From contig CAWABQ010000022.1 in NCBI GenBank assembly GCA_963780265.1, positions 8,548 through 72,547 on the forward strand: 64,000 nucleotides of DNA, written 5' to 3'. This DNA comes from Candidatus Bathyarchaeota archaeon. Its GTDB lineage: Archaea > Thermoproteota > Bathyarchaeia > 40CM-2-53-6. Position numbers and translations under genes: made by a program. The notes below the pieces were generated by a model that had not been told where the DNA came from, ran no database searches, and worked only from the letters and a program-made list of their open reading frames with translations. Shown piece by piece: positions 1-64,000 of this stretch (its first letter is position 1; each line of letters starts with the position of its first letter).

Positions 1-2
1 TA

Positions 3-179
3 CTTGGAACGAGTTGGAAGGCAGTGAAGGATAACGTGGTCCGCGCGCGTGTTAGCGAATTGAGGAAAGAAGGGAAACTCATCGCGGATCAAGGACGCTA
101 CTCACTATCAGGCGCTGGGATGCAGTGGATAGGCCAAGAGGTGCTGCCCAAACTCCGGCCCTCAGCGGCGCCAGCCTAA
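3..179 (+). CDS. C-terminal end of a winged-helix (wHTH) protein that starts upstream of the window; paralog of the 733 and 1275 genes
   Basis: Frame 3 is open from the window edge to TAA 177-179. It reads ...VSELRKEGKLIADQGRYSLSGAGMQWIGQEVLPKLRPSAAPA. This is the same C-terminal pattern (G.Y..S/T..G....VLPKL) as the recoded end of the 733 gene. Confidence 0.45.
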   Translation, partial: LGTSWKAVKDNVVRARVSELRKEGKLIADQGRYSLSGAGMQWIGQEVLPKLRPSAAPA

Positions 180-220
180 TATGACTTTTAGTACGAAAAA
201 GACTAATTATGCTATTAGTA

Positions 221-520
221 CTAACTAGTCCTCTGTGGTTTCGATTTCAAGGTTTGCTCCTCAAGCCAACGTAGCCGTTGAATGCCCCGTTCAGTAAGTG
301 CGTACGTGAACATCCCGCCCGCCCTTTCACGCTTCAACAGTCCCTGCTTGTAGTAACGCATCAACGCCATCCTCAACGCGTGAATATCCATAGCGGTTTC
401 CTTCGTCTCCCCGATCGTGCTTGCAAGGGAGCCACTATCCACTGGCCCAGTCTTCGAGAGTAACCGGAGGATTCGTAGCTTCAGTACGTTATAGTCCAAG
501 CCTAGACACCTATGGCGCAC
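221..520 (-). CDS. small winged-helix DNA-binding protein (putative transcriptional regulator)
   Basis: 99-aa ORF. LKLRILRLLSKTGPVDSGSLASTIGETKETAMDIHALRMALMRYYKQGLLKRE...FTYALTERG has the helix-turn-helix plus wing layout of PadR/MarR-like wHTH proteins. It is divergent from the 733 gene. Confidence 0.6.
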   Translation of the reverse strand: MRHRCLGLDYNVLKLRILRLLSKTGPVDSGSLASTIGETKETAMDIHALRMALMRYYKQGLLKRERAGGMFTYALTERGIQRLRWLEEQTLKSKPQRTS

Positions 521-584
521 AGTTTAGCTTTAAGATGTTCGAAAAGAGAGCCTGAGCACATCAGATTTTGTCAGAGTCGAAGGT

Positions 585-673
585 GAGTAACACCTAGCAG
601 AACCATCAATTCTAGCATCATCTTGCTCGACTTCGCACACAGACACAAACTTAGGAAGAGTAACACCTAGCAG
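585..673. promoter_or_regulatory. two perfect 16-nt direct repeats GAGTAACACCTAGCAG (585-600 and 658-673) in the divergent intergenic region; candidate operator
   Basis: Both copies read directly from the sequence, 73 nt apart, between the divergent wHTH genes at 221-520(-) and 733(+). The sequence is certain; the function is inferred. Confidence 0.5.
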
Positions 674-732
674 GTTCACTCCGCACTTCAAAGCTTTTAT
701 ACAGTGTAGGAGTGAATGTGAAGTGAAAGTAC

Positions 733-1146
733 TTGTCTGAAGGCCAACAACAGCTCACTAGGATAGGACTACCTCTAGAGGTAACCATCAAGTACGGAAC
801 CCTTGAGAAAAAAGTCACCGGCCCGCCCGAGCAAGTGGCAAAAGAAGTCTTTGCATTTCTAATGAAAGCGGTCCCTGAACTCGAGCTCGCGTCCCACTTG
901 GCGTTATCAGTTGATCTAAGCGACCTAGCCAAGGCTTGCGAGGGCGTTCTTGCGGTAACTCCGGAGGGTGTCGTTGTCACCGTCCCTGTCGACAACCTGG
1001 CGGACCGCGAACTCATGCTCCTTCACCTAGCAAAAGCGCGAATCGCGCAAATGCTCGGGAAGTCGGACAAAGATTTCGTTCAATCCGCAGGATTTGATCG
1101 CCTCAAGCAAGAAGACTGCTGGTACCGTTGCAGGCCGGTTGAGTGA
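733..1146 (+). CDS. uncharacterised protein, N-terminal domain fragment; frameshifted, with the wHTH C-terminus continuing in the +1 frame to the TAG at 1259-1261
   Basis: Frame 2 is open 1031-1261 and reads ...FNPQDLIASSKKTAGTVAGRLSELCGESLAERKGKGEYRATTLGLHLFRTQVLPKLKEKS. This aligns with the wHTH of the downstream paralog (SIEEIATGVGKAPKTIRNVIVELQKAGLIDRAERGKYRITLKGL). The break lies at the A/T runs around 1069-1077. Confidence 0.6.
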   Translation: MSEGQQQLTRIGLPLEVTIKYGTLEKKVTGPPEQVAKEVFAFLMKAVPELELASHLALSVDLSDLAKACEGVLAVTPEGVVVTVPVDNLADRELMLLHLAKARIAQMLGKSDKDFVQSAGFDRLKQEDCWYRCRPVE

Positions 1147-1274
1147 ACTCTGCGGCGAAAGCTTGGCCGAGAGGAAGGGTAAAGGTGAGTATAGGGCCAC
1201 AACCCTGGGTCTACATCTTTTCCGAACACAAGTCCTTCCCAAATTGAAGGAGAAATCATAGCGAGCTGCAAGCC

Positions 1275-1790
1275 ATGACACAAGCCGAAACCATGCAAGT
1301 TAGGGTCCAGATTGAAGTAAACGGTATGCGTTACGAAGGAAGTGGTTCCGTCCAGGAAATTGTTCCGCAGATTCTTCAATTCCTGTCCCAAGCAGTTCCG
1401 GCGTACGACCTGGCGAGGAAGTTGGTGTACGTCCCTGACCTGGCCGGTTTGGCCGACAAGATTTCGGAATTCGCCAAGATGACTAATACAGGTCAGTTAC
1501 TCCTGGCTAAGCGGGATCTTCCGGCCGAGAGAGCAATTGCGATTGTTCTGTTCATGGCTCACCTAGCGAGCAAGATGGGTAAACGTGACGCCGACTCGCT
1601 TAGCATCGAGGAAATCGCCACCGGAGTGGGCAAAGCGCCCAAGACGATTAGAAACGTGATAGTCGAACTTCAGAAGGCCGGACTTATCGATCGGGCGGAG
1701 AGGGGGAAATATCGAATCACCTTGAAAGGATTGATGGAGCTGGAGAACTCTCCATCCGGCGTCTCCCAAAAAGGAGGTACCTCACAGTAG
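1275..1790 (+). CDS. uncharacterised protein with C-terminal wHTH; intact tandem paralog of the 733 gene
   Basis: 171-aa ORF starting at ATG. The N-terminal ~100 aa align with the 733 product (FLSQAVPAYDLA.. versus FLMKAVPELELA..). The C-terminus is a wHTH. Confidence 0.7.
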   Translation: MTQAETMQVRVQIEVNGMRYEGSGSVQEIVPQILQFLSQAVPAYDLARKLVYVPDLAGLADKISEFAKMTNTGQLLLAKRDLPAERAIAIVLFMAHLASKMGKRDADSLSIEEIATGVGKAPKTIRNVIVELQKAGLIDRAERGKYRITLKGLMELENSPSGVSQKGGTSQ

Positions 1791-1831
1791 CGGGGTGTCT
1801 TGCAAGCTCATGCCGTCACTCATAACTGAGT

Positions 1832-1903
1832 GGTGCGGCGGCTGCGGGAGATTCGGGGGAATCCCACCGCAAAGGGGGCGAGAGTGAAACGAACCGCCGC
1901 ACC
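1832..1903 (+). other. GC-rich nested hairpin between the wHTH gene and the NurA-like gene
   Basis: GGTGCGGCGG (1832-1841) is the exact reverse complement of CCGCCGCACC (1894-1903). An inner hairpin GGGAGATTC-GGGG-GAATCCC sits at 1846-1865. Function is unknown. Confidence 0.3.
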
Positions 1904-2098
1904 CACCCAACGTCAAATGCACAACAGAGGATAAGTAATTTTCTCTACGCGGAAGACTCGCTCAGCGGAGTCATACCTGAGCGTTTCGTCGAATTTTGTC
2001 GGCACTCAATCGAAGGCATACGGGGCAACCTCATCTACACCAACCCCGTCCTGTCGCCCGACCCAACAGGTACGGAGTACGACGGTGCCGAAGCCTCG

Positions 2099-3004
2099 AT
2101 GCTGGAATTGAACGGATTCGACGACGAGCGTCTTGTTCGACTAGAACCAATCCCATCTAGTCGGCCAGTTGTGGCGGTCGATACCTCCACCATCAAGCTT
2201 GGTGAGATGGCCGACGGTGCGCTTTGCGCTGTAAGGGGCGCGCTTGTCTTACTTGAGCAAAAACGCTACAGGTATGTGAGGTATGGGCCCCTGGTCTTCT
2301 CAATCGGCTACAACAACCTCGCCATTTCACAGGACTTCGCGGGACTAGGGCTACCACCATTCACCGGCGAGCCAAACGTCGACAGCCTCCTCAAGCGAAT
2401 ACGGAACCTTGTCGAACGCTGGCTGCAATTCAACGCGAGTTCCTCAATTGCCGGCGGCTTCATCCTGCTCGACGGGTCGCTAACGGCGGGAACACCTGAC
2501 AATCCGTCGAAGGAACTCGAACGAATCCTCGAAACCGCCCGGCGGGCCGGAAGCGCTGTAATCGCCATTTCGAAGAAAACGAAACTGCGAATCAACAATC
2601 AGTCGCTAACTGAACTTCTCGAGAACCAGTCGGAACCCTGCATATTGGAAGTTGACGAACAGGTCACCGATCAATTCCCCCCGTACCCGGTACGTTTCCT
2701 CGGGCGTGTGTTCGTTGGAAAACTTGCAAAGCCAGGATTCCCCTTCAGGATCGACGTGGATCGTGAAATCTCGATGCCTGAAACAATGAAAGGATTTCGC
2801 GAATTGGCTGGAACGGACATCGTAGACCAGGGCTACCCTGAAACCCTCAGGATGGCCCACATCCTATCAACTTTCACAGCCAGTGACGTGTTAGCAATGC
2901 AAGCCTTTGCGGCTGCGCGTTATGGGGTACAGCTGCTACCGAAACTGGCCTTGCGCCGGTCGCTCTTCGGCCCATTCGGAACCGCTTGGGAGGCCTGGCA
3001 TTGA
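2099..3004 (+). CDS. nurA: NurA-like 5'-3' nuclease
   Basis: VVAVDTSTIKL (catalytic Asp region) and FILLDGSLTAG match NurA-domain motifs. The stop overlaps the HerA fragment start. The frame is open upstream to 1826 with protein-like sequence, so the true start is probably upstream (see findings). Confidence 0.7.
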   Translation: MLELNGFDDERLVRLEPIPSSRPVVAVDTSTIKLGEMADGALCAVRGALVLLEQKRYRYVRYGPLVFSIGYNNLAISQDFAGLGLPPFTGEPNVDSLLKRIRNLVERWLQFNASSSIAGGFILLDGSLTAGTPDNPSKELERILETARRAGSAVIAISKKTKLRINNQSLTELLENQSEPCILEVDEQVTDQFPPYPVRFLGRVFVGKLAKPGFPFRIDVDREISMPETMKGFRELAGTDIVDQGYPETLRMAHILSTFTASDVLAMQAFAAARYGVQLLPKLALRRSLFGPFGTAWEAWH

Positions 3005-3309
3005 AAATCCTCCGCAAAGAAGGCGACAACATACAGCTTCTCTGCTTCCCAGAAGAAGAAGTGGAGAAGGGCGACTACCTACTCATCACCGACAAAATCA
3101 AGGAACGCTCGCTAATCGTTCAGATAATCGACATTCAATACGCAAACATCCCGGGCATTCTCGAAGACCTGCTGAGGGACGGCATATCGGAGGGCTCACT
3201 TTCCGGTGACGAAGTTGACCCATTCAAAGTCTCCTCCCAAATCACCGTTCTCAAAGATACAAGGTTACTTCTAGGGAAGATAGCGGAGCAATCGAAGAGG
3301 GCCGAATAA
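2986..3309 (+). CDS. herA: HerA-like ATPase, N-terminal HAS-barrel fragment (frameshifted)
   Basis: A 107-aa beta-rich N-domain (DYLLITDKIKERSLIVQIIDIQY...TRLLLGK). Reading continues in frame 3 from about 3276 (EDSGAIEEGRISRDVSWLPSRNHSQVEV) into the ATPase ORF. The break is at the G-run 3274-3276. Confidence 0.65.
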   Translation: MGGLALKILRKEGDNIQLLCFPEEEVEKGDYLLITDKIKERSLIVQIIDIQYANIPGILEDLLRDGISEGSLSGDEVDPFKVSSQITVLKDTRLLLGKIAEQSKRAE

Positions 3310-3356
3310 GCCGAGACGTTTCTTGGCTGCCGTCAAGAAACCACTCTCAGGTCGAG

Positions 3357-4454
3357 GTGATGCCGCCCAAATTCCTCACCGAGTCACTCCCCAAACACCC
3401 CTTTGAGCTAGGTTCCATGCGCCGATTCCTCCACATATCCTCCGACCTCGGTACGCTAGACGGGCGCCTTAACATTGTCACAGGGCGGAAGGGAACGGGT
3501 AAGTCACACCTCACCAAACTTCTCGTCACCAGCCTCGTACAAGAAGGTGCCCCCGTCGTCGTCCTCGACGTTAACGGAGAATACGCAAATCTGGGAAAGA
3601 CGCCGGACGGCCGGCAGATGCACCTTTCACCCAAGATAATCTCCCTGATTCCCGGCCTGAACCTGAGGTTCGGCTTAAGGGAAGTCGGCCTGAGCACGCT
3701 CCTCGGAACGCTAATCTACGCGCTGTCACTACCTGAGAATTCAGCGCGCGTATTCGCTCGCATTTGGCATGAGCTCGAGGAACAGAACCAACTCACGATG
3801 AGCGGCTTAGGTGCAGCGATCGCGAACTTCGACTGCCATGAAAGCATTAAAGACGCCCTCCAAGCTAGGTTCAACACACTCGACGACTCCGGCATCTTCA
3901 CAGACGATCCACGAACGGCGCTCAACCTGGAAGAGGTCTTCAGGAATCATGCCACCGGCTGTGCGCTCATAGTCAACCTGAAAGACCAGTACTCAGCGCT
4001 TCGCAGAATGACAGTCGAACTGCTCATCAGCAAATTCACGGACCTCCTATCCGCTCAGAAGCTGAGGGCATTGTTCCTATTCGCTGAAGAAGCCCACCTT
4101 TACCTCCGGGAGACCTACTGGGACGATGTGGTCACACGGATGCGTCACCTAGGCTTATTCACCACCTTCGTCACCAACCAGCCTGACACGATTCAGGCCA
4201 GCATATACCGCCAAGCCGACAACATCTTTCTCTTCAACTTCAGCAACGAACACGACTTGGAGATCGTATCGAAAGTCGCGAAGGTCGACGCAGACACGAT
4301 AAGAATGATTGTGCGCGACCTACCGCCGCACCGCTGCCTGATGATCGGTGATGTCGTAGCTAACTTTCCACTCGTAGTAAACGTTAGGCCACTAGAGGTC
4401 CAGACTCTTGGCGCGACGCGCTACTTTTTCGAAAACCAACTCGCCCTAGCCTAG
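3357..4454 (+). CDS. herA: HerA/FtsK-superfamily ATPase domain (C-terminal fragment of the same gene)
   Basis: Walker A is VTGRKGTGKSHL and Walker B is ALFLFAEEAH. VVVLDVNGEYANLG is typical of HerA/DUF87 ATPases. Confidence 0.8.
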   Translation: MMPPKFLTESLPKHPFELGSMRRFLHISSDLGTLDGRLNIVTGRKGTGKSHLTKLLVTSLVQEGAPVVVLDVNGEYANLGKTPDGRQMHLSPKIISLIPGLNLRFGLREVGLSTLLGTLIYALSLPENSARVFARIWHELEEQNQLTMSGLGAAIANFDCHESIKDALQARFNTLDDSGIFTDDPRTALNLEEVFRNHATGCALIVNLKDQYSALRRMTVELLISKFTDLLSAQKLRALFLFAEEAHLYLRETYWDDVVTRMRHLGLFTTFVTNQPDTIQASIYRQADNIFLFNFSNEHDLEIVSKVAKVDADTIRMIVRDLPPHRCLMIGDVVANFPLVVNVRPLEVQTLGATRYFFENQLALA

Positions 4455-4469
4455 GGCGATTATGCGAGC

Positions 4470-4694
4470 TTACGAGCCTACTGCGATAACCTGTTCAGGT
4501 GCGAACCGTTGCTCGTGGCCGTGGGTTGTTGCATGAAAGAAACAATACGCATGGCCGCATTCAGAACAAGTCCAATTCGCTGGGCTCACACAGATAAAAC
4601 CGGAACAACGACTCAAAGTAACACCTATTTCCAAAACCGCTCGGGTGGAGCGAATATAAGGGTTGCCGGAATCGTCGCAGACTGGCGCAACCAA
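4470..4694 (-). CDS. small Cys/His-rich (zinc-finger-like) protein
   Basis: 74-aa ORF with a TTG start and CSGFIC...CSECGHAYCFFHATTHGH. Another frame just upstream also encodes Cys pairs (SCGQETCRVDYC), so the gene may be longer and frameshifted. Confidence 0.35.
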   Translation of the reverse strand: MVAPVCDDSGNPYIRSTRAVLEIGVTLSRCSGFICVSPANWTCSECGHAYCFFHATTHGHEQRFAPEQVIAVGS

Positions 4695-5509
4695 ACCTTC
4701 CTAAGTAGAATCCCGAGGCACAATAGTCCACGCGGCAGGTTTCTTGCCCACAGGAAGCTAAGCGTGAAAAGACTATATACGATGATATTCCTCTTTGCTG
4801 CTGAAGAGCGGAGGTGTGAGAGTTACCAACTCACGGATCATTGACCAAGGCTGGGAAGGTTCGTTCCCAAACTCCGAAAGTCCCGGCACGAACGACACTC
4901 CCCGATTCCTAAGATCAGGGTCAGGCGGAATTCCGAGAAACGCTTTGACTTAGGCCGAAAACCTGGTCAAAACACCATGCGACCCATGCGAACTTAACAG
5001 CCCGCTTTTTTCGGGCCTCCCTTCACGTTCTATTCCTCAGTAACCATACACGTAGATTCAGGTCTGAAGCTGCCTTGCGCGGCCATAGCTGTGAATCGGG
5101 TTTAGTGATTCAAGAAATGACGGTGCGTATGTTCGGGGTTTAGGGTGGGGGGTATAACGGAGCTCTGGAGGTGTTCCTGTGTCTAGAGCAGGAGGCTCAT
5201 TAGTTTCTTGAATCTAGACATTCTCTTCTGGTATGACCCGAGGGACATGATTTCCTCGAGGCCGTCCGACTTGCTCATTTACCCACACTACGGGTTGTGA
5301 ATGAACGGGCTGAGAATAAAGGTAATCGTATGATTTCCAACCTGTCGAAAGTATTACTCCCAAACATACTAGGAAGAGTGGACAAAATTTTCAGGACTCG
5401 AAATCTCCAAAAAAATCTGGCGGATTCTAATTGAATCTGTTCGCGCGAATGCTCATGGCGGGCCAATCATACAACGCCGGAGTCCTGAATTTATCGCGAA
5501 TCGCAAAAA

Positions 5510-5614
5510 TGGCGGGCCCGGAGGGATTTGAACCCTCGACCTCCGGCTCCGCAGGCGTTCGCGAAATCTGTTAGGCATCTCTCAGCGTCCTAATCCGGAC
5601 TAGACTACGGGCCC
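5510..5614 (-). tRNA. tRNA-Arg (anticodon GCG) with a ~26-nt intron at a non-canonical position in the anticodon stem; CCA encoded
   Basis: The reverse complement reads GGGCCCG-TA-GTCT-AGTCCGGATTA-GGAC-G-CTG[AGAGATGCCTAACAGATTTCGCGAAC]GC-CTGCGGA-GCCGG-AGGTC-GAGGG-TTCAAAT-CCCTC-CGGGCCC-G-CCA. The acceptor, D and T arms pair fully. The anticodon stem CUGGC/GCCGG forms only after removing 5557-5582. Confidence 0.8.
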
Positions 5615-5664
5615 TGGGGTCTGATTGCGGATTGTGGTTAAAGAATTGTTGGGAGCGTGCAGGG

Positions 5665-7299
5665 TCAAGTGTGTGTAGAGTTTTCGATTGCTCTCTCTAG
5701 GGCGCGTGCGACGTTTTCGCTTCCCATCGCTTTGATGTATGGGCCCAGTCTCGGTCCTTTCGGGGAACCCAATAGAATCGTGTAGAGTAATCTAAAGAAC
5801 TCCGGTGGGTCAAGGGAGTATTTCTTCGCGATATTGAATATCGAATTTTGAATAATCCTTTCGTCGGTCTCCGACTTGACGACTAAGATGAGATCCTCAA
5901 TCCCCAGCTTCTGAGGACCGGGGATTGTGATTCGTGTTTCAGGTATCTCGGTGAAGTCCTTCGCCCAATTCACCGCATAGTCTAGCCTTCGCTGGAAATC
6001 GGGCAATGGTTGTGTTTTCAAGTAGCCGTATTCTCGAAGCTTCGATTCTACGTATTCCCTTCTCTTGTCAGGCGGCGCTACCGTGACCAAGTACACTAGT
6101 AGGTTGTAAGGCACGTGTGTGCCGGGGGCGGAGGGCGGCTTCAGGAACCATGAGTATTCGAACAGGCCTCTGAGTTTCGTGAGCTCCTTCTCATCGCTGG
6201 GCTTCTTGATGTTGAAGTAAACCTGTTCAAGATAATCGAGTTCATTGGCGTAGGTGGGTATGTCTTCGACTCCGACGCTACGAGCGCCAGTGATGCGCTT
6301 GAACATCAGCAAATTGAGCGATGTTGGAGGAGCGTACTTGAACCAAGTCTGCGGCGTGATGACATCAACTGCTGATTTCGATTTAGAGATTTTCTTCCCG
6401 CCTTTGTCGAGGAAGAGTTCGTAACGGACGTGGTACGGCGGAGGAGAGCCTAAGATTTCTTCGCAGACTCTGTCATTGACGCGAACTGAGTCCGTGAGTT
6501 CTTTGCCGTGCGCCTCGAAGTTTATCTTCAATGCGTCCCAGCGAACGGCGAACTCGGCTTTCCATGGGACCTTTCCGCGGCCTTCCTTGAAGTCTATTTC
6601 GCCCTTGTAACCGCATCCCTCAAGCGTTTGCCCTTTAATTTCGGACCCGCCTTCGCAGGCGTACAGAACCTTGTCGGTTCTTGATTCGAACTCTAGGCTA
6701 CGGGTTGTATAGATCCTTCCACAGGAACCACAAATAGGGAAGTACGGTAGGACCGTGGTATACTTCTCCTGCCCCACTTCCTCTTTCACAATCTTGCCGA
6801 CTCGGTCGGCTTCTAGTAGGATTTTTCGAATCTGAGTTGTGAACCGCCCTTTTCTGTAATCTTCTGTCGCTGAATGGAAAACGTACTCAACGGTGCACTG
6901 GTCCATTGCTTCCCTCAAAAGGGAGTTCATGTGCGTACCGTAACTTTCATGGCAATTGTATGGGTCCGGGATGGCTGACACTGGGTGCCCTAGATACTTC
7001 TTGAGCGAATCAGGCATGCCCGAAGGAACCTTTCTTAGACCGTCCAAGTCGTCGGAGTACGCGATGAATTCCGCTTTCCCTCCCTGGGTATCGAGGGCGA
7101 GTTTGACTCCATACGCCCGAATCACGTCCCCTAGACTGCCGATGTGAGGAATCCCTGAAGCTCCCAGGCCGCTTTCCGTTCTCAAGACATCGCTTTTCCT
7201 ACCAAGCTTTTCTTCGCGTTGGAGGACACGCTGAGCAACCATGTCGAGCCATGTTCCCCGCCCCACGACCTCGAGCTTCGCACGGTTGCCCAAACTCAA
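5665..7299 (-). CDS. lysS: lysine--tRNA ligase, class I
   Basis: HIGH-type motif GIPHIGSLGD, the signature SDDLDGLRKVP, and KMSKS-type motif KKISKSKS. The 544-aa length fits archaeal class I LysRS. Confidence 0.9.
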   Translation of the reverse strand: MSLGNRAKLEVVGRGTWLDMVAQRVLQREEKLGRKSDVLRTESGLGASGIPHIGSLGDVIRAYGVKLALDTQGGKAEFIAYSDDLDGLRKVPSGMPDSLKKYLGHPVSAIPDPYNCHESYGTHMNSLLREAMDQCTVEYVFHSATEDYRKGRFTTQIRKILLEADRVGKIVKEEVGQEKYTTVLPYFPICGSCGRIYTTRSLEFESRTDKVLYACEGGSEIKGQTLEGCGYKGEIDFKEGRGKVPWKAEFAVRWDALKINFEAHGKELTDSVRVNDRVCEEILGSPPPYHVRYELFLDKGGKKISKSKSAVDVITPQTWFKYAPPTSLNLLMFKRITGARSVGVEDIPTYANELDYLEQVYFNIKKPSDEKELTKLRGLFEYSWFLKPPSAPGTHVPYNLLVYLVTVAPPDKRREYVESKLREYGYLKTQPLPDFQRRLDYAVNWAKDFTEIPETRITIPGPQKLGIEDLILVVKSETDERIIQNSIFNIAKKYSLDPPEFFRLLYTILLGSPKGPRLGPYIKAMGSENVARALERAIENSTHT

Positions 7300-7407
7300 T
7301 CCAACTCTTCTCGCTAGTATACGGTTCGATTAAGATATTCTTTATAGCAGCACTACGTTACGGTACAAAAACCGCAACACAGGGACAGTCGTTAAGGAAG
7401 TCTGTTC

Positions 7408-7968
7408 ATGGCCTGGAGTACAAACCGCGCAAAGTCGATATCGGTAGTCGGAATTTCGGCGCTCATCGCCGCCTTGGACTGGTTCTTCATGTTCTACATC
7501 ACCTCATACAATTTCGAAGTCAAGACACAGAACCTGGGGGTCGGCGGCCTCACATTTGCGATGCCGATTCTGTGGTTGCCGATTCTGGGAGTCTTTTTGG
7601 TCGCCTTGGTCGCTTGGTATGAGGTGTTGACGAGGATATTTCCTCGGCGAGCCGGTCCTGAAATTGACCCGCTCACCAACGCACGCTGGCTTCGAGCAAT
7701 CGCGTTTTCAGTCATGACCTTTGTCTGTGTTCTCTACATTCCGTACCTTCTAGGTTCGGTTTGGTTTTGGGCTAAGGTAAGCAAGCTCGGCCACAGTATT
7801 CCTCAGATTCAAGGTCTCGGCCTATCACTACTAAACACACAAACGCCCGTTATGACGATAAACCCGCTTTGGCAATATTCTCTATCCCAAGTCCTCGCCA
7901 CCGCTGCCATGGTAATAGTCGCTTGGGCCTTCAGCCGAACTGTAAGGCGGCCAAGGAAGCCTCGGTAA
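7408..7968 (+). CDS. membrane protein, function unknown
   Basis: 186-aa ORF with about 5 hydrophobic helices and a basic C-terminal tail RRPRKPR. Confidence 0.55.
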   Translation: MAWSTNRAKSISVVGISALIAALDWFFMFYITSYNFEVKTQNLGVGGLTFAMPILWLPILGVFLVALVAWYEVLTRIFPRRAGPEIDPLTNARWLRAIAFSVMTFVCVLYIPYLLGSVWFWAKVSKLGHSIPQIQGLGLSLLNTQTPVMTINPLWQYSLSQVLATAAMVIVAWAFSRTVRRPRKPR

Positions 7969-8052
7969 GAGTCGGATAGACTAGGCCTTGCCAATAAGGC
8001 CTAAAGCGCTCTATTTCGGTTAAGCGAAAATCGAAACACGACGGTTAACAGC

Positions 8053-8286
8053 ATGGCCGATCATTGCCCGCTCTGCGAAAGGCCAAGGCAAGCTCCATCG
8101 GAATTCTGCGCTCTCCACGACGCAGCCCACGCTAACCTCGAAAACGCGTACTTGGCATGGAACAAATCCTACGGCGGTAATTTGACTAAAGAAGAATACT
8201 TTGCTCAACTGGAGAAGAGAGAAGAAACCGGCAGAGCCGTGAAATCTGTTATTCAATACCTTCTCGGGAAAGGAGGCGTTGCCTAA
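8053..8286 (+). CDS. small protein with an N-terminal CxxC...C..H motif
   Basis: 77-aa ORF starting MADHCPLCERP...FCALHD. Its TAA abuts the GTG start of the topoisomerase gene, which suggests co-translation. Confidence 0.45.
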   Translation: MADHCPLCERPRQAPSEFCALHDAAHANLENAYLAWNKSYGGNLTKEEYFAQLEKREETGRAVKSVIQYLLGKGGVA

Positions 8287-9696
8287 GTGGCAACAACTCT
8301 CATCGTTACTGAGAAACCGGACGCAGCGCTCCACGTGGCGGAAGCTCTCAGTAGCGAGCAGGGTCCGAAGAAGATTAGCGTAGGGGGCGTTCCGTTTTTC
8401 GAGGTTCAGAAGGACGGTGGGCGAATACTCGTTTGCTCAGCGCTTGGCCACCTATACGCAGTATCAGCTAAGGGGACCGAGGTACGTTCGCAATATCCCG
8501 TCTGGGATCTTGCTTGGAAGCCCAAGTATCTGGCGGAACGCGGCCAAGGAAGGCAGGAGAAATGGATCCAGTCAATTTCGATAGTATCCAAAGAGGCCGA
8601 CCGTTTCATCAATGCCTGCGATTACGATGTTGAAGGTTCGCTAATCGGGTACACGATACTCAAGTACGCTTGTGACGGGGCGGACAAGAAGGCGCAACGA
8701 ATGAAATTTTCAACCCTCACTGTCAAGGAATTACGTGACTCGTACGCTAATGTGTTACCTGAGCTTGATTTTCCGCTCGTTTTTGCGGGGATGTGTCGGC
8801 ATGAGGTCGATTGGCTTTATGGGATCAATTTGTCTCGTGCACTCACGCAGTCTGCCCTGAAAGCAGGCAACCGGTACTCAACCCTAAGCACCGGACGAGT
8901 GCAGGGGCCAACGCTGCGCTTTGTCGTCGACAGGGAACGGGAAATCGAAACCTTCGTCCCACTGCCGTACTGGGCTTTGGCAGCGCGAGTCGATATTGAC
9001 GGCAAGGTCATCGAAGCTGAGTACGAGTTCGAGCGGTTGGAGACGAAAGCGCAAGCTGAGCAGGCGATTAGGGACTGTGCAGGGAAGAAAGGGCTCATTG
9101 AGAAACTTGAATCCAAAACGTACCAATTGTCGCCCCCCACTCCATTTGACCTCTCCACACTTCAAAGCGAAGCGTACAGGCATTTTGGCTACACTCCTCG
9201 AACCGCGCTCAGCATCGCGGAACGCCTCTACTTGGACCAATTAATCTCCTACCCGCGAACCTCCAGTCAAAAGCTTCCTCCCTCGATTAACTACGAAGAG
9301 ATCCTGAAAGGACTCAGCCAGATCGGCGCTTATCGTTCTGATTCGTCAAGCCTTCTGGCTTCGGGGAGCTTGCGCCCCAACGATGGAAAGAAGGGTGATC
9401 CGGCGCATCCAGCTGTATACCCAACCGGGGCTGTTCCACGAGGTGAACTTGACTCTCGGGGACAGAAGCTCTTCGATTTGGTCGTAAGGCGCTTTCTTGC
9501 CACCTTCGGCAGAACCGCGACAAAACAGAGTGACAAGGCCACGGTCAAGGTCGGGAAACATACGTTCTTCCTACGGGGCTCAAGAACCCTGGAGAAGGGA
9601 TGGGTCGCTCTCTACGGGCCTTACGCGAAATTCCAAGAAATCATCCTGCCCCCCTTGAGGGAAGGACAGCAGGTCACAATGGCCGCGCTCTCTTAG
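8287..9696 (+). CDS. topA: DNA topoisomerase, type IA, N-terminal fragment (frameshifted)
   Basis: Toprim start TLIVTEKPDAA, acidic cluster ACDYDVEGS, and catalytic-Tyr motif LISYPRTSSQKLP. Reading continues in frame 3 near 9682-9686. Confidence 0.9.
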   Translation: MATTLIVTEKPDAALHVAEALSSEQGPKKISVGGVPFFEVQKDGGRILVCSALGHLYAVSAKGTEVRSQYPVWDLAWKPKYLAERGQGRQEKWIQSISIVSKEADRFINACDYDVEGSLIGYTILKYACDGADKKAQRMKFSTLTVKELRDSYANVLPELDFPLVFAGMCRHEVDWLYGINLSRALTQSALKAGNRYSTLSTGRVQGPTLRFVVDREREIETFVPLPYWALAARVDIDGKVIEAEYEFERLETKAQAEQAIRDCAGKKGLIEKLESKTYQLSPPTPFDLSTLQSEAYRHFGYTPRTALSIAERLYLDQLISYPRTSSQKLPPSINYEEILKGLSQIGAYRSDSSSLLASGSLRPNDGKKGDPAHPAVYPTGAVPRGELDSRGQKLFDLVVRRFLATFGRTATKQSDKATVKVGKHTFFLRGSRTLEKGWVALYGPYAKFQEIILPPLREGQQVTMAALS

Positions 9697-10400
9697 AGGA
9701 AAAGTACACTCAACCTCCGCCCCGCTACAACCCGAGCAGTCTACTGAAAGCGATGGAGGACGCGGAAATTGGAACAAAGGCGACCCGGGCCGACATAATT
9801 GAAACCCTCTACAAGCGCGGCTACGTGAAGGAGCAGCGGATGAGTGCGACCCCACTAGCATTTCGAGTGACAGAGATTCTGATGAAATATTGCCCCAAAG
9901 TCATCGACGTCACCTTCACCCGCGAACTTGAAACCAAGATGGAGCAAATCGAACATGGAAAACAAACCCGCGAAAACGTGGTCCTAGAAACTGTAGCCTA
10001 CTTGAAGCCAGTAATCGAAGACCTGAAGGCGAAGCAGCAGGAAGTGGGCAAAGAGCTCACCGCAATAATCGGTGATAGGTGGCAAGCTTCAACAACACTC
10101 TTCGTCCCATGCCCGCAGTGCGGGTCGACCCTGAAAGTTGTAAGAAACCCGAAGACGAAGAAACGTTTCATCGGCTGCGCCGGCAAATGGACGAAGAACT
10201 GCACATACGGATTACCATTACCGCAGTTCGGGGCACTAACGCTCTTGGAGAAACGATGCCCCAAATGCAGTTTTCAATTAATCCAAGCAAAGTCGAAGGG
10301 GCGGCGCCCCCTGGTTTCCTGCCCCAAATGCTTCATGGAGAGGCTAATGGCTAAGAGGGCTGCGGAAACGGTGACCATCAAGTCAACGGTAACGAAATGA
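9600..10400 (+). CDS. topA: DNA topoisomerase, type IA, C-terminal fragment with two zinc ribbons
   Basis: From about 9684 it reads ALLEEKYTQPPPRYNPSSLLKAMEDAEIGTKATRADIIETL (domain IV). This is followed by CPQCGS...CAGKWTKNC and CPKCSF...CPKC. Confidence 0.85.
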   Translation: MGRSLRALREIPRNHPAPLEGRTAGHNGRALLEEKYTQPPPRYNPSSLLKAMEDAEIGTKATRADIIETLYKRGYVKEQRMSATPLAFRVTEILMKYCPKVIDVTFTRELETKMEQIEHGKQTRENVVLETVAYLKPVIEDLKAKQQEVGKELTAIIGDRWQASTTLFVPCPQCGSTLKVVRNPKTKKRFIGCAGKWTKNCTYGLPLPQFGALTLLEKRCPKCSFQLIQAKSKGRRPLVSCPKCFMERLMAKRAAETVTIKSTVTK

Positions 10401-10404
10401 TTAC

Positions 10405-11595
10405 TCAAGAAAGAGCTTCCCTGTACACCTGAATAGTCCTTTTCGCCATTTCATCCCAGGTGAACCGCTTGCAACTTCTCCTGCCCTCTTCTGCGAGCTT
10501 CCGCCGGAGGCGCGAATCAGAGGCGACACGTTCCATTGACTCCGACAACGAGTCAGGATCAGCTGGAGGAACGAGTAAGCCGTTGCGGCCATTGCGCACG
10601 ACTTCCGGTATTCCACCGACACGAGTGGCGATTACCGGCGTCTCTGAAGCCATCGCCTCCAACACAGTCATACCGAAGGCTTCAGCCAAGGATGGTAGAA
10701 CCAGACACCTCGCCCGGCCGAGGATTTCAATAGTGCCCCTTTCAGGAAGTCTGCCGGTAAACTTGACCCTTTCATGAATACCGAGTTCCTTGGACAGGTG
10801 TATGAGCGAGGGGTCGACTCCGCCCTCCAAGCGTTCGCCCACAATCACTAACTCATATTTTCGGTGGCTGCGCGCGAATTTCGCAAATGCCTGCAGAAGG
10901 TAAGGCAATCCCTTGTGCGCCGTCTGCCGACCAATGTACAAGAAAATATTCTGGCGGTCCCGTGAAGGCTGATAATCTTCTACGTTCACTCCATTATGTA
11001 TAACATGCACCTTATCCGGATCAAGGTCATACCTAGAAACGAGTTCGTGCTTGACGCTTTGTGAGACCGCAATCACTGCATTCGAAATGATAGCCAGTTT
11101 CCTCTCAACCTTGATTAGCATTTGATTCGTCCCTGCCAGCTGCAAATCAAATACTGAAATTGGTCGTTGACGGCGCAAGGCATCCGAATATTCAGCCCAA
11201 ACGACATGGAAAGTGGAAACAATTCGCCTCCCGCCTCGCGGCAGAAAGGCATGTGGCACATGGATGTGGATTAATTCGTCATCTTTCAATCGTACGAGCC
11301 TGAGACCTGAAAGATACTGAGCGAGCAGCAAGGGGAAATTCCTTGCCCGAAGGCGCGCGAGGTTGTTGATTTCGAATTGTTCAACAGGCCGCCCATAAGT
11401 GGCGGTAACCAGCCGCAGGCTGACGTTAGGATGCAACCTTCTGCAAAGGTTCTGTACGTGTTTGCCCACGCCGCCCCAGCAAGGAGGATACTCGGATGAA
11501 AACATCCTAACGCTGAACCTTCGACTATTCCATGATCCGTCTCTCTCTGATCCCACAAGTTTCACCAGTTCAATATTCTGGAAAGCCTTATACAC
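10405..11595 (-). CDS. glycosyltransferase, GT-B fold (GT4 / glycosyl transferase group 1)
   Basis: The C-terminal signature LVLPSLAEAFGMTVLEAMASETPVIATRVGGIPEVV carries the E-x7-E motif. Confidence 0.85.
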   Translation of the reverse strand: MYKAFQNIELVKLVGSERDGSWNSRRFSVRMFSSEYPPCWGGVGKHVQNLCRRLHPNVSLRLVTATYGRPVEQFEINNLARLRARNFPLLLAQYLSGLRLVRLKDDELIHIHVPHAFLPRGGRRIVSTFHVVWAEYSDALRRQRPISVFDLQLAGTNQMLIKVERKLAIISNAVIAVSQSVKHELVSRYDLDPDKVHVIHNGVNVEDYQPSRDRQNIFLYIGRQTAHKGLPYLLQAFAKFARSHRKYELVIVGERLEGGVDPSLIHLSKELGIHERVKFTGRLPERGTIEILGRARCLVLPSLAEAFGMTVLEAMASETPVIATRVGGIPEVVRNGRNGLLVPPADPDSLSESMERVASDSRLRRKLAEEGRRSCKRFTWDEMAKRTIQVYREALS

Positions 11596-11640
11596 GATGA
11601 AGCTACGCTACGAATCGTTCCGTCACTCGGAAGTCGACTC

Positions 11641-12228
11641 ATGTCTTGGTTTCCCGCGAACCTAACCAACCTCCAGCAGTTAGTGCTGTTCTTGGTTGCG
11701 ATGGTCACGGGCCTAATTTCGATTTATGCCTTTAACATCTGGGTTCTAACCCTTCTGTCGATAAGGGGAAGGAGAAAAGTGGCGGATCCCGCAACCCTCA
11801 GTTCATGGCCAAGAGTTTCGGTTCACCTCCCACTCTTTAACGAGGAACAAGTCGCGAGGCGCCTCCTCGATGCTTGCACGAAACTCGATTACCCACGCGA
11901 TAAACTCGAGATAGTCGTAGTAGACGACTCGACCGATGGAACGACGAAGATCGCTCGGGAATTCGAGGCCAAGTTTCCAGGCCTGGTGAATGTAATCCAG
12001 CGAGAAGAACGGACCGGGTTCAAGGCCGGGGCCCTTCAGCTAGCGATGGAGAAAAGTAGCGGCGAATTCATCGCCCTTTTCGACGCGGACTATATTCCGC
12101 CTCGAGACTTCCTGAGGAAGATGATTCCCTACCTCTACGTGGACGAAAAAGTTGCTTTGCGCAATCCAGATGGAGTTACCTTGATGGACAATTCTCCTGG
12201 ATCGCCAAAGCTATCTCACTTGCAATAG
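11641..12228 (+). CDS. processive family-2 glycosyltransferase (cellulose/chitin-synthase-like), N-terminal fragment (frameshifted)
   Basis: An N-terminal TM helix, then VSVHLPLFNEE, VVVDDSTDGT and ALFDADY (the D, DxD region). The break is at the T-run 12156-12158. Confidence 0.85.
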   Translation: MSWFPANLTNLQQLVLFLVAMVTGLISIYAFNIWVLTLLSIRGRRKVADPATLSSWPRVSVHLPLFNEEQVARRLLDACTKLDYPRDKLEIVVVDDSTDGTTKIAREFEAKFPGLVNVIQREERTGFKAGALQLAMEKSSGEFIALFDADYIPPRDFLRKMIPYLYVDEKVALRNPDGVTLMDNSPGSPKLSHLQ

Positions 12229-12950
12229 ATGTCTATGCCTTTGTAGATCAGCGGGCTCGGTACGTCGGCAACCTACTTGCACATTTCAGCGGGACGTGCG
12301 GGGTTTTCAGAAGAAGTGCAATCGAGGATGCAGGCGGGTGGAGTTCGGACACGCTTGCGGAGGACCTTGACCTATCAATTAGGCTACACCTGAAAGGCTG
12401 GCGATACATTTACGTCCCTACAGTTGTCTGCCCGGGCGAGATTCCACCGAGTTTTGACAATTTGAGGCATCAACAGTTCCGTTGGGCGAAAGGCTTCTCC
12501 GAATGCTTAAGGAAATACGGTGGCGCAATCATTCGCAGCAAGCGCCTGAACTTCTTTCAGAAAATGGAAGCTTTGCTCCATTTGGGGACCTACTTCATCT
12601 GCCCATTAACGATCATCGGCATTGTTGTCGGCTTGTTGTACTACTCGATTTTTCCCCCGTCCTTTTGGTTGATGGGTTTCTGGAGGTACCAGGTCGCTCT
12701 GTTGACGTTCTTTCTCTCACTTGTAATCTATAGCGCGCCGCTAATCGCTTCAGGGGTGACGTTATCGGAGTTTTCGCAAGTCGGAATAACAAAAGCCAGA
12801 CGGTTGCTGCACCTTGGCTACTTGGGCGCACTTGTCTATGGCTTGCTTCTCAGCAATACGAGAGCCGTTATTGAGGGTCTCTTCTCGAGGACGTCGTACT
12901 TCTATCGCACACCCAAACTCGGCTCCATTCCGAGTGCAATAGAAAATTAG
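12159..12950 (+). CDS. family-2 glycosyltransferase, C-terminal fragment (the ORF track lists only 12462-12950)
   Basis: Frame 3 is open from 12159 and reads AQSRWSYLDGQF...GTCGVFRRSAIEDAGGW...AEDLDLSIRL...HQQFRWAKG (ED and QxxRW motifs). Four TM helices follow. Confidence 0.8.
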   Translation, partial: AQSRWSYLDGQFSWIAKAISLAIDVYAFVDQRARYVGNLLAHFSGTCGVFRRSAIEDAGGWSSDTLAEDLDLSIRLHLKGWRYIYVPTVVCPGEIPPSFDNLRHQQFRWAKGFSECLRKYGGAIIRSKRLNFFQKMEALLHLGTYFICPLTIIGIVVGLLYYSIFPPSFWLMGFWRYQVALLTFFLSLVIYSAPLIASGVTLSEFSQVGITKARRLLHLGYLGALVYGLLLSNTRAVIEGLFSRTSYFYRTPKLGSIPSAIEN

Positions 12951-13033
12951 GTTCGGCTAAGCAGCCCGAGTCACAAGCAGCTTTCCTAATCTTCACCGAA
13001 ATTACATGCTGAACCGTTCGCGTTGTAGGTAAT

Positions 13034-13513
13034 CTACTGCTTCTCCGCTGACGGTGCAGCCAGTGGTTTGCGTAACATATCGAGTATTCTATCGTTCTTG
13101 AGGATGTTCCTTCGGTCAATTAACAGCAGTAATGAGAGCGTCAGGAATACGAGGTAGAGAATCATGGATACGTTCAGTAGGGCGTTTGGGATGTTCGGAT
13201 ACCATCCTACAACATTGACCGAGAACACAAGCCCGTAAGCAAAGAGAGCGAACAGCAGCGGAAAGGTGAAGATGCCAAGCCAGTAAGCCCACCGCGACAG
13301 GAAATACAACGCGACGGCGGTGATTATTGATAGGCCACCGAGAACCAGTAGATGGTACGCCGTCCTGTCGAATAAGCCCCAGAAAGCAAGCATGTACACT
13401 CCGCCAACCGCGTAGAACACGAAAGGCACCCAGATGCCTGCCGTCCGCTCAGCGAATTCTTCTGTCAATCTCCGCGCCACCAAGTTTTGGGAGGCCTTAT
13501 TACGCCTGAACAT
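13034..13513 (-). CDS. membrane protein, function unknown (start moved to the internal ATG)
   Basis: The track ORF runs to 13663 and overlaps the agmatinase start. The ATG at 13513 (MFRRNKASQ...) precedes 4-5 TM helices and removes the overlap. Confidence 0.5.
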   Translation of the reverse strand: MFRRNKASQNLVARRLTEEFAERTAGIWVPFVFYAVGGVYMLAFWGLFDRTAYHLLVLGGLSIITAVALYFLSRWAYWLGIFTFPLLFALFAYGLVFSVNVVGWYPNIPNALLNVSMILYLVFLTLSLLLLIDRRNILKNDRILDMLRKPLAAPSAEKQ

Positions 13514-13539
13514 GTGCCATAAAGCTTTGCCAGTCTGAA

Positions 13540-14445
13540 GTGGTGCGGAATTTGTTGGAGAATCTGACTTTTCACACCTCAAAGATCGACAATTTCTCAG
13601 GTTTCTCAAAACCATTAGACGAGGCGCGTTACGTAGTACTAGGCGTCCCTTACGATCACACAAGTACTTTCAGGGCAGGGTCCCGTTTTGCGCCAAGAGC
13701 GATTCGCGACGCATCCTTGAACATCGAAACGTACAGCCTTCGAACAGGCATCGATATCGAACACGTTCCAATACACGACGCAGGCGACCTGCACGTAGTC
13801 GATAACGTTTCTGAAACGGTCGACCGGCTCAGTAAGGTTACAAAGGACATTCTGTCCGTGGAGAAAATGCCAGTTTTCATCGGGGGAGAACACACGATTA
13901 CTCAGGGCCCAGTTCGTAGCATGCCGCACTCTGTTGGAGTAGTGAGTTTCGACGCACACGGAGACCTGAGAGATGAATACGGCGGAGGGAAATTATCCCA
14001 CGCGACAGTCCTAAGGCGTATTACCGAGATTGTTGGAACAGACGCCGTTCTAGTCTGCGGCATACGAGCCCTCTGCAAGGAAGAAGTGGATTTCATTCAA
14101 GAACAAAAAATCCAGAAAATGACACCATGGGAAATCAGGGAACTAGGCTTAGCCAAGGCGACGGAACGCGTAAAGGCCTTTACCCATAAGTTCCAACACA
14201 CATACCTAACCATCGACACCGACGTTTTGGACCCAGCCTTCGCACCCGGGGTCGCAAACCCCGAATTCGACGGCTTAACGCCCGAAGAACTCCTCACGCT
14301 AACCGCAGCAGTAGCTGACGAAAGGATGATCGGTTTCGACTTAGTGGAGGTTTGTCCAAACTATGATACCGGTGCCACTGCCGTGGCCGCCGCCCGGCTG
14401 ATATTCGAAGTTATCGCCAGGGCTGAGAAATCAAGAAAGCACTAA
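13540..14445 (+). CDS. speB: agmatinase (ureohydrolase family)
   Basis: The metal-ligand motifs GGEHTIT, SFDAHGDL and LTIDTDVLDPAFAPGV are those of the arginase/agmatinase family. Confidence 0.85.
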   Translation: MVRNLLENLTFHTSKIDNFSGFSKPLDEARYVVLGVPYDHTSTFRAGSRFAPRAIRDASLNIETYSLRTGIDIEHVPIHDAGDLHVVDNVSETVDRLSKVTKDILSVEKMPVFIGGEHTITQGPVRSMPHSVGVVSFDAHGDLRDEYGGGKLSHATVLRRITEIVGTDAVLVCGIRALCKEEVDFIQEQKIQKMTPWEIRELGLAKATERVKAFTHKFQHTYLTIDTDVLDPAFAPGVANPEFDGLTPEELLTLTAAVADERMIGFDLVEVCPNYDTGATAVAAARLIFEVIARAEKSRKH

Positions 14446-14789
14446 CCGGTTCTTTGCATCTTCGCAATGAAGTACCCATTACATTCGTGTATGTGTGGGT
14501 AGAATCTCTGGCACAGGTCAAACCCCCTCAGCCCATGTGAACCCAAGAATGGGGCTTGCGGCACAACTCTGAACTCGGGACTATTTCTCAGAAAGTCCTC
14601 GATTACAAATTCGTTTTCTTCCGGCAAAATGCTGCAGGTGCAATAGACGAGTGTCCCGTTCGGCTTCACATAGTTGGACGCGGCTTGAAGTATCGCGTAT
14701 TGTCTCAACGCGAACTCATTTACGGCTGGGCGGGGGTTAACTTCCATTTCCCGGCGGGGCTTCTGGCAAATACTCCGCTGTTTGAGCAT
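14442..14789 (-). CDS. RNA cytosine-C5 methyltransferase (NOL1/NOP2/Sun, RsmB-like), C-terminal fragment
   Basis: LRQYAILQAASNYVKPNGTLVYCTCSILPEENE (motif VI, TCS). The break from the central fragment lies at the G-runs 14728-14736. Confidence 0.8.
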   Translation of the reverse strand: MLKQRSICQKPRREMEVNPRPAVNEFALRQYAILQAASNYVKPNGTLVYCTCSILPEENEFVIEDFLRNSPEFRVVPQAPFLGSHGLRGFDLCQRFYPHIHECNGYFIAKMQRTG

Positions 14790-15550
14790 GGTGGGTCAAC
14801 AAGGACGATGTCTGCCTCGATCTTGAATGGGAGCCTTCTCGCGTCAGTGCGGATAGGCATCGCAATCTCGCAGCCGCACCGGACCATTTCTCTCTTCCAA
14901 TATGAAAGCCTGGGGCCGGAAATGTCGACCGAATAGATTTGACCTCTATTCTGCATTTGGTCAGCTAGGTGAGTTGTCTTGTTTCCAGGTGCGGCGCAAA
15001 TGTCGACGACAATGTGTCCAGGCTTCGGTGCCGCAACGAACCCTGCCGTAATACTTGCCAGATCCTGTACTACTAGGGCCCCAGACTTAATGAGCCGGGA
15101 CGGCTGGCCCTTCATACCCAGGCAGAAGACGCCATCGACTCCCTCCACTCTCAAGCCGCCTAACTCTGCAGCAATTTCCACCGATTGACTAGCAACCTTC
15201 AGCGAGTTCAAGCGAACGTAAGCAGGCATCGTCTGCAAATTTCGGCGCAGGATTTGGAGGGCGAAGCTTCTTCCGAACACGTTCACGAGCCGTTCGACGA
15301 ACCAAACCGGATGGCAGGTTTCGAGAGAAAGTCTTTCGAATTCAGGTAACGTATGGTAAGGAATTATTCCTCCTGCAACGATTAAGCCAATTTGTTTCTC
15401 ATACGTGCGGAGCTCCTTCCAACCCAAAATTTGCCTAGCCAGCTCTACCTGGCGTTCTAGATCGTTTTGGCGAGTCCCGTCAACATACTTGAGGTATGCG
15501 ATAATTCTCAAGAAGCTCCTTATGCCATGCGGAGCCCGCTCGATTCTCAT
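14720..15550 (-). CDS. RNA cytosine-C5 methyltransferase, central catalytic fragment
   Basis: SAM motif VVDICAAPGNKTTHLA and motif IV IVLVDPPCSNSG. Confidence 0.85.
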   Translation of the reverse strand: MRIERAPHGIRSFLRIIAYLKYVDGTRQNDLERQVELARQILGWKELRTYEKQIGLIVAGGIIPYHTLPEFERLSLETCHPVWFVERLVNVFGRSFALQILRRNLQTMPAYVRLNSLKVASQSVEIAAELGGLRVEGVDGVFCLGMKGQPSRLIKSGALVVQDLASITAGFVAAPKPGHIVVDICAAPGNKTTHLADQMQNRGQIYSVDISGPRLSYWKREMVRCGCEIAMPIRTDARRLPFKIEADIVLVDPPCSNSGVFARSPAGKWKLTPAQP

Positions 15551-15764
15551 CTTGGGAGACTACTTGCGAAATCAAGTAGTCAAGTTGGTTTTGGAATCGC
15601 GTTGTTTCCATGATGAGCCGGTACGCTTGGCGAAGCTCATTAGCTTCCTTGACCCCTATCTGGTCAGCGGCCTTGAATAGAGTAGTTCTCTCGCCGAGGC
15701 CTGCGTAGGCCATCCAGCTGAGAGCTTCAATTGCCACCGCGAGTGAATCCTTCATCAGGTCCAC
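15480..15764 (-). CDS. RNA cytosine-C5 methyltransferase, N-terminal NusB-like fragment
   Basis: A 94-aa helical segment whose frame overlaps the central fragment. The likely join is at the run 15554-15556, giving ...ISQVVSKMRIERAPHG... Confidence 0.55.
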   Translation of the reverse strand: MDLMKDSLAVAIEALSWMAYAGLGERTTLFKAADQIGVKEANELRQAYRLIMETTRFQNQLDYLISQVVSQDENRAGSAWHKELLENYRIPQVC

Positions 15765-16016
15765 GCCAGCTCCGTGGACGCTATCTTGGTTGCCTAATTA
15801 TTTAGTGCGAGTGTTATCCAGAGTTCGTGGCTGAAAATTTTGCTAGGGCTCACGGGGGATTCATCAACAACCCCGATGCAACCCACGCGATGGCGTCTTT
15901 CAAGAAAGTGTTCGACTAGCCGTGGTCCACAGGATGTGAAGGAAAGGAGAGGCAGCGATTTCGATGGAAACAAGACGCGAGACGAGGGTGGAAATTTGTG
16001 ACGGAAAATGTGACAG

Positions 16017-16024
16017 TATATAAA
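16017..16024 (-). promoter_or_regulatory. TATA-box-like element (TTTATATA on the minus strand)
   Basis: An exact match to the archaeal TATA consensus, read on the minus strand within a 620-bp region lacking a convincing CDS. It lies about 250 nt upstream of the 15764 start, so its target is unclear. Confidence 0.3.
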
Positions 16025-16217
16025 GGGAACGGCCTTGGCCAGTTTCAGGCCTAGACCCTGGCCCACTACCCAGCAGAAATATGCTTTCAAAACGAGTTTT
16101 TCGGGGGATTTACCGGTCGTGATTAGTGATAATGAACCTAACGAAAATGGGGTATCGCTCACGGTTGATGGGTTGTGGTGGAAACTTTCGATTGATACGG
16201 GCATTAAGGCAAACGAA

Positions 16218-16291
16218 CTTCCTCTTTCTCTTCCCCCTCTCTTCCCATTCCCCCTTCCGCCTCTCCCTTCCTTTCTCTTCCTACCTCTTTC
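16218..16291 (+). repeat. 74-nt polypyrimidine (CT-rich) tract
   Basis: 71 of 74 bases on the plus strand are C or T; the purines are at 16247, 16259 and 16283 only. It sits in the divergent intergenic region upstream of polB. Confidence 0.9.
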
Positions 16292-16382
16292 AAAATGCGT
16301 TCCACTCGTACGAGTTTGTCGCTGTAACATTCTCCGTAATCTAGTGAATAGGAATCTTTGACTTCAACCAAACTTAGCGAAA

Positions 16383-17087
16383 TTGATAGAACAAAGTCGA
16401 AAGGGCCAACAGAGGCGCAATAATTGCGCGAAGTTGCAATACTATTTAGTAGGAACCCTAAGCACCCTAGGCGGTTTTCGGGAGGACTGGCAGACGGCGA
16501 AGACACTTGAAAGCTACTTCACGGAAAAGCCCGTTGAGGTGAAGCTGGCACCGAGGCCAGCTCTCAACCGGCAGAGCTTGGTTTTTTCCCCTGTAACTCC
16601 GGGGACAATTCCACCATCGTACCTAGTCTCCATAGGATATGACGGGGGCCTCAAGAAGTGTTTCCTGCGCCTTTACGAACCAAAGTCTCATAAGATCTAT
16701 TTCTGGTTCGATGATTCCGGGCACAAGCCCTACTGTTACAGCAAGCAGTCAGTCAGCGAACTTCAGAAAGTCGATGCAGTAGCAAGGAACTTGGGCTTCG
16801 ACCACTTCGAAGAGGAAACGAAATTTGACGCACTTAGAAGTCAACAGGTAAGGGTGACGAAGATCGTTGCCAAAGATCCACTTACAATCGGTGGAAAACC
16901 TACTGGGTCAATGCGTGACGCGATAACTGCTTGGGAAGCGGACATAAAGTACGTTGAGAACTACATCTACGACCGCGGCCTTGAACCTGGGATGATGTAC
17001 GAGTTCAAAGACAAACAGCTCTCGGCCGTCAAGTACGAATTGCCCGAACAGGCGACGATGGAAATTGATAGCCTGTTTCGCGAATGA
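16383..17087 (+). CDS. polB: family B DNA polymerase, N-terminal fragment (frameshifted; start codon uncertain)
   Basis: YLVSIGYDGGLKKCFLRLYEP...HKPYCYS is typical of the PolB N-domain. Removing one T from the run 17076-17078 gives ...EIDSLFANESPEYK.... Confidence 0.85.
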   Translation: MIEQSRKGQQRRNNCAKLQYYLVGTLSTLGGFREDWQTAKTLESYFTEKPVEVKLAPRPALNRQSLVFSPVTPGTIPPSYLVSIGYDGGLKKCFLRLYEPKSHKIYFWFDDSGHKPYCYSKQSVSELQKVDAVARNLGFDHFEEETKFDALRSQQVRVTKIVAKDPLTIGGKPTGSMRDAITAWEADIKYVENYIYDRGLEPGMMYEFKDKQLSAVKYELPEQATMEIDSLFRE

Positions 17088-19104
17088 GTCTCCAGAGTAC
17101 AAGGGGCTAGCAAAAGAATGGATGAGGCTGCTTGAGTGCCCCGTCCCAGAATACAGGAGGGTTGCCGTCGACATCGAGGTCTTTCAGGCTGTAGAGTCAC
17201 GTATCCCTGACCCAGAATTATCGGAATACCCGGTAATCTGCGCAAGCCTTGTGGGCTCCGACGGAGCCCGCAGAGTTCTCCTCTTGCGGCGAGAGGGGAC
17301 GCCTGAGGGTCAAGCCTCGTTGCCAACTGGCGTCGAATTGGAATTCTATGAGAAAGAGGAAGAACTGTTGGTGGCACTGTTTCAGGCACTCTTGGAGTAT
17401 CCGATAGTGGCCACATTCAACGGGGACGATTTTGACTTAAAGTACCTCTACCACCGCGCCCAAAGGTTGGGTTTCAGAAATGAAGAGGTACCAATTGAGT
17501 TGGGCCGTGACGTTGCATTTCTCAAGTATGGCGTCCACATAGATCTCTACAAGTTCTTCTTCAATCGATCAATACAGATCTACGCGTTCGGCCAGAAATA
17601 CCGCGAGAACACTTTGGATGCTGTCGGCGAAGCGCTGATTGGTACTCAAAAGGTTGAGATAGAATCAGTATCGAAAGCATCCTACAAGCAACTGGCCGCG
17701 TACTGTTACCGTGACTCAGAAATCGTCCTCAGCCTAACCTCATTCAACGACGACTTGGTCATGAAGTTGATGACTGCAATTTCGCGAATCAGTTACATGA
17801 CTTTGGATGACGTCTCTAGGCAGGGGGTCTCTGGTTGGATTAGAAGTATTATGTTCTGTCATCACCGCAAACGAGGATACTTGATACCCAGAAAGGACGA
17901 GATTCTCGAGGTCAAAGGCCAAACTGTCACAGAAGCAGTCATCAAAGGCAAGAAGTACAAGGGTGCGCTCGTTGTCGAACCTAAGCCAGGTGTGCATTTC
18001 AACGTCGCCGTCCTCGACTTCGCCTCCCTGTACCCTTCGATCATCAAGGTTTGGAACCTCGGTTATGAGACAGTTCGTTGCCCGCATGAGGACGAGGCAT
18101 GCAAAAGAAACCTGATTCCAGGAACGCCCCACTGGGTCTGCAAGAAAAAACGCGGACTTGAGAGTCTCCTGATCGGGTCACTTAGGGACCTTCGAGTGAA
18201 CAGGTACAAGATCATGTCGAAGGACCGTTCCCTACCAAGGAATGTGCAGAGTTGGTACAAAGTTGTGTCCGATGCGACGAAAGTGATCTTGAACGCAAGC
18301 TACGGTGTCATGGGAGCCGATAATTTTGCATTGTATTGTCCGCCTGTCGCTGAGGCTACCGCCGCGATAGGCAGACATGTGATCACTCAAGCTTTGCAGA
18401 AGGCGCAGGAACTAAACTTGGAGGTTTTCTACGGCGACACGGATTCCATATTCCTCCAAGGCGAGGACGCGGTTTCGCTTAACAAGCTCATTGAATGGTC
18501 GAGCGGCCAGCTAAGAATGGAGTTGGAAATCGATAAGAACTATCGCTACTTGGCCCTGAGTTCAAGAAAGAAGAACTATTTCGGGGTCCTGCCTGACGGA
18601 AGCGTAGACATCAAGGGTTTGACAGGGAAGAAGCGGCATATACCCGAGTTCTTGCATGGCGCCTTCTACGAAATGGTTTCAACTCTCAGCGAAGTCAAAT
18701 CGCGGGAAGACATTGACACTGCGAAAGCGAAAATCACTGAAATTGTGAAGAAATGCTACGGGAAATTGCGAAACAGGGAATACACGCTCCATGAACTAGC
18801 CTTCTCAATGATGATGAGCAGAACCCCGGAGCATTACACGAAAACGACCCCGCAGCATGTGAAAGCGGCTAGGCAATTACAGCAGGCAGGCTCCGAAATG
18901 AAACCCGGCGACATCATATCTTTCGTGAAAGTCCGAGGTGAGCCTGGAGTCAAACCAGTACAACTTGCAAGGCTCGACGAGGTTGACACGGAGAAATACA
19001 TTGAATATATTCGGGGAACTTTCGAGCAGGTACTCGACGCCCTAGGGGTTGAATTCGATGACTTGGCCGGCGTAAAGAAACTCGAATCATTCTTCAGCGG
19101 GTAA
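17065..19104 (+). CDS. polB: family B DNA polymerase, exonuclease and polymerase domains
   Basis: Exo I is VAVDIEV, Exo II is FNGDDFDLKYL, Exo III is YCYRDSEIV. Pol A is LDFASLYPSII, Pol B is KVILNASYG, Pol C is YGDTDSIF. Confidence 0.95.
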   Translation: MIACFANESPEYKGLAKEWMRLLECPVPEYRRVAVDIEVFQAVESRIPDPELSEYPVICASLVGSDGARRVLLLRREGTPEGQASLPTGVELEFYEKEEELLVALFQALLEYPIVATFNGDDFDLKYLYHRAQRLGFRNEEVPIELGRDVAFLKYGVHIDLYKFFFNRSIQIYAFGQKYRENTLDAVGEALIGTQKVEIESVSKASYKQLAAYCYRDSEIVLSLTSFNDDLVMKLMTAISRISYMTLDDVSRQGVSGWIRSIMFCHHRKRGYLIPRKDEILEVKGQTVTEAVIKGKKYKGALVVEPKPGVHFNVAVLDFASLYPSIIKVWNLGYETVRCPHEDEACKRNLIPGTPHWVCKKKRGLESLLIGSLRDLRVNRYKIMSKDRSLPRNVQSWYKVVSDATKVILNASYGVMGADNFALYCPPVAEATAAIGRHVITQALQKAQELNLEVFYGDTDSIFLQGEDAVSLNKLIEWSSGQLRMELEIDKNYRYLALSSRKKNYFGVLPDGSVDIKGLTGKKRHIPEFLHGAFYEMVSTLSEVKSREDIDTAKAKITEIVKKCYGKLRNREYTLHELAFSMMMSRTPEHYTKTTPQHVKAARQLQQAGSEMKPGDIISFVKVRGEPGVKPVQLARLDEVDTEKYIEYIRGTFEQVLDALGVEFDDLAGVKKLESFFSG

Positions 19105-19110
19105 GACCCT

Positions 19111-19857
19111 TTGATCCAGATAATCGGACTCAGGAAGATGCCACTCACCAAACGCGGCGACAACATTGCCGACCAGGTCGTCAACGCGGCAAAAGAGGAA
19201 GGCGTCAAAATATCGAATCATGACATCCTAGTAATCGCCCAAAAAATAATCTCGAAAGCGGAGGGAGGAGTGATAAATCTGAAGACGGTAAAACCGTCCC
19301 CCAAAGCAGAGGAAATGTCGAAGACAACGGGGAAAGATCCCCGACACATTGAGACCATTCTCAGGGAAAGCGCGAAGGTCGTTCGGTTGAAGGGCCCACA
19401 CGTGATTGTGCAGACGCGCCATGGTTTCGTTTGCGCGAACGCCGGTGTCGATAAGTCAAACGTGGAAGATTCCGATTCGGTCGTCGTGCTCCCCGCCGAC
19501 CCTGATAGGTCAGCGCGGGAAATACGTCAGCGAATTCGTGAGCTTACTGGAGCTGATATAGCCGTGGTCATTTCTGACACTTTCGGGCGCGCCTGGCGGA
19601 TTGGGCAAGTAAACGTCGCGATAGGCGCTGATGGGCTGCGGCCCATAATCGATTACCGAGGGTCCAAAGACATGTTCGGTTACGTTCTCAACGTAACACA
19701 AATGGCTGTAGCTGATGAGCTTGCTTCGGCCGCCGAATTAGTCATGAAGAAGAGTGATGGGGTTCCAGTCGCCATCATCAAAGGCGTGGATTACGTAGAA
19801 GGCTCCGGTTCAGCGCGTGACCTCATCAGACCTGAGGAAGAGGACCTATTTCGTTAG
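19111..19857 (+). CDS. cofE: coenzyme F420-0:L-glutamate ligase
   Basis: LVIAQKIISKAEG, HGFVCANAGVDKSN and SDTFGRAWRIGQVNVAIG match CofE/FbiB N-domain motifs. Confidence 0.85.
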   Translation: MIQIIGLRKMPLTKRGDNIADQVVNAAKEEGVKISNHDILVIAQKIISKAEGGVINLKTVKPSPKAEEMSKTTGKDPRHIETILRESAKVVRLKGPHVIVQTRHGFVCANAGVDKSNVEDSDSVVVLPADPDRSAREIRQRIRELTGADIAVVISDTFGRAWRIGQVNVAIGADGLRPIIDYRGSKDMFGYVLNVTQMAVADELASAAELVMKKSDGVPVAIIKGVDYVEGSGSARDLIRPEEEDLFR

Positions 19858-19953
19858 TTACCCGGACATTTGGACAATTCCATCCCCCACCCCCCGTCGC
19901 GGCTTGGTATGCGTTGAAATCGGCCCCTTCGCAAGCTTAATTATTCCTAGATC

Positions 19954-20286
19954 TTGTGTCTCCCTGAAACGGTGTCCTGCATGGAGTCGGTTAAACCGCC
20001 AGTACCTGTCCACGTCGCTGACATGCAGGCTTTCGCGCGGCTCGCACTAGCGCTGACGGAAGGCTCACAAATCCTTTGGTACTTCAAACACAAAGGAAAG
20101 CACGTCTTGGGATTATTCACAGCTTACATGTACTGGGAAGGCGACCTCCCAATACTAGCCTACGCCTATTCAGATACGCCGCCTAAGGCGTTCCTCGCGT
20201 ACAGAAGTGACTCAGTGAAGGGCGAAGAGTGGGCGTTCACCGACGACGTGGATGACACGCGCTTTCAGATATGCTTCGTTCATTGA
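19954..20286 (+). CDS. uncharacterised protein, repeat 1 of an internally duplicated domain (frameshifted)
   Basis: ALTEGSQILWYFKHKGKHVLGLF...ILAYAYSD...TRF. It joins the next ORF at the T-run 20263-20265, giving ...DDTRFRYASFIELKSVPEPF.... Confidence 0.5.
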   Translation: MCLPETVSCMESVKPPVPVHVADMQAFARLALALTEGSQILWYFKHKGKHVLGLFTAYMYWEGDLPILAYAYSDTPPKAFLAYRSDSVKGEEWAFTDDVDDTRFQICFVH

Positions 20287-20821
20287 GCTGAAAAGTGTGC
20301 CAGAACCGTTCGCGGAGAGCTTAGACGGCAAATCACCAGATTTGCCGCCCCCTATGCTTGCTGAGGTTGAAGGACTCAAGTCTATCGCTAGAATCTTGCT
20401 CCCACTCTCGCTGAGGGAAGGAACATTATTCCCGCTGTGGCATTTCATGCGAGGCAAGAAGCATATTATTGGCACGTGTATTCCCTTCGAACATTACTAC
20501 GAAGCGGACGCACTGCCCGTTTTCTTCTACGTGTCCCAAGACGAGGCGCCAGAAAAGGGTTTCATAAAATACATCGCCGTCAAACCAGCTGGCGAGAGAG
20601 TTGAGTACTCGAATAACACCAGCGATGCCAAATTCTTCTACGCCGAAACTCGTCGACGTGAAGGACATGCCAATATTCCCCAAGTAATCGGACTCTTTTG
20701 TCGCTTTTGTGAGCCCCGGAGCCATCTACCCCCCACGGATGGAGGCCCAGGGTCGTCATGGAGGGAAGATATTGCGTGCTATGGAGTTCGGAGACATATC
20801 GCTCGTGATTGGCCATTCTAG
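20252..20821 (+). CDS. uncharacterised protein, repeat 2; true stop probably at 20685-20687
   Basis: SLREGTLFPLWHFMRGKKHIIGTC...VFFYVSQD...AKFFYAE parallels repeat 1. After the A-run 20646-20648, frame 3 reads LVDVKDMPIFPK*, which mirrors FIELKSVPEPFA after repeat 1. Confidence 0.5.
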   Translation: MTRAFRYASFIELKSVPEPFAESLDGKSPDLPPPMLAEVEGLKSIARILLPLSLREGTLFPLWHFMRGKKHIIGTCIPFEHYYEADALPVFFYVSQDEAPEKGFIKYIAVKPAGERVEYSNNTSDAKFFYAETRRREGHANIPQVIGLFCRFCEPRSHLPPTDGGPGSSWREDIACYGVRRHIARDWPF

Positions 20822-20989
20822 CACCCAAGCCCCGCTGATTATTGGCCACCGCAGAACCCGAAATTGCCTAAGTTTGTGGATGGAGTGGATTCCAGTCCCA
20901 TCCCTGAGGCTACATTACTTGGAATATGTCAACTCCAAGACCAAGATTTTTATTCACCGACATTTGTAGCGGGCTAGCAGTGGTTTCTG

Positions 20990-21322
20990 ATGGGTGGGGC
21001 TAAAAAGAAGAGCCTAGCGCAAATGGAGAAGCAACAGGTTCAACAAGACTCTGGAAAGAAACCTGAACCGGCAAAGAAAGCAAAGGGGAAGACCGTCGCA
21101 GAGAAGAAGGTCGCGGGAATAGGCCTTCCAAACTTTGACGACGCCAAGTTCACAGGTGAACTCTCGAAGATGGGTGCCCTTACACCCTACGGTATCGCTA
21201 CACAGTTTAACGTAAGACTGAGTGTTGCAAGAGATATACTTGAGGAACTGGAGCGGCGCCGGCTAGTGAAATCGGTCGGCGGAAACACGAGGATAAAAAT
21301 CTACAAGCTGGCAGCAGCCTAG
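20990..21322 (+). CDS. rps25e: 30S ribosomal protein S25e
   Basis: A Lys-rich N-terminus, then LTPYGIATQFNVRLSVARDILEELERRRLVKSV (the S25e wHTH). Confidence 0.85.
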   Translation: MGGAKKKSLAQMEKQQVQQDSGKKPEPAKKAKGKTVAEKKVAGIGLPNFDDAKFTGELSKMGALTPYGIATQFNVRLSVARDILEELERRRLVKSVGGNTRIKIYKLAAA

Positions 21323-21738
21323 ACTTTCTCAACTCTTATTTTCGTGCCACTCTTCAGCGTCCCGAATAACTCCAAGTTACTTGTTATCTTTCCCACTACA
21401 TTTACGGGGCTGTACGGCTGCGTCGCACCATAGAAGATGCACAGTGCTGAACCCATAGGCCAGTACGCAATAGTCCCAACCTCAACGTTGTTTTTTGCTT
21501 TCTCAACGCCCAACTTCACAGGAGTCTCGAAATAGATCTCTTCCTTCCACCTTGCCGCGCGGCCTTCAAATGGTAAGGCCTTCGCTAAGTTGTCAACAGT
21601 CATTGGACTTTGAAATCGAATCAATTCCCCTTCGGCCTCGCCGTAACCCTCCGCAACCAACCTAACCTTGTAACGACTTACGTCGCTTTCCGGCGGTTGA
21701 GCAGTAGGTTCGGTAGGCGGCGACGAACTGGTTGACAT
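21319..21738 (-). CDS. cyclophilin-like fold protein (TM1367-like family)
   Basis: RWKEEIYFETPVKL...VEVGTIAYWPMGSALCIFYGATQPYSPVNVVGKI matches the Cyclophil_like family pattern as I recall it. Confidence 0.55.
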   Translation of the reverse strand: MSTSSSPPTEPTAQPPESDVSRYKVRLVAEGYGEAEGELIRFQSPMTVDNLAKALPFEGRAARWKEEIYFETPVKLGVEKAKNNVEVGTIAYWPMGSALCIFYGATQPYSPVNVVGKITSNLELFGTLKSGTKIRVEKV

Positions 21739-21898
21739 GATTCCTTACTCCATTGATCCTAGGAGAACCACTTTTGGGCTTCCGTTCTTTAAAAGTTGGA
21801 CGTGCGTTCTCCTTTTCGCCAAAAGACGGTGAAATCTGTAGTTTTCTGACAAAAAGGATAACTACTACGGATTTCTAGCGCCCCGGAGGTAACACGAA

Positions 21899-23239
21899 TT
21901 GAGTAAGGCCATTCGCACCGTAATCATGGGCGCCGCTGGAAGAGATTTTCATAACTTCAACGTATACTTCAGAAACAACCCGGACTACGAAGTGGTGGCC
22001 TTCACAGCGACACAAATTCCAGGAATCGAGGGCCGCACGTACCCGACCGACCTGTCTGGGCCAAGATATCCGAACGGTATCCCAATTCTACCGGAGGATG
22101 ACCTACCCAAGGTCATCAAGGAGAAGAACGTAGACTTGGTCGTACTGGCTTACAGTGATCTATCATACGACGAGGTTATGCACAAGGCCTCTCTGGTTTT
22201 GGCTTGCGGTGCAGATTTCAGGTTGATGGGACCCAAAACGACGATGCTCAAGTCAAGGTTGCCGGTGATTTCTGTCTGCGCTGTGAGAACTGGAGCTGGC
22301 AAGAGCACGGTCTCGCGTTCAGTCTCTAAATCGCTCAAGAAATTCGCCGGCAGGGTGGTCGTAATCCGTCACCCTATGCCTTATGGAAATCTTTCGAAGG
22401 AAATTTGCCAGCGGTTCGCGACATACGACGATATGAAACGGTACGAATGTACCATTGAAGAGCGTGAAGAGTACGAACCCCACATTGACATTGGCAATGT
22501 TGTTTACGCAGGCGTCGATTACGAGAAAATCCTGCGTGAGGCCGAGAAAGAAGCGGACGTGATTTTGTGGGATGGCGGCAATAACGACATGCCATTCTAC
22601 AATCCGGATCTTCAAATCGTGGTTGTCGATCCGCAACGCCCGGGGCATGAACTCCGTTACTACCCGGGTGAAGTCAATCTGAGAATGGCCGATGTTGTCC
22701 TCATTAACAAGGTCGACAGCGCGGCTCCCGATGATATCGAAACCGTTCGCAAGAACATAAAACTGGCAAGGCCGGAGGCGAAAGTTGTGGAGGCAGCCTC
22801 TGATATTTACGTCGAGGACGTTGCGCACATTCGCGGTAAGAGAGTCGTCGCAGTGGAGGATGGACCAACGGTCACACATGGCGGGATGAAGGAAGGCGTC
22901 GGTGCCATGGCAGCAAGGAAGTTTGGGGCAAAGGAACTAATCGACCCCAAGCCATTCGCCATTGGCTCAATCAAACGTACGTACGAAAAATACCCACACC
23001 TTGGCCCAGTGCTCCCAGCCATGGGCTACGGTGAGAAGCAAATCAAGGAACTGGAGGAAACCATCGCCGCTATCGACTGCGATTCTCTCGTTCTCGGCAC
23101 GCCCATCGATTTGAGGAGAATCATGAATTTACCGAAACCTGCTGTTCGCGTCCGGTACGAAATTCGTGAAACCACGAAGCCGACTCTAGATGAAATTCTC
23201 CGATCGGTTCCTATTCTGGTAACCCTAAAGTCACGTTAG
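21899..23239 (+). CDS. P-loop GTPase of unknown function (COG2403-like)
   Basis: The N-terminus is VIMGAAGRDFHNFNVYF. The P-loop is AVRTGAGKSTVS and the GTP-specificity motif is VLINKVDSA. Confidence 0.6.
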   Translation: MSKAIRTVIMGAAGRDFHNFNVYFRNNPDYEVVAFTATQIPGIEGRTYPTDLSGPRYPNGIPILPEDDLPKVIKEKNVDLVVLAYSDLSYDEVMHKASLVLACGADFRLMGPKTTMLKSRLPVISVCAVRTGAGKSTVSRSVSKSLKKFAGRVVVIRHPMPYGNLSKEICQRFATYDDMKRYECTIEEREEYEPHIDIGNVVYAGVDYEKILREAEKEADVILWDGGNNDMPFYNPDLQIVVVDPQRPGHELRYYPGEVNLRMADVVLINKVDSAAPDDIETVRKNIKLARPEAKVVEAASDIYVEDVAHIRGKRVVAVEDGPTVTHGGMKEGVGAMAARKFGAKELIDPKPFAIGSIKRTYEKYPHLGPVLPAMGYGEKQIKELEETIAAIDCDSLVLGTPIDLRRIMNLPKPAVRVRYEIRETTKPTLDEILRSVPILVTLKSR

Positions 23240-23962
23240 AACTCGCTTCAACGTGTCGAAGATATATTCCAACTCGGGCTCGGTGAGCCTCGGATGTACG
23301 GGTAAGGAAAAGACCTGCCTGCAAGCCTTCTCAGTCTCGGGAAGAGGACGGCGCGAAGTAGAACGTTCACGGTACAGGGGAAGGAGGTGTAACGGAGACT
23401 CATAGTACACCGCCGCCTCAATGTTCCGCGACCGAAGCTTCTCCACAACCTTGTTACGCTTCCCAGCATTAGCCCCTCGCAACCTCAACGTATACAGATA
23501 CCACGCACTTCTCCGTCGCTCAGGTTCTTTCGGAGGTACCACTTTTCCAAGCATCCCAAGCTTTTCGCTAAAGAATTGTGCGTTCTTCCGTCTTCGCTCC
23601 AAGAAGGAGGGAAGTTTCCTCAGTTGAGCAATGCCCACCGCGGCGAGTAATTCCGTCATCCTGTAATTGTTACCAACGGTGGTAGGCCAGTAGGGGCGCT
23701 CTTCCCCGTGAGATCTAATCATCCGCAACTTTTCAGAGTAGTCGTCGTCGTTGGTTGTGACCATACCGCCCTCGCCGGTGGTCATGTTCTTTCCGGCATA
23801 CATGCTGAAACAAGTCATGTCCCCAATCGACCCAATCTTGGATCCATTGTACTCCGCGCCGTGAGCTTGCGCTGCATCCTCGATCAAGGTCAAGCCACGT
23901 TCTCTGGCAAGTTTCTTCAATGGGTCCAAGTCCGCTGGCAACCCGTACAAGTGAACCGGCAT
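23231..23962 (-). CDS. DegT/DnrJ/EryC1/StrS-family PLP-dependent sugar aminotransferase, C-terminal fragment
   Basis: PVHLYGLPADLD...LIEDAAQAHGAEYNG...FSMYAGKNMTTGEGG (PLP-Lys region). The break is at the runs around 23976-23980. Confidence 0.85.
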   Translation of the reverse strand: MPVHLYGLPADLDPLKKLARERGLTLIEDAAQAHGAEYNGSKIGSIGDMTCFSMYAGKNMTTGEGGMVTTNDDDYSEKLRMIRSHGEERPYWPTTVGNNYRMTELLAAVGIAQLRKLPSFLERRRKNAQFFSEKLGMLGKVVPPKEPERRRSAWYLYTLRLRGANAGKRNKVVEKLRSRNIEAAVYYESPLHLLPLYRERSTSRRPLPETEKACRQVFSLPVHPRLTEPELEYIFDTLKRVLT

Positions 23963-24183
23963 GATGACCTTTGTATTCCCGTCATCACGGCCTCAACGGT
24001 TTCAGCGGTTATCGTATATGTATCTGGGTCTATATCCGCAAAGACAGGTTCAGCCCCGGTCATCAGGACAACTTCTGCGGTTGCGTGAAATGTAAATGAT
24101 GGAATGATCACTTCATCGCCCGGCTTAACGCCTGCGACGAGTACGGCTGAATGGAGGGCCGCTGTACCGGTGTTAAGAGCCAC
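23917..24183 (-). CDS. DegT-family aminotransferase, middle fragment
   Basis: ALNTGTAALHSAVLVAGVKPGDEVIIPSFTFHATAEVVLMTGAEPVFADID. Confidence 0.8.
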   Translation of the reverse strand: MALNTGTAALHSAVLVAGVKPGDEVIIPSFTFHATAEVVLMTGAEPVFADIDPDTYTITAETVEAVMTGIQRSSCRFTCTGCQRTWTH

Positions 24184-24391
24184 AGCATGCTTGGCTCCAA
24201 CGTAACGCGAAATCTTTCTCGAATTCCAGAACTTTAGGTCCCATCCCGCTCTTCTCAGTCAGGATGCCACTCTTCAAAACTTCAACCGCGGCATCAATCT
24301 CCTCTTTGCCGATACTGGGCTGGTTTATTCGGATTAAGTCACGCACAATGATCGTCCCGAAGCCGCGTTCGCTGTCTACTCGAACGTTCAT
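24173..24391 (-). CDS. DegT-family aminotransferase, N-terminal fragment
   Basis: INQPSIGKEEIDAAVEVLKSGILT...VLEFEKDFA. Removing one base at about 24204-24205 gives ...DFAYVGAKHAVALNTGTAALH. Confidence 0.7.
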   Translation of the reverse strand: MNVRVDSERGFGTIIVRDLIRINQPSIGKEEIDAAVEVLKSGILTEKSGMGPKVLEFEKDFALRWSQACCGS

Positions 24392-24424
24392 CTAAAAGTG
24401 TTTCTAGCCTCGGAAGGAATTGGA

Positions 24425-24826
24425 ATGGGTAGAGAAGTTGCGGAGAAGCCCCGAATCCTAATCACTGACGAACTTACCATAAGAGCTACTTGAAAGAGTT
24501 CTACACGCACAAGCTAGAAACCGGAACTGAACATGTCCGAGACATTAGGCTGAATGAGCGAGTGCACAACAACAAGATGGGATGGTTGAATGGAGAAATT
24601 CGTGGCCGTGAAAAAGTCATGCGCTCGCTCAAGAGACCAAACATGCCTATACTATTTGGCTATCAACTCTTCCACAACTATGTGCGGCCACATGAAGCAC
24701 TAGGCGGTAGAACCCCGCGGGATTCAAGTCGAGGGTGATACCAAGTGGCTAACCCTAATCCTGCACGCAAGCTACCAAACGAAAAATAACAGATTGAAAG
24801 AACGAAACGACCAAAAACCAAGGTAA
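24425..24826 (+). mobile_element. degraded, 5'-truncated IS6-like DDE transposase remnant
   Basis: KPRILITDEL (second Asp region), then ...NNKMGWLNGEIRGREKVMRSLK...FHNYVRPHEALGGRTP, then in another frame GIQVEGDTKWLTLI. There are at least 2 frame changes (about 24491 and 24718). The catalytic Glu position is lost (MGWLNG versus the expected M-E-R-L-N-G), and the N-terminal third is absent. Confidence 0.6.
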
Positions 24827-24898
24827 CCGGCTAACAGAAACCTTATATGAAATTGCTTTTTGTTGGAGGGTTGGTCGGTGTAGCGGAGGCTTTGAGGT

Positions 24899-25606
24899 TT
24901 GTCGGCGACTATTGGTGGACAACGGCAGCAAATACTCAAAGAAGGGACTTCTAGCACACAGGGCCGGGAAGCTCAGCACGCCGATATTATGGCCGTATTG
25001 GTGATTGCGGAATCTGTCAGGTCATCTCTTGGACCCAAAGGCATGGATAAAATGCTCGTCGATGGTTTTGGAGATGTCACGATCAGCAATGACGGCGCGA
25101 CCATTCTCGATGAGATGGATGTGCAACACCCGGCCGCAAAAATGATGGTGGAAGTAGCCAAGACACAGGATGATGAAGTGGGAGACGGAACCACTACCGT
25201 GGTCGTCCTGGCTGGCGAGCTGCTGTCTAAAGCCCAAGTCTTGATGGATAAGGATGTTCACCCAACGGTAATTGTTGACGGCTACCAGATGGCCAGTGAA
25301 AAAGCGCTCGAATTCTTACACAAGATCGCTGTGAAAGTCAACCCGACTGACAAAGTGATGTTAAAGAAAGTCGCCAAAGTTGCCCTTTCGACCAAGTTGC
25401 TGGCAGAACACAAAGACTTCGCTGCGGAGCTTGCCGTTAAGGCGGTTCTTCACGTAACTGAAAAGTCGGGTACCCATTTCGGAGCTGATATTGACGACAT
25501 TAAGGTTGAAAAGAAACCTGGCGGGTCCCTAACGGATACTGTGCTCATTGGGGGTATAGTGCTCGATAAGGAGGTCGTTCACCCGGGGAATGCCCCGCCG
25601 CGTTGA
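24899..25606 (+). CDS. ths: thermosome (group II chaperonin) subunit, N-terminal fragment (frameshifted)
   Basis: [52 protein letters not shown]. The join at runs 25585-25590 gives ...[13 protein letters not shown].... Confidence 0.9.
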
Positions 25607-26549
25607 GAATGCTAGCATCGTGCTGTTGAATTGCCCGCTGGAAGTAGAGAAACCTGAGTTCGATGCGAAACTGAACATCCAGAATCCAGATCAGATGAAA
25701 AGCTTCCTCGACGAGGAAGAGAAGATCTTGAGGGGGATGGTTGACAAGATAGCGTCGAGCGGGGCTAACGTAGTCATCTGCGAGAAGGGTATCGACGATG
25801 TCGTGCAACACTTCATGGCTAAGAAGAATATGTTGGCCGTGAGGCGTGTGAAAGAATCGGACATGGAAAAACTCGCCAAAGCCACAGGCGCTAAAATCCT
25901 CACACAGCTCGAAGACTTAAAGGCCTCTGACCTGGGCCGAGCGAACCTGGTCGAAGAACGAAAGGTTTCAGATGATAAGATGACATTTGTGGAAGGATGC
26001 AAGAATCCAAAGGCCGTCAGCATCCTTGTTCGTGGGGGGACAGAAAGGGTTGTGGATGAAGCGGAGCGCGCTATTCACGATGCTTTATGCGTTGTTCGCG
26101 ACGTGGTCGTTGAACCTTACGTAGTTGCAGGTGGAGGAGCCCCAGAGGCCGAAGTATCGCGAATGCTCAAGGGCTACGCTCAGAGACTATCGGGGAAGGA
26201 GCAATTGGCAGTTCAAGCTTATGCGGAGGCATTGGAAATAATTCCACTGACCCTTGCTGAAAACGCTGGCATGGACCCAATCAACTCACTAATGGAAGTT
26301 AGGTCGAAGCATCAAGCCAAAGCAAAGTGGGTAGGTATTGATCCGTTCAAGGGGAAGGTGGCAGACCTTGCGAAACTCGAGGTTTATGAGCCACTTGCGG
26401 TAAAGGTGCAGGCTCTGCAATCCGCTGGCGAAGCCGCCTGCATGATTCTAAGGATTGACGATATCATAGCGGCCTCAAAGTCGAAGGGAGGCGGAGCGCC
26501 CAAGGGGCCAGAAGAAAGTGCCAAAGAAGAAGGAGAAGGCGAGTCCTAG
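25590..26549 (+). CDS. ths: thermosome subunit, C-terminal fragment
   Basis: [37 protein letters not shown], and an acidic C-terminal tail. Confidence 0.9.
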
Positions 26550-26820
26550 GAAAGCGGCCACTCAGCTTATCGGTCCGAAGAAACTCACGCGTTTTGAACG
26601 TGCTCGGATCGTGGGAGCGAGAGCTCTGCAATTATCCATGGGGGCCCCTGTACTTTTGGACGTGCCAGAATCAATCAAGTCCCCAATAGAACTCGCCGAA
26701 CTTGAACTGCAAGAAGGGGCACTTCCGATCAGTATTCGAAGGTCACTTCCGGACGGAACGAGCTTGAATATTCCACTTAAGACGCTTCTTGAAGGCGAAC
26801 GGGAAGAAGCGGAATTATAG
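26518..26820 (+). CDS. rpoK: DNA-directed RNA polymerase subunit Rpo6 (RpoK)
   Basis: [25 protein letters not shown] is the Rpo6/omega core motif. The GTG start overlaps the thermosome 3' end. Confidence 0.85.
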
Positions 26821-27034
26821 TTTGGCAGTTTCGCCAAATTCAACAGACGAAAGAAGGCTTTGGCTCTTCGCGTTCTTGATCCTTCTGCTAGTCTCGCTGT
26901 GGATCCTTACGATGCGCCTGTTGAATGGCGCATTCTTAGCATTGGATTTCGAAGTCACAATCGTATATCTGCCCACAGTGCTTGCAGGGATGATTGTTCT
27001 CTACCTTTTTCTGAGGATGAAATCCAGTCAGTAG
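26789..27034 (+). CDS. small two-helix membrane protein (start possibly the TTG at 26822)
   Basis: [20 protein letters not shown] and [18 protein letters not shown] are hydrophobic helices. No similarity recognised. Confidence 0.35.
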
Positions 27035-27059
27035 GCTTCTGCAGTCGTAACTCCTCGAA

Positions 27060-27440
27060 TCAGCCAAAGGTTTTGCAGCCGTACGAGTATTTTGGGTAAG
27101 GCAACATCGGCCCTGGGAAGAATGGCATGCTGAGTCGGGGCGGAGAGCGGCGCACGTGGCATAGGGGGCAATAGGCATTTCTAGATTCGTACCGTATGCA
27201 GCTCATGCAGATCGGTGCTCCGCACATGGCGCAATTGAACTGGCTCGGAAGCCATGGATGGTAAAGGCATCCTGCAGACCTTTCGATGGGCAAGACTGGA
27301 ATCGTCGCAGCGACCTCTGTTGTTGCAGGAACATAGTGGGCGGGACGAACTACAACTGATTGCCCGCACTTCAAACAGTAGTTGGCTTCGTCTCTGCTTT
27401 CGGCTCCACACGCTGAGCACTTCTTGACCAACACGCTCAC
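27060..27440 (-). CDS. zinc-ribbon protein
   Basis: The N-terminal ribbon is CSACGA...CLKCG. The C-terminus has CAMCGAPICMSC...CPLCH. Confidence 0.55.
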   Translation of the reverse strand: MSVLVKKCSACGAESRDEANYCLKCGQSVVVRPAHYVPATTEVAATIPVLPIERSAGCLYHPWLPSQFNCAMCGAPICMSCIRYESRNAYCPLCHVRRSPPRLSMPFFPGPMLPYPKYSYGCKTFG

Positions 27441-27547
27441 GCAATAATGGCAGATGCGGACGAGTTAGATAATATTTCCTCAGCTCCCTGACAACTTGAA
27501 ACTCTTATGAATGCGAGGGTTCAAACTGGAGGCCAATCGGGAGAAAC

Positions 27548-27655
27548 ATGTCGTTCACGAGCTGCCCGAGATGCGGTGGCCCTCTTGAGTTCATTTCGGG
27601 TAGCAAGACAAGGTCGAAATGTAGGAGCTGCGGTTTCTACGACGATTGTTGCTAG
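27548..27655 (+). CDS. 35-aa zinc-ribbon mini-protein (below the ORF-track size cutoff)
   Basis: ATG 27548 ... TAG 27653-27655 encodes MSFTSCPRCGGPLEFISGSKTRSKCRSCGFYDDCC. The stop abuts the GTG start of the methyltransferase. Confidence 0.35.
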   Translation: MSFTSCPRCGGPLEFISGSKTRSKCRSCGFYDDCC

Positions 27656-28300
27656 GTGCAGATGATGCGGTACGAAGATGTCGTGGACTATGTCCAGCGA
27701 ATGGTTGGGGAAGGCGATGGGCTCCAGAAATGGGTATATGAGAAGTCACAGGAATTAAGGGGCCACGGTGTCTTCTCAATCGACCCCACAAGGGGGCGGT
27801 TCTTGGAGTTAGTGGCCAGAATGACTAGTCCTGACCGGGTGCTTGAGATTGGTTCCGGCGCCGGCTACAGCGCGCTCTGGTTCATGAAAGGCATGGATGT
27901 AAAGGGAACGTTGGACGCGATCGAGGTTGATCCGCAAGTTGTAGAAGTACTCCGAACAGTCATAGGAAAGGCTGGTTTGGAAGGACGGATTGAGATTCAT
28001 AACGGGTCGGCCTTAGAAATTCTTGGCAAGATGAATGGACCCTACGATCTAGTCTTCATTGACGCCGACAAAGATGAATACCCTGCTTACTTAGATCATG
28101 CTCTAAGATTCACCAGAGCTGGAAGCACCATCTTGGCAGATAACCTGCTGTGGAGTGGCGCCACTGTTCGAGCCGATAGGCGCCGGAAAGGTGTACGTGG
28201 CATTATGGAGTATACGAAGCGCATTTTCGCCGACCCGAGGTTGTCCAGCATACTCGTCCCATTAGGAGACGGCGTGGCTCTAAGCTACCGTATCAAATAA
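27656..28300 (+). CDS. class I SAM-dependent O-methyltransferase (family 3, caffeoyl-CoA OMT-like)
   Basis: SAM motif VLEIGSGAGYSALW, then YDLVFIDADKDEYPAYL. Confidence 0.8.
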   Translation: MQMMRYEDVVDYVQRMVGEGDGLQKWVYEKSQELRGHGVFSIDPTRGRFLELVARMTSPDRVLEIGSGAGYSALWFMKGMDVKGTLDAIEVDPQVVEVLRTVIGKAGLEGRIEIHNGSALEILGKMNGPYDLVFIDADKDEYPAYLDHALRFTRAGSTILADNLLWSGATVRADRRRKGVRGIMEYTKRIFADPRLSSILVPLGDGVALSYRIK

Positions 28301-28369
28301 ACTCGGAACCTGGAATTCTCCGATAAACCCATTAATCCGCCAACGTTCGAACCGCACTCGTTCACATCG

Positions 28370-29026
28370 ATGCTAAGGATCACGAAGACAGGGGCGCTGA
28401 AAGTGTCCCTGCTCGGAATCGTCTCAGTCATAGTAGTGGAAAGCTTCGCCGCATTAACCACAGGAAGCCTAGCCCTACTGAGCGATTCCGCTCATGCCTC
28501 TTTCGATGCACTATCGACTTTGATTCTGCTCGTCGCAACGAGCCTATCCTTGAAACCTGCAGACGAAGACCACACCTACGGCCACGGGAAATTCGAGTCG
28601 CTGGGCGCCCTCATCGGCGGAATCGTACTCTTCATTCTAGCAATCGGCATCGTCGCCCTAGCGGTATTCCGATTGAGCGTTGGAAGTGTGATGCACCCTA
28701 GTGTGTTAGGGTACGCTGCAGCGGGGTACACGATCGGTATAGACATCATGAGGATAGTAGTTCTGACCGCCGCATTAAAGACCGGAAGCTTAACGGTGCG
28801 CGCCGACCTTTACCATGCGATATCAGATTTCTTTTCCACTTCACTTGTTTTCGTTGCTCTGGGCTTGGCCAGCTTTGGATACTCGGTTGGAGACACAGCC
28901 GTTTCACTCGCACTCGCAGCAATGCTCGGCTACCTGAACACTCGACTGATCCACGCATCGATACTCGACCTCAGTGACGCCGTTTCTGGGAAACTTGTAC
29001 AGTCAATTCTCCCGCGAGATCCGTAA
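28370..29026 (+). CDS. cation diffusion facilitator (CDF) transporter, membrane-domain fragment (frameshifted)
   Basis: SLALLSDSAHASFDALS and ADLYHAISD are metal-site motifs in TM2 and TM5. The join at the C-run 29011-29013 gives ...LVQSILREIRKTVE.... Confidence 0.85.
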   Translation: MLRITKTGALKVSLLGIVSVIVVESFAALTTGSLALLSDSAHASFDALSTLILLVATSLSLKPADEDHTYGHGKFESLGALIGGIVLFILAIGIVALAVFRLSVGSVMHPSVLGYAAAGYTIGIDIMRIVVLTAALKTGSLTVRADLYHAISDFFSTSLVFVALGLASFGYSVGDTAVSLALAAMLGYLNTRLIHASILDLSDAVSGKLVQSILPRDP

Positions 29027-29729
29027 AACTGTCGAGGTGCTCAAAATCAAAGAACTCCGAGTGAGACGTGTTGGGCAAGTAACCTACGTCGATGCCGTGG
29101 TCGCCGTCTCACCATTCGCGGGAATTACAGATGCCGACACGATCGCTTCGAAGATTGAAAACAATCTCACGAAACTCCTCGGCAAATCGTCAATATTGAT
29201 CCACCTCGAACCATTAGAATGGGCTGTCCCGCTCGAGTTGAAGATTCGGGACGCAGCGAGTAGGGTTGAAGGCGCCCGAGGACTTCACAACCTGTCGGTC
29301 ACGAAAATTGGCAATGGGTTGTACGTGACGCTTCACGTTCAGGTAGATCCTTCATTGCCGCTTGAGAAGGCACACGGAATAGCAGAGTCCATAGAAAAAG
29401 GGATTGGAAAATCCGTTCCGGAAGTGCGTCAGGTTACGGTTCACCTCGAACCTTCGATTCCGGAGAGTGAGAGAGGGACATTCGTTGACGACAAATACGT
29501 ATCCGAAACAATCAGGTCGGTGGTCCAAGGCTACCCGGACGTACTTGAAATCAGCGCAATCACAATCTATGCAACCGGCGACAAGTTGCACATCAACGTC
29601 CACTGCCTGTTCACAGGTGACGCGCCTATCTCAGAAATACATGAGATGATTTCACGGATCGAAGAAGGCGTCAGGCAGAGAATCAACAATGCAATTGTAA
29701 CGATACACCCTGAGCCTATTCGGCGATAG
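28974..29729 (+). CDS. CDF transporter, cytoplasmic C-terminal domain fragment (appears duplicated)
   Basis: VLKIKELRVRRVGQVTYVDAVVAV and GLHNLSVTKIGNGLYVTLHVQV look like two ZT_dimer-like alpha-beta units. Confidence 0.75.
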   Translation: MTPFLGNLYSQFSREIRKTVEVLKIKELRVRRVGQVTYVDAVVAVSPFAGITDADTIASKIENNLTKLLGKSSILIHLEPLEWAVPLELKIRDAASRVEGARGLHNLSVTKIGNGLYVTLHVQVDPSLPLEKAHGIAESIEKGIGKSVPEVRQVTVHLEPSIPESERGTFVDDKYVSETIRSVVQGYPDVLEISAITIYATGDKLHINVHCLFTGDAPISEIHEMISRIEEGVRQRINNAIVTIHPEPIRR

Positions 29730-29771
29730 CCTTCACAAGTTAGTTTCGCCCTAGCGCTCACTTGTGGAGAG

Positions 29772-30278
29772 TCAGTTCAGTAGTTTTGTCATAACGTAGG
29801 CGTCGAACCCATCAAAATAGTAGCGGGGAATCGTGCGGGTAATCTCGAAACTCATCTTCTTGTATAGGTTGATGGCCTCGACGTTATTGGTTCGGACCTC
29901 TAAGTAACATTCGTCAGAATGATGCACGGATAGCGCTGATAACGCTTGTTCCACAAGCGAGTGACCAATGCCCAGGTTCCTGAAGTCTGGCATCACTGCC
30001 ACAGAAATGATGTGTCCTTTTCTTGCGAACCTGAGTTTCTTCAAGTCTGAGAAACCATGTTCCAGGCGGCACATTATGTAACCTACAACCTGCCCATGAG
30101 ACTCAGCCACTATGAAGGTCTCTGGTAGAGTGTTGAAAGTGTCGATGAAGAAGTAGGCGGCGTAATTTTCAGGTAGGCAGACGCGATTAATGTTGATGAC
30201 CGCTTCAAGGTCTGAAGGGCCGAAGCGCCTGAGTGTGTATTCTTTCTGAATCAGCAAAGGGCTGTCCGATTTTTCCAT
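29772..30278 (-). CDS. rimI: GNAT N-acetyltransferase (RimI / archaeal Ard1-like)
   Basis: GHIISVAVMPDFRNLGIGHSLVEQAL (acetyl-CoA motif) and YLEVRTNNVEAINLYKKMSF. Confidence 0.8.
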   Translation of the reverse strand: MEKSDSPLLIQKEYTLRRFGPSDLEAVININRVCLPENYAAYFFIDTFNTLPETFIVAESHGQVVGYIMCRLEHGFSDLKKLRFARKGHIISVAVMPDFRNLGIGHSLVEQALSALSVHHSDECYLEVRTNNVEAINLYKKMSFEITRTIPRYYFDGFDAYVMTKLLN

Positions 30279-30383
30279 GGAGCCCTCAACTATATGATAC
30301 TATCTGCGTATTCGCACAACGATTCCGAGAATACGTTTAAATGACATTTTTCTGTAAGCGCAGAAAGCCAGAAGGACAACTCA

Positions 30384-31529
30384 GTGACCGCTGCCACAGG
30401 GCCTGTAACAGAGTGGCGTCCGCCATCTTTTCCAGTCGATTTCGGGTCATTACGTAACATGGTCGAGTATCGTTTTACACTGAAGGATGCCTATGTTGAT
30501 GTCGAAGGCTTGCCCACATTCATAGTCGCCCAGGAACCGATGAAAGATAAGTTCAGGGAACTGCTCCATGATTTGGCCAATCATAATCTTATGGCGAAGA
30601 TTAGGAGGGTGCAGGATAAGCTTGTCATCTCCATGTTTCCTAAACCGAGCCTTGGCAAACCTCGCAAGATCATTAATTTAGTCATGTTCGTTGCCACCAT
30701 TTTTACAGTTGGAATAGCAAGTTCTGCCCTCATATTCGATGTTGACCCACGCCTGACCGCTGCGCTTTTTGCAAAATCTGATTTGAACATTCAGGTTGTC
30801 ATCCTCGGGGCATCAATTCTCGGAATAGTTGTCTTACATGAGTTGGGACACGTGGTTGCGGTGCGTCACCATGGGATGGACGCTACTTTACCCTACTTTG
30901 TTCCCGCCCCGCCCCCGTTCCCCTTCGGAACCTTCGGAGCCCTTATCTCACTTCGCGGGCCGCCGGCCAACCGTGACCAGCTATTCGACCTTGGCTTCAG
31001 TGGCCCGCTCGCAGGGTTCTTGGCTACGATTGGGGTGGGGATATTCGCATTTCTCACAGCACCCATAATCGCAGAGCAAGAGGCATCAAGCCTCATAGCC
31101 GCAAACCTTCTCTCGTCGAGGCCCTGGCCCTATACTCCATTATTCTTGCAACTCTTGGGCCAACTAGGTTTGAGAACAGTTCCAGCCGGCCACGTACTAG
31201 TTTTGACTCAAATTGCGTTCGCGGCTGAAGTGGGGGCACTCATAACCTTCTTGAACATTCTACCAGTCTGGCAGCTTGATGGCGGCCATATTTCCCGGGC
31301 CACTTTCGGAAACCAAGGGCACAAGTATGCTGCGCTGGTCGGGTTCGGGGTCTTGTTTCTGGCTGGTTACTGGGGGTTTGCACTGCTCCTCCTCCTATTC
31401 ATGTTCATAAGCCGCCGCCCTCTCGAAGGTGTTGAACCTTTAGACGACGTATCCCCACTTTCGACCACAAGAAAATTGCTATTTGCCGTAGCTCTCGGTA
31501 TGCTCGTCCTCTCATTCGTAATCTTCTAA
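30384..31529 (+). CDS. M50 family (site-2 protease-like) membrane metalloprotease
   Basis: HExxH is HELGHVVAVRHHG. The second motif is NILPVWQLDGGH. Multiple TM helices. Confidence 0.8.
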   Translation: MTAATGPVTEWRPPSFPVDFGSLRNMVEYRFTLKDAYVDVEGLPTFIVAQEPMKDKFRELLHDLANHNLMAKIRRVQDKLVISMFPKPSLGKPRKIINLVMFVATIFTVGIASSALIFDVDPRLTAALFAKSDLNIQVVILGASILGIVVLHELGHVVAVRHHGMDATLPYFVPAPPPFPFGTFGALISLRGPPANRDQLFDLGFSGPLAGFLATIGVGIFAFLTAPIIAEQEASSLIAANLLSSRPWPYTPLFLQLLGQLGLRTVPAGHVLVLTQIAFAAEVGALITFLNILPVWQLDGGHISRATFGNQGHKYAALVGFGVLFLAGYWGFALLLLLFMFISRRPLEGVEPLDDVSPLSTTRKLLFAVALGMLVLSFVIF

Positions 31530-31554
31530 GAGTCCCACGCCAACGGGAAAACGC

Positions 31555-32274
31555 TTGCAGCCCGACATTCAAATCAAACTACTCGAACTCACTAGGCACA
31601 GTCGGAGAATTTCCTTAAGTGAATTGGCGCAAGGGCTCCGCGCCGGACCAGCTACTTTGACCTCGCAAGTCGAAGAGCTGCGTAGCAAAGGCCTAGTGAC
31701 CTTTAGTCAGGAGCAAATCGAACTTGATTCACGGCAACGAATCATGTTGGCCGAAGAACTAATCCATGGCGGGCGCGACCCTCAGAGAGTTTCGCGGTTC
31801 TTGGAGTGGCAGGAATTCGAGAATTTTGCAGCGCTTTCGTTTGAGGAGAACGGCTTTCACACCGCCAAGCATGTCGTCTTCAAGACTGGAGCCGGGCGGA
31901 GAGAGGTCGATATGTTCGCTTGGAACGACACATTTCTTTTCGCAGTTGATTGCAAACATTGGCTGCGAGGCTTTTCCCCGGCACGAATGAGGGACGCCGT
32001 TCAAGCCCAGGTTGAAAGAACCACGGCCATGGCCGATAGACCTGAACTATTAGTCAAAATCGGGGTCATGCACCCTGGCAGGAGGAACATTGTGCCCGTA
32101 ATATTCGCGTTGGGCAACCCACGCCAGCCGGTTGTTGATGGAGTTCCTGTCGTCTCTGTTTCGAAACTTGTGAGTTTCTTGTACGGGATTTCACCTGTCG
32201 ATGAGAGATTTCGCAGCTTTCCCGTGAAGAATTCGGGTACGGCAACCCTGTTCGGAGAACAACCGAAGCCCTAA
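31555..32274 (+). CDS. wHTH protein with a restriction-endonuclease-like (Mrr_cat / PD-(D/E)XK) domain
   Basis: The N-terminal wHTH is ISLSELAQGL...VEELRSKGLV. Next comes WQEFENFAALSFEENGF...REVDMFAW...FAVDCKHW, giving a D...D-x-K layout. Confidence 0.5.
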   Translation: MQPDIQIKLLELTRHSRRISLSELAQGLRAGPATLTSQVEELRSKGLVTFSQEQIELDSRQRIMLAEELIHGGRDPQRVSRFLEWQEFENFAALSFEENGFHTAKHVVFKTGAGRREVDMFAWNDTFLFAVDCKHWLRGFSPARMRDAVQAQVERTTAMADRPELLVKIGVMHPGRRNIVPVIFALGNPRQPVVDGVPVVSVSKLVSFLYGISPVDERFRSFPVKNSGTATLFGEQPKP

Positions 32275-32304
32275 TTTCATCGGACTGGCACAACGGCAGT
32301 AACC

Positions 32305-32964
32305 TTGAGCGATATCGAACCAACTACCCAACAGTTGACGAACGCACTGCTCGCTGGAAGAGCTGAAGAGGTCCGACAGAGCACTAATGCAGCGTTAGCT
32401 GGAGGTAGCACCCCCAACGAAATACTGGATGCGTTGGTTGACGCGGTGAACATCGTCGTTGACCTGCATGAAGTTGGAGAATACGATCAGGGCAGAGTGG
32501 ACGCTGTGGAGAATGCGGTCGGCTCGTGTCTTCAGGTTATTGAAGACCGACTTGCAGTGGCTGAGGGGAAGTTCAACATCAAGGCGACCACAGGCCCAAT
32601 TGGCCTCAAAGCTGGAAACTTGCTCTCAATGGCGGTATCTGCATCGCTCAGGTCCGCAGGGTTTCGGTCCGTAAACTTGGGCAAGAGCCAGACACCATTG
32701 GAACTTCTTCGAAACTCGGAAGAGCTCGGAGCGGATTTAGTTGTCCCGTTACTATCGAGTGAAGAAGTTGAAAAACAACTACAGACCTTCACCGAGGCTG
32801 TTGAACGCGGAGGGTTCAAAACGAAATTCGGGGTCATCCCAGTCGCACCTGGCCTACCAGAAACCATTCAGACTTCCTTTATGATCGCGAGAAACTCCAG
32901 CGAGGCAATCAGCAAAGCAACTGAATGGGCGTTGAAACGCCAAAGTCAGAACAGGGCTAAATGA
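32305..32964 (+). CDS. corrinoid-protein-like (B12-binding-domain-like) protein lacking the DxHxxG motif
   Basis: The N-terminal helical cap is LTNALLAGRAEEVRQSTNAALAGGSTPNEILDALVDAV. A Rossmann-like half follows with TTGPIGLKAG at the place where DxHxxG is expected. Confidence 0.45.
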   Translation: MSDIEPTTQQLTNALLAGRAEEVRQSTNAALAGGSTPNEILDALVDAVNIVVDLHEVGEYDQGRVDAVENAVGSCLQVIEDRLAVAEGKFNIKATTGPIGLKAGNLLSMAVSASLRSAGFRSVNLGKSQTPLELLRNSEELGADLVVPLLSSEEVEKQLQTFTEAVERGGFKTKFGVIPVAPGLPETIQTSFMIARNSSEAISKATEWALKRQSQNRAK

Positions 32965-32985
32965 ACTAGCGAAGGCAACGAGGCA

Positions 32986-33519
32986 TCAGGTTTTCCAGAA
33001 TCCGTCGAAGGTTGAGAATGCAAGGTCACCGATCTCCGGAATGAAATGGTCTGTCACGATTATCAGAAACGCCACTGCGAACACGCCAAGAATGAGGCCT
33101 GTGGGGTAGTGGGCGAGGGACCACGGTAAGATCCCGTTGTAGAGCAGCCATATCTCCAAGGCTATCCGGCCAATGTTCGCGACGTAGACGGTTACGGCAA
33201 CAATCCCAAGAGCAGTGAGTCTTTTCTTGATGGCAACTTTAGGCATGGCAACAATAATTCCCAAGAAGACCGCAATCACTTGAACACCAGTACACATTCG
33301 CTGGATTTCGAATTGATTCAAGAAGACTTGATTGCCCTGGTACCAAACGGTTGCCTTAATTCCAATTAACTCCATCAGGATAGCTGAATGTTCCGCAATG
33401 AGTTTTTCGAAGAAGAAATAGTTCGGTAAGTAGTATAACACGAGTGCGATAACGGATGTTATTCCGAGAACCCGTCCGATTTCGAAAATCTTCTGCCGCT
33501 GGAAGTGCTCCGATCCCAT
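32986..33519 (-). CDS. exosortase/archaeosortase-family protein (short form) with a Cys/Arg/His triad
   Basis: 177 aa with about 5 TM helices. Motifs are EIQRMC(76)TGVQV, VANIGR(118)IALE and LAH(137)YPTG. It is adjacent to a PEF-CTERM gene. Confidence 0.7.
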   Translation of the reverse strand: MGSEHFQRQKIFEIGRVLGITSVIALVLYYLPNYFFFEKLIAEHSAILMELIGIKATVWYQGNQVFLNQFEIQRMCTGVQVIAVFLGIIVAMPKVAIKKRLTALGIVAVTVYVANIGRIALEIWLLYNGILPWSLAHYPTGLILGVFAVAFLIIVTDHFIPEIGDLAFSTFDGFWKT

Positions 33520-33710
33520 AGCCTATGCTTCCTCGCATGGCACATAATGAAAGTTGCTTGCACTCCCCTTGCAGGGGCTGCGACTGCGTGCCCGTCCTAG
33601 GCACTGTTGTGGGCTGAGAATCTTGCAGAAACAAAACAAGTTCAAGGCTTTCCTCATTCACAAATGCCCATATAAAACGCAGAACTTGCGCTGGCAGTTT
33701 GCCCGTTCTG

Positions 33711-34178
33711 TTACCTTTTTCGTTTCCTGTGCTTCATTACCGTTAGGGCTGCTGTGATCGCTACGATCGCAATGGTCGATGCCATTCCCGTGGGAAATTC
33801 AGGTACTGGTACGTGGGATTGTTCAAGGGTGAAATTGCTTGGAGTCGATGAACCGTCCGAGACGGCAACAGTGTTACTGTAAGCCGTGTACCCTGGTTCT
33901 ATAACAGTGACGTTGTAAGTGCCTGTGGGTACGTACATTTCATAATAGCCGCTTGAGCCCGTATATGCCACGAATTTGTATTGGCCGTTGGTCGCGGTTA
34001 CAGTGGCCCATTCGATGGGTTGAAGTTGGTCGTACATATCGAATCCTAGCACCTGGCCCCTAATCAGTCCGCCTCCGTAACTCGGATTTGGTTGAGACTG
34101 CGCGATTGCTACTCTTGCTCCGAGCAGGGCCAGTGCGATCATTCCCGCCGCCATAAGGACGTAACACACGAGCTTCAT
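33711..34178 (-). CDS. secreted CarboxypepD_reg-like beta-sandwich protein with a PEF-CTERM sorting signal
   Basis: Signal peptide MKLVCYVLMAAGMIALALLGARVAIA. Then GYYEMYVPTGTYNVTVIEPGYTAY. The C-terminus is VPVPEFPTGMASTIAIVAITAALTVMKHRKRKR. Confidence 0.75.
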   Translation of the reverse strand: MKLVCYVLMAAGMIALALLGARVAIAQSQPNPSYGGGLIRGQVLGFDMYDQLQPIEWATVTATNGQYKFVAYTGSSGYYEMYVPTGTYNVTVIEPGYTAYSNTVAVSDGSSTPSNFTLEQSHVPVPEFPTGMASTIAIVAITAALTVMKHRKRKR

Positions 34179-34391
34179 CTAGAGTCGTTAGAGGGATGGA
34201 TGAAAGTTCCAATAAACGTTTTGCAGGAAAGGACCATTGTCTACACAAAAACCGTTCTGTAGATACGATACCTGAACATGAATAACGCAATTGCGTAAAC
34301 AATTGCCACATGGACATTTAGCAGTAGGCGTGGGGAAGGTACATGTCTACATTTTCAGTAGGCGCATTGGCGCCACTCGAGGCAATTTGCC

Positions 34392-36692
34392 ATGCTATCC
34401 AGAAATTTCGCGCTCAGCATCCTGTTGGCCGTGATTCTAGCGGGTTTCGTGGCCCCGTCTGTGAGTGGGCAGAACGTTTTCCTTACGGTGCCGCAACCGA
34501 GTGGTTCGGTATCGAATCAAATAATCGATTTCTACGCAGGGGGAAGCTTTGAAGGGTACCAGCTTCAAGTTTCTCCGAAGGGCGGCACTTTATCGATAAA
34601 CGATAACCTTGCGATGAGTCTGGTGCCTTGGGGTTACATCTCTGCCAAATGGACCGTCGGCAGAATTTACATCATTTTCCTGGTTAATGTTACGGAAACC
34701 AATTTCAGGATTGGTTTTCTTTATTTGACAAACTCCTCGGCGCAGGCGTTCTTGCTTCGTTGGTTCGACTATAGCAGCGGACAAGTCAGCACCTTGAACC
34801 TCCAGGGAGTTCAGCACGTGTATAACAGAACTGTGGCAACGAGTTCCGTGGAACTGCCAAGATTACACATCCCAACCTTGCCGACGGCGGTGAGTGGCAT
34901 GTACGCCCTCGGTTCTCGGCTGTACCTCAACGGGAAAGGAGGACTCCTACTGAATGATTCACGCCAACTCAAAATTGTCCCTCTACTGAACCAACTCTTC
35001 TACGGGCCAACGGATTATAACGAACTCTGGTCCCTCCTCGTTGATGATGCCGGTGGCTATTATTTTGCAATCCTATACTTACAAAATTCCGATTCGTCTC
35101 ACGTGATTATCGAACACCAACTGAGATTGAATGATTATAGAAAACTCAACGGCCAGACGGTTGATGCGAAATGGACTAAGGGACCGTTTGATCACCAAGT
35201 CATTGTGAGAACGCCAGCCGCAAGCATCACCGTCAAGATCGACGGGTTTCCGTTCCAAACAAACAACAACGGAGTAGCCTCGACCAGTGTTCCAAACGGT
35301 GTCGTGACCGTGCAGGTGCCCCAAGAGATCACGAACCCGGCTAACGCCAAGGTAATTTTCTCCAGATGGAACAAATATGGCGCTTCAAACCCGCTTAGCA
35401 TACAGGTAAATTCCTCGCTAGATATCACCGCAAAATACGACCAGCAGGTTCCATTGCTCGTAACGAGCCTATACGGAAACCCTCAGGGCTCGGGCTGGTA
35501 CCTGAGAGGTACAAATGCAACCTTTTCGGTGGAGAACGAGGTAAACAATGGCAACGGGACCAGAAGGGTTTTCCAACGTTGGGAGGGCGGTTCCAATTCT
35601 ACAGATAATCAGGCGTGGATTATTCTCAACTCTCCGGCACAGGTTTCAGCATCATGGAAAACTCAATTCCAAGTAACTGTAAATGCTGTCGGCTTGCCAG
35701 CGAACGCGAGTGCGGTTGCGCTCGTTGGCAATAACCTTGTGACGATCAACGGGTCCGAAGTGTATACGCAGTGGATTGACGCGAACACTCAGCTACCAAT
35801 TGTTGTGCAAACCAAGCAGATCACGGGCGCTTCAAACAATTACTTCCTCTCAGAACTTCGCGCCGACAACCAGACACTCACAGGAAACCTGGAGGTCGTG
35901 AAGCCCGTCGACGTCTCGCTGGTATACTCTGTAACTCCAAAACTAGCTCCAAAGCTCAGTCTCAATATTCTCCCATCCGTTGCGGTCGCAGGGTACCCGT
36001 TATCGATTACGTGCTCGGTTGATGGGTTGACGGGTGGACCTGCAATGGTCGACATAGGATACAGCTTGACCGACGGCAACTGGCAAGAGCTCGCAAAGGT
36101 GCCGGCGACACAAAACGGTGTGTTTGCTTACACGTGGCAACCGAGTACAGCCGGAAACTATTCGATTAGAGCCTATTGGCCGGGTGACCAAATGCATTCT
36201 TCAGCTTCCCGTGTAGTCGCGGTGAGAGTGGTGGGTTCCTCGGTTCCAACGTTCGGTGGTTCCGACGTGCTTACGCCGCTCTTCCAGGCCGGTTTAGCAG
36301 CCATTGGGCAAGTACCGTACCTTTCCTCTCTAATCACCTTCGCCGCGTCCATGCTAACCTTGGGGTACGTTTTGACATCATTCCTTCTCCCCGGCGGCTC
36401 ACCAATGTTTGGATACTTTATCGGAAGCATCTTCGTCGGATTCATCTATGTTTTCCCACTTAGTGCCGCTGTGGTACTCATCAGGGCCTCGAAGACAGGG
36501 CGTAGGCCTAGTTTGCTCTGGCTTACGCCGCTACTGACTATTTGGTTATTATCACTAGCCTTAGTTATCATCAGTCCTACGCTCGTTACACCACAGCCTC
36601 TGGTCGTGGCATCACAGATCCTACTCGTGTTCAGCAACGTGTTTGTGATTCCCTTGCTTGCAGCCTTCGGGCTTGCTAGATTAGTTATTTGA
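34392..36692 (+). CDS. large surface protein with a polytopic C-terminal membrane domain
   Basis: Signal/anchor MLSRNFALSILLAVILAGFVAPSVSG. It has a GSGWY-type beta repeat and an Ig-like segment YSIRAYWPGDQMHSSASRVVAVRV. About 5 TM helices lie in the last 170 aa. The ORF is intact. Confidence 0.7.
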   Translation: MLSRNFALSILLAVILAGFVAPSVSGQNVFLTVPQPSGSVSNQIIDFYAGGSFEGYQLQVSPKGGTLSINDNLAMSLVPWGYISAKWTVGRIYIIFLVNVTETNFRIGFLYLTNSSAQAFLLRWFDYSSGQVSTLNLQGVQHVYNRTVATSSVELPRLHIPTLPTAVSGMYALGSRLYLNGKGGLLLNDSRQLKIVPLLNQLFYGPTDYNELWSLLVDDAGGYYFAILYLQNSDSSHVIIEHQLRLNDYRKLNGQTVDAKWTKGPFDHQVIVRTPAASITVKIDGFPFQTNNNGVASTSVPNGVVTVQVPQEITNPANAKVIFSRWNKYGASNPLSIQVNSSLDITAKYDQQVPLLVTSLYGNPQGSGWYLRGTNATFSVENEVNNGNGTRRVFQRWEGGSNSTDNQAWIILNSPAQVSASWKTQFQVTVNAVGLPANASAVALVGNNLVTINGSEVYTQWIDANTQLPIVVQTKQITGASNNYFLSELRADNQTLTGNLEVVKPVDVSLVYSVTPKLAPKLSLNILPSVAVAGYPLSITCSVDGLTGGPAMVDIGYSLTDGNWQELAKVPATQNGVFAYTWQPSTAGNYSIRAYWPGDQMHSSASRVVAVRVVGSSVPTFGGSDVLTPLFQAGLAAIGQVPYLSSLITFAASMLTLGYVLTSFLLPGGSPMFGYFIGSIFVGFIYVFPLSAAVVLIRASKTGRRPSLLWLTPLLTIWLLSLALVIISPTLVTPQPLVVASQILLVFSNVFVIPLLAAFGLARLVI

Positions 36693-36853
36693 CGATAATC
36701 TGAAATCTTTCAGAATTCGCGACTAAGCAGTAACGTTGCATGATTATTGTTAATCCGGATGAATAGTCGCATTTGGGCGTGCATGTTTCCATGCCCCTAA
36801 ACACTTTATGAAATCAGAGAGAACACGATCGAAAAGGTTCGGTCGACGAAATT

Positions 36854-37561
36854 ATGGTCGCAGGGACTAGACGGACACTTACGATACTCGCTCTCCTCTT
36901 TTTCGGATTATTCTCCGCGCCAAACCTGTCGTCGGCCGTCTTTGCGCAAAGTCATCCGGTTGTGGTTTTTGCGCCAGGGACCTCCATGCCGCTCCCCCCC
37001 TCCATGCCGCTTCCGGTTCCGGCTCCTGGCTATGTGCCACACGCTGCCCCTGTTTCAGGAGTGATACGGGTTCTTCTGATAGCCGCCGCTTTCTCAAACC
37101 TCAACTACACGGTCAGTATTGCTACGTTAAAGCAGCAGTATTTTGGAACCCTAGCCGCATACTACCGTGAAGCATCGCTTGGGACGCTGACAATTCAGGG
37201 GGATGCAATCGGTTGGTACAAGCTTCCCTATCCCGAATCGCATTATGGAATGGACTGCCAAGCGATCGACGATGCCGACTGCAGCGGAGCGGACCAGTCA
37301 TGGCAGATTGCACAGGACGCTGCAAATCTGGCCCAGAAAGATGTTGACTTCACCAATTACGGTTATTTCGTCTTCATACACTCTGGGAATGGTGAGGAAT
37401 CTTCAGGCGTGAAGAGTGACGTATGGTCAGTAACCTACCTTGGCGGAGTGTGGGTTAGAACAAATTCGAAAACTCTCACAAAATTCAACATTGACCCGGA
37501 ACTTGAAGCCGGTGGGCCGTACCTAACGGAGTCTGGGTTCACGAATTCGGACACAACCTAG
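36854..37561 (+). CDS. secreted M6-like (immune inhibitor A-type) metalloprotease, N-terminal fragment (frameshifted)
   Basis: Signal peptide MVAGTRRTLTILALLFFGLFSAPNLSSAVFA. The break is at about 37507-37530. Confidence 0.7.
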   Translation: MVAGTRRTLTILALLFFGLFSAPNLSSAVFAQSHPVVVFAPGTSMPLPPSMPLPVPAPGYVPHAAPVSGVIRVLLIAAAFSNLNYTVSIATLKQQYFGTLAAYYREASLGTLTIQGDAIGWYKLPYPESHYGMDCQAIDDADCSGADQSWQIAQDAANLAQKDVDFTNYGYFVFIHSGNGEESSGVKSDVWSVTYLGGVWVRTNSKTLTKFNIDPELEAGGPYLTESGFTNSDTT

Positions 37562-39591
37562 GATTGCCCGATCTATACAACACCAGTACCGGCAAAACAA
37601 TTCTAGGCCCCTGGGAGCTGATGGACAAAGGTTTGTGGAACGGCGCTCCGCCTGGATCAAGCCCAGCCCACATGACGGCCTGGCCTAAACTTCAGCTGGG
37701 GTTCATCAGTGGATCCCAACTCGCAATGGCGAACCTTGGAGTGACAACGACCTTTGTTGTTGATCCAACTGAGATACCTTCAAGTAACGTGCACGCAGTC
37801 GAGATACCGCTCACGAGCAGTTCGGACCAAAGCCATTACTACCTGGTTGAAGTGCGATCAGCGACGGGCTTCGACGCGGCTTTACCTGAGACAGGTGTGC
37901 TGATCACCTACGTAGATGAGAATGCCGTCATCGGTAAAGTACACGTTATGGATGGCCATCCAGGCGTTCCAGACTTGGAGGATGCTGTTTGGAATGTCGG
38001 CCAAACCTTCAGTGACAGTCAGAACCACATCGCCGTAACTGTGACCGGCAAGGTAGGAAATTCCTACCAAGTAACTGTGAATAGGGGCAACGAACAGCCG
38101 CCGCCACCACCGAATCAGAACCAAACAACCTACATCGACCTCGCAATAACAGGAGTCAACGCTCAACCCCAAGTGATCACAAGCCCGAACACGACGGTTA
38201 CCATCACCATCCAAGTATCAGACCTAGGAACTCAAGCAGCAACCAATGTTCCCGTCGGAGTTGACTTGGATGGCCAGCACTACACGAACACCGAGATCAG
38301 CGTAGCCGCAGTTTCTTCAACTCAGACTAGTTTCACCTGGGTTTCAGTCCTCGGAAGTCACACGTTTCAAATAACCATAGATCCGTACCGTACGATTAAT
38401 GACACGAACACCGCGAATAATAATGCGACCTTCACCGTAAACGTTGGACCCGTACTTACCATCAACGTTCCTGGCAATCTAACGTCCGCCGGCAACATGT
38501 GGGTTCTTATTGATGGGGTGAAGTACAATTTGACCTCAAGCCAATTTCAGACGAGCGTCCCTAACGGTACAATAACAGTTCAAATCCAGCCTGCAGTCAA
38601 CACCTCGCTGGGCGTTCGACAATCGTTCACTGGATGGTCAGACGGAGACTTAACCAACCCGCGGAAAATCGTGATCACCTCCAACACCGTAATACAGGCC
38701 GAGTACGCGACCCAGTACCTACTCGCCGTCGATCAGAATGGCGGCACAACAACAGCCAGTGGATGGTACACCCCAGACAGCATAGTGAATGTTAACGCCG
38801 CGAATCCATCAAACGTAACGACAAACGCGTCGCGACTAATATTTTCCAGTTGGACCGGAGACCTCAATTCAAATTCAACTTCACTCACAGTCAACATGAC
38901 CAACCCGGTTACAGTGAAAGCAAACTGGATGAAGCAGTACTATGTCACCATAATCTCCCCGACTGGCTCGCCTACGGGCAGTGGCTGGTATAATGCAGGG
39001 AACGTAGCCACGGTGGCCGTTCAATCAATTGTTCAATACTCGAATGGAACCAGACAACTCTTCACGGGCTGGAATTCGACCTCGCTTGGAAACAACCCGA
39101 CAGCACAGATTTACGTAAACGCCCCCACGACACTGCAAGCCGGGTGGAAGACGCAATATCGGATAACGGTAGATTCAGAATACGGAACACCGCTCGGATC
39201 AGGGTGGTACAATGTTGGGTCAACTGTCTCAATCTCCGTACAAAATGAGGTGGACTATGGAAACGCAACACGCCGAACATTCGCTGACTGGACAGGGGAC
39301 TATTCAGGCACCTCACCCAGCATAACACTACAAGCAAATGCGCCGAAGAACTTGACAGCAAGATGGAACACGGCGTACTTGGTCACCTTCATCGTTAATG
39401 GTGTCTCAAATTCAACAATTCTCAAACTCAACCTGAACAATTCGTACCATGACCTGTCAGTCAACAACAACTACCATTTTTGGTTCCAAAAGGGTACCAC
39501 GATAAACCCCTCATTGAACCAAACGATAATTGACGGATTCACTGTTCACCAGTTCGCCGGATGGAAAAACGCAGACGGGAGGGACAATTGA
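37507..39591 (+). CDS. M6-like metalloprotease: catalytic motif, CARDB-like domain and GSGWY repeats (the track ORF starts at 37564)
   Basis: Frame 1 reads GVWVHEFGHNLGLPDLY (HExxH at 37540-37554). A CARDB-like segment follows (TVTITIQVSDLGTQAATNVPVGVDLDG...NDTNTANNNATFTVNV). There are at least 3 tandem ~75-aa repeats containing GSGWY. Confidence 0.75.
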   Translation, partial: SRWAVPNGVWVHEFGHNLGLPDLYNTSTGKTILGPWELMDKGLWNGAPPGSSPAHMTAWPKLQLGFISGSQLAMANLGVTTTFVVDPTEIPSSNVHAVEIPLTSSSDQSHYYLVEVRSATGFDAALPETGVLITYVDENAVIGKVHVMDGHPGVPDLEDAVWNVGQTFSDSQNHIAVTVTGKVGNSYQVTVNRGNEQPPPPPNQNQTTYIDLAITGVNAQPQVITSPNTTVTITIQVSDLGTQAATNVPVGVDLDGQHYTNTEISVAAVSSTQTSFTWVSVLGSHTFQITIDPYRTINDTNTANNNATFTVNVGPVLTINVPGNLTSAGNMWVLIDGVKYNLTSSQFQTSVPNGTITVQIQPAVNTSLGVRQSFTGWSDGDLTNPRKIVITSNTVIQAEYATQYLLAVDQNGGTTTASGWYTPDSIVNVNAANPSNVTTNASRLIFSSWTGDLNSNSTSLTVNMTNPVTVKANWMKQYYVTIISPTGSPTGSGWYNAGNVATVAVQSIVQYSNGTRQLFTGWNSTSLGNNPTAQIYVNAPTTLQAGWKTQYRITVDSEYGTPLGSGWYNVGSTVSISVQNEVDYGNATRRTFADWTGDYSGTSPSITLQANAPKNLTARWNTAYLVTFIVNGVSNSTILKLNLNNSYHDLSVNNNYHFWFQKGTTINPSLNQTIIDGFTVHQFAGWKNADGRDN

Positions 39592-39799
39592 AGCACCATT
39601 GGTTGTCAACGCCCCCGGAACGTATGTGGCATCGTACTCAACCTCCTTCACACTTCCTCCAATACCCGGATTCCCAACCGAGGGAATTATCCTGGGCATC
39701 CTTATCGGGATGCTAATGTTGGCAGCCATTCGAAGACGTAGGCATGAAAAGCCGAACTTTGATAGCCGCCTGTCCGGAACGCAGGAAGCCATCAACTAA
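39530..39799 (+). CDS. C-terminal sorting-signal fragment of the M6-like protease
   Basis: The join at the G-runs 39577-39583 gives ...GWKNADGGTIEAPLVVN.... The end is LPPIPGFPTEGIILGILIGMLMLAAIRRRRHE, i.e. PGF/PEF-type motif, TM helix and basic cluster. Confidence 0.65.
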   Translation: MTDSLFTSSPDGKTQTGGTIEAPLVVNAPGTYVASYSTSFTLPPIPGFPTEGIILGILIGMLMLAAIRRRRHEKPNFDSRLSGTQEAIN

Positions 39800-39803
39800 G
39801 AAC

Positions 39804-41984
39804 TTATGCAGCTAATCTACGGTTCTTAGATTTGGTAAGGAACACGATGCCCCGCATTTCCTCGACCTGGAAACGTATCCAATTGTCGATGTAGGGTTTA
39901 TCCCGCAGCTTCTTGATCCTCAACCGCCTTCTTTGGCCCACCCCCGACTCCTGCAGCTGAGTCTCTATCACACAATCGGAAAATTCCTCGAGCTTTGTCA
40001 TATCCTCGCTCTCGATGCCCGTGCCGACGGTTACGCAGAATTTTCCGTTATTTGCCTTAACCTTAGCTGCCACTGATTGAAGGAAATTAATCAAGTAATC
40101 AATACGCAATGCGGTGATTAGCGGGTTTAACGAGTCAAGATAGACGTCTGCTTTGGGACCTGCGATCTCAAGGCACTTTGTGATGTTCAAACCCAAGTTC
40201 GTCAAGTCTGTGTGTGAACCAACTGAAAATTCCTCTTTTGACGAGCCTCCTCCAACCGCGGAATAAGCATCGATGAAAATGACTCTGCCGTTTTTCAAAT
40301 CGGCTTCGGTACAAACTCCGAGCTTGATGAGGCTTTCGCGGATTTTGTCCGGGTATTCGGTGTTGGTGATGTATACTGATTTGCCTAAAGCCAAGTGCTC
40401 TCCTGCCAAAGAGTTCAACAAAACAGATTTGCCCGAGCCGGAGTTGCCTGCTATGGTTGTGAAACATGCTTCGGGTAAACCACCATGGGTCAGCTCCGTG
40501 AAGTACTTGAAGCCCGTCGGATAGAGCTTGCCCCTCCTCCTCCGAATTAGCACGACCGACGCGACGGATATTATGGCCAGCGTGGCGATGACAGTGATTG
40601 TCCGATGTGGGAACGGAACCCTAACAATTGCTCCACCGTTTGCTATCACATTCAATGGCGACTGATATGTAGCGAAAAAGTAGTCTGCGCGAACGGTATA
40701 GTTGCCCCCCGGGATTTTCTGGAAGTTAGCAACGCCATCTATCCCAGTAAGGACATCCTGAACCACGGATTTCTGGGACAGCGTGACGTGAGCCGCAGGG
40801 ACTGGTAGCGCGAGCAGCGGTGTGTCCATAACTATCCGGACTGAGATATCGTAGAGTGCCAGTCGAAGTACAAACATTGAAGCGCAGTCGATAGAGGGAA
40901 GAGGTAGAAACGTTTGTGTCCCAAGCCAGGAGATTGTCAGATTCATCGGACCGACTATCTGGCTTGAAGGTAGTGACAAGATGCCAACACCAGACGCGTT
41001 TGTGGCAGTGCTCCAAACTGCTTCGCCTCCAAACTTTACAGTTAAAGTAGCGTTCGGGAGAGACGTATTATCTGAAGTTACAACTTTAATTGAAACGGGG
41101 AAGAAATTGCTTACCCAGAAATGGTCGGTAAAGGAATAACTATCACCTGAGAGGTCGCGCAGCAGCAAGACTAGCTGCCATTGTCCCTGACTAAACCTCG
41201 AAGCAACCGAAGCCAGGCCTGAGTAGTCAGTGTTGTTCTTGAGGTTGATTGGAAAATTAATGTTCGTCCCGTTGGGAGCTGTCAGCTGAAAGGAAACGTA
41301 TGCGAAACGGTAAGCGCCAACTGAATCATTGACCGCCGCGCCGATTTTGACCGCCGCGCTGCCCCCAGCATCTGCTTGAAAGATTCTGCCGAAACTATGT
41401 TCTCCTTGCAAGCTCAGGTCGGCTGTTGTGGGCGATAGAGTTGGAAGCCTGAGACCTGTCGGAGCCGCCGGGTCGTCCCACACAAGCAGCGGCGTTCCTG
41501 AGCCTGATGTTTGAAGAACCCCGATGTGAAGTACTATTGCCGAGCCTGTTCGGAATTGGTAGTCGATAATTCCAACTCCAACGGTCACTGGCAAAATCGT
41601 TGTTCCCAACCTGATCGGGCCTGTGTCCACGATTGCAGAGGGGACCGCGATTTCTGTTCCTCCCTTAGGGAGTTCAGCTAGCCGTAAGCCAACCGTTCCG
41701 AAGAAGGCGTTGCTAGCCCGCAGGTATACTGTGAATGTTATGGCCCCGTAGATCCGCAGATTGTCACCAAGCACCGGGGTGAGCCTGAAAGTGATTCCTT
41801 TACTAACGTCGGCAGTTTTCTGGCCCGTCGGTTGTGGGAGGGCGTTAAGAATCGTTTGGTCCCCGTAAGAATGAGCGTACAGCGTAATGTTATGGGACGT
41901 AGGCGTAGGCTGGGCTTGCGCCCCGGCAGCCATCAACATTGGTAGAAGAATGATTGAGATGAGAAGTAGGCATGAGGAGCGCAT
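39804..41984 (-). CDS. single-pass transmembrane protein: large ectodomain plus cytoplasmic KaiC/RecA-like ATPase domain
   Basis: Signal peptide MRSSCLLLISIILLPMLMAAGAQA. The ~440-aa beta-rich ectodomain includes CarboxypepD_reg-like segments. The TM helix TVIATLAIISVASVVLI is followed by RRRRGK. Walker A is AGNSGSGKS and the Walker B-like motif is RVIFIDAYS. The ORF is intact. Confidence 0.7.
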   Translation of the reverse strand: MRSSCLLLISIILLPMLMAAGAQAQPTPTSHNITLYAHSYGDQTILNALPQPTGQKTADVSKGITFRLTPVLGDNLRIYGAITFTVYLRASNAFFGTVGLRLAELPKGGTEIAVPSAIVDTGPIRLGTTILPVTVGVGIIDYQFRTGSAIVLHIGVLQTSGSGTPLLVWDDPAAPTGLRLPTLSPTTADLSLQGEHSFGRIFQADAGGSAAVKIGAAVNDSVGAYRFAYVSFQLTAPNGTNINFPINLKNNTDYSGLASVASRFSQGQWQLVLLLRDLSGDSYSFTDHFWVSNFFPVSIKVVTSDNTSLPNATLTVKFGGEAVWSTATNASGVGILSLPSSQIVGPMNLTISWLGTQTFLPLPSIDCASMFVLRLALYDISVRIVMDTPLLALPVPAAHVTLSQKSVVQDVLTGIDGVANFQKIPGGNYTVRADYFFATYQSPLNVIANGGAIVRVPFPHRTITVIATLAIISVASVVLIRRRRGKLYPTGFKYFTELTHGGLPEACFTTIAGNSGSGKSVLLNSLAGEHLALGKSVYITNTEYPDKIRESLIKLGVCTEADLKNGRVIFIDAYSAVGGGSSKEEFSVGSHTDLTNLGLNITKCLEIAGPKADVYLDSLNPLITALRIDYLINFLQSVAAKVKANNGKFCVTVGTGIESEDMTKLEEFSDCVIETQLQESGVGQRRRLRIKKLRDKPYIDNWIRFQVEEMRGIVFLTKSKNRRLAA

Positions 41985-42228
41985 TACGGTGGCCCCTTCG
42001 TGGTACCCACCCGTCCCAAATTAGGATTACCGTTGTTTGAGTCGGTTTCCTACTATTGAATGCTCAATTGGAAATGCGACCTTATCTCGCAGCGGCTACG
42101 TCGCCGGGAACAATATTCGCGAAAACAGCGTTCACATCACGCTCTACCCTGAATCCGCAGGAATGGCACTTCGGCTTTTCGCGGCATGACAAGATTGGAA
42201 GTATTGATTCAGCGTTCGAATCGATCTA

Positions 42229-42810
42229 CTATACTCGCTTCAGTTCTCGCATACGTTTCAGATTGGTTACAACGGCGCTGGGAATTTCACTGGGACTGTA
42301 CATGCTCAAGTGGTATTCCTCCAAATTCGGCCTTACAACACAAACGTAGAGGTTCATGCCGAGAAATTGCAAAAACGCCGAAACCGCAGCGTGATTTCGT
42401 ATCTGCCGAGAAGGCGAAGTCGTAATTTGGATCGCGCATGGCTTTCCACCTTTGTAAGCCAAAGCATCAAATACCCAGAAACTTGCCACGTCACCCTGCT
42501 CTCGCGACCTCAGCCCTTGCGGCCAGAGGATCTTCCTAAATCCTTCCTTTGGTAAGATCTTCTCTAAGGCTACCTTCTTTGCTGCGAAGATCCTTTCATG
42601 GTCGATAGTTGGGCTGGGTTTTCCCTCAAACCAACCTGAGTAGAGTGTGGATATGTACTTCTTCGCTCTGAGCCGTTCTTTTTCACTGTTTGCACGGTAG
42701 CGTTTTCTTTTGACTTGTTTCTGGCGGTCGCGGTACTCCTTATGGGTCCGCCAGTAGTTTCGATGGTAGCTTCGGAAGTATTGCTTGTATTTTTGGTAGG
42801 GTGTTGACAT
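42229..42810 (-). CDS. basic hypothetical protein (possible degenerate PD-(D/E)XK-like C-domain)
   Basis: The N-terminus is Lys/Arg/Tyr-rich. The C-half LEKILPKEGF...FDALAYKGGKPCAIQITT resembles an Hjc-like nuclease layout but lacks the ExK lysine. Confidence 0.45.
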   Translation of the reverse strand: MSTPYQKYKQYFRSYHRNYWRTHKEYRDRQKQVKRKRYRANSEKERLRAKKYISTLYSGWFEGKPSPTIDHERIFAAKKVALEKILPKEGFRKILWPQGLRSREQGDVASFWVFDALAYKGGKPCAIQITTSPSRQIRNHAAVSAFLQFLGMNLYVCVVRPNLEEYHLSMYSPSEIPSAVVTNLKRMRELKRV

Positions 42811-42872
42811 TGTTGATTGCGTTAATGCGAATTGCTTATTGCTACTTAAATATCGTTCCCCAAGTCGTCCCC

Positions 42873-42946
42873 TTATATATGGTTTGATGGGCCTATCGTC
42901 GCTTGGTATACGTCAAGCAAGTTGACGTAACCGAAAAATTAAGGGA
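42873..42946 (+). promoter_or_regulatory. promoter/leader of the 4.2-kb surface-protein gene: TATA-like box, perfect palindrome, SD-like GGGAG
   Basis: TTATATAT lies at 42873-42880. TACGTCAA-gcaag-TTGACGTA lies at 42909-42929. GGGAG lies at 42943-42947, about 12 nt before the TTG start at 42959. Confidence 0.4.
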
Positions 42947-42958
42947 GAAAAAGAAAAT

Positions 42959-43378
42959 TTGCATAAGAAATTTGCTGCAGGGCTAACAATAGCCATATTT
43001 CTAATTAGCACTCTAGCGATTGTGAGTCAACTGACTCCAGTTAGCGCCCACTTCACATTGGGCGACTATACCTCAACTTCCCCATACCATGCCTGCGACT
43101 TTGACGGGGGACGCCACCAAATGTGTTCAAGCTTCAACAAACAAGTTCACGTGCCAGGCGTAATCGGTTATGTGTGGCCAGGATCTGGCTCAGCCGATTA
43201 CATGGGCCAAGGCCCAGCGCTCGGATTCTCATATGGGAATAACGCAGCGCCAGGCTACATGCCTCCGAACCCCGCGGCGGACCTCGCAGGGACGGGAGCG
43301 CCCCAAAACTGGCTTCAGCTTGACCTGATGCGTACGCTCCATTCGGAGCAGTCCTCACCGGCTCAACCGGTGACTTGA
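42959..43378 (+). CDS. giant PEF-CTERM surface (S-layer candidate) protein, fragment 1 of 6
   Basis: Signal peptide MHKKFAAGLTIAIFLISTLAIVSQLTPVSA. The frame breaks near 43322-43326, and frame 1 continues PDAYAPFGAVLTGSTGDLIF. Confidence 0.7.
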   Translation: MHKKFAAGLTIAIFLISTLAIVSQLTPVSAHFTLGDYTSTSPYHACDFDGGRHQMCSSFNKQVHVPGVIGYVWPGSGSADYMGQGPALGFSYGNNAAPGYMPPNPAADLAGTGAPQNWLQLDLMRTLHSEQSSPAQPVT

Positions 43379-43644
43379 TTTTCGCAGTGAACGCAACCAA
43401 GCTGGCTCATGAGGCGCACTTCACGAGACTCTACATAGCCATCCCACCCGAATTCACCCTACCCGGCGGTGTCGATAACATCGTCACCACCATAACCAAC
43501 AAGTACGGCAACATCATCAATTACGGACACATCAGCCCGTACGACAGATGGGCACCAGGGTGGACCCTTCTGCGAATCGGTGCTGACAACATACCAGACA
43601 GAGCTGTCAGGGTGACTAGTAAGCAAGCCGCAACCCAGGCCTAG
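43375..43644 (+). CDS. giant surface protein, fragment 2 of 6
   Basis: Coding in this frame actually runs from 43324: ...FAVNATKLAHEAHFTRLYIAIPPEFTLPGG.... Confidence 0.65.
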   Translation: MIFAVNATKLAHEAHFTRLYIAIPPEFTLPGGVDNIVTTITNKYGNIINYGHISPYDRWAPGWTLLRIGADNIPDRAVRVTSKQAATQA

Positions 43645-43738
43645 GATCTGGAATCAACTTCAAGAGCACAGGCTTGCAGATACAGTAGGACCGAACGGCG
43701 TTTCAACGACGGGCGGTATCTGCGACCCATGGTACTAC

Positions 43739-44536
43739 GTGAGGATTAACGGTGTCACTGCACCCACAGTTGCTGGAAAATACTTCTTCAAACTATCATT
43801 CCGACACGACGGAGCGGTCGGCGGTGCTACTGGCGCCAGTGCAACCGACTCGTACTTTGTCCCAGTTGAGAACTGGCCAGTCATGCTCGTTAAGGGTGAG
43901 ATTGACCCAGCAATCATTACTGGCAACATAAAGTACGGCGGATACAATGCTTCACTCTACGGATTACCCGTAGAAGAGGCAGGCCAAGTTTGGGCTCACA
44001 TGACGACCAAGCTTGACCCGTACACGGGCAACAAGCTCATCGACTGCTCAACCGGAACACTCATGGCCCCGACTGCAGGATGCACTGATGCCGTTGGATA
44101 CTTCAACGCAACAGCCCACGGCCACTACGAGGTGGAGGGTGTAGCGCCAGGTACCTACGACATCTACGCTGAAGCGGCAGGATACCCACAGTTAGTCATC
44201 GCATCAGGCGTGACTGTTCTGAAGGGCCAATCGCTGCACTTCGACGGATACCTACAACCCGGAGCAGTGATTCACGGCGACATCAACTCCAAGCACCAAT
44301 TCGGAGTTGAGCCATGGCCATACACAGAATACATTAAGGTTGAACTCTACGACCAACCAACCAACAACCACGCACCGCAAGACTCCTCAGGCAACGCACT
44401 CGTACCAGTATACTTGGTCCCCGCTTCCATGTGTTGCGGGTGGTCAAGACAGTGTACCGAGGCGGAACTGATGCGCAAGGTTGCGGTGACCCGCGAACCG
44501 CCAGCCAAATTGCCTTCCCATGGCATGAATGGCTGA
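43739..44536 (+). CDS. giant surface protein, fragment 3 of 6
   Basis: The frame is open from 43616. It contains a CarboxypepD_reg-like unit GHYEVEGVAPGTYDIYAEAAGYPQLV. Confidence 0.65.
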   Translation: MRINGVTAPTVAGKYFFKLSFRHDGAVGGATGASATDSYFVPVENWPVMLVKGEIDPAIITGNIKYGGYNASLYGLPVEEAGQVWAHMTTKLDPYTGNKLIDCSTGTLMAPTAGCTDAVGYFNATAHGHYEVEGVAPGTYDIYAEAAGYPQLVIASGVTVLKGQSLHFDGYLQPGAVIHGDINSKHQFGVEPWPYTEYIKVELYDQPTNNHAPQDSSGNALVPVYLVPASMCCGWSRQCTEAELMRKVAVTREPPAKLPSHGMNG

Positions 44537-45105
44537 CGCAAGACGGGTTCCCAGGAGCAGGCAACGGCTTCAGCTACGACTTCTCACTCTCCGGAGTTCC
44601 AAAGTTCGGTCCAGCACCAGCGGCTAACCCAGGTGCTGGGAGCAACATCAACATGTTGACAACTGACCCAGCAGGAGTTGGGCCAGCACAGAACTGGTTC
44701 GTTGTCGCAGGCTCAACCGCACCATTCCACTTCGAATTCGGCCTCAAGGGTGAATTCGGAGCACCAAGAGACATGAGCGGGGAGGTCCCGCAACTGTTCG
44801 CGACATGGATCAACGGGCTAACGCCCGGAAGATACTATGTGCGAGCATGGACCTTCAGGTATGTCCAATCTGCGCTTGACGGTGCAACATTCCAAGAATA
44901 CCCATTCGACGTCACACCCCAAGAATGGGCGGGTGACGTTACGCTACCAATCGACATCCGCTTGAGCAGCTGGGTGAACAAGACTGTTCACTTCCACGAC
45001 CTGCCAGGCACCATCAACACCGACCCCCTCAGCACGGGAGTTCAAAACTCCTACGACCCCTACATGGTTGGAGGACTCTACGGCGGCCCTATACGGGGAC
45101 TCTAG
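44431..45105 (+). CDS. giant surface protein, fragment 4 of 6
   Basis: ...IAFPWHEWLTQDGFPGAGNGFSYDF...RYYVRAWTFRYVQSALDGATFQEYPFDV.... It ends at an in-frame TAG at 45103-45105. Confidence 0.65.
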   Translation: MLRVVKTVYRGGTDAQGCGDPRTASQIAFPWHEWLTQDGFPGAGNGFSYDFSLSGVPKFGPAPAANPGAGSNINMLTTDPAGVGPAQNWFVVAGSTAPFHFEFGLKGEFGAPRDMSGEVPQLFATWINGLTPGRYYVRAWTFRYVQSALDGATFQEYPFDVTPQEWAGDVTLPIDIRLSSWVNKTVHFHDLPGTINTDPLSTGVQNSYDPYMVGGLYGGPIRGL

Positions 45106-45249
45106 GATCAACGCAGCCTAGCTTCATGGAACGTCACCAACATCAGCAACGGCGAAGGCAGCCAAGCAATCACTTTCTTCGGCTTCAACGACACATGGAT
45201 CGGCGATAATTACGGTATCCCAGCCGGCACATACACACCTTAGGTGTAG

Positions 45250-45498
45250 GTGCAAGGATACTTACAGCAAACCTTCGAACAAGTTTCCGTAACTCTCAGC
45301 GGTAACCCAACATTCATCAGCGACCACATGTATCGAGGCGTAGGCCTCAACATCACGGCCTACAGCGTCGACTGGGAGAGGCCCAGAGTCAACAGGAACT
45401 GGGTCTGGGATGGCGCTGAAATCGACTTCGCAGTACTGAACGCAACGGCACCCAAGTCAACAACATATGCTACGAATGCAATGCTGGCAACGGAGTAA
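45250..45498 (+). CDS. giant surface protein, fragment 5 of 6
   Basis: Same frame as fragment 4, separated from it only by TAG codons at 45103, 45241 and 45247. The stretch between them (SWNVTNISNGEGSQAITFFGFNDTWIGDNYGIPAGTYT) is clearly coding. Confidence 0.6.
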   Translation: MQGYLQQTFEQVSVTLSGNPTFISDHMYRGVGLNITAYSVDWERPRVNRNWVWDGAEIDFAVLNATAPKSTTYATNAMLATE

Positions 45499-45643
45499 CC
45501 GGTGGACTAGCAACTACAGTTCCACCTTATCCAGCGGATACCCAAAGCTTTGAGATCAGCGGCACACCAGGCGTCATATCATATGTGGTGGCGCCGGTAT
45601 CTGTACTACACCTGCTGTCGACCAAGAAGCCAATACATACTTC

Positions 45644-47182
45644 ATGGAAGTTCCAGGCTTGGGCGTAGGTAACGCCAACGGAGCCTGGTTCGGCATCGAA
45701 ACCATCGGTGAGGCCAATGCGGGCCACGCTGATGTCGGTGGATACACAGGTTACGCTTCAGGACCCCCAGGTGCAACTGGAGCAGACCCGCACGTACAGT
45801 CACCACTGGTTGGAGGCTTCGGCTTTACAACCGCGGTGATCAACAACTGGCACCACGTAAGCTACTTCAAACCAACCGCACTAGACTCCGGCCAATACTG
45901 CATTGCAGGATGGACCTACGGCTACGTACAGGACAAGCAATTCTGCGTCTACGCTAACAAAGGTGAAATTGCAGACATCAAAGTGAACTTCCTGATCGGC
46001 GTGAACATAACGTTGGATATACTCTTCAAGAAAGAGCATATCATAACGCCAACGGCGTTCAACATGTCTGCAAGAGTCCGAGTCTTCGATGACTCAGGCG
46101 TCCTTGTTGGTGAATGGATGACCAGCGAAGGCACATACGTTACAGGCAATGGCCAGGCGACGTCAGCCACATGTGGCGACGACATCTTTGGACATACAGG
46201 TCCAGGATCCGGATGCCTATACCCATGGGACGGAGGACTAGAGGGCGCTACCCCGATCGGCTTCAACTACCTACCGGGCGGCGTTACCAACCTCCACGTA
46301 CTCATCGCAGGCTTAGCACCAGACGCGACGGACACCACCACGGGAACGTGGGGTGACCCCGTCTTCGCGAACTCGGCTATCAACTGCGACTTCGAAGTCG
46401 ATTGCACAGGCCCAGGATTAGGCTACCCGTCACCCTGGTTTGTCAACAATGGCATATCGGGTGCACCGGACTATACGGGAAGCTGGACTGTTGAAACCGA
46501 CTTCGTCAATTGGTACGCTAACAACACAAGCTTCACAACGGAACCGGCAGGAGTTGTGATAAACCACAGCGTTCCACAATACTACCCACCAGTGGTCGGC
46601 TTACTGCAAGGTGAGTCATACCACATAATACCCGGCACCACAGCCACGACAGGCGTAAGCTTGACAGAGGACGGTGCCGAAAACAGCGCATTCCTTGGAC
46701 TGGCCGCACCAGGCATGGAGCGTAACCATCTTGGTCCGTACCAGCAACAAGGAGTCTGGCAACTATCCAACGCTCACCTAAGCGGTGAAGTCAGCGGAGT
46801 ATTCGAACTTGACCTCGCAGGCTACGTGTCAGGCTCAGCGTGGGCCTTCACATGGAGCAACGAGTTCAGGCCACTCAGCTGGGCAACCGTAACCATCGCT
46901 AGCGCAGACGGCAAATGGACCTTCACACAATACACCCAAGACGGAATCTACGAAGGGTACCTACCGCCTGGATCGTACACTATGACGATCTCGGCGCCAG
47001 GAATTACTTCGCAGACCCAGAGCTTCGTCGTAACAGCAGGCCAATCCTCAGGTGTAGGAACCGGCCAACAACTCTACATGGAACAGAGCAACATTCCAGT
47101 CCCAGAATTCAGCGGAATCGCAATCATGGCATTCTCAGCCCTAGCAGCATCACTATACCTACTACGACGCAGACGCCGCTAG
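45644..47182 (+). CDS. giant surface protein, fragment 6 of 6, with PEF-CTERM
   Basis: CarboxypepD_reg-like unit DGIYEGYLPPGSYTMTISAPGITSQTQSFVV. The C-terminus is SNIPVPEFSGIAIMAFSALAASLYLLRRRRR (PEF at 47102-47110). Confidence 0.75.
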   Translation: MEVPGLGVGNANGAWFGIETIGEANAGHADVGGYTGYASGPPGATGADPHVQSPLVGGFGFTTAVINNWHHVSYFKPTALDSGQYCIAGWTYGYVQDKQFCVYANKGEIADIKVNFLIGVNITLDILFKKEHIITPTAFNMSARVRVFDDSGVLVGEWMTSEGTYVTGNGQATSATCGDDIFGHTGPGSGCLYPWDGGLEGATPIGFNYLPGGVTNLHVLIAGLAPDATDTTTGTWGDPVFANSAINCDFEVDCTGPGLGYPSPWFVNNGISGAPDYTGSWTVETDFVNWYANNTSFTTEPAGVVINHSVPQYYPPVVGLLQGESYHIIPGTTATTGVSLTEDGAENSAFLGLAAPGMERNHLGPYQQQGVWQLSNAHLSGEVSGVFELDLAGYVSGSAWAFTWSNEFRPLSWATVTIASADGKWTFTQYTQDGIYEGYLPPGSYTMTISAPGITSQTQSFVVTAGQSSGVGTGQQLYMEQSNIPVPEFSGIAIMAFSALAASLYLLRRRRR

Positions 47183-47212
47183 GCGCCTGCGCACGTAGAA
47201 ACTCCCTTCCCC

Positions 47213-47219
47213 TTTTTTT
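47213..47219 (+). terminator. oligo-T tract (T7), archaeal terminator-like, 30 nt after the surface-protein stop
   Basis: The sequence CCCCTTTTTTTCTTCTC follows the TAG at 47180-47182. Confidence 0.4.
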
Positions 47220-47477
47220 CTTCTCAAAAACCCGTAAGACGACAGTCTACCCCGCAAACACTTCAGCCGTATTTCTGAAGAATGTGCTTCAGTTCAACGA
47301 TAAGAGGTCCGCGATTTTTGCCTATTTTTGCACTATTCTGTTGACATGTTGCCTACGAAATCAAAGGCGAGAAAGCAACATTCCATGTCGCTAACACGAA
47401 ATGTGCGTGGTATCGTTCTCGGTGTCCTCTGAAATGGAGCAAACAAGTTCGTTAGGACTAGGTTGCGAGGTCGGTGG

Positions 47478-48977
47478 CTACCGGGGTTTTTTGCTTGCCG
47501 AGCGGCGAATCCGTGAGCGCTTGCGTTTTTTCTTCGTTCTCGATTTGAACGCGTATAATCCTGCTGAGGCTCCTATCACAACGACTAGCCCTACTACCGC
47601 GTAAAGGCTAAGGTTTGCGAACGCAGCTTCCGTCTCATGAGTTATGGATATCGTTGGCTCAGTAGTGACTAGATGAGTTGAGCTGGAAGTCCTAGTAAAC
47701 CTTGGGGGGTTAGAAACAGAAACAGGGTAGGTGCCTGGGATCCTGACAAACGCCGCCCTGATTATCGAGTATAGGGCGAGCATAGTGGTTGCCAAGTCTG
47801 ATGGACGCAACTGGCGGCCGTCAACGGGGCCTTCGTAGAAGTTTCCTTGCGGAGTCTGCATGTCTGTTGATCGTTCGTCGCTTCCCGTCAACCAAGCATA
47901 GATCCTGTTTGAATCATTCCAGTATTTTGCGGGGCCGAGGTTGATCCAGACGTCAACTGTGGCCGCAAGCGTCGCAGATGTCGTCCACGTAAGCCTTGGG
48001 TATGGTATCGGGCCATTCGTATCGCGTCCGAAGGATACGCCCCCATAAGAGTCCGTGATATTCTCGACGTATCCTTCTTCCCATTGCTGCATCATGTTGC
48101 GCATACCATCCAACTCAGTTCGCTGGCTCGGGATCAGTAGTCCGATCCCTTTGTAGTAGCTGTTCAGCCCGAACATCGCGAATGCGTTTTCCTCGCTCGG
48201 TTGGAGGTTCATCGAGGCGTTCGAGTAGAAGCCGCCATTCCCCCAACGTGATCTATCGCGCTCCTGCAAAGAATTGAGCCAAGTCGCCATGAGCCGAGCG
48301 TAGCCGGCAAATCGTTCTGCAATATCTTTTCTCCCCCAATAATATTCGAAGGCTGCTACGTACATTAGCCCCATCAAGAGCGCTCCCTGGTATCTCACGT
48401 CCGTACCGCGCAAGCCGTTCGGAAACGCGAAAACGACGCCACCATCTCCGTTCAGCGAAGCAGGAAGCCAAACGTCAAGGCATAAACTTAGCCTGTCAAC
48501 TATCGGAGACCAGAAGCCATTTTCCGAGTTTATCTGACTGGTAACCGTAAAGGCGGCGTATGCAACACTCATCAAGACAAGGGAATTCCAATAGTAGAAT
48601 TTCCCGCTCGATTTCCAAGTCCCGTTTCCAAAGTCGTAGTATTGGTAGAAATCCCCATCCGGCGCCTGGGCGGCTGCCACGAACCTTGCCGCCCTCTGCA
48701 AGTCCACATAGTGACTTGTAGAGAAATGAGTTTCCTGGAATGAGGAGAGCGCCAAAGCAACCAGCGCATTGTCTTCCGTATACGCGCGCATAACCGAACC
48801 GTTTTGGTCGTGGAGGTATCCAGACACAACTGCGCTGCTGTGATAATTATTCTCGACGAATGTGATTGCACGCAGAATGCGATTCTCAATATCTGTGGTC
48901 GAAGTAACGGCAAGGCTCGCTGGCACAAAGGCCGGAATTACGACTAGTGCTAACAGGAGGAATACCAATTGCCTCAT
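47478..48977 (-). CDS. anchored extracellular alpha/alpha-toroid protein (prenyltransferase/terpenoid-cyclase-like repeats)
   Basis: The signal peptide begins at the ATG at 48977 (MRQLVFLLLALVVIPAFVPASLA); the track ORF starts at 49061. Repeated patterns are AAQAPDGDFYQYYD and WGNGGFYSNAS. The C-terminus is a TM helix plus KKKRKRSRIRR, with no PEF motif. Confidence 0.55.
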   Translation of the reverse strand: MRQLVFLLLALVVIPAFVPASLAVTSTTDIENRILRAITFVENNYHSSAVVSGYLHDQNGSVMRAYTEDNALVALALSSFQETHFSTSHYVDLQRAARFVAAAQAPDGDFYQYYDFGNGTWKSSGKFYYWNSLVLMSVAYAAFTVTSQINSENGFWSPIVDRLSLCLDVWLPASLNGDGGVVFAFPNGLRGTDVRYQGALLMGLMYVAAFEYYWGRKDIAERFAGYARLMATWLNSLQERDRSRWGNGGFYSNASMNLQPSEENAFAMFGLNSYYKGIGLLIPSQRTELDGMRNMMQQWEEGYVENITDSYGGVSFGRDTNGPIPYPRLTWTTSATLAATVDVWINLGPAKYWNDSNRIYAWLTGSDERSTDMQTPQGNFYEGPVDGRQLRPSDLATTMLALYSIIRAAFVRIPGTYPVSVSNPPRFTRTSSSTHLVTTEPTISITHETEAAFANLSLYAVVGLVVVIGASAGLYAFKSRTKKKRKRSRIRRSASKKPR

Positions 48978-49229
48978 TGGATCATCGGCCTTCGTTCCTG
49001 GGCGCACATTACATTTAAGTTGTATTGGGATCTGCCATAGCTCTGCCAACGCCAAGGTCAAACCATATGGCAGGACGGATCAAATGTTTGGCCCCCCTGT
49101 TTGACGCAGAAGTGCGCGCTTGGGACTGCCTATTCTTAGCCTAATGGTTCAGTTGGTTTGTTGACAGAACCAGCAAATAATTATGGGAGCCGCTAACTCT
49201 CATTGAAGCAAGCTTAGGATGCGGCTGGA

Positions 49230-49979
49230 TTGGACAGAGTTACGACAGGCATTAAAGGCCTCGATGAAGTATTGAACGGCGGCCTACCGAAGGATAGAAC
49301 GATCCTAGTTGTGGGAAGCCCAGGGTCAGGAAAGACAACTTTCGCGATACAGTTCCTTGTTGGTGGGGCGAAGGCTGGGGAACCAGGCCTCTATGTCTCC
49401 TTAGATGAGAAGCCTGAACGCATCAAAGCTAACCTCTCATCATTCGGTTGGAACCTGGATTCCCTCGAAGATGCCGGGAAGCTCACATTCATAGACGCAA
49501 CGCAACTCAAACGCCCGGGGCAACGAATCAACCAGCCACCCATTGACTCTGAAAACCCCGTGAGCCTCACCCTCCCAGAACTAACCTTAGGGTCCCTCGT
49601 CCGAACTATCAGGCGCGTTGCAGCAGAGGAAGGCACGCAAAGAATCGTAGTCGACCCCATAACCTCACTAATGCTCCGCTATCCAGAGGAGGCCAAACGA
49701 AGGCGCGCGCTTCTACTCTTCTTCGACGCACTCGAGTCAACCGGATGCTCCTGCATCGTAACCAGCGAACTCCGCACATCAATGCTTGCTCGGCGATTTC
49801 AAGTCGAAGAATTTCTATCACAAGGCGTCGTACTACTTCATACAATGGTACATGAGGGAAACGTTATTCGAGGGTTACAGGTTGAGAAGATGCGAGGCAT
49901 AAGCCACGACGCACAACTCCGCCCGTACCAAATTGGCCCGTCAGGCGTCGAAGTCTTTCCAAAGGACAGAGTCTTCTAG
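49230..49979 (+). CDS. KaiC/RadA-like single-domain ATPase (COG0467-type)
   Basis: GIKGLDEVLNGGLPKDRTILVVGSPGSGKTTFAIQFL (Walker A), RIVVDPITS (Walker B), LQVEKMRG. Confidence 0.8.
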   Translation: MDRVTTGIKGLDEVLNGGLPKDRTILVVGSPGSGKTTFAIQFLVGGAKAGEPGLYVSLDEKPERIKANLSSFGWNLDSLEDAGKLTFIDATQLKRPGQRINQPPIDSENPVSLTLPELTLGSLVRTIRRVAAEEGTQRIVVDPITSLMLRYPEEAKRRRALLLFFDALESTGCSCIVTSELRTSMLARRFQVEEFLSQGVVLLHTMVHEGNVIRGLQVEKMRGISHDAQLRPYQIGPSGVEVFPKDRVF

Positions 49980-50066
49980 CCGCTTCCGGTTGGAAGGCTC
50001 CATACTTCGGAAGCTTCCAACCCCAGCTTCGCTTGAACACGAAAGTGCCCGTGGAGTCAACAAAAC

Positions 50067-50819
50067 ATGACTAAACGTGAGGTAATCAGAAAACATGAAA
50101 GTTCAATACTGAAAGGAATCGCTGTCATTTCTCTCCTAGTTCTAATTGTGCTCGGCTCAACCCTCGTAATGGTTCGTTTTCTCCGAACAAATCCCCGCAC
50201 CGATATTGGGGCAACCGGATGGCAACAAACGCCGGAGGTTCGAATAATCATGGATTCAACGGCAGATTGGGCACGCATGATGTTCAACGACCTGTACGGA
50301 ACCGACTCCAACGGCATCAGAATTGTTGACTTTCACTCCCACGGATGGTTGTTGGGTAACGATAGCAACTACCGAATAGACGCCGCCCGCGGCCTCACTT
50401 TCCTCGACATAATCTACAACTCAACAGTCATGAAGACGGGTGACATTATCGGGTTCTTCAAAGGCAATAATGATTTCAGGCACACTAGGATGTTCGCGGA
50501 CGTAATCCTTGAAGTGAACTTCGACATGACGAGGGTGTCCGTGTACCTAATGCTGGCGGGCGCGGGAACGACAACGTTTCAGTTCATAAACAAGGAAACC
50601 GGAGTAGTATTATGGGAAGACACCGAAACGGGGCGTAGCGTCACCCAGTATCTACCGAGGTACATATTCCCTCAAGTGTTCTACGCAAAGGAAAAGATCG
50701 ATACCTACCTAGTCTTAGCACTGCTCGCGGGTACAATTCTTACCATCATAGTTCTTAACCCAATGTACCTCCCCAGACCGGCCGAACGCAGATCTAAGAA
50801 AGAATCTGGTGGTCTCTAA
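50067..50819 (+). CDS. bitopic membrane protein, function unknown
   Basis: An N-terminal TM helix (GIAVISLLVLIVLGSTLVMV), an extracytoplasmic domain, and a C-terminal TM helix plus RRSKK. Confidence 0.5.
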   Translation: MTKREVIRKHESSILKGIAVISLLVLIVLGSTLVMVRFLRTNPRTDIGATGWQQTPEVRIIMDSTADWARMMFNDLYGTDSNGIRIVDFHSHGWLLGNDSNYRIDAARGLTFLDIIYNSTVMKTGDIIGFFKGNNDFRHTRMFADVILEVNFDMTRVSVYLMLAGAGTTTFQFINKETGVVLWEDTETGRSVTQYLPRYIFPQVFYAKEKIDTYLVLALLAGTILTIIVLNPMYLPRPAERRSKKESGGL

Positions 50820-50909
50820 AACTGCCAGCAAAGAAGCAAAGAATACGCGGCGGATTAGTCGACCGAACGCTGAACAAGAATTCACCCTACCTTTTGATCG
50901 GGGCCCTGA

Positions 50910-51941
50910 TTGATCTCCGTCATCATTACGCTCCCACGCTTTGGTGCGGGCATTCCAATGAGCGTCGATACGACCAGCCATCTCTACAAGATTCTATTCC
51001 TGCAAAACTGGTGGAAACAGGGTGTCTTCCCATTCTGGAGCCCCGACTGGTACGCGGGGTCCCCTGCACTCTTGCTGTACCCGCCCTTGAGTTACTATAT
51101 CACGGCCGGATTTTCCATGCTAGGCGTGGATCCACTCCTATGCTACAAGTTAGTTGACGCAGTTTTCTATTTGCTCGCCCCAGTCGCGGTCTACTTTCTC
51201 GCAAAGGAGTTTGGCTTGAGCAAAGGCCAAAGTGCCCTTGGAGCCTTGCTCTTCAGCGTAGTTCCTGAGGTTATTGAGAACCACATATTTTTCGATAGGT
51301 TCCCAACGGTAATGGCAATCCCAATTTTCTGCTCTTTCATCATAATGTTTCACCGGGCTCTCAAGGAGCAGGCCGGTCTTACCTACTCACTGGGCTCGAT
51401 TCTAACAATGTCGGCTCTACTCCTTACACACCATCTTTCGGCACTAATTGCCGGAATAGTCGCCGTCCTTATGGTTTTGCTTACGATTGGAAAACAAGGC
51501 CTGAGTAGGCCTCTCATGAAACTCATTCTTGTCGGGGTAGGAACAGCTGGGGTTACAGCCTTTTGGCTTGCTCCCTTCCTAACGTCATTCGGCTTATTCA
51601 CAGGGAATCAATTCTATAATAGAAACGTGACATTTCCGTTCCTGAGGTTCACCTATTTCGGCTTCGACGTCACCTCCTACCTTCTCGGAATCGCACAATT
51701 CATTCTCGCTGCCATCGGCGTACAGTCAATCGTCGGCCGCAAATTCGGGAAACGAATTCCCATCAACGCCGTCATATTCTTCGCGGCTCTGCTCTGCGGC
51801 ATGGCATTGTTCCAAACAGGAGAGGTGGCGAACAACCTGATTCTGATGGGCTTGGGGGAAGCGGTTGTAGCTGGCTCTTTCACAGTATTCCTTGGGCAGT
51901 TGATTGTTTTCAGTCACATTCGACGGATTTTGTCGCTGTAA
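50910..51941 (+). CDS. YfhO-like GT-C-fold membrane glycosyltransferase candidate, N-terminal fragment (frameshifted)
   Basis: VDTTSHLYKILFLQNWWKQGVFPFWSPDWYAGSP, then about 8 TM helices. The break is at the T-runs around 51928-51957. Confidence 0.55.
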   Translation: MISVIITLPRFGAGIPMSVDTTSHLYKILFLQNWWKQGVFPFWSPDWYAGSPALLLYPPLSYYITAGFSMLGVDPLLCYKLVDAVFYLLAPVAVYFLAKEFGLSKGQSALGALLFSVVPEVIENHIFFDRFPTVMAIPIFCSFIIMFHRALKEQAGLTYSLGSILTMSALLLTHHLSALIAGIVAVLMVLLTIGKQGLSRPLMKLILVGVGTAGVTAFWLAPFLTSFGLFTGNQFYNRNVTFPFLRFTYFGFDVTSYLLGIAQFILAAIGVQSIVGRKFGKRIPINAVIFFAALLCGMALFQTGEVANNLILMGLGEAVVAGSFTVFLGQLIVFSHIRRILSL

Positions 51942-51955
51942 ATGGGTCCATTTTT

Positions 51956-53017
51956 TTGGTTCTGTGGTTCATTCTCTTCCTTTGGCTCAGCTTGGGATAC
52001 TACGCGCTTCCTATTCTCCAGCTTCCATACATTAGCCCAATTTGGGTAAAGACCATGGACGTCTACAGAATCTGGCTATATCTCGCTCTTCCCATGAGCA
52101 TACTCGCAGCCTGGGGACTTCAAAGATCCATCACAAAGCTCCATTCCTGGAAACCGCTAGCGGTCATTTTTCTGGTCGCTCTCGTAACTGCCCCAATCGG
52201 CGCGGGCGTTGTGCTGACAACGAATTATGCCTTCAACAATAACGTTAACCTCGTACTACCGTACTCAGCCGCGAACGCGGAAATTCCCCCGGCAATAATA
52301 CACTATTTCCAAAACGACCCATCGCCGGGAAGAATTTTAGCCTTCAACGTGCCATTCTGGATTTATGTTCTGCCTAACTACGTCGACAAGTCAATCGTTG
52401 ACGGGTGGTATCCGCAAACTAAACTAGTCACCCAACTCGTAATCATAAATGACTACCGACTAGACGACTTGGAAAACGCCTCTAACGACACAGCACGCTT
52501 GGACACTTGGAGAAGCCTCCTTTCCGAAGCCAGCCAACTTGACGTAACCTGGGTTGTGATTGGTGATAACGGGACACTAGCGAACACGATCATGAATAAC
52601 GCACCTTTCAACGAACAGTTAACCGTCCCATACGGAAAAGTGGACCTGAAGGTGTACAAAGCATCACAGGTGCCGTCGCTCATTGATTCGGGCCAAGAGC
52701 TTTCAGAGAGCGTAGCTCGTCCAAACCCGGACACAATCATCCTAACCCTCAAACCCATTCCCAGCAGCAACACGCTAATCGTGAAAGAGGCTTACTTCCC
52801 GACCTGGGCTGCTACAGCAGACGGGCAAGCCTTGCTCGTGAAACGCGAGGCCAGCACGGGGTATATTATGCTAACAATCCCAGCATACACTCGACAAGTC
52901 ACAATTTACCAGAAACCGGGCACCAACATTTGGAACGCGCTTTCCCTCGTTAGTCTCTTAGCTTGTGTCGCTCTAATGGCGGCGTTGCTCCTGAAAAGAG
53001 GACGATGGAGGACCTAG
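51956..53017 (+). CDS. YfhO-like membrane glycosyltransferase candidate, C-terminal fragment
   Basis: The periplasmic-type domain ends EAYFPTWAATADGQALLVKRE...YTRQVTIYQKPG, followed by a final TM helix. This is the YfhO-like C-terminal pattern as I recall it. Confidence 0.55.
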   Translation: MVLWFILFLWLSLGYYALPILQLPYISPIWVKTMDVYRIWLYLALPMSILAAWGLQRSITKLHSWKPLAVIFLVALVTAPIGAGVVLTTNYAFNNNVNLVLPYSAANAEIPPAIIHYFQNDPSPGRILAFNVPFWIYVLPNYVDKSIVDGWYPQTKLVTQLVIINDYRLDDLENASNDTARLDTWRSLLSEASQLDVTWVVIGDNGTLANTIMNNAPFNEQLTVPYGKVDLKVYKASQVPSLIDSGQELSESVARPNPDTIILTLKPIPSSNTLIVKEAYFPTWAATADGQALLVKREASTGYIMLTIPAYTRQVTIYQKPGTNIWNALSLVSLLACVALMAALLLKRGRWRT

Positions 53018-53168
53018 GTTCAGTGTCAAAACGGACTGTGGTCTTGGAGGAGCAATTTCTCATTAGGATCAGCCTCCTCTTCGCGGCGGGCTTCATTTTG
53101 CGGAGGGACTCCAGAACTGGATCCGCGGAAAGATTGTAACTCACCCTGAAGTTGTCGCATTACTGCTC

Positions 53169-54248
53169 TTGACTTACGTGACAGCGTTTGTTCTCCTCAT
53201 CCTCGCAACATTAGACACCAATGCAATTCTCAGACTACGCAACGTCGCACTTGTATCATTGATTCTGGCTACTGTGGTAAGCTGGTATGTCATAACCCAA
53301 GTGGAACATCCAGCGGCATACCAAACAGACGCGCTCGCCTTCGCACATTACTCGGCCATCCTCCTCGCCAAGGGAGTGAATCCATACACTCAGGACCTAC
53401 AATCCGCCCTTTCCATGTTTTCAGTAGATCCACAGTTCGTCACCCTCACGCCCAACGGGGGGCTGGTTAGCACACTCAACTACCCCGCGCTGCAGGTGAT
53501 TCTCTTGCTTCCCGTAGTCTGGTCTGGGCTACACGACGCAAGAATCGTCGTTTACATTTTCGAGGTAGCCTCGATACTCGTAGTGTACCTTTGGGCGCCT
53601 AGAGAAATTCGGCCAATAGCCCTGGTCCCCCTGTTCGCCGGCTCTGACTTGGCCGTAAACTTCAGCGCCGGGGCGGTAGCGGACTTCCTCTGGGTTTTTC
53701 CACTAGTCCTGATGGTTGTCTACCTTGATCGCCCTCGAATCGCCGGAATCATGTTCGGCTTGGCGAGTGCGGTAAAGCAGACACCTTGGATATTGGCTCC
53801 CTTTCTCCTGGTCTGGTTTCTGCAAAGCAACCAAACTCTCCAGTTCAAGGAACGGCTGAAGCGAACAGGAGCTTTCGCCACCTTCGCGCTGACATCATTT
53901 CTAATTCCCAACCTGTGGTTCATGCTAGTTGACCTCGGTGCCTGGTATTCGGGAGTGGTTACCCCAGCGTTCGGCAACCTGGTGGTGTTGAGCCAAGGCC
54001 TATCTCTCATCACATTAGCAGCGGGCGTCCCATTACCCCCCGCCTTCTACCTGACTGCAACGCTTTCAGTAGCGGGAGTACTTCTCGTGTGTTACTTCAT
54101 TTACTTCGAAAAGCTTGCCTTAACTGTCTGGGCCTTCCCAGCGATCGTTCTCTGGTTCTCCTACCGTGGTTTACAGAACTACTTCATCTTCTGGACGCCA
54201 TTGCTCGTGATGTCCGCCATCATGCTCTATAAGAAGGCGCAACCATGA
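53169..54248 (+). CDS. polytopic membrane protein, possible DUF2029/GT87-like GT-C glycosyltransferase
   Basis: About 10 TM helices. QTDALAFAHYSAILLAKGVNPY...YPALQ resembles DUF2029. The call is weak and from memory. Confidence 0.4.
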   Translation: MTYVTAFVLLILATLDTNAILRLRNVALVSLILATVVSWYVITQVEHPAAYQTDALAFAHYSAILLAKGVNPYTQDLQSALSMFSVDPQFVTLTPNGGLVSTLNYPALQVILLLPVVWSGLHDARIVVYIFEVASILVVYLWAPREIRPIALVPLFAGSDLAVNFSAGAVADFLWVFPLVLMVVYLDRPRIAGIMFGLASAVKQTPWILAPFLLVWFLQSNQTLQFKERLKRTGAFATFALTSFLIPNLWFMLVDLGAWYSGVVTPAFGNLVVLSQGLSLITLAAGVPLPPAFYLTATLSVAGVLLVCYFIYFEKLALTVWAFPAIVLWFSYRGLQNYFIFWTPLLVMSAIMLYKKAQP

Positions 54249-55108
54249 AAGCGACCAGGCCAGCGGCCGCAGTACTGTCGATATCGATTTGTATTCTGGT
54301 CATTAGCCTAAGTTTCACCTCATATTACGGTCAAATATACCAACCATCGCCACTGCTCAACACGAACATGAAATTCTGGACCCTTGACCCAGCCAACAAC
54401 ATAACCAAACCATACCTTTGGCAAGTCGATATAATCAAAGGGGTTTCTGATAACGTCAGCATTTATCAATTCAATGTGGAAAATCGCTCATCCATTGCGC
54501 TAAGAGTGAATCGTAGCAACCAAAACTACACTTCGGTCTGGACGACTCTGCACCTCAGACAGGATTTGAATGGTCAAGGTCTTGATGCTATCTTCCGATC
54601 TACGATTTCGCTCTGGGTCTTTCCAACATTCACTTATTGGTACGATAACTCATCCTATAACCCTGAGAATGCGTTCGGCATCGAAATTAACGACGGAACG
54701 AATTTGATTTGGTTCATATTCGCCGATGAACCCAGCCAAGTCTTCCAATTGCCTCATCACAGGATTGTATTGACACAGACCCCGTTGAACATTTGGTCAC
54801 AAAGGGAAATTGATATCGCTAAACAATATGATGAAGCGGGCTGGAAGAAACCTGAGTCTTTATCCTTCATCCTTCTACTGGGGACGACAAAAGATCACCC
54901 AGGTGACTGGGTTGGCTATGTCTCAGGACTAAGCGTGGATGTAAGCCCATTACAGACTGAAAGCCTATCTGCCTCACAGAGGCTAACCGTCCTGGCCATA
55001 GATGCAGTGGTTATACTAGCTGTTGCAGCAGCTGCAATCAGCTTGCGTATGCGAAAGGGAGCAAGGAGATTTAGTAGGGCTAAGAGAAAGACTGTAGTCA
55101 AAAGGTGA
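54245..55108 (+). CDS. bitopic surface protein, function unknown
   Basis: An N-terminal anchor, a ~220-aa ectodomain with several N-x-S/T sequons, then a C-terminal TM helix plus RMRKGARRFSRAKRK. Its start overlaps the upstream stop (ATGA). Confidence 0.5.
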   Translation: MKATRPAAAVLSISICILVISLSFTSYYGQIYQPSPLLNTNMKFWTLDPANNITKPYLWQVDIIKGVSDNVSIYQFNVENRSSIALRVNRSNQNYTSVWTTLHLRQDLNGQGLDAIFRSTISLWVFPTFTYWYDNSSYNPENAFGIEINDGTNLIWFIFADEPSQVFQLPHHRIVLTQTPLNIWSQREIDIAKQYDEAGWKKPESLSFILLLGTTKDHPGDWVGYVSGLSVDVSPLQTESLSASQRLTVLAIDAVVILAVAAAAISLRMRKGARRFSRAKRKTVVKR

Positions 55109-55138
55109 CCTGTAACGCATAGGAAATCACACCAGGAA

Positions 55139-55726
55139 TTGAAGCGGACAGTGCCCTCGACTTGGCCCGAAATTCTGTCACAAACAAAGGCTAACGTCTT
55201 TTCGATTCTTTCAGTAGCCTTCGGCGTGGCAGCGCTAGCAATGATACTTGGGGCAACTCTCGCCCCTACGGGACAGATCAGTGGAGAGAGTCTCGTCCTG
55301 ATTGAGGTCCAGGTTCTTCCGGGGTTCTACATGAAGCCCATTACGTTCTTCACGTTCTCGCTCTTCCTGTCCTTTGCCTTCGGCCTCTACACACCCCAAA
55401 CCAGGCGGAGGTTCCTAGGAGCAAGGCCAAGTGTGCTTAGGACGGTGTACATCGGGGCCTGGCTCGTCGCGATGGGCAGCGGTTTCGAGATAGTGTATCA
55501 AATAGTGATTTGGTCAGCAGCCCTCGCTGTGCAGGGCCTGGCGAACCCCGATATCATAGTGAATCCCTTCCCTGTCTCTGTAAACCCAACTCCAATAAAC
55601 GTGGTCTTCGCCTCAAAGATGGTTGTCGTCATATTCTTCATGGCAATCTTCCTCATAGACTACATCCATCGAATTGACAGAATACTGCACGAGAGAGAGT
55701 TGGTAGAAACACTTCTCGGCAAATAA
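55139..55726 (+). CDS. membrane protein, function unknown
   Basis: 195 aa with about 5 TM helices. Confidence 0.45.
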   Translation: MKRTVPSTWPEILSQTKANVFSILSVAFGVAALAMILGATLAPTGQISGESLVLIEVQVLPGFYMKPITFFTFSLFLSFAFGLYTPQTRRRFLGARPSVLRTVYIGAWLVAMGSGFEIVYQIVIWSAALAVQGLANPDIIVNPFPVSVNPTPINVVFASKMVVVIFFMAIFLIDYIHRIDRILHERELVETLLGK

Positions 55727-55780
55727 CCTACCGCGAAGGCCTGAGTCAAAGAGGCTCAATTGAAAGGCAGCACATGAATA

Positions 55781-56899
55781 ATGCCTACATTAACAGGACG
55801 GCTAAAGAAATTCTGCGTAAACGTGTATCATGAGTTCCGCACTCGTGACGCTATTCCACTTCTACTAATTTTGTTCCCAGTAGTTTTCCTAATAGTGATC
55901 GACCCTGACTCTTTCTCATTAGTGTGGTTCTGGGGTCGCCAAGTCGGCAGGGCCGGTTTCGCGTTTCTCTTCTTCCTGGTAGCTTGGGATTGGCATGACT
56001 CAAGACGAATGATGAAAGCCACGCGGGCAAGGTGGCGATATGTGCTAGCCGGTCTGGTCCTAATTGTGATCCTCGTGTACTATTGGGAACGCGTAGTCAA
56101 CGTTGGTTTAACAGACTACCTCCGTGTATACGTCACTAGTCAATTGGGCGTTTCACAAAACTCGCCGCTCAGTTTTCTGCTGGCAATGGATTACTTTGTG
56201 TACGGCGCCTATTCCGTAGCGGTAACCGCCCTCCTGTACTCACCGAAAGTAATCCTCCGAATGGCCACCCCGGTAATCTACGTTGTCGGCAGCGGAATAC
56301 TTGACATGATGGACGCCTTCTTTCCTGAGGACTCCCTGGCCTTCCTACAGATCTGGGTCTACCTGATTTGGAATGTCGTAGTCTTCTTACTCGGTTTCAT
56401 GGGATACAATACAACCGTAAACCCACTTGTCAGCAAGATACCAATACCTAGCTTGCTGTTGCAAGGGAACCGTTTGTACCTTTGGGGTTTCAAGGGACCC
56501 ATGACCCTTGCCATATACTGGCCCTCATCCGGAGTCGTGAGCATGATTGTCTACAGCTTGGTAATTCTAGTTCTGATGGTGAAACTGGAGGCGCCAAGGA
56601 GGCGCAAGCTTGTCTACGCTGTGGTCGGGGCTGCAGGAACTTATTTCGTCAACGTTATACGCATCACATCGATCGTGCTCTACGTTACCTACATCAGCCT
56701 CGACGTGGAAGCTTTTCATCAATCCATCGGCGAGGTACTGTTCATCTGCTGGATTTTCATTTACCTACTGCTCGTCCTTCATGTAGAGGACAGTTACCAC
56801 GGAAACAAGTCCAACCAATCAGGGGTCAGAACCAAGAAACCGGGCTTGCCACAAACCCGTACACGTCACACCAAGAAAGCTAGAGGAACGAGAAGCTGA
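55781..56899 (+). CDS. exosortase/archaeosortase-family homolog with Ser replacing the catalytic Cys
   Basis: Polytopic. AIYWPS(249)SGVVSM, FVNVIR(294)ITS and AFH(313)QSIG align with C76, R118 and H137 of the 32986 paralog with matching spacing. The Ser codon TCA lies at 56525-56527. Confidence 0.6.
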   Translation: MPTLTGRLKKFCVNVYHEFRTRDAIPLLLILFPVVFLIVIDPDSFSLVWFWGRQVGRAGFAFLFFLVAWDWHDSRRMMKATRARWRYVLAGLVLIVILVYYWERVVNVGLTDYLRVYVTSQLGVSQNSPLSFLLAMDYFVYGAYSVAVTALLYSPKVILRMATPVIYVVGSGILDMMDAFFPEDSLAFLQIWVYLIWNVVVFLLGFMGYNTTVNPLVSKIPIPSLLLQGNRLYLWGFKGPMTLAIYWPSSGVVSMIVYSLVILVLMVKLEAPRRRKLVYAVVGAAGTYFVNVIRITSIVLYVTYISLDVEAFHQSIGEVLFICWIFIYLLLVLHVEDSYHGNKSNQSGVRTKKPGLPQTRTRHTKKARGTRS

Positions 56900-57189
56900 A
56901 ACCGTAGCGGACCTGAGCGCCGCGGATCTGTAACAATAAGTGGTTCTTAGAAAGTTTCTAAAGACAGGTCGTCGAAGGCAGGAGCCACTCATGGTTTTTC
57001 TTGGACAGAGAGGTAATTGTTCTCGCTAATTGAGGTTAGAGTGAAGACGATTTCAGTCTGCGTCTCCTGAAGGCTGTATAACTCAATGGAACCGGACTTT
57101 CGAGGTTCTCTTAGAGAGTCTACATATCCATGAGCGTTTCCAAGACATTTAAACTACCAACCCGCCAGACAGCCTCAGGCTGAGTTTCA

Positions 57190-58845
57190 TTGACCGCGGT
57201 AACGGAGCTAATGGAAATCGCACTTGGCAGACTGGACGAGTTAGCTCCGTCAACTCAAAGGGTAGCTATATGCGAATACGGCCCCGCCGTATACGCAAAA
57301 CCAGGTTCGTACAAGGGCCAAGACGTTTTGGTTGTATGCGACAGTTACGCTAACGGCCTGCGGGCCCATCTGAGGGTTATTGACGGACACGAAATCAGGT
57401 TCCTAATTACAGATCGCAGCTTAATGGAGTCAGACATCGCAAGAGGAACGCTCGGTGATTTTCTCACCGAGAAATTCCTCTACCCCAACCGCGCATTAAC
57501 CAACAGCGAATATCTGGAAAACATGAATATCCAAGCGAAGACGCGTGTGGTGAAAGAAGAAACGCGAGACTTAGTGGTAGAATACGGAGAAATGTGCCGC
57601 GGTTTGGTTGCAAAGCCAGAGTTCTTCGGAATCTCGCGAATGCGAAAGCAGGCGCGTGTCTTCCTGCCAAGCATGGCAGATTATCTGAGGCTGTTGGAAT
57701 CTTCGGTTCGCCAACAGAACATCTCGATTCTTCACGATTCCTTCAAAGCGGCAATAGTAACGATGAAGGGCGATGTGGTCGAGCTTGACGGCGACTATGC
57801 TACCTTCCAAGACAACGCCATCGACAAATGGCTTAAGGACAGAGCGTCGGAACAGGCAGTCAACATACTCCGGCAGAGCCAGAGGGCCTTTTACTCCTAC
57901 CTTACGAAGGGACGTTCGATTTACCTTAACCTCGACCTGCTTGCACGTGAACTCAGCGAGCCCTTGAGGGCAGGGTTGGACCCCGCACTGGCGGGGAGGA
58001 AGCCAGAGAACCCGAAAGACTACCTATACCTCAGAACATCAGAAGGGTTCGCCACGTTCAATGAGACGGCATCGTTTGAAGACATTGTCGCAAAACTGCG
58101 ACCCGGCCGTCCCATAACAATTTCTCCTTTGGCCGGGGTGCTGAACGAAGTTGTCCTCGTGACGGCGGGAAATGAGCAGTTCGTTGCAAAGAAGTTCACG
58201 GACTGGCATGGCTTCAAATGGTTCACCTTAAACCTGGTTTCGTTCGGCAGCAAAGTTTTCGCAGTCTCGGGTAAGACCAGGATGACCAACGAGTATGGAA
58301 TTAATCGTTACCTAGCCAAGAAAGGGTTGAAGGTTCCCCACATGATCCATGTGAACCTGAAGCAGCGAATCTTGGTCGAGAAGTATGTTGCAGGTAATGG
58401 ATTGAACGATTTCGCAACGAAAGCAATCAAGCAGAGGACGCTGACCGAGTCGCAGTCTCGAATAGCCGCAACTCTGGGTGAGACTCTAGCCCGGATACAC
58501 AGTGTTGGAGTATCAGTGGGAGACGCCAAACCAGAGAACTTTGTAGCAACGGAGAGTGGAATTTTCACGGTGGACCTTGAGCAAGCAGATAAGCGAAGAG
58601 ACTTTGCGTGGGACATAGCCGAGTTGCTCTTCTACACGGGACATTATAGCACCAGCCCTACACCGACTGGCGGGCTTAGCGAGATGGTTGAAGCCTTCAC
58701 GGCAGGCTATTTGCGCAAAGGTCACGCAACAGAATTGAAACAGGCAGCTGGGGTGAGATACGCAAAGGCATTTTCTTTTTGGACGCCGGCGCCTATTATC
58801 CTTGAGATTTCAAAGATACTTAATGAGGCCAGCCGAACGGGTTGA
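57190..58845 (+). CDS. fusion protein: N-terminal nucleotidyltransferase-like (Tam41/Mmp37-like?) domain plus C-terminal atypical (Bud32/RIO-like) protein kinase domain
   Basis: The N-half has VAICEYGPAVYA...DVLVVCD and IRFLITDRSLMESDIARGTLGDFLTEKFLYPNRAL. The C-half has FVAKKF (VAxK Lys), LVEKYVAG (hinge) and SVGDAKPENF...TVDLEQA (catalytic loop and DFG-like motif). Confidence 0.5.
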   Translation: MTAVTELMEIALGRLDELAPSTQRVAICEYGPAVYAKPGSYKGQDVLVVCDSYANGLRAHLRVIDGHEIRFLITDRSLMESDIARGTLGDFLTEKFLYPNRALTNSEYLENMNIQAKTRVVKEETRDLVVEYGEMCRGLVAKPEFFGISRMRKQARVFLPSMADYLRLLESSVRQQNISILHDSFKAAIVTMKGDVVELDGDYATFQDNAIDKWLKDRASEQAVNILRQSQRAFYSYLTKGRSIYLNLDLLARELSEPLRAGLDPALAGRKPENPKDYLYLRTSEGFATFNETASFEDIVAKLRPGRPITISPLAGVLNEVVLVTAGNEQFVAKKFTDWHGFKWFTLNLVSFGSKVFAVSGKTRMTNEYGINRYLAKKGLKVPHMIHVNLKQRILVEKYVAGNGLNDFATKAIKQRTLTESQSRIAATLGETLARIHSVGVSVGDAKPENFVATESGIFTVDLEQADKRRDFAWDIAELLFYTGHYSTSPTPTGGLSEMVEAFTAGYLRKGHATELKQAAGVRYAKAFSFWTPAPIILEISKILNEASRTG

Positions 58846-59474
58846 AGCGGAACATCCGATTAGTCATCTTCGACCTAGACGGTACTCTGACACCAGTTGA
58901 CAGCTTGTGGCGGTACTTACATAATGCGTTCGGGACATGGGAGCGTGGGAAGATTGCTGCTGCTAAGTACAGGCGGGGCGAAATATCATACAAGCAGTGG
59001 GCTGAAACTGATGCAGGATACTGGGCGGGGGCATCGCTATCCGACGTTACGAGGATGCTTGAGCAAATACCCTACAGGCGAGGAGTAAGGGAAGTGTTTG
59101 AGGAACTCAAACGACGGAAAGTGAAGACTGCAATAGTGAGCGCAGGCTTATCGCTTCTGGCAAATAAAGCCGCAATCGAGCTCGGAGCGGACGTGGCAAT
59201 TTCAAACGAACTTGAGACCAACGATGGCCGGTTAACTGGCGGAATTGCCGTGAAGGTCGCGGTTAACAACAAGAAGGAAATGATCGAGCAGGTGGCCAAC
59301 GCCCTCGAGGTTCCTCTAAGGGAAGTCGCTCTTGTAGGGGACAGGGCCTTTGACTTGTCGCACGACGAATGTTTGCGAATCGCCTTCAAACCAAAGGACG
59401 AGCTTGCTAGGCGCGAAGCTGATGTCGTTGTCTCGGACGATGACTTAACCAGTATCCTTCAATACCTTATCTAG
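58842..59474 (+). CDS. HAD-superfamily hydrolase, subfamily IB (phosphoserine phosphatase-like)
   Basis: Motif I is VIFDLDGTL, motif II is AIVSAG, motif IV is LVGDRAFD. It overlaps the upstream stop by 4 nt. Confidence 0.7.
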   Translation: MKRNIRLVIFDLDGTLTPVDSLWRYLHNAFGTWERGKIAAAKYRRGEISYKQWAETDAGYWAGASLSDVTRMLEQIPYRRGVREVFEELKRRKVKTAIVSAGLSLLANKAAIELGADVAISNELETNDGRLTGGIAVKVAVNNKKEMIEQVANALEVPLREVALVGDRAFDLSHDECLRIAFKPKDELARREADVVVSDDDLTSILQYLI

Positions 59475-59524
59475 CGAGTCTAGGTAAACGACTACGCCCT
59501 CAAGGAGCATCGAGGATACGGCCA

Positions 59525-60034
59525 TTGCCCGCAGTGGAGGAACCTTTCAATTGCAGAGGGTTGGTTGGTTCCATCAGCCTACATAATGACCGAATGGTCA
59601 TTACCGGCAAGGAATGGGGCGTTTCCAAATCCTATCAGCTTCCCATCGAACGAATAAGGTCAGTTGTAGTTGAACGTAAGAGTGTAATTCCATTCGCAAC
59701 ACTGACGTTGCTCGCCGCAGTAGTCGCAGTCATAGCGGGATACAACGCGCTCTGGTTTTTGTTCAACCTCTCGCCCAAAAATGCGCAAATAGTGAGCTCA
59801 GCCGCACTTTTCGTCACAGTCGTAGGCGCTATTCCCACCCTATTCCGCATATTGTTTGTTAGTGTCTCCATTACTTGGGACGGCGATCCAACATCTTTTG
59901 CGTCGGCTTCGTGCCCGTGCATCCAGGGAAACGTTTGGCACGGAAATTTCAACAATCGCCGGCATGGAGCTGATTTCAGCCGTTGGATAACCCGATCGCA
60001 GATGGTTCATTGGTTCTTCTCCATTTCGATGTAA
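59525..60034 (+). CDS. membrane protein with an N-terminal PH-like (bPH/YdbT-like) segment; 3' end possibly frameshifted
   Basis: SLHNDRMVITGKEWGVSKSYQLPIERIRSVVVE followed by two TM helices. After about 59895 an alternative frame ends at about 59966, before trmI, which would avoid the overlap. Confidence 0.4.
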   Translation: MPAVEEPFNCRGLVGSISLHNDRMVITGKEWGVSKSYQLPIERIRSVVVERKSVIPFATLTLLAAVVAVIAGYNALWFLFNLSPKNAQIVSSAALFVTVVGAIPTLFRILFVSVSITWDGDPTSFASASCPCIQGNVWHGNFNNRRHGADFSRWITRSQMVHWFFSISM

Positions 60035-60768
60035 AGCGTCAATGGCTCATACGAATCGAAAAAGGCAGGCAATTTCACACGCACAAGGGATTCATCGCCC
60101 TTGCCGACCTCGTCGGGCAGCCATTTGGAAGCGAAGTTAAAAGTTCGCTCGGGTATACGTTCTGGGCCTTGAAACCTGCCACCTACGATTTCATAATGCA
60201 TAGCGCCCGAAGAACCCAGATAATGTATCCGAAAGACATCGGCTTGATTATCCTCAAACTGGCGCTCTCCTCTGGGTTGAAGGTTCTAGAAATAGGAACG
60301 GGTAGCGGTGCCATGACACTTGCCGCAGCGTTGGCAGTCAAACCCGCTGGTCATGTTCACACGTACGAAGCGAGGGCTGAATTCGCGGAGATGGCTGAAC
60401 GGAATCTCAAAAGGGCAGCTATCTCCGAATACGTGACTATTCACATTGCAGACGCCGGCGCAGGTATCGAAGAGTCCAATTTCGACGCAGCCATTATCGA
60501 CGTAGGCGACCCGTGGCCCTTGATTCCACATATTCACAAAGCCCTGTCAGGCGGCTCACCCGTAGTCTCTTTCAGCCCGACGGTCAACCAGGTTGAAAAG
60601 ACAACTGAAGCCTTCGGGAAGGAGGGGTTCGTGAATGTTCAAACCGTGGAATGTTTCATTCGCGAGATAAGAGCTGATACCGGGAAAACTAGGCCTGCAA
60701 CAATCATGGTCGGGCACACGGGGTACATGACTTTCGCCCAAAAGGCCGTACGCACGGCCCCGGTCTAG
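59983..60768 (+). CDS. trmI: tRNA (adenine-N1)-methyltransferase TrmI (GCD14 family)
   Basis: RRTQIMYPKDIGLII, SAM motif VLEIGTGSGAMTLAAA, AAIIDVGDPW, and HTGYMTFAQK at the C-terminus. Confidence 0.8.
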   Translation: MDNPIADGSLVLLHFDVKRQWLIRIEKGRQFHTHKGFIALADLVGQPFGSEVKSSLGYTFWALKPATYDFIMHSARRTQIMYPKDIGLIILKLALSSGLKVLEIGTGSGAMTLAAALAVKPAGHVHTYEARAEFAEMAERNLKRAAISEYVTIHIADAGAGIEESNFDAAIIDVGDPWPLIPHIHKALSGGSPVVSFSPTVNQVEKTTEAFGKEGFVNVQTVECFIREIRADTGKTRPATIMVGHTGYMTFAQKAVRTAPV

Positions 60769-60805
60769 TCTTCGTTCGAAGCGTATTGCTCAGTGCGAGT
60801 TCAAT

Positions 60806-61192
60806 TCAAGCTAAGCGCTCGATTAATTCGAGCCAGTTACCGTCCGGATCCTTGATGAACGCTATCCTAGAAGAGGAACCACTCAACGAAAATGGTTCCA
60901 TTGCTATGGTTACCCCGCTTGCCTTGAGTTCGCCTATGGTGGCGCCCACGTCCTTGACGGCGAAGGCTATGTGGTCAAAATTATCGCCTTCAACTAAGAC
61001 CTTTTTGTCCCGCCAGTGTGTGAGCTCGATCGCTGCTCCACCCTCGTCCTCCAGAAATGCGATCTCAGCATTGTTCTGCTTGACTTCCCGGCGGCTTATG
61101 AGATTCAGCCCGATGAATTTCGTATAGAATCCAATCGACCTGTCAAGGTCGGATACGTTTAGGCAGCTATGGAGAATCTTCATGGAAACCAT
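60806..61192 (-). CDS. VOC-family protein (glyoxalase I / lactoylglutathione lyase-like)
   Basis: HSCLNVSDLDRSIGFYTKFIGL, AIELTHW, FDHIAFAV, AFIKDPDGNWLELIE. Confidence 0.75.
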   Translation of the reverse strand: MVSMKILHSCLNVSDLDRSIGFYTKFIGLNLISRREVKQNNAEIAFLEDEGGAAIELTHWRDKKVLVEGDNFDHIAFAVKDVGATIGELKASGVTIAMEPFSLSGSSSRIAFIKDPDGNWLELIERLA

Positions 61193-61254
61193 TCGCTGGG
61201 TGGATGATGATGGGGGGAGTTAATGAAGAATAAGTGAGGGGCTACGGGTGGGGC

Positions 61255-62550
61255 TTATACCCAGCCACGTAGCTTCACGGCGTCGGCGACCCGTTTGACT
61301 GCTACCATGTAAGCAGCGGCTCTCATGTGCACTTTTTCTTTCTTGGACATTTCATAAACGTCTTTGAACGCCTTGGTCATGTGCGCATCTAATTGCTTGT
61401 GGACATCTTCGAGTGTCCAGAAGTAGTTGTACGTGCCTTGAACTTGCTCAAAGTAGGAAACAGTGACTCCACCAGCGTTGGCGAGGAAGTCAGGAAGTAC
61501 GAGGACCCCGTTCTTGTAGAGGACTTCGTCTGAGTCGGGTGTGGTCGGGCCGTTGGCAAGTTCGCACTGTATCTTCGCTTTGATTTTGTTGCAGTTTTTC
61601 GCGGTTATGACGTTCTCCAGAGCCGCGGGAATGAGCACGTCGACCTGGAGTTCCAGAAGTTCGTCGTTTGAGATGGGTTTGGTGCCAGGGAATCCAGCAA
61701 CCTTTCCCGTCTTCATCTTGTGCGCGACGAGGGCTACTGGGTCAATGCCGTTATCACTGTAAACGCCGCCCTGCGAATCGCTGGCAGCTAATAGCTTCAG
61801 GCCGAGGATTTCTGGTCCTAGGGTAGCAGCAAACTGGCCGGCGTTGCCGAATCCCTGAATTGCCATGGTTGCTCCTCGAGTGTTCATCCCTATTGCCTTC
61901 GCCGCTTCACGCATGCAGTAGACCCCGCCTCTAGCTGTGGCGTCTCCTCTGCCCTGCGATCCACCAAGTGGGATGGGTTTCCCTGTTATGACCGAGGGGC
62001 TGTTCATTCTCACGATCGTCTCATACTCATCCATCATCCAAGCCATAATCTGCGGGTCGGTGTAGACGTCCGGCGCTGGGACATCTTTGAAGGCGCCCAG
62101 CTCCGAAGCTACACATCTAATGTATCCTCTCGCCAACCGCTCTTTTTCAGGTGCAGAGAGTTTCTTCGGGTCAACAGTCACTCCACCCTTTCCGCCGCCA
62201 AGAGGAATATCCATCATGGCCGTCTTCCAAGTCATCCAGGCGGCCAACGCCCTCACAGTGTCTATGGTTTCTGCTGGATGCCATCTCAGGCCGCCCTTAC
62301 ATGGCCCCCGGGCATTGTTGTATTGAACTCGATAGGTGCGCAAAACTTGCACAGATCCATTATCCATTTTCAGAGGAATTGTATACACGAATTCCCTCAT
62401 CGGCCACTTCAGGAACTCGGTCATGGCTTTGTCCAATCCGAGTCTCTTCCCGGCCATTTCAAGCTCTCTTTGAGCTATTTTGAAGGGATTGAGCTCTTCT
62501 GTCATCACATCTTCGCCTTTGTAATCGGGCTGCCGGAAGGCGGAGCCCAT
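61255..62550 (-). CDS. gdhA: glutamate dehydrogenase
   Basis: [12 protein letters not shown] (catalytic Lys region) and the dinucleotide fold [11 protein letters not shown]. The Met16 at about 62505 (MTEELNPF...) is the more typical start. Confidence 0.9.
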
Positions 62551-62747
62551 TATGTAAATGCTCCGGGGAACTATCAGGGCAAATAATGAATGCTCCAGTC
62601 ACCAGCATGATTTCGAAGCATTTATCACGATTCGTAGGTAGCGTAGGAAGATTTTATTTGGTGAAATGCGAAGAGCGCCCAACCAAAGGGTGAGGTGCGC
62701 TGGCCGAGAAAGAACCGCAGAAAAAACGCGGCATTTGGGAGGCTCTG

Positions 62748-62903
62748 TTGGTCGTGGTCGCCGGAGTACTAATAATTTCTCCCAGCTACGTGGCCCTAAT
62801 TATTCTTCACCGGACCAAACTTGACATTTCAATCGTGGCAGTAATGGCACTAGCGCTCTTTCTGGTCGGCGCTTTCTTACTCGTGACAGTAGTAAAGGAA
62901 TGA
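62748..62903 (+). CDS. possible small two-helix membrane protein (below track cutoff; 5' end unclear)
   Basis: Frame 3 is open from 62694 and reads ..AEKEPQKKRGIWEALLVVVAGVLIISPSYVALIIL...VAVMALALFLVGAFLLVTVVKE*. The first start codon in frame is the TTG at 62748. An ATG at 62666 lies in another frame. Confidence 0.25.
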   Translation: MVVVAGVLIISPSYVALIILHRTKLDISIVAVMALALFLVGAFLLVTVVKE

Positions 62904-62918
62904 GAAGAATCGCTCGGG

Positions 62919-63815
62919 CTAAGAGAAGGGCCGTAGAACGAAGTTAGTGTAAATCGTCAGGGCCAGCGATACGAAGAACAAAGTTGCCCAGTACCGCCTG
63001 TTCCAGTAGTAGACTTTCCGTCCATCAAAAACTGAGAACGGGATCATGTTAAACAGGGCGAGAAACGCGTTGATGCCAGCGCCGAACAAGATCGGAAGGT
63101 ACACGAGTGATTGCCGAAGAACCGGAAGAAGGGTGAGAAGTGCCAGAGTTATTATCACATTTACAATGGGCCCAGCGATGGCGGTACGGCCGATATGGTC
63201 TTTCTCTGCGAACCCTGAGATCATGACCGCCCCAGGCGCGATGAATTTTATGGGAGAGACAATGGAAAGGGCCGTCAAAATCACCCCAGTTGCATTTACT
63301 CGAAACTCGGCCCAAAGCCCGTACCCTTGGGCTACATACTTGTGAGCGAGCTCATGGAGTATGAAGCCCATCGAGAAAATTAATGCTGCCACTACCAGCC
63401 CAAGTAGGGTGAATGAGTTTCCGATGATAAAGGAAACGCCGGCTGCGGTCACTAACGCTGTACCAACTGTCAAATGGCGCAACTCAGTCCGGCTGAAACG
63501 GATGCCACGCAAGCTAGGTGAAAGAAGCATGCTCCGAGCCCCAGACGCGAGTTGCATCGGTGAAGCGTTCGCCCTAGCAGACCTGACGGCCTTCACTCGC
63601 CATGTCTCACTACACTCGTGGTTTTCGGGTAACCGATGGTCGGGGCAGTAGTAGTGTTCGCAGTAATTGCACTTGAAGGGAAGGTCGACCTCGACCCCAC
63701 ACCTCTCACAATTCAAACAACTAGGCGCCCCGGGACAGGCAAATATCTCCCTACTCCTTACTTTTAATGTTGGTACCCCGAATTGGCATGGGATTAAGGT
63801 TGCCAAAATGTGCAA
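62919..63815 (-). CDS. AN1-type zinc finger fused to an M50-like membrane metalloprotease
   Basis: CERCGVEVDLPFKCNYCEHYYCPDHRLPENHEC has the AN1 pattern. HExxH is ILHELAHKYV. The second motif is NMIPFSVFDG. The start is uncertain because of overlap with the next ORF. Confidence 0.7.
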   Translation of the reverse strand: MHILATLIPCQFGVPTLKVRSREIFACPGAPSCLNCERCGVEVDLPFKCNYCEHYYCPDHRLPENHECSETWRVKAVRSARANASPMQLASGARSMLLSPSLRGIRFSRTELRHLTVGTALVTAAGVSFIIGNSFTLLGLVVAALIFSMGFILHELAHKYVAQGYGLWAEFRVNATGVILTALSIVSPIKFIAPGAVMISGFAEKDHIGRTAIAGPIVNVIITLALLTLLPVLRQSLVYLPILFGAGINAFLALFNMIPFSVFDGRKVYYWNRRYWATLFFVSLALTIYTNFVLRPFS

Positions 63816-63976
63816 CGTGCGGAAAAGAACTGCCTAAACTTGAAAAGTGTCAGTATTGCGGGAATGAGTTCTGCGAAGAGGATTACCCGAAACATATGGC
63901 GTGGGAGCGACGGCACGCGGGGCTGGCTGAGGAAGAGGGAAAGTTCTGGAGGGAAAGGAGAGAAGCTCCTTCTTGA
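63767..63976 (+). CDS. small zinc-finger protein (start probably the internal Met at about 63788)
   Basis: CATCGKELPKLEKCQYCGNEFCEEDYPKHMAWE has a Cys4-type ribbon. It is divergent from the AN1-M50 gene. Confidence 0.45.
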   Translation: MLVPRIGMGLRLPKCATCGKELPKLEKCQYCGNEFCEEDYPKHMAWERRHAGLAEEEGKFWRERREAPS

Positions 63977-64000
63977 AAGAACCCACTGCCGAACTCCGGC

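Follow-up and report, generated by a model that had tools for sequence, protein, structure and literature searches.

Work on ArtA has led to exosortases and archaeosortases being described as cysteine transpeptidases (MEROPS C106). The active-site Cys173 of ArtA is proposed to form a thio-ester intermediate that is resolved by archaetidylethanolamine (PMC7157517), and Cys173, Arg214, and Arg253 are critical for its activity (PMC9263693). A conserved Cys/Arg/His set has been ascribed to the superfamily (Haft 2012, as cited in PMC4343526). A 64,000-nt stretch of a Candidatus Bathyarchaeota contig (hereafter, the window) holds a gene whose product has Ser at the position of that Cys, and the question raised by this locus is whether such a protein is still an enzyme. 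An earlier note on the same DNA, made from the sequence alone, left the choice between a serine-nucleophile transpeptidase and an inactive regulatory paralog.

A sortase homolog with Ser in place of Cys

The gene occupies 55781..56899 (+) as a 372-aa ORF and encodes a predicted polytopic membrane protein that resembles thaumarchaeosortase. Ser249 (codon TCA, 56525..56527) lies in the motif Y-W-P-S-S-G and is followed by Ser250 (TCC, 56528-56530), Arg294 is encoded by CGC at 56660..56662, and His313, in the motif F-H-x-x-x-G-E, by CAT at 56717..56719; the only Cys residues of the protein are at positions 12 and 323. The earlier note had read the ORF, the two Ser codons, and all of these residues in the same way. 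Compared with the TIGR04178 signature model, the protein scored 46.9 bits (cut-off 23; E=2.5e-12), and with PF09721 it scored 26.0 bits, marginally above the cut-off of 25.7. Given this E-value and that obtained with TIGR04297 (E=5.6e-34), the match to exosortase/archaeosortase models is, by profile statistics, far beyond chance. Judged by its sequence, the protein is an exosortase/archaeosortase homolog in which Arg294 and His313 of the conserved set are retained and the active-site Cys is missing, its column being filled by Ser249.

The window also encodes a small Cys-type archaeosortase paralog of 177 aa (32986..33519, -) with Cys76 (TGT, 33292-33294), Arg118, and His137, the same residues that had been picked out in the earlier note. 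Its TIGR04178 score (40.1 bits) was above the cut-off, and its scores with the NCBIfam models for heimdallarchaeosortase (43.5 bits) and ArtH (43.2 bits) were both below theirs. Cys76, Arg118, and His137 were invariant in 49 homologs of this paralog. Ser-type and Cys-type genes were also found together on contigs of 2.36 Mb and 698 kb (P0006/P0135 and P0007/P0136).

Alignment of the nucleophile column

Ser249 had originally been paired with Cys76 by eye, with spacings from nucleophile to Arg and from Arg to His of 45 and 19 residues in the Ser protein versus 42 and 19 in the Cys paralog; the spacings hold, and profile methods agree with the pairing. Since pairwise BLASTP of the two window paralogs gave nothing significant (E=20 for the segment with the nucleophile), profiles were needed to compare them. 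When the two families were aligned with hhalign, IYWPS249SG paired with IQRMC76TG and NVIR294I with NIGR118I (E=1.7e-4, probability 49%). TIGR04178 matched both proteins in the same register, with residues 244-335 of the Ser protein on model positions 2-94 and residues 70-158 of the paralog on positions 1-93, so that Ser249 and Cys76 both fall at about model position 7. In an HMM alignment of 150 diverse representatives, the nucleophile column held C in 81, S in 56, and N in 1, within a motif (W-P-[C/S]-x-G) whose W-P-x-x-G was otherwise invariant; Ala, Gly, and Thr never occurred there, and Asn was seen only once among 138 representatives. The Arg column was conserved in 150/150 and the His column in 144/146. 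The column assignment is thus agreed upon by three independent alignment approaches, i.e., the TIGR04178 register, hhalign, and the 150-representative HMM alignment. Because most members of the wider family have Ala at position 250, it is Ser249, not Ser250, that is the conserved serine. Since 56 of the 138 representatives recovered with this family's profile have Ser, members of a curated sub-family among them, these alignments indicate that Cys is not universal in the superfamily.

All Ser-type rows of the alignment kept Arg, and all those covering the His column kept His except for two irregular ones, P0363 (with an insertion there) and P0365. Against a catalytic reading, conservation of Ser, Arg, and His would fit a conserved non-catalytic (binding) role as well.

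Conservation of Ser249

The 372-aa protein has 120 homologs at 50-96% identity. The ortholog survey that the earlier note had proposed found Ser249 invariant (121/121 homologs, all with Ser-Ser-Gly at the site) and Cys in none of the clade, while Arg294 and His313 were each conserved in 119/119 homologs. Across 13 loci, the codons TCA, TCC, TCT, and TCG were all used at the Ser249 site and the amino acid never changed, which we count as supporting evidence that Ser249 is probably under purifying selection. No other Cys is conserved in the query clade: position 145 is C in 75% of its members and S, F, or V in the rest, and positions 12 and 323 are not conserved.

These data bear on the idea that the Ser is an artefact, whether because positions 56525-56527 were misread or misassembled or because a misalignment hides the true nucleophile. 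A probable frameshift does exist elsewhere in the window (a 1-base deletion near 51940). However, Ser-Ser-Gly recurs in 121 independent homologs from many assemblies with synonymous codon variation, the column is the same in all three alignment approaches, and the family has no conserved Cys elsewhere. We therefore give an artefact practically no credence. Sequencing error and misalignment as sources of the Ser are effectively refuted by the homologs, the codon variation, and the alignments, and the claims of the earlier note that the nucleophile-column Cys had been replaced by Ser, and that this was no indel or homopolymer error, were borne out on the same grounds.

Exchange of Cys and Ser among relatives

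Ser and Cys forms interleave in the family. On a neighbor-joining tree of 84 full-length representatives, the Fitch minimum was 8 changes, the number of Cys/Ser switches being uncertain since the tree is rough and lacks support values. The nearest relative of the Ser-type P0242 was the Cys-type P0243 (49% identity), that of the Ser-type P0276 was the Cys-type P0312 (46% identity), and the distant Bathyarchaeia loci L013-L018 have TGT or TGC at the nucleophile codon. Such a pattern would be expected if both nucleophiles were interchangeable. We also looked for a residue that co-varies with Ser and could complete a Ser-His-Asp triad, and found no acidic residue common to every Ser clade. The one feature that tracked with Ser was an aromatic residue at position -3, which many Cys forms have as well.

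Relationship to thaumarchaeosortase

The best curated family for the 372-aa protein was TIGR04297, the thaumarchaeosortase model (118 bits versus a cut-off of 250). Three proteins that exceed this cut-off, P0270 (527 bits), P0258 (363 bits), and P0262 (270 bits), carry FWPSAGVHS; Ser therefore appears to be native to the TIGR04297 family. Many of the close homologs already bear the JGI label 'thaumarchaeosortase'. These matches indicate that Ser is a clade-wide trait of a large, already curated branch and not a peculiarity of this paralog, and most of the surprise of finding Ser here is thereby gone. The suggestion in the earlier note that Ser variants may have been noted in family surveys is right in substance, in that above-cut-off members of TIGR04297 carry Ser, and the description of that model presumably mentions the variant.

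NCBIfam curates thaumarchaeosortase along with a cognate PEFG-CTERM signal model, TIGR04296. To our knowledge, thaumarchaeosortase is the only sortase homolog in ammonia-oxidizing archaea. A full-text literature search turned up no mention of thaumarchaeosortase, none of a serine nucleophile in exosortases, and no published statement of a Ser variant. PEFG-CTERM itself occurs in proteomics, transcriptomics, and ecology studies of ammonia-oxidizing archaea, and in one of these (PMC6593220) as an annotation label only.

Gene neighborhood

The Ser-type gene is the last of a block of genes on the same strand that is syntenic in 10-11 loci and has a KaiC-like ATPase gene as its first. The KaiC-like single-domain ATPase (49230..49979, +; PF06745, 203.6 bits) is syntenic in 8 loci, and in locus L021 a copy with 60.6% identity directly precedes the gene for a distant Ser-type sortase (32% identical). 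The membrane-protein genes of the block, recognized by Pfam and synteny, span 50067..54248 (+). They comprise a gene without a family (50067-50819, +), a GT-C-like gene with PTPS_related/PMT_2 matches (50910-53017, +), and a gene for a weak GT87 membrane protein (53169-54248, +); the second is split in the window by the frameshift near 51940 and is a single 722-aa ORF in L002. Next comes a conserved 287-aa protein (54245..55108, +) that starts with a signal anchor, finishes with a TM segment followed by a long basic stretch, which together look like a tripartite tail of no recognized type, and belongs to no Pfam or NCBIfam family. Alignment of 12 of its orthologs showed a P-x-Q-x-[EQ]-[ST]-L-S stretch conserved before the C-terminal TM segment, and one might speculate that it is a dedicated sortase substrate. 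Immediately upstream of the sortase is a 195-aa conserved membrane protein (55139..55726, +), 69-87% identical in 11 loci and without a family match. Since the Ser-type gene ends an operon-like block with a KaiC-like ATPase and GT-C-type membrane proteins, its product most likely has a role in building the glycoprotein cell surface.

Two other proteins of the window have tails like those of PEF-CTERM proteins. A 155-aa secreted protein with a CarboxypepD_reg domain (PF13620; 33711..34178, -) ends in VPVPEFPTG, a TM segment, and KHRKRKR (TIGR03024, 18.7 bits; cut-off 23). Its gene lies directly upstream of the small Cys sortase gene, and the same gene pair was found in L022-L024. The other, a 512-aa CarboxypepD_reg protein (45644..47182, +), ends in IPVPEFSG, a TM segment, and RRRRR (16.7 bits for the tail alone, against the same cut-off) and is a candidate substrate; upstream of the L009 cluster there is an ortholog that ends in the same tail. 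These PEF-CTERM-like proteins may be substrates of the small Cys paralog. Beside the Ser-type gene, across 19 related loci, only two PEF-type tails were found, 5-7 kb away, with no convincing linkage. The same 19 genome loci carry Bathyarchaeia or Bathyarchaeota labels with two exceptions, L005, whose label 'Candidatus Acidoferrum sp.' probably reflects mis-binning, and L008, which is named no more precisely than 'archaeon RBG_16_50_20'.

Predicted structure

The AF2 model of the 372-aa protein (pLDDT 83, pTM 0.78) is mostly helical with a 3-stranded sheet, and the 177-aa Cys paralog was modeled with a pLDDT of 88. Both models have the same local order: three short beta-strands, the nucleophile at a helix N-cap, a basic loop, a long helix that carries the Arg 21 residues from its start, a short loop, and the His starting the last helix. 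In the Ser protein, the last two helices are flanked by a basic loop at 268-276 (KLEAPRRRK), whose last four residues already belong to the opening turn of the modeled helix H273-304, and by a basic C-tail (10 K/R). Ser249 and His313 are at the helix ends opposite the basic loop and tail, which by the positive-inside rule, as applied by hand to these elements, would place both residues at the outer face. A PDB sequence search with the family profile gave no match at E<=10, and the best Foldseek match of the AF2 model in the PDB had E=0.9; the family is without a solved structure.

Discussion

We consider it probable, with appreciable doubt, that this gene encodes a functional member of a Ser-bearing exosortase/archaeosortase branch, belonging to a Bathyarchaeia sister clade of thaumarchaeosortase. 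The enzyme would be a membrane protein whose last three helices carry Ser249, Arg294, and His313 at their outer ends, all on one side, and it would recognize a C-terminal tripartite signal (short motif, TM helix, and basic tail) on secreted surface proteins. His313 would activate Ser249 for attack on the scissile peptide bond, the TM segment and basic tail would be released, and an acyl-enzyme would form, in this case an oxy-ester as opposed to the thio-ester proposed for ArtA. Arg294 may stabilize the transition state, and the acyl-enzyme could be resolved by water or, as has been proposed for ArtA, by the amine of a lipid head group. Against this scheme, a hydroxyl group is less nucleophilic than a thiol. 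A literature search found no biochemical characterization of a Ser-type exosortase or archaeosortase.

The two options left by the earlier note did not fare equally. We favor an active Ser-nucleophile sortase, since Arg and His have been kept, the residues around the nucleophile follow the usual motif, and close relatives repeatedly differ in having Cys or Ser, all of which suggests catalysis by Ser without proving it. The opposite option is that the protein is an inactive pseudo-enzyme that has kept the fold and substrate groove and serves as a regulator, receptor, or scaffold for the Cys paralog or for the glycosylation machinery. Several observations could be read in this way, namely that the experimentally supported nucleophile of the family is a Cys (Cys173 of ArtA; PMC9263693, PMC7157517) that is missing here, that the same genome has a Cys-type paralog with its own adjacent PEF-CTERM substrate gene, and that no substrate could be linked to the Ser-type gene. 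Pseudo-enzymes, however, usually lose other catalytic residues as well, whereas Arg and His are kept here in every one of the 119 homologs and W-P-x-x-G is untouched. In addition, apart from a single Asn, Cys has been exchanged for nothing but Ser, which alone has the chemistry to take over as nucleophile; changes to or from Ser took place repeatedly among close relatives with Cys; and thaumarchaeosortase is curated by NCBIfam with a cognate signal model. We regard an inactive protein as unlikely.

An active enzyme need not be a transpeptidase. Ser249 could conceivably serve a plain serine endopeptidase that removes the C-terminal anchor by hydrolysis, with neither transpeptidation nor lipid attachment. 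By general enzymology, aminolysis proceeds less readily from an oxy-ester acyl-enzyme than from a thio-ester, and in an analogous system a serine intramembrane protease, rhombosortase, processes GlyGly-CTERM signals (PMC3237569 and PMC6219818). Yet serine acyl-enzymes do transpeptidate elsewhere, textbook DD-transpeptidases being an example, and the many Cys/Ser differences between close relatives point to one reaction outcome with either residue; nothing in the sequence separates hydrolysis from transfer. A purely hydrolytic role seems improbable to us as well.

Returning to an active sortase, a more far-reaching proposal can be made, which we offer tentatively and regard as doubtful in its entirety. 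Cys and Ser may be interchangeable nucleophiles that have been swapped many times in Bathyarchaeia- and Thaumarchaeota-type enzymes, always with the -3 aromatic, and the Bathyarchaeial clade may be an active oxy-ester sortase that is coupled to the KaiC-like ATPase and the glycosylation cluster and acts on a dedicated, undescribed C-terminal signal, that of the 287-aa neighbor and not PEF-CTERM. If the Ser enzymes are active, the chemistry of the family would not be limited to thio-esters, choices of inhibitors and probes would differ, and the repeated swapping of Cys and Ser would amount to a clean experiment of nature on the choice of nucleophile in a membrane enzyme. A large natural branch of these "cysteine" transpeptidases has Ser in the nucleophile column, and it includes the sortase of the globally abundant ammonia-oxidizing archaea along with a soil and peat Bathyarchaeia clade. 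For annotation, Ser at this column should not be taken for a pseudogene or an error, and the Bathyarchaeial clade, being below the current TIGR04297 cut-off, receives only a generic name.

Among known systems, ArtA of Haloferax volcanii (MEROPS C106) is the only archaeosortase that has been studied experimentally. It belongs to the same superfamily as the window protein, is polytopic with an active site at the outer face, as is predicted for the window protein, and processes tripartite C-terminal signals of surface glycoproteins (PMC9263693, PMC4343526, PMC7157517). A conserved nucleophile and Arg are common to both, but ArtA uses Cys173 and recognizes PGF-CTERM, whereas the window protein has Ser. 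The ArtA model, TIGR04125, gave no match to the Ser protein at E<=1, no PGF-type tail turned up when C-termini in the window were scanned, and the weak ArtA match in the window (32.7 bits) belongs to the small Cys paralog and not to the Ser protein. ArtC is a Cys enzyme of Euryarchaeota. Its model (TIGR03762) was a weak and consistent secondary match of the window protein and its relatives (24-37 bits; cut-off 100), and PEF-CTERM (TIGR03024) was the best fit to the tails of the two window proteins described above, one of which, however, is paired genetically with the small Cys paralog rather than with the Ser enzyme. Rhombosortase resembles the proposed enzyme in being a serine enzyme embedded in the membrane and in removing a tripartite C-terminal signal, GlyGly-CTERM (PMC3237569, PMC6219818). 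In contrast, it has the unrelated rhomboid-family fold, with a Ser/His dyad inside the bilayer and without PF09721 homology, and is a functional analog only.

Thaumarchaeosortase has more in common with the window protein. The match to TIGR04297 is nearly full-length (residues 27-347 on model positions 4-301 of 307), the length class and architecture are the same, and in both the Ser lies in an F/Y-W-P-S-x-G motif and is accompanied by the same Arg and His. On the other hand, the window protein is only ~30-33% identical to true members, its motif is SSG where theirs is SAG, and the KaiC-like/GT-C-like block is absent beside the true member examined (L020). Thaumarchaeosortase is the homolog of ammonia-oxidizing Thaumarchaeota (Nitrososphaeria) and would be expected together with PEFG-CTERM proteins, whereas the window clade is from Bathyarchaeia and the best candidate tail in the window reached only 6.2 bits (E=8.6) with TIGR04296. 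By this sequence comparison, the window protein is a member of a Bathyarchaeia-specific sister clade of TIGR04297 and not an equivalog of thaumarchaeosortase.

Ser249 occupies the catalytic nucleophile column

The 372-aa archaeosortase homologue (ORF 55781-56899, + strand) carries Ser249 (codon TCA, 56525-56527, +), Arg294 (CGC, 56660-56662, +) and His313 (CAT, 56717-56719, +), and its small, 177-aa paralog (32986-33519, - strand) carries Cys76, Arg118 and His137. Both proteins scored above the curated cut-off of the exosortase/archaeosortase signature model TIGR04178 (46.9 bits for the 372-aa protein; cut-off 23). Pfam PF09721 matched the larger protein at 26.0 bits, marginally over its cut-off of 25.7, and the heimdallarchaeosortase and ArtH models matched the smaller one, both below cut-off. 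An earlier note, made from sequence only, had paired Ser249 with Cys76 by eye. Its spacings from nucleophile to Arg and from Arg to His (45 and 19 residues in the Ser protein, 42 and 19 in the Cys paralog) were exact on the ORF translations, and the ORF likewise shows TCA followed by TCC (Ser250), with Cys at positions 12 and 323 only.

Pairwise BLASTP between the two window paralogs was uninformative. TIGR04178, however, aligned both in the same register, with Ser249 and Cys76 at about model position 7, and hhalign of 121 Ser-family sequences against 49 Cys-paralog-family sequences paired IYWPS249SG with IQRMC76TG and R294 with R118 (E=1.7e-4). The Ser-family profile was also searched against 1.84 billion representatives and the best 150 were re-aligned to it. 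Among these, the nucleophile column read C in 81, S in 56 and N in 1, the surrounding W-P-x-x-G was otherwise invariant, and the Arg and His columns were conserved in 150/150 and 144/146, respectively. The AlphaFold2 models of the two paralogs (pLDDT 83 and 88) shared a predicted layout: three short strands lead to the nucleophile at a helix N-cap, a basic loop connects to a long helix that carries the Arg 21 residues from its start, and a short loop leads into the last helix, with the His at its beginning. This layout places Ser249 and Cys76 at equivalent local positions. Since register, profile alignment, representatives and models all agree, the by-eye column assignment was correct. One representative, P0280, has Asn at this column (FWPNVGVQS) with Arg and His retained, and may be a truly inactive member. 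A 133-aa ORF in another frame (56482-56883, +) lies wholly within the sortase gene and has a counterpart in the related locus L002 (8702-9064); most likely it is a compositional by-product rather than a gene.

Conservation and distribution of the Ser form

Ser249, Ser250 and Gly251 were invariant in 121/121 homologues (50-96% identity) from many independent assemblies, and the Ser249 codon was TCA, TCC, TCT or TCG across 13 loci of the clade, i.e., synonymous drift under an unchanging Ser. Since position 250 is mostly Ala in the wider family (best 150 representatives), Ser249 is the conserved serine. A scan of the homologue alignment found no conserved Cys elsewhere in the Ser family: 75% of members have Cys at position 145, where the window protein has Ser, and positions 12 and 323 vary. 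A sequencing, assembly or alignment error would have to recur as Ser-Ser-Gly in all of these homologues with synonymous codon variation, and is extremely improbable. The survey of homologues thus upheld the earlier argument against an indel or homopolymer artefact; judged by these comparisons, Ser249 is neither an error nor a one-off.

The top NCBIfam family for the protein was TIGR04297, 'thaumarchaeosortase', matched near full-length (E=5.6e-34) at 118 bits, under the cut-off of 250. Of the 19 genome-resolved relatives, 17 bear the label Bathyarchaeia or Bathyarchaeota. The protein is therefore a member of a Bathyarchaeial clade sister to the thaumarchaeosortases and is not the equivalog itself, and the window accordingly comes from a soil or peat archaeon of the Bathyarchaeia. 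The exceptions are 'archaeon RBG_16_50_20' (L008; not classified further) and 'Candidatus Acidoferrum sp.' (L005; DASQZS010000130.1), the latter probably a mis-binned archaeal contig since its gene order is Bathyarchaeial. Another close homologue, P0056, is labelled 'Candidatus Dormibacteraeota bacterium'. An 83%-identical Ser-type copy shares a 2.36-Mb contig with the small Cys paralog. Two Ser-type copies occur in the Bathyarchaeia MAG MFD04492.bin.2.141 (L006 and L011); they share 63% and 55% identity with the window protein, and none of the block's conserved neighbours accompanies the second.

The representatives above the TIGR04297 cut-off, P0270 (527 bits), P0258 (363) and P0262 (270), all read FWPSAGVHS at the nucleophile site; thus Ser belongs natively to a family whose curation dates back years and whose description presumably mentions it. 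JGI labels many close homologues of the window protein 'thaumarchaeosortase'. The earlier note's suggestion that Ser variants may have been noted in family surveys was therefore right in substance, although a literature search found no paper discussing the Cys-to-Ser substitution. Ser at this column is no oddity of one gene but a trait of the whole clade, and one that is already curated.

Ser and Cys forms were interleaved on a rough neighbour-joining tree that covered 84 full-length representatives and left out the nucleophile column. The Fitch minimum was 8 changes from a Cys root, a count that is only indicative because the tree is without support values. The nearest relatives of Ser-type P0242 and P0276 are Cys-type P0243 (49% identity) and P0312 (46%), respectively. 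Among more distant Bathyarchaeia, loci L013-L018 (about 30% identity) have Cys codons TGT/TGC.

Gene neighborhood and candidate substrates

The Ser-type gene closes a block of same-strand genes whose synteny holds across 10-11 Bathyarchaeia loci. The block comprises a single-domain KaiC-like ATPase (49230-49979, +), a 250-aa protein of unassigned function, a GT-C-like PTPS_related/PMT_2 membrane protein (50910-53017, +), a weak GT87-like protein, a 287-aa protein (54245-55108, +) with an N-terminal signal anchor, a C-terminal TM segment and a long basic tail, and a 195-aa membrane protein. The GT-C-like gene is one 722-aa ORF in L002 and two ORFs in the window (50910-51941 and 51956-53017), split by the deletion of one base that L001/L002 have at a junction near 51936-51956 (GTCGC-TGTAAATGG vs GTCGCGCGTGAATGG); either the assembly is wrong here or the gene is a true pseudogene. 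In the relative L021, a KaiC-like ATPase gene (7295-8032; product 60.6% identical to the window's) lies immediately upstream of, and overlaps, a Ser-type sortase gene (32% identical), whereas six membrane-protein ORFs (five genes, one frameshift-split) separate the two in the window; the ATPase-sortase linkage is therefore older than the block. Most syntenic relatives have about 2.4-6 kb of extra DNA between the sortase gene and a Bud32-like kinase gene. In L002 this stretch is about 4 kb long (9155-13105) and holds genes for a 433-aa membrane protein, a GT2, an NAD-dependent epimerase and another GT2. These glycosylation genes are missing from the window, where the gap after the sortase gene is just 291 bp (56899-57190). 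As far as gene content can indicate, this setting points to cell-surface glycoprotein biogenesis.

Two window proteins with CarboxypepD_reg domains end in a PEF-type motif, a TM segment and a basic run (33711-34178, -, with VPVPEF; 45644-47182, +), both tails scoring under the curated PEF-CTERM cut-off. The gene of the former immediately precedes that of the small Cys sortase, and in L022-L024 such a sortase is always preceded by a ~155-aa CarboxypepD_reg/PEGA protein with a PEF-CTERM-like end, in what looks like a dedicated sortase-substrate gene pair. Since this pair is conserved, the PEF-type proteins may belong to the Cys paralog. The 287-aa protein, which has no family assignment, conserves a P-x-Q-x-[EQ]-[ST]-L-S stretch ahead of its C-terminal TM segment; it may represent a novel kind of sorting signal, read by the neighbouring Ser-type sortase, or may be a plain bitopic membrane protein.

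Discussion

The earlier note proposed either a Ser-nucleophile transpeptidase or an inactive paralog, and the comparisons favour the active form. An inactive protein might be expected from loss of the catalytic Cys, but in essentially every case Ser takes its place, with Ala and Gly never seen, the Arg, His and motif around the nucleophile are unchanged in Ser forms, and the swap is recurrent among close relatives. We therefore regard loss of activity as unlikely; an enzyme that is active, but as a plain hydrolytic peptidase, seems about equally doubtful. An active Ser-nucleophile sortase is the probable reading of these sequences. In its model, the basic loop (268-276) and strongly basic C-tail (10 K/R) would presumably place Ser249 and His313 at the same, outer, helix ends. 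No acidic residue co-varied with Ser among the aligned representatives. The only consistent correlate was position -3 (246 of the window protein), which is F/Y in 54/54 Ser-type representatives and A/G/N/Y in Cys types; an aromatic residue here may be a permissive background for the swap.

Our literature search found no biochemistry for any Ser-type member, and PDB searches with the family profile and the AlphaFold2 model found no solved structure of the family. The interest of the protein is modest, and lies mainly in Ser-type archaeosortases having had no experimental test so far. The superfamily has been described with conserved Cys, Arg and His (PMC4343526). In Haloferax volcanii ArtA, Cys173, Arg214 and Arg253 are critical (PMC9263693), and a thio-ester intermediate that archaetidylethanolamine would resolve has been proposed (PMC7157517).
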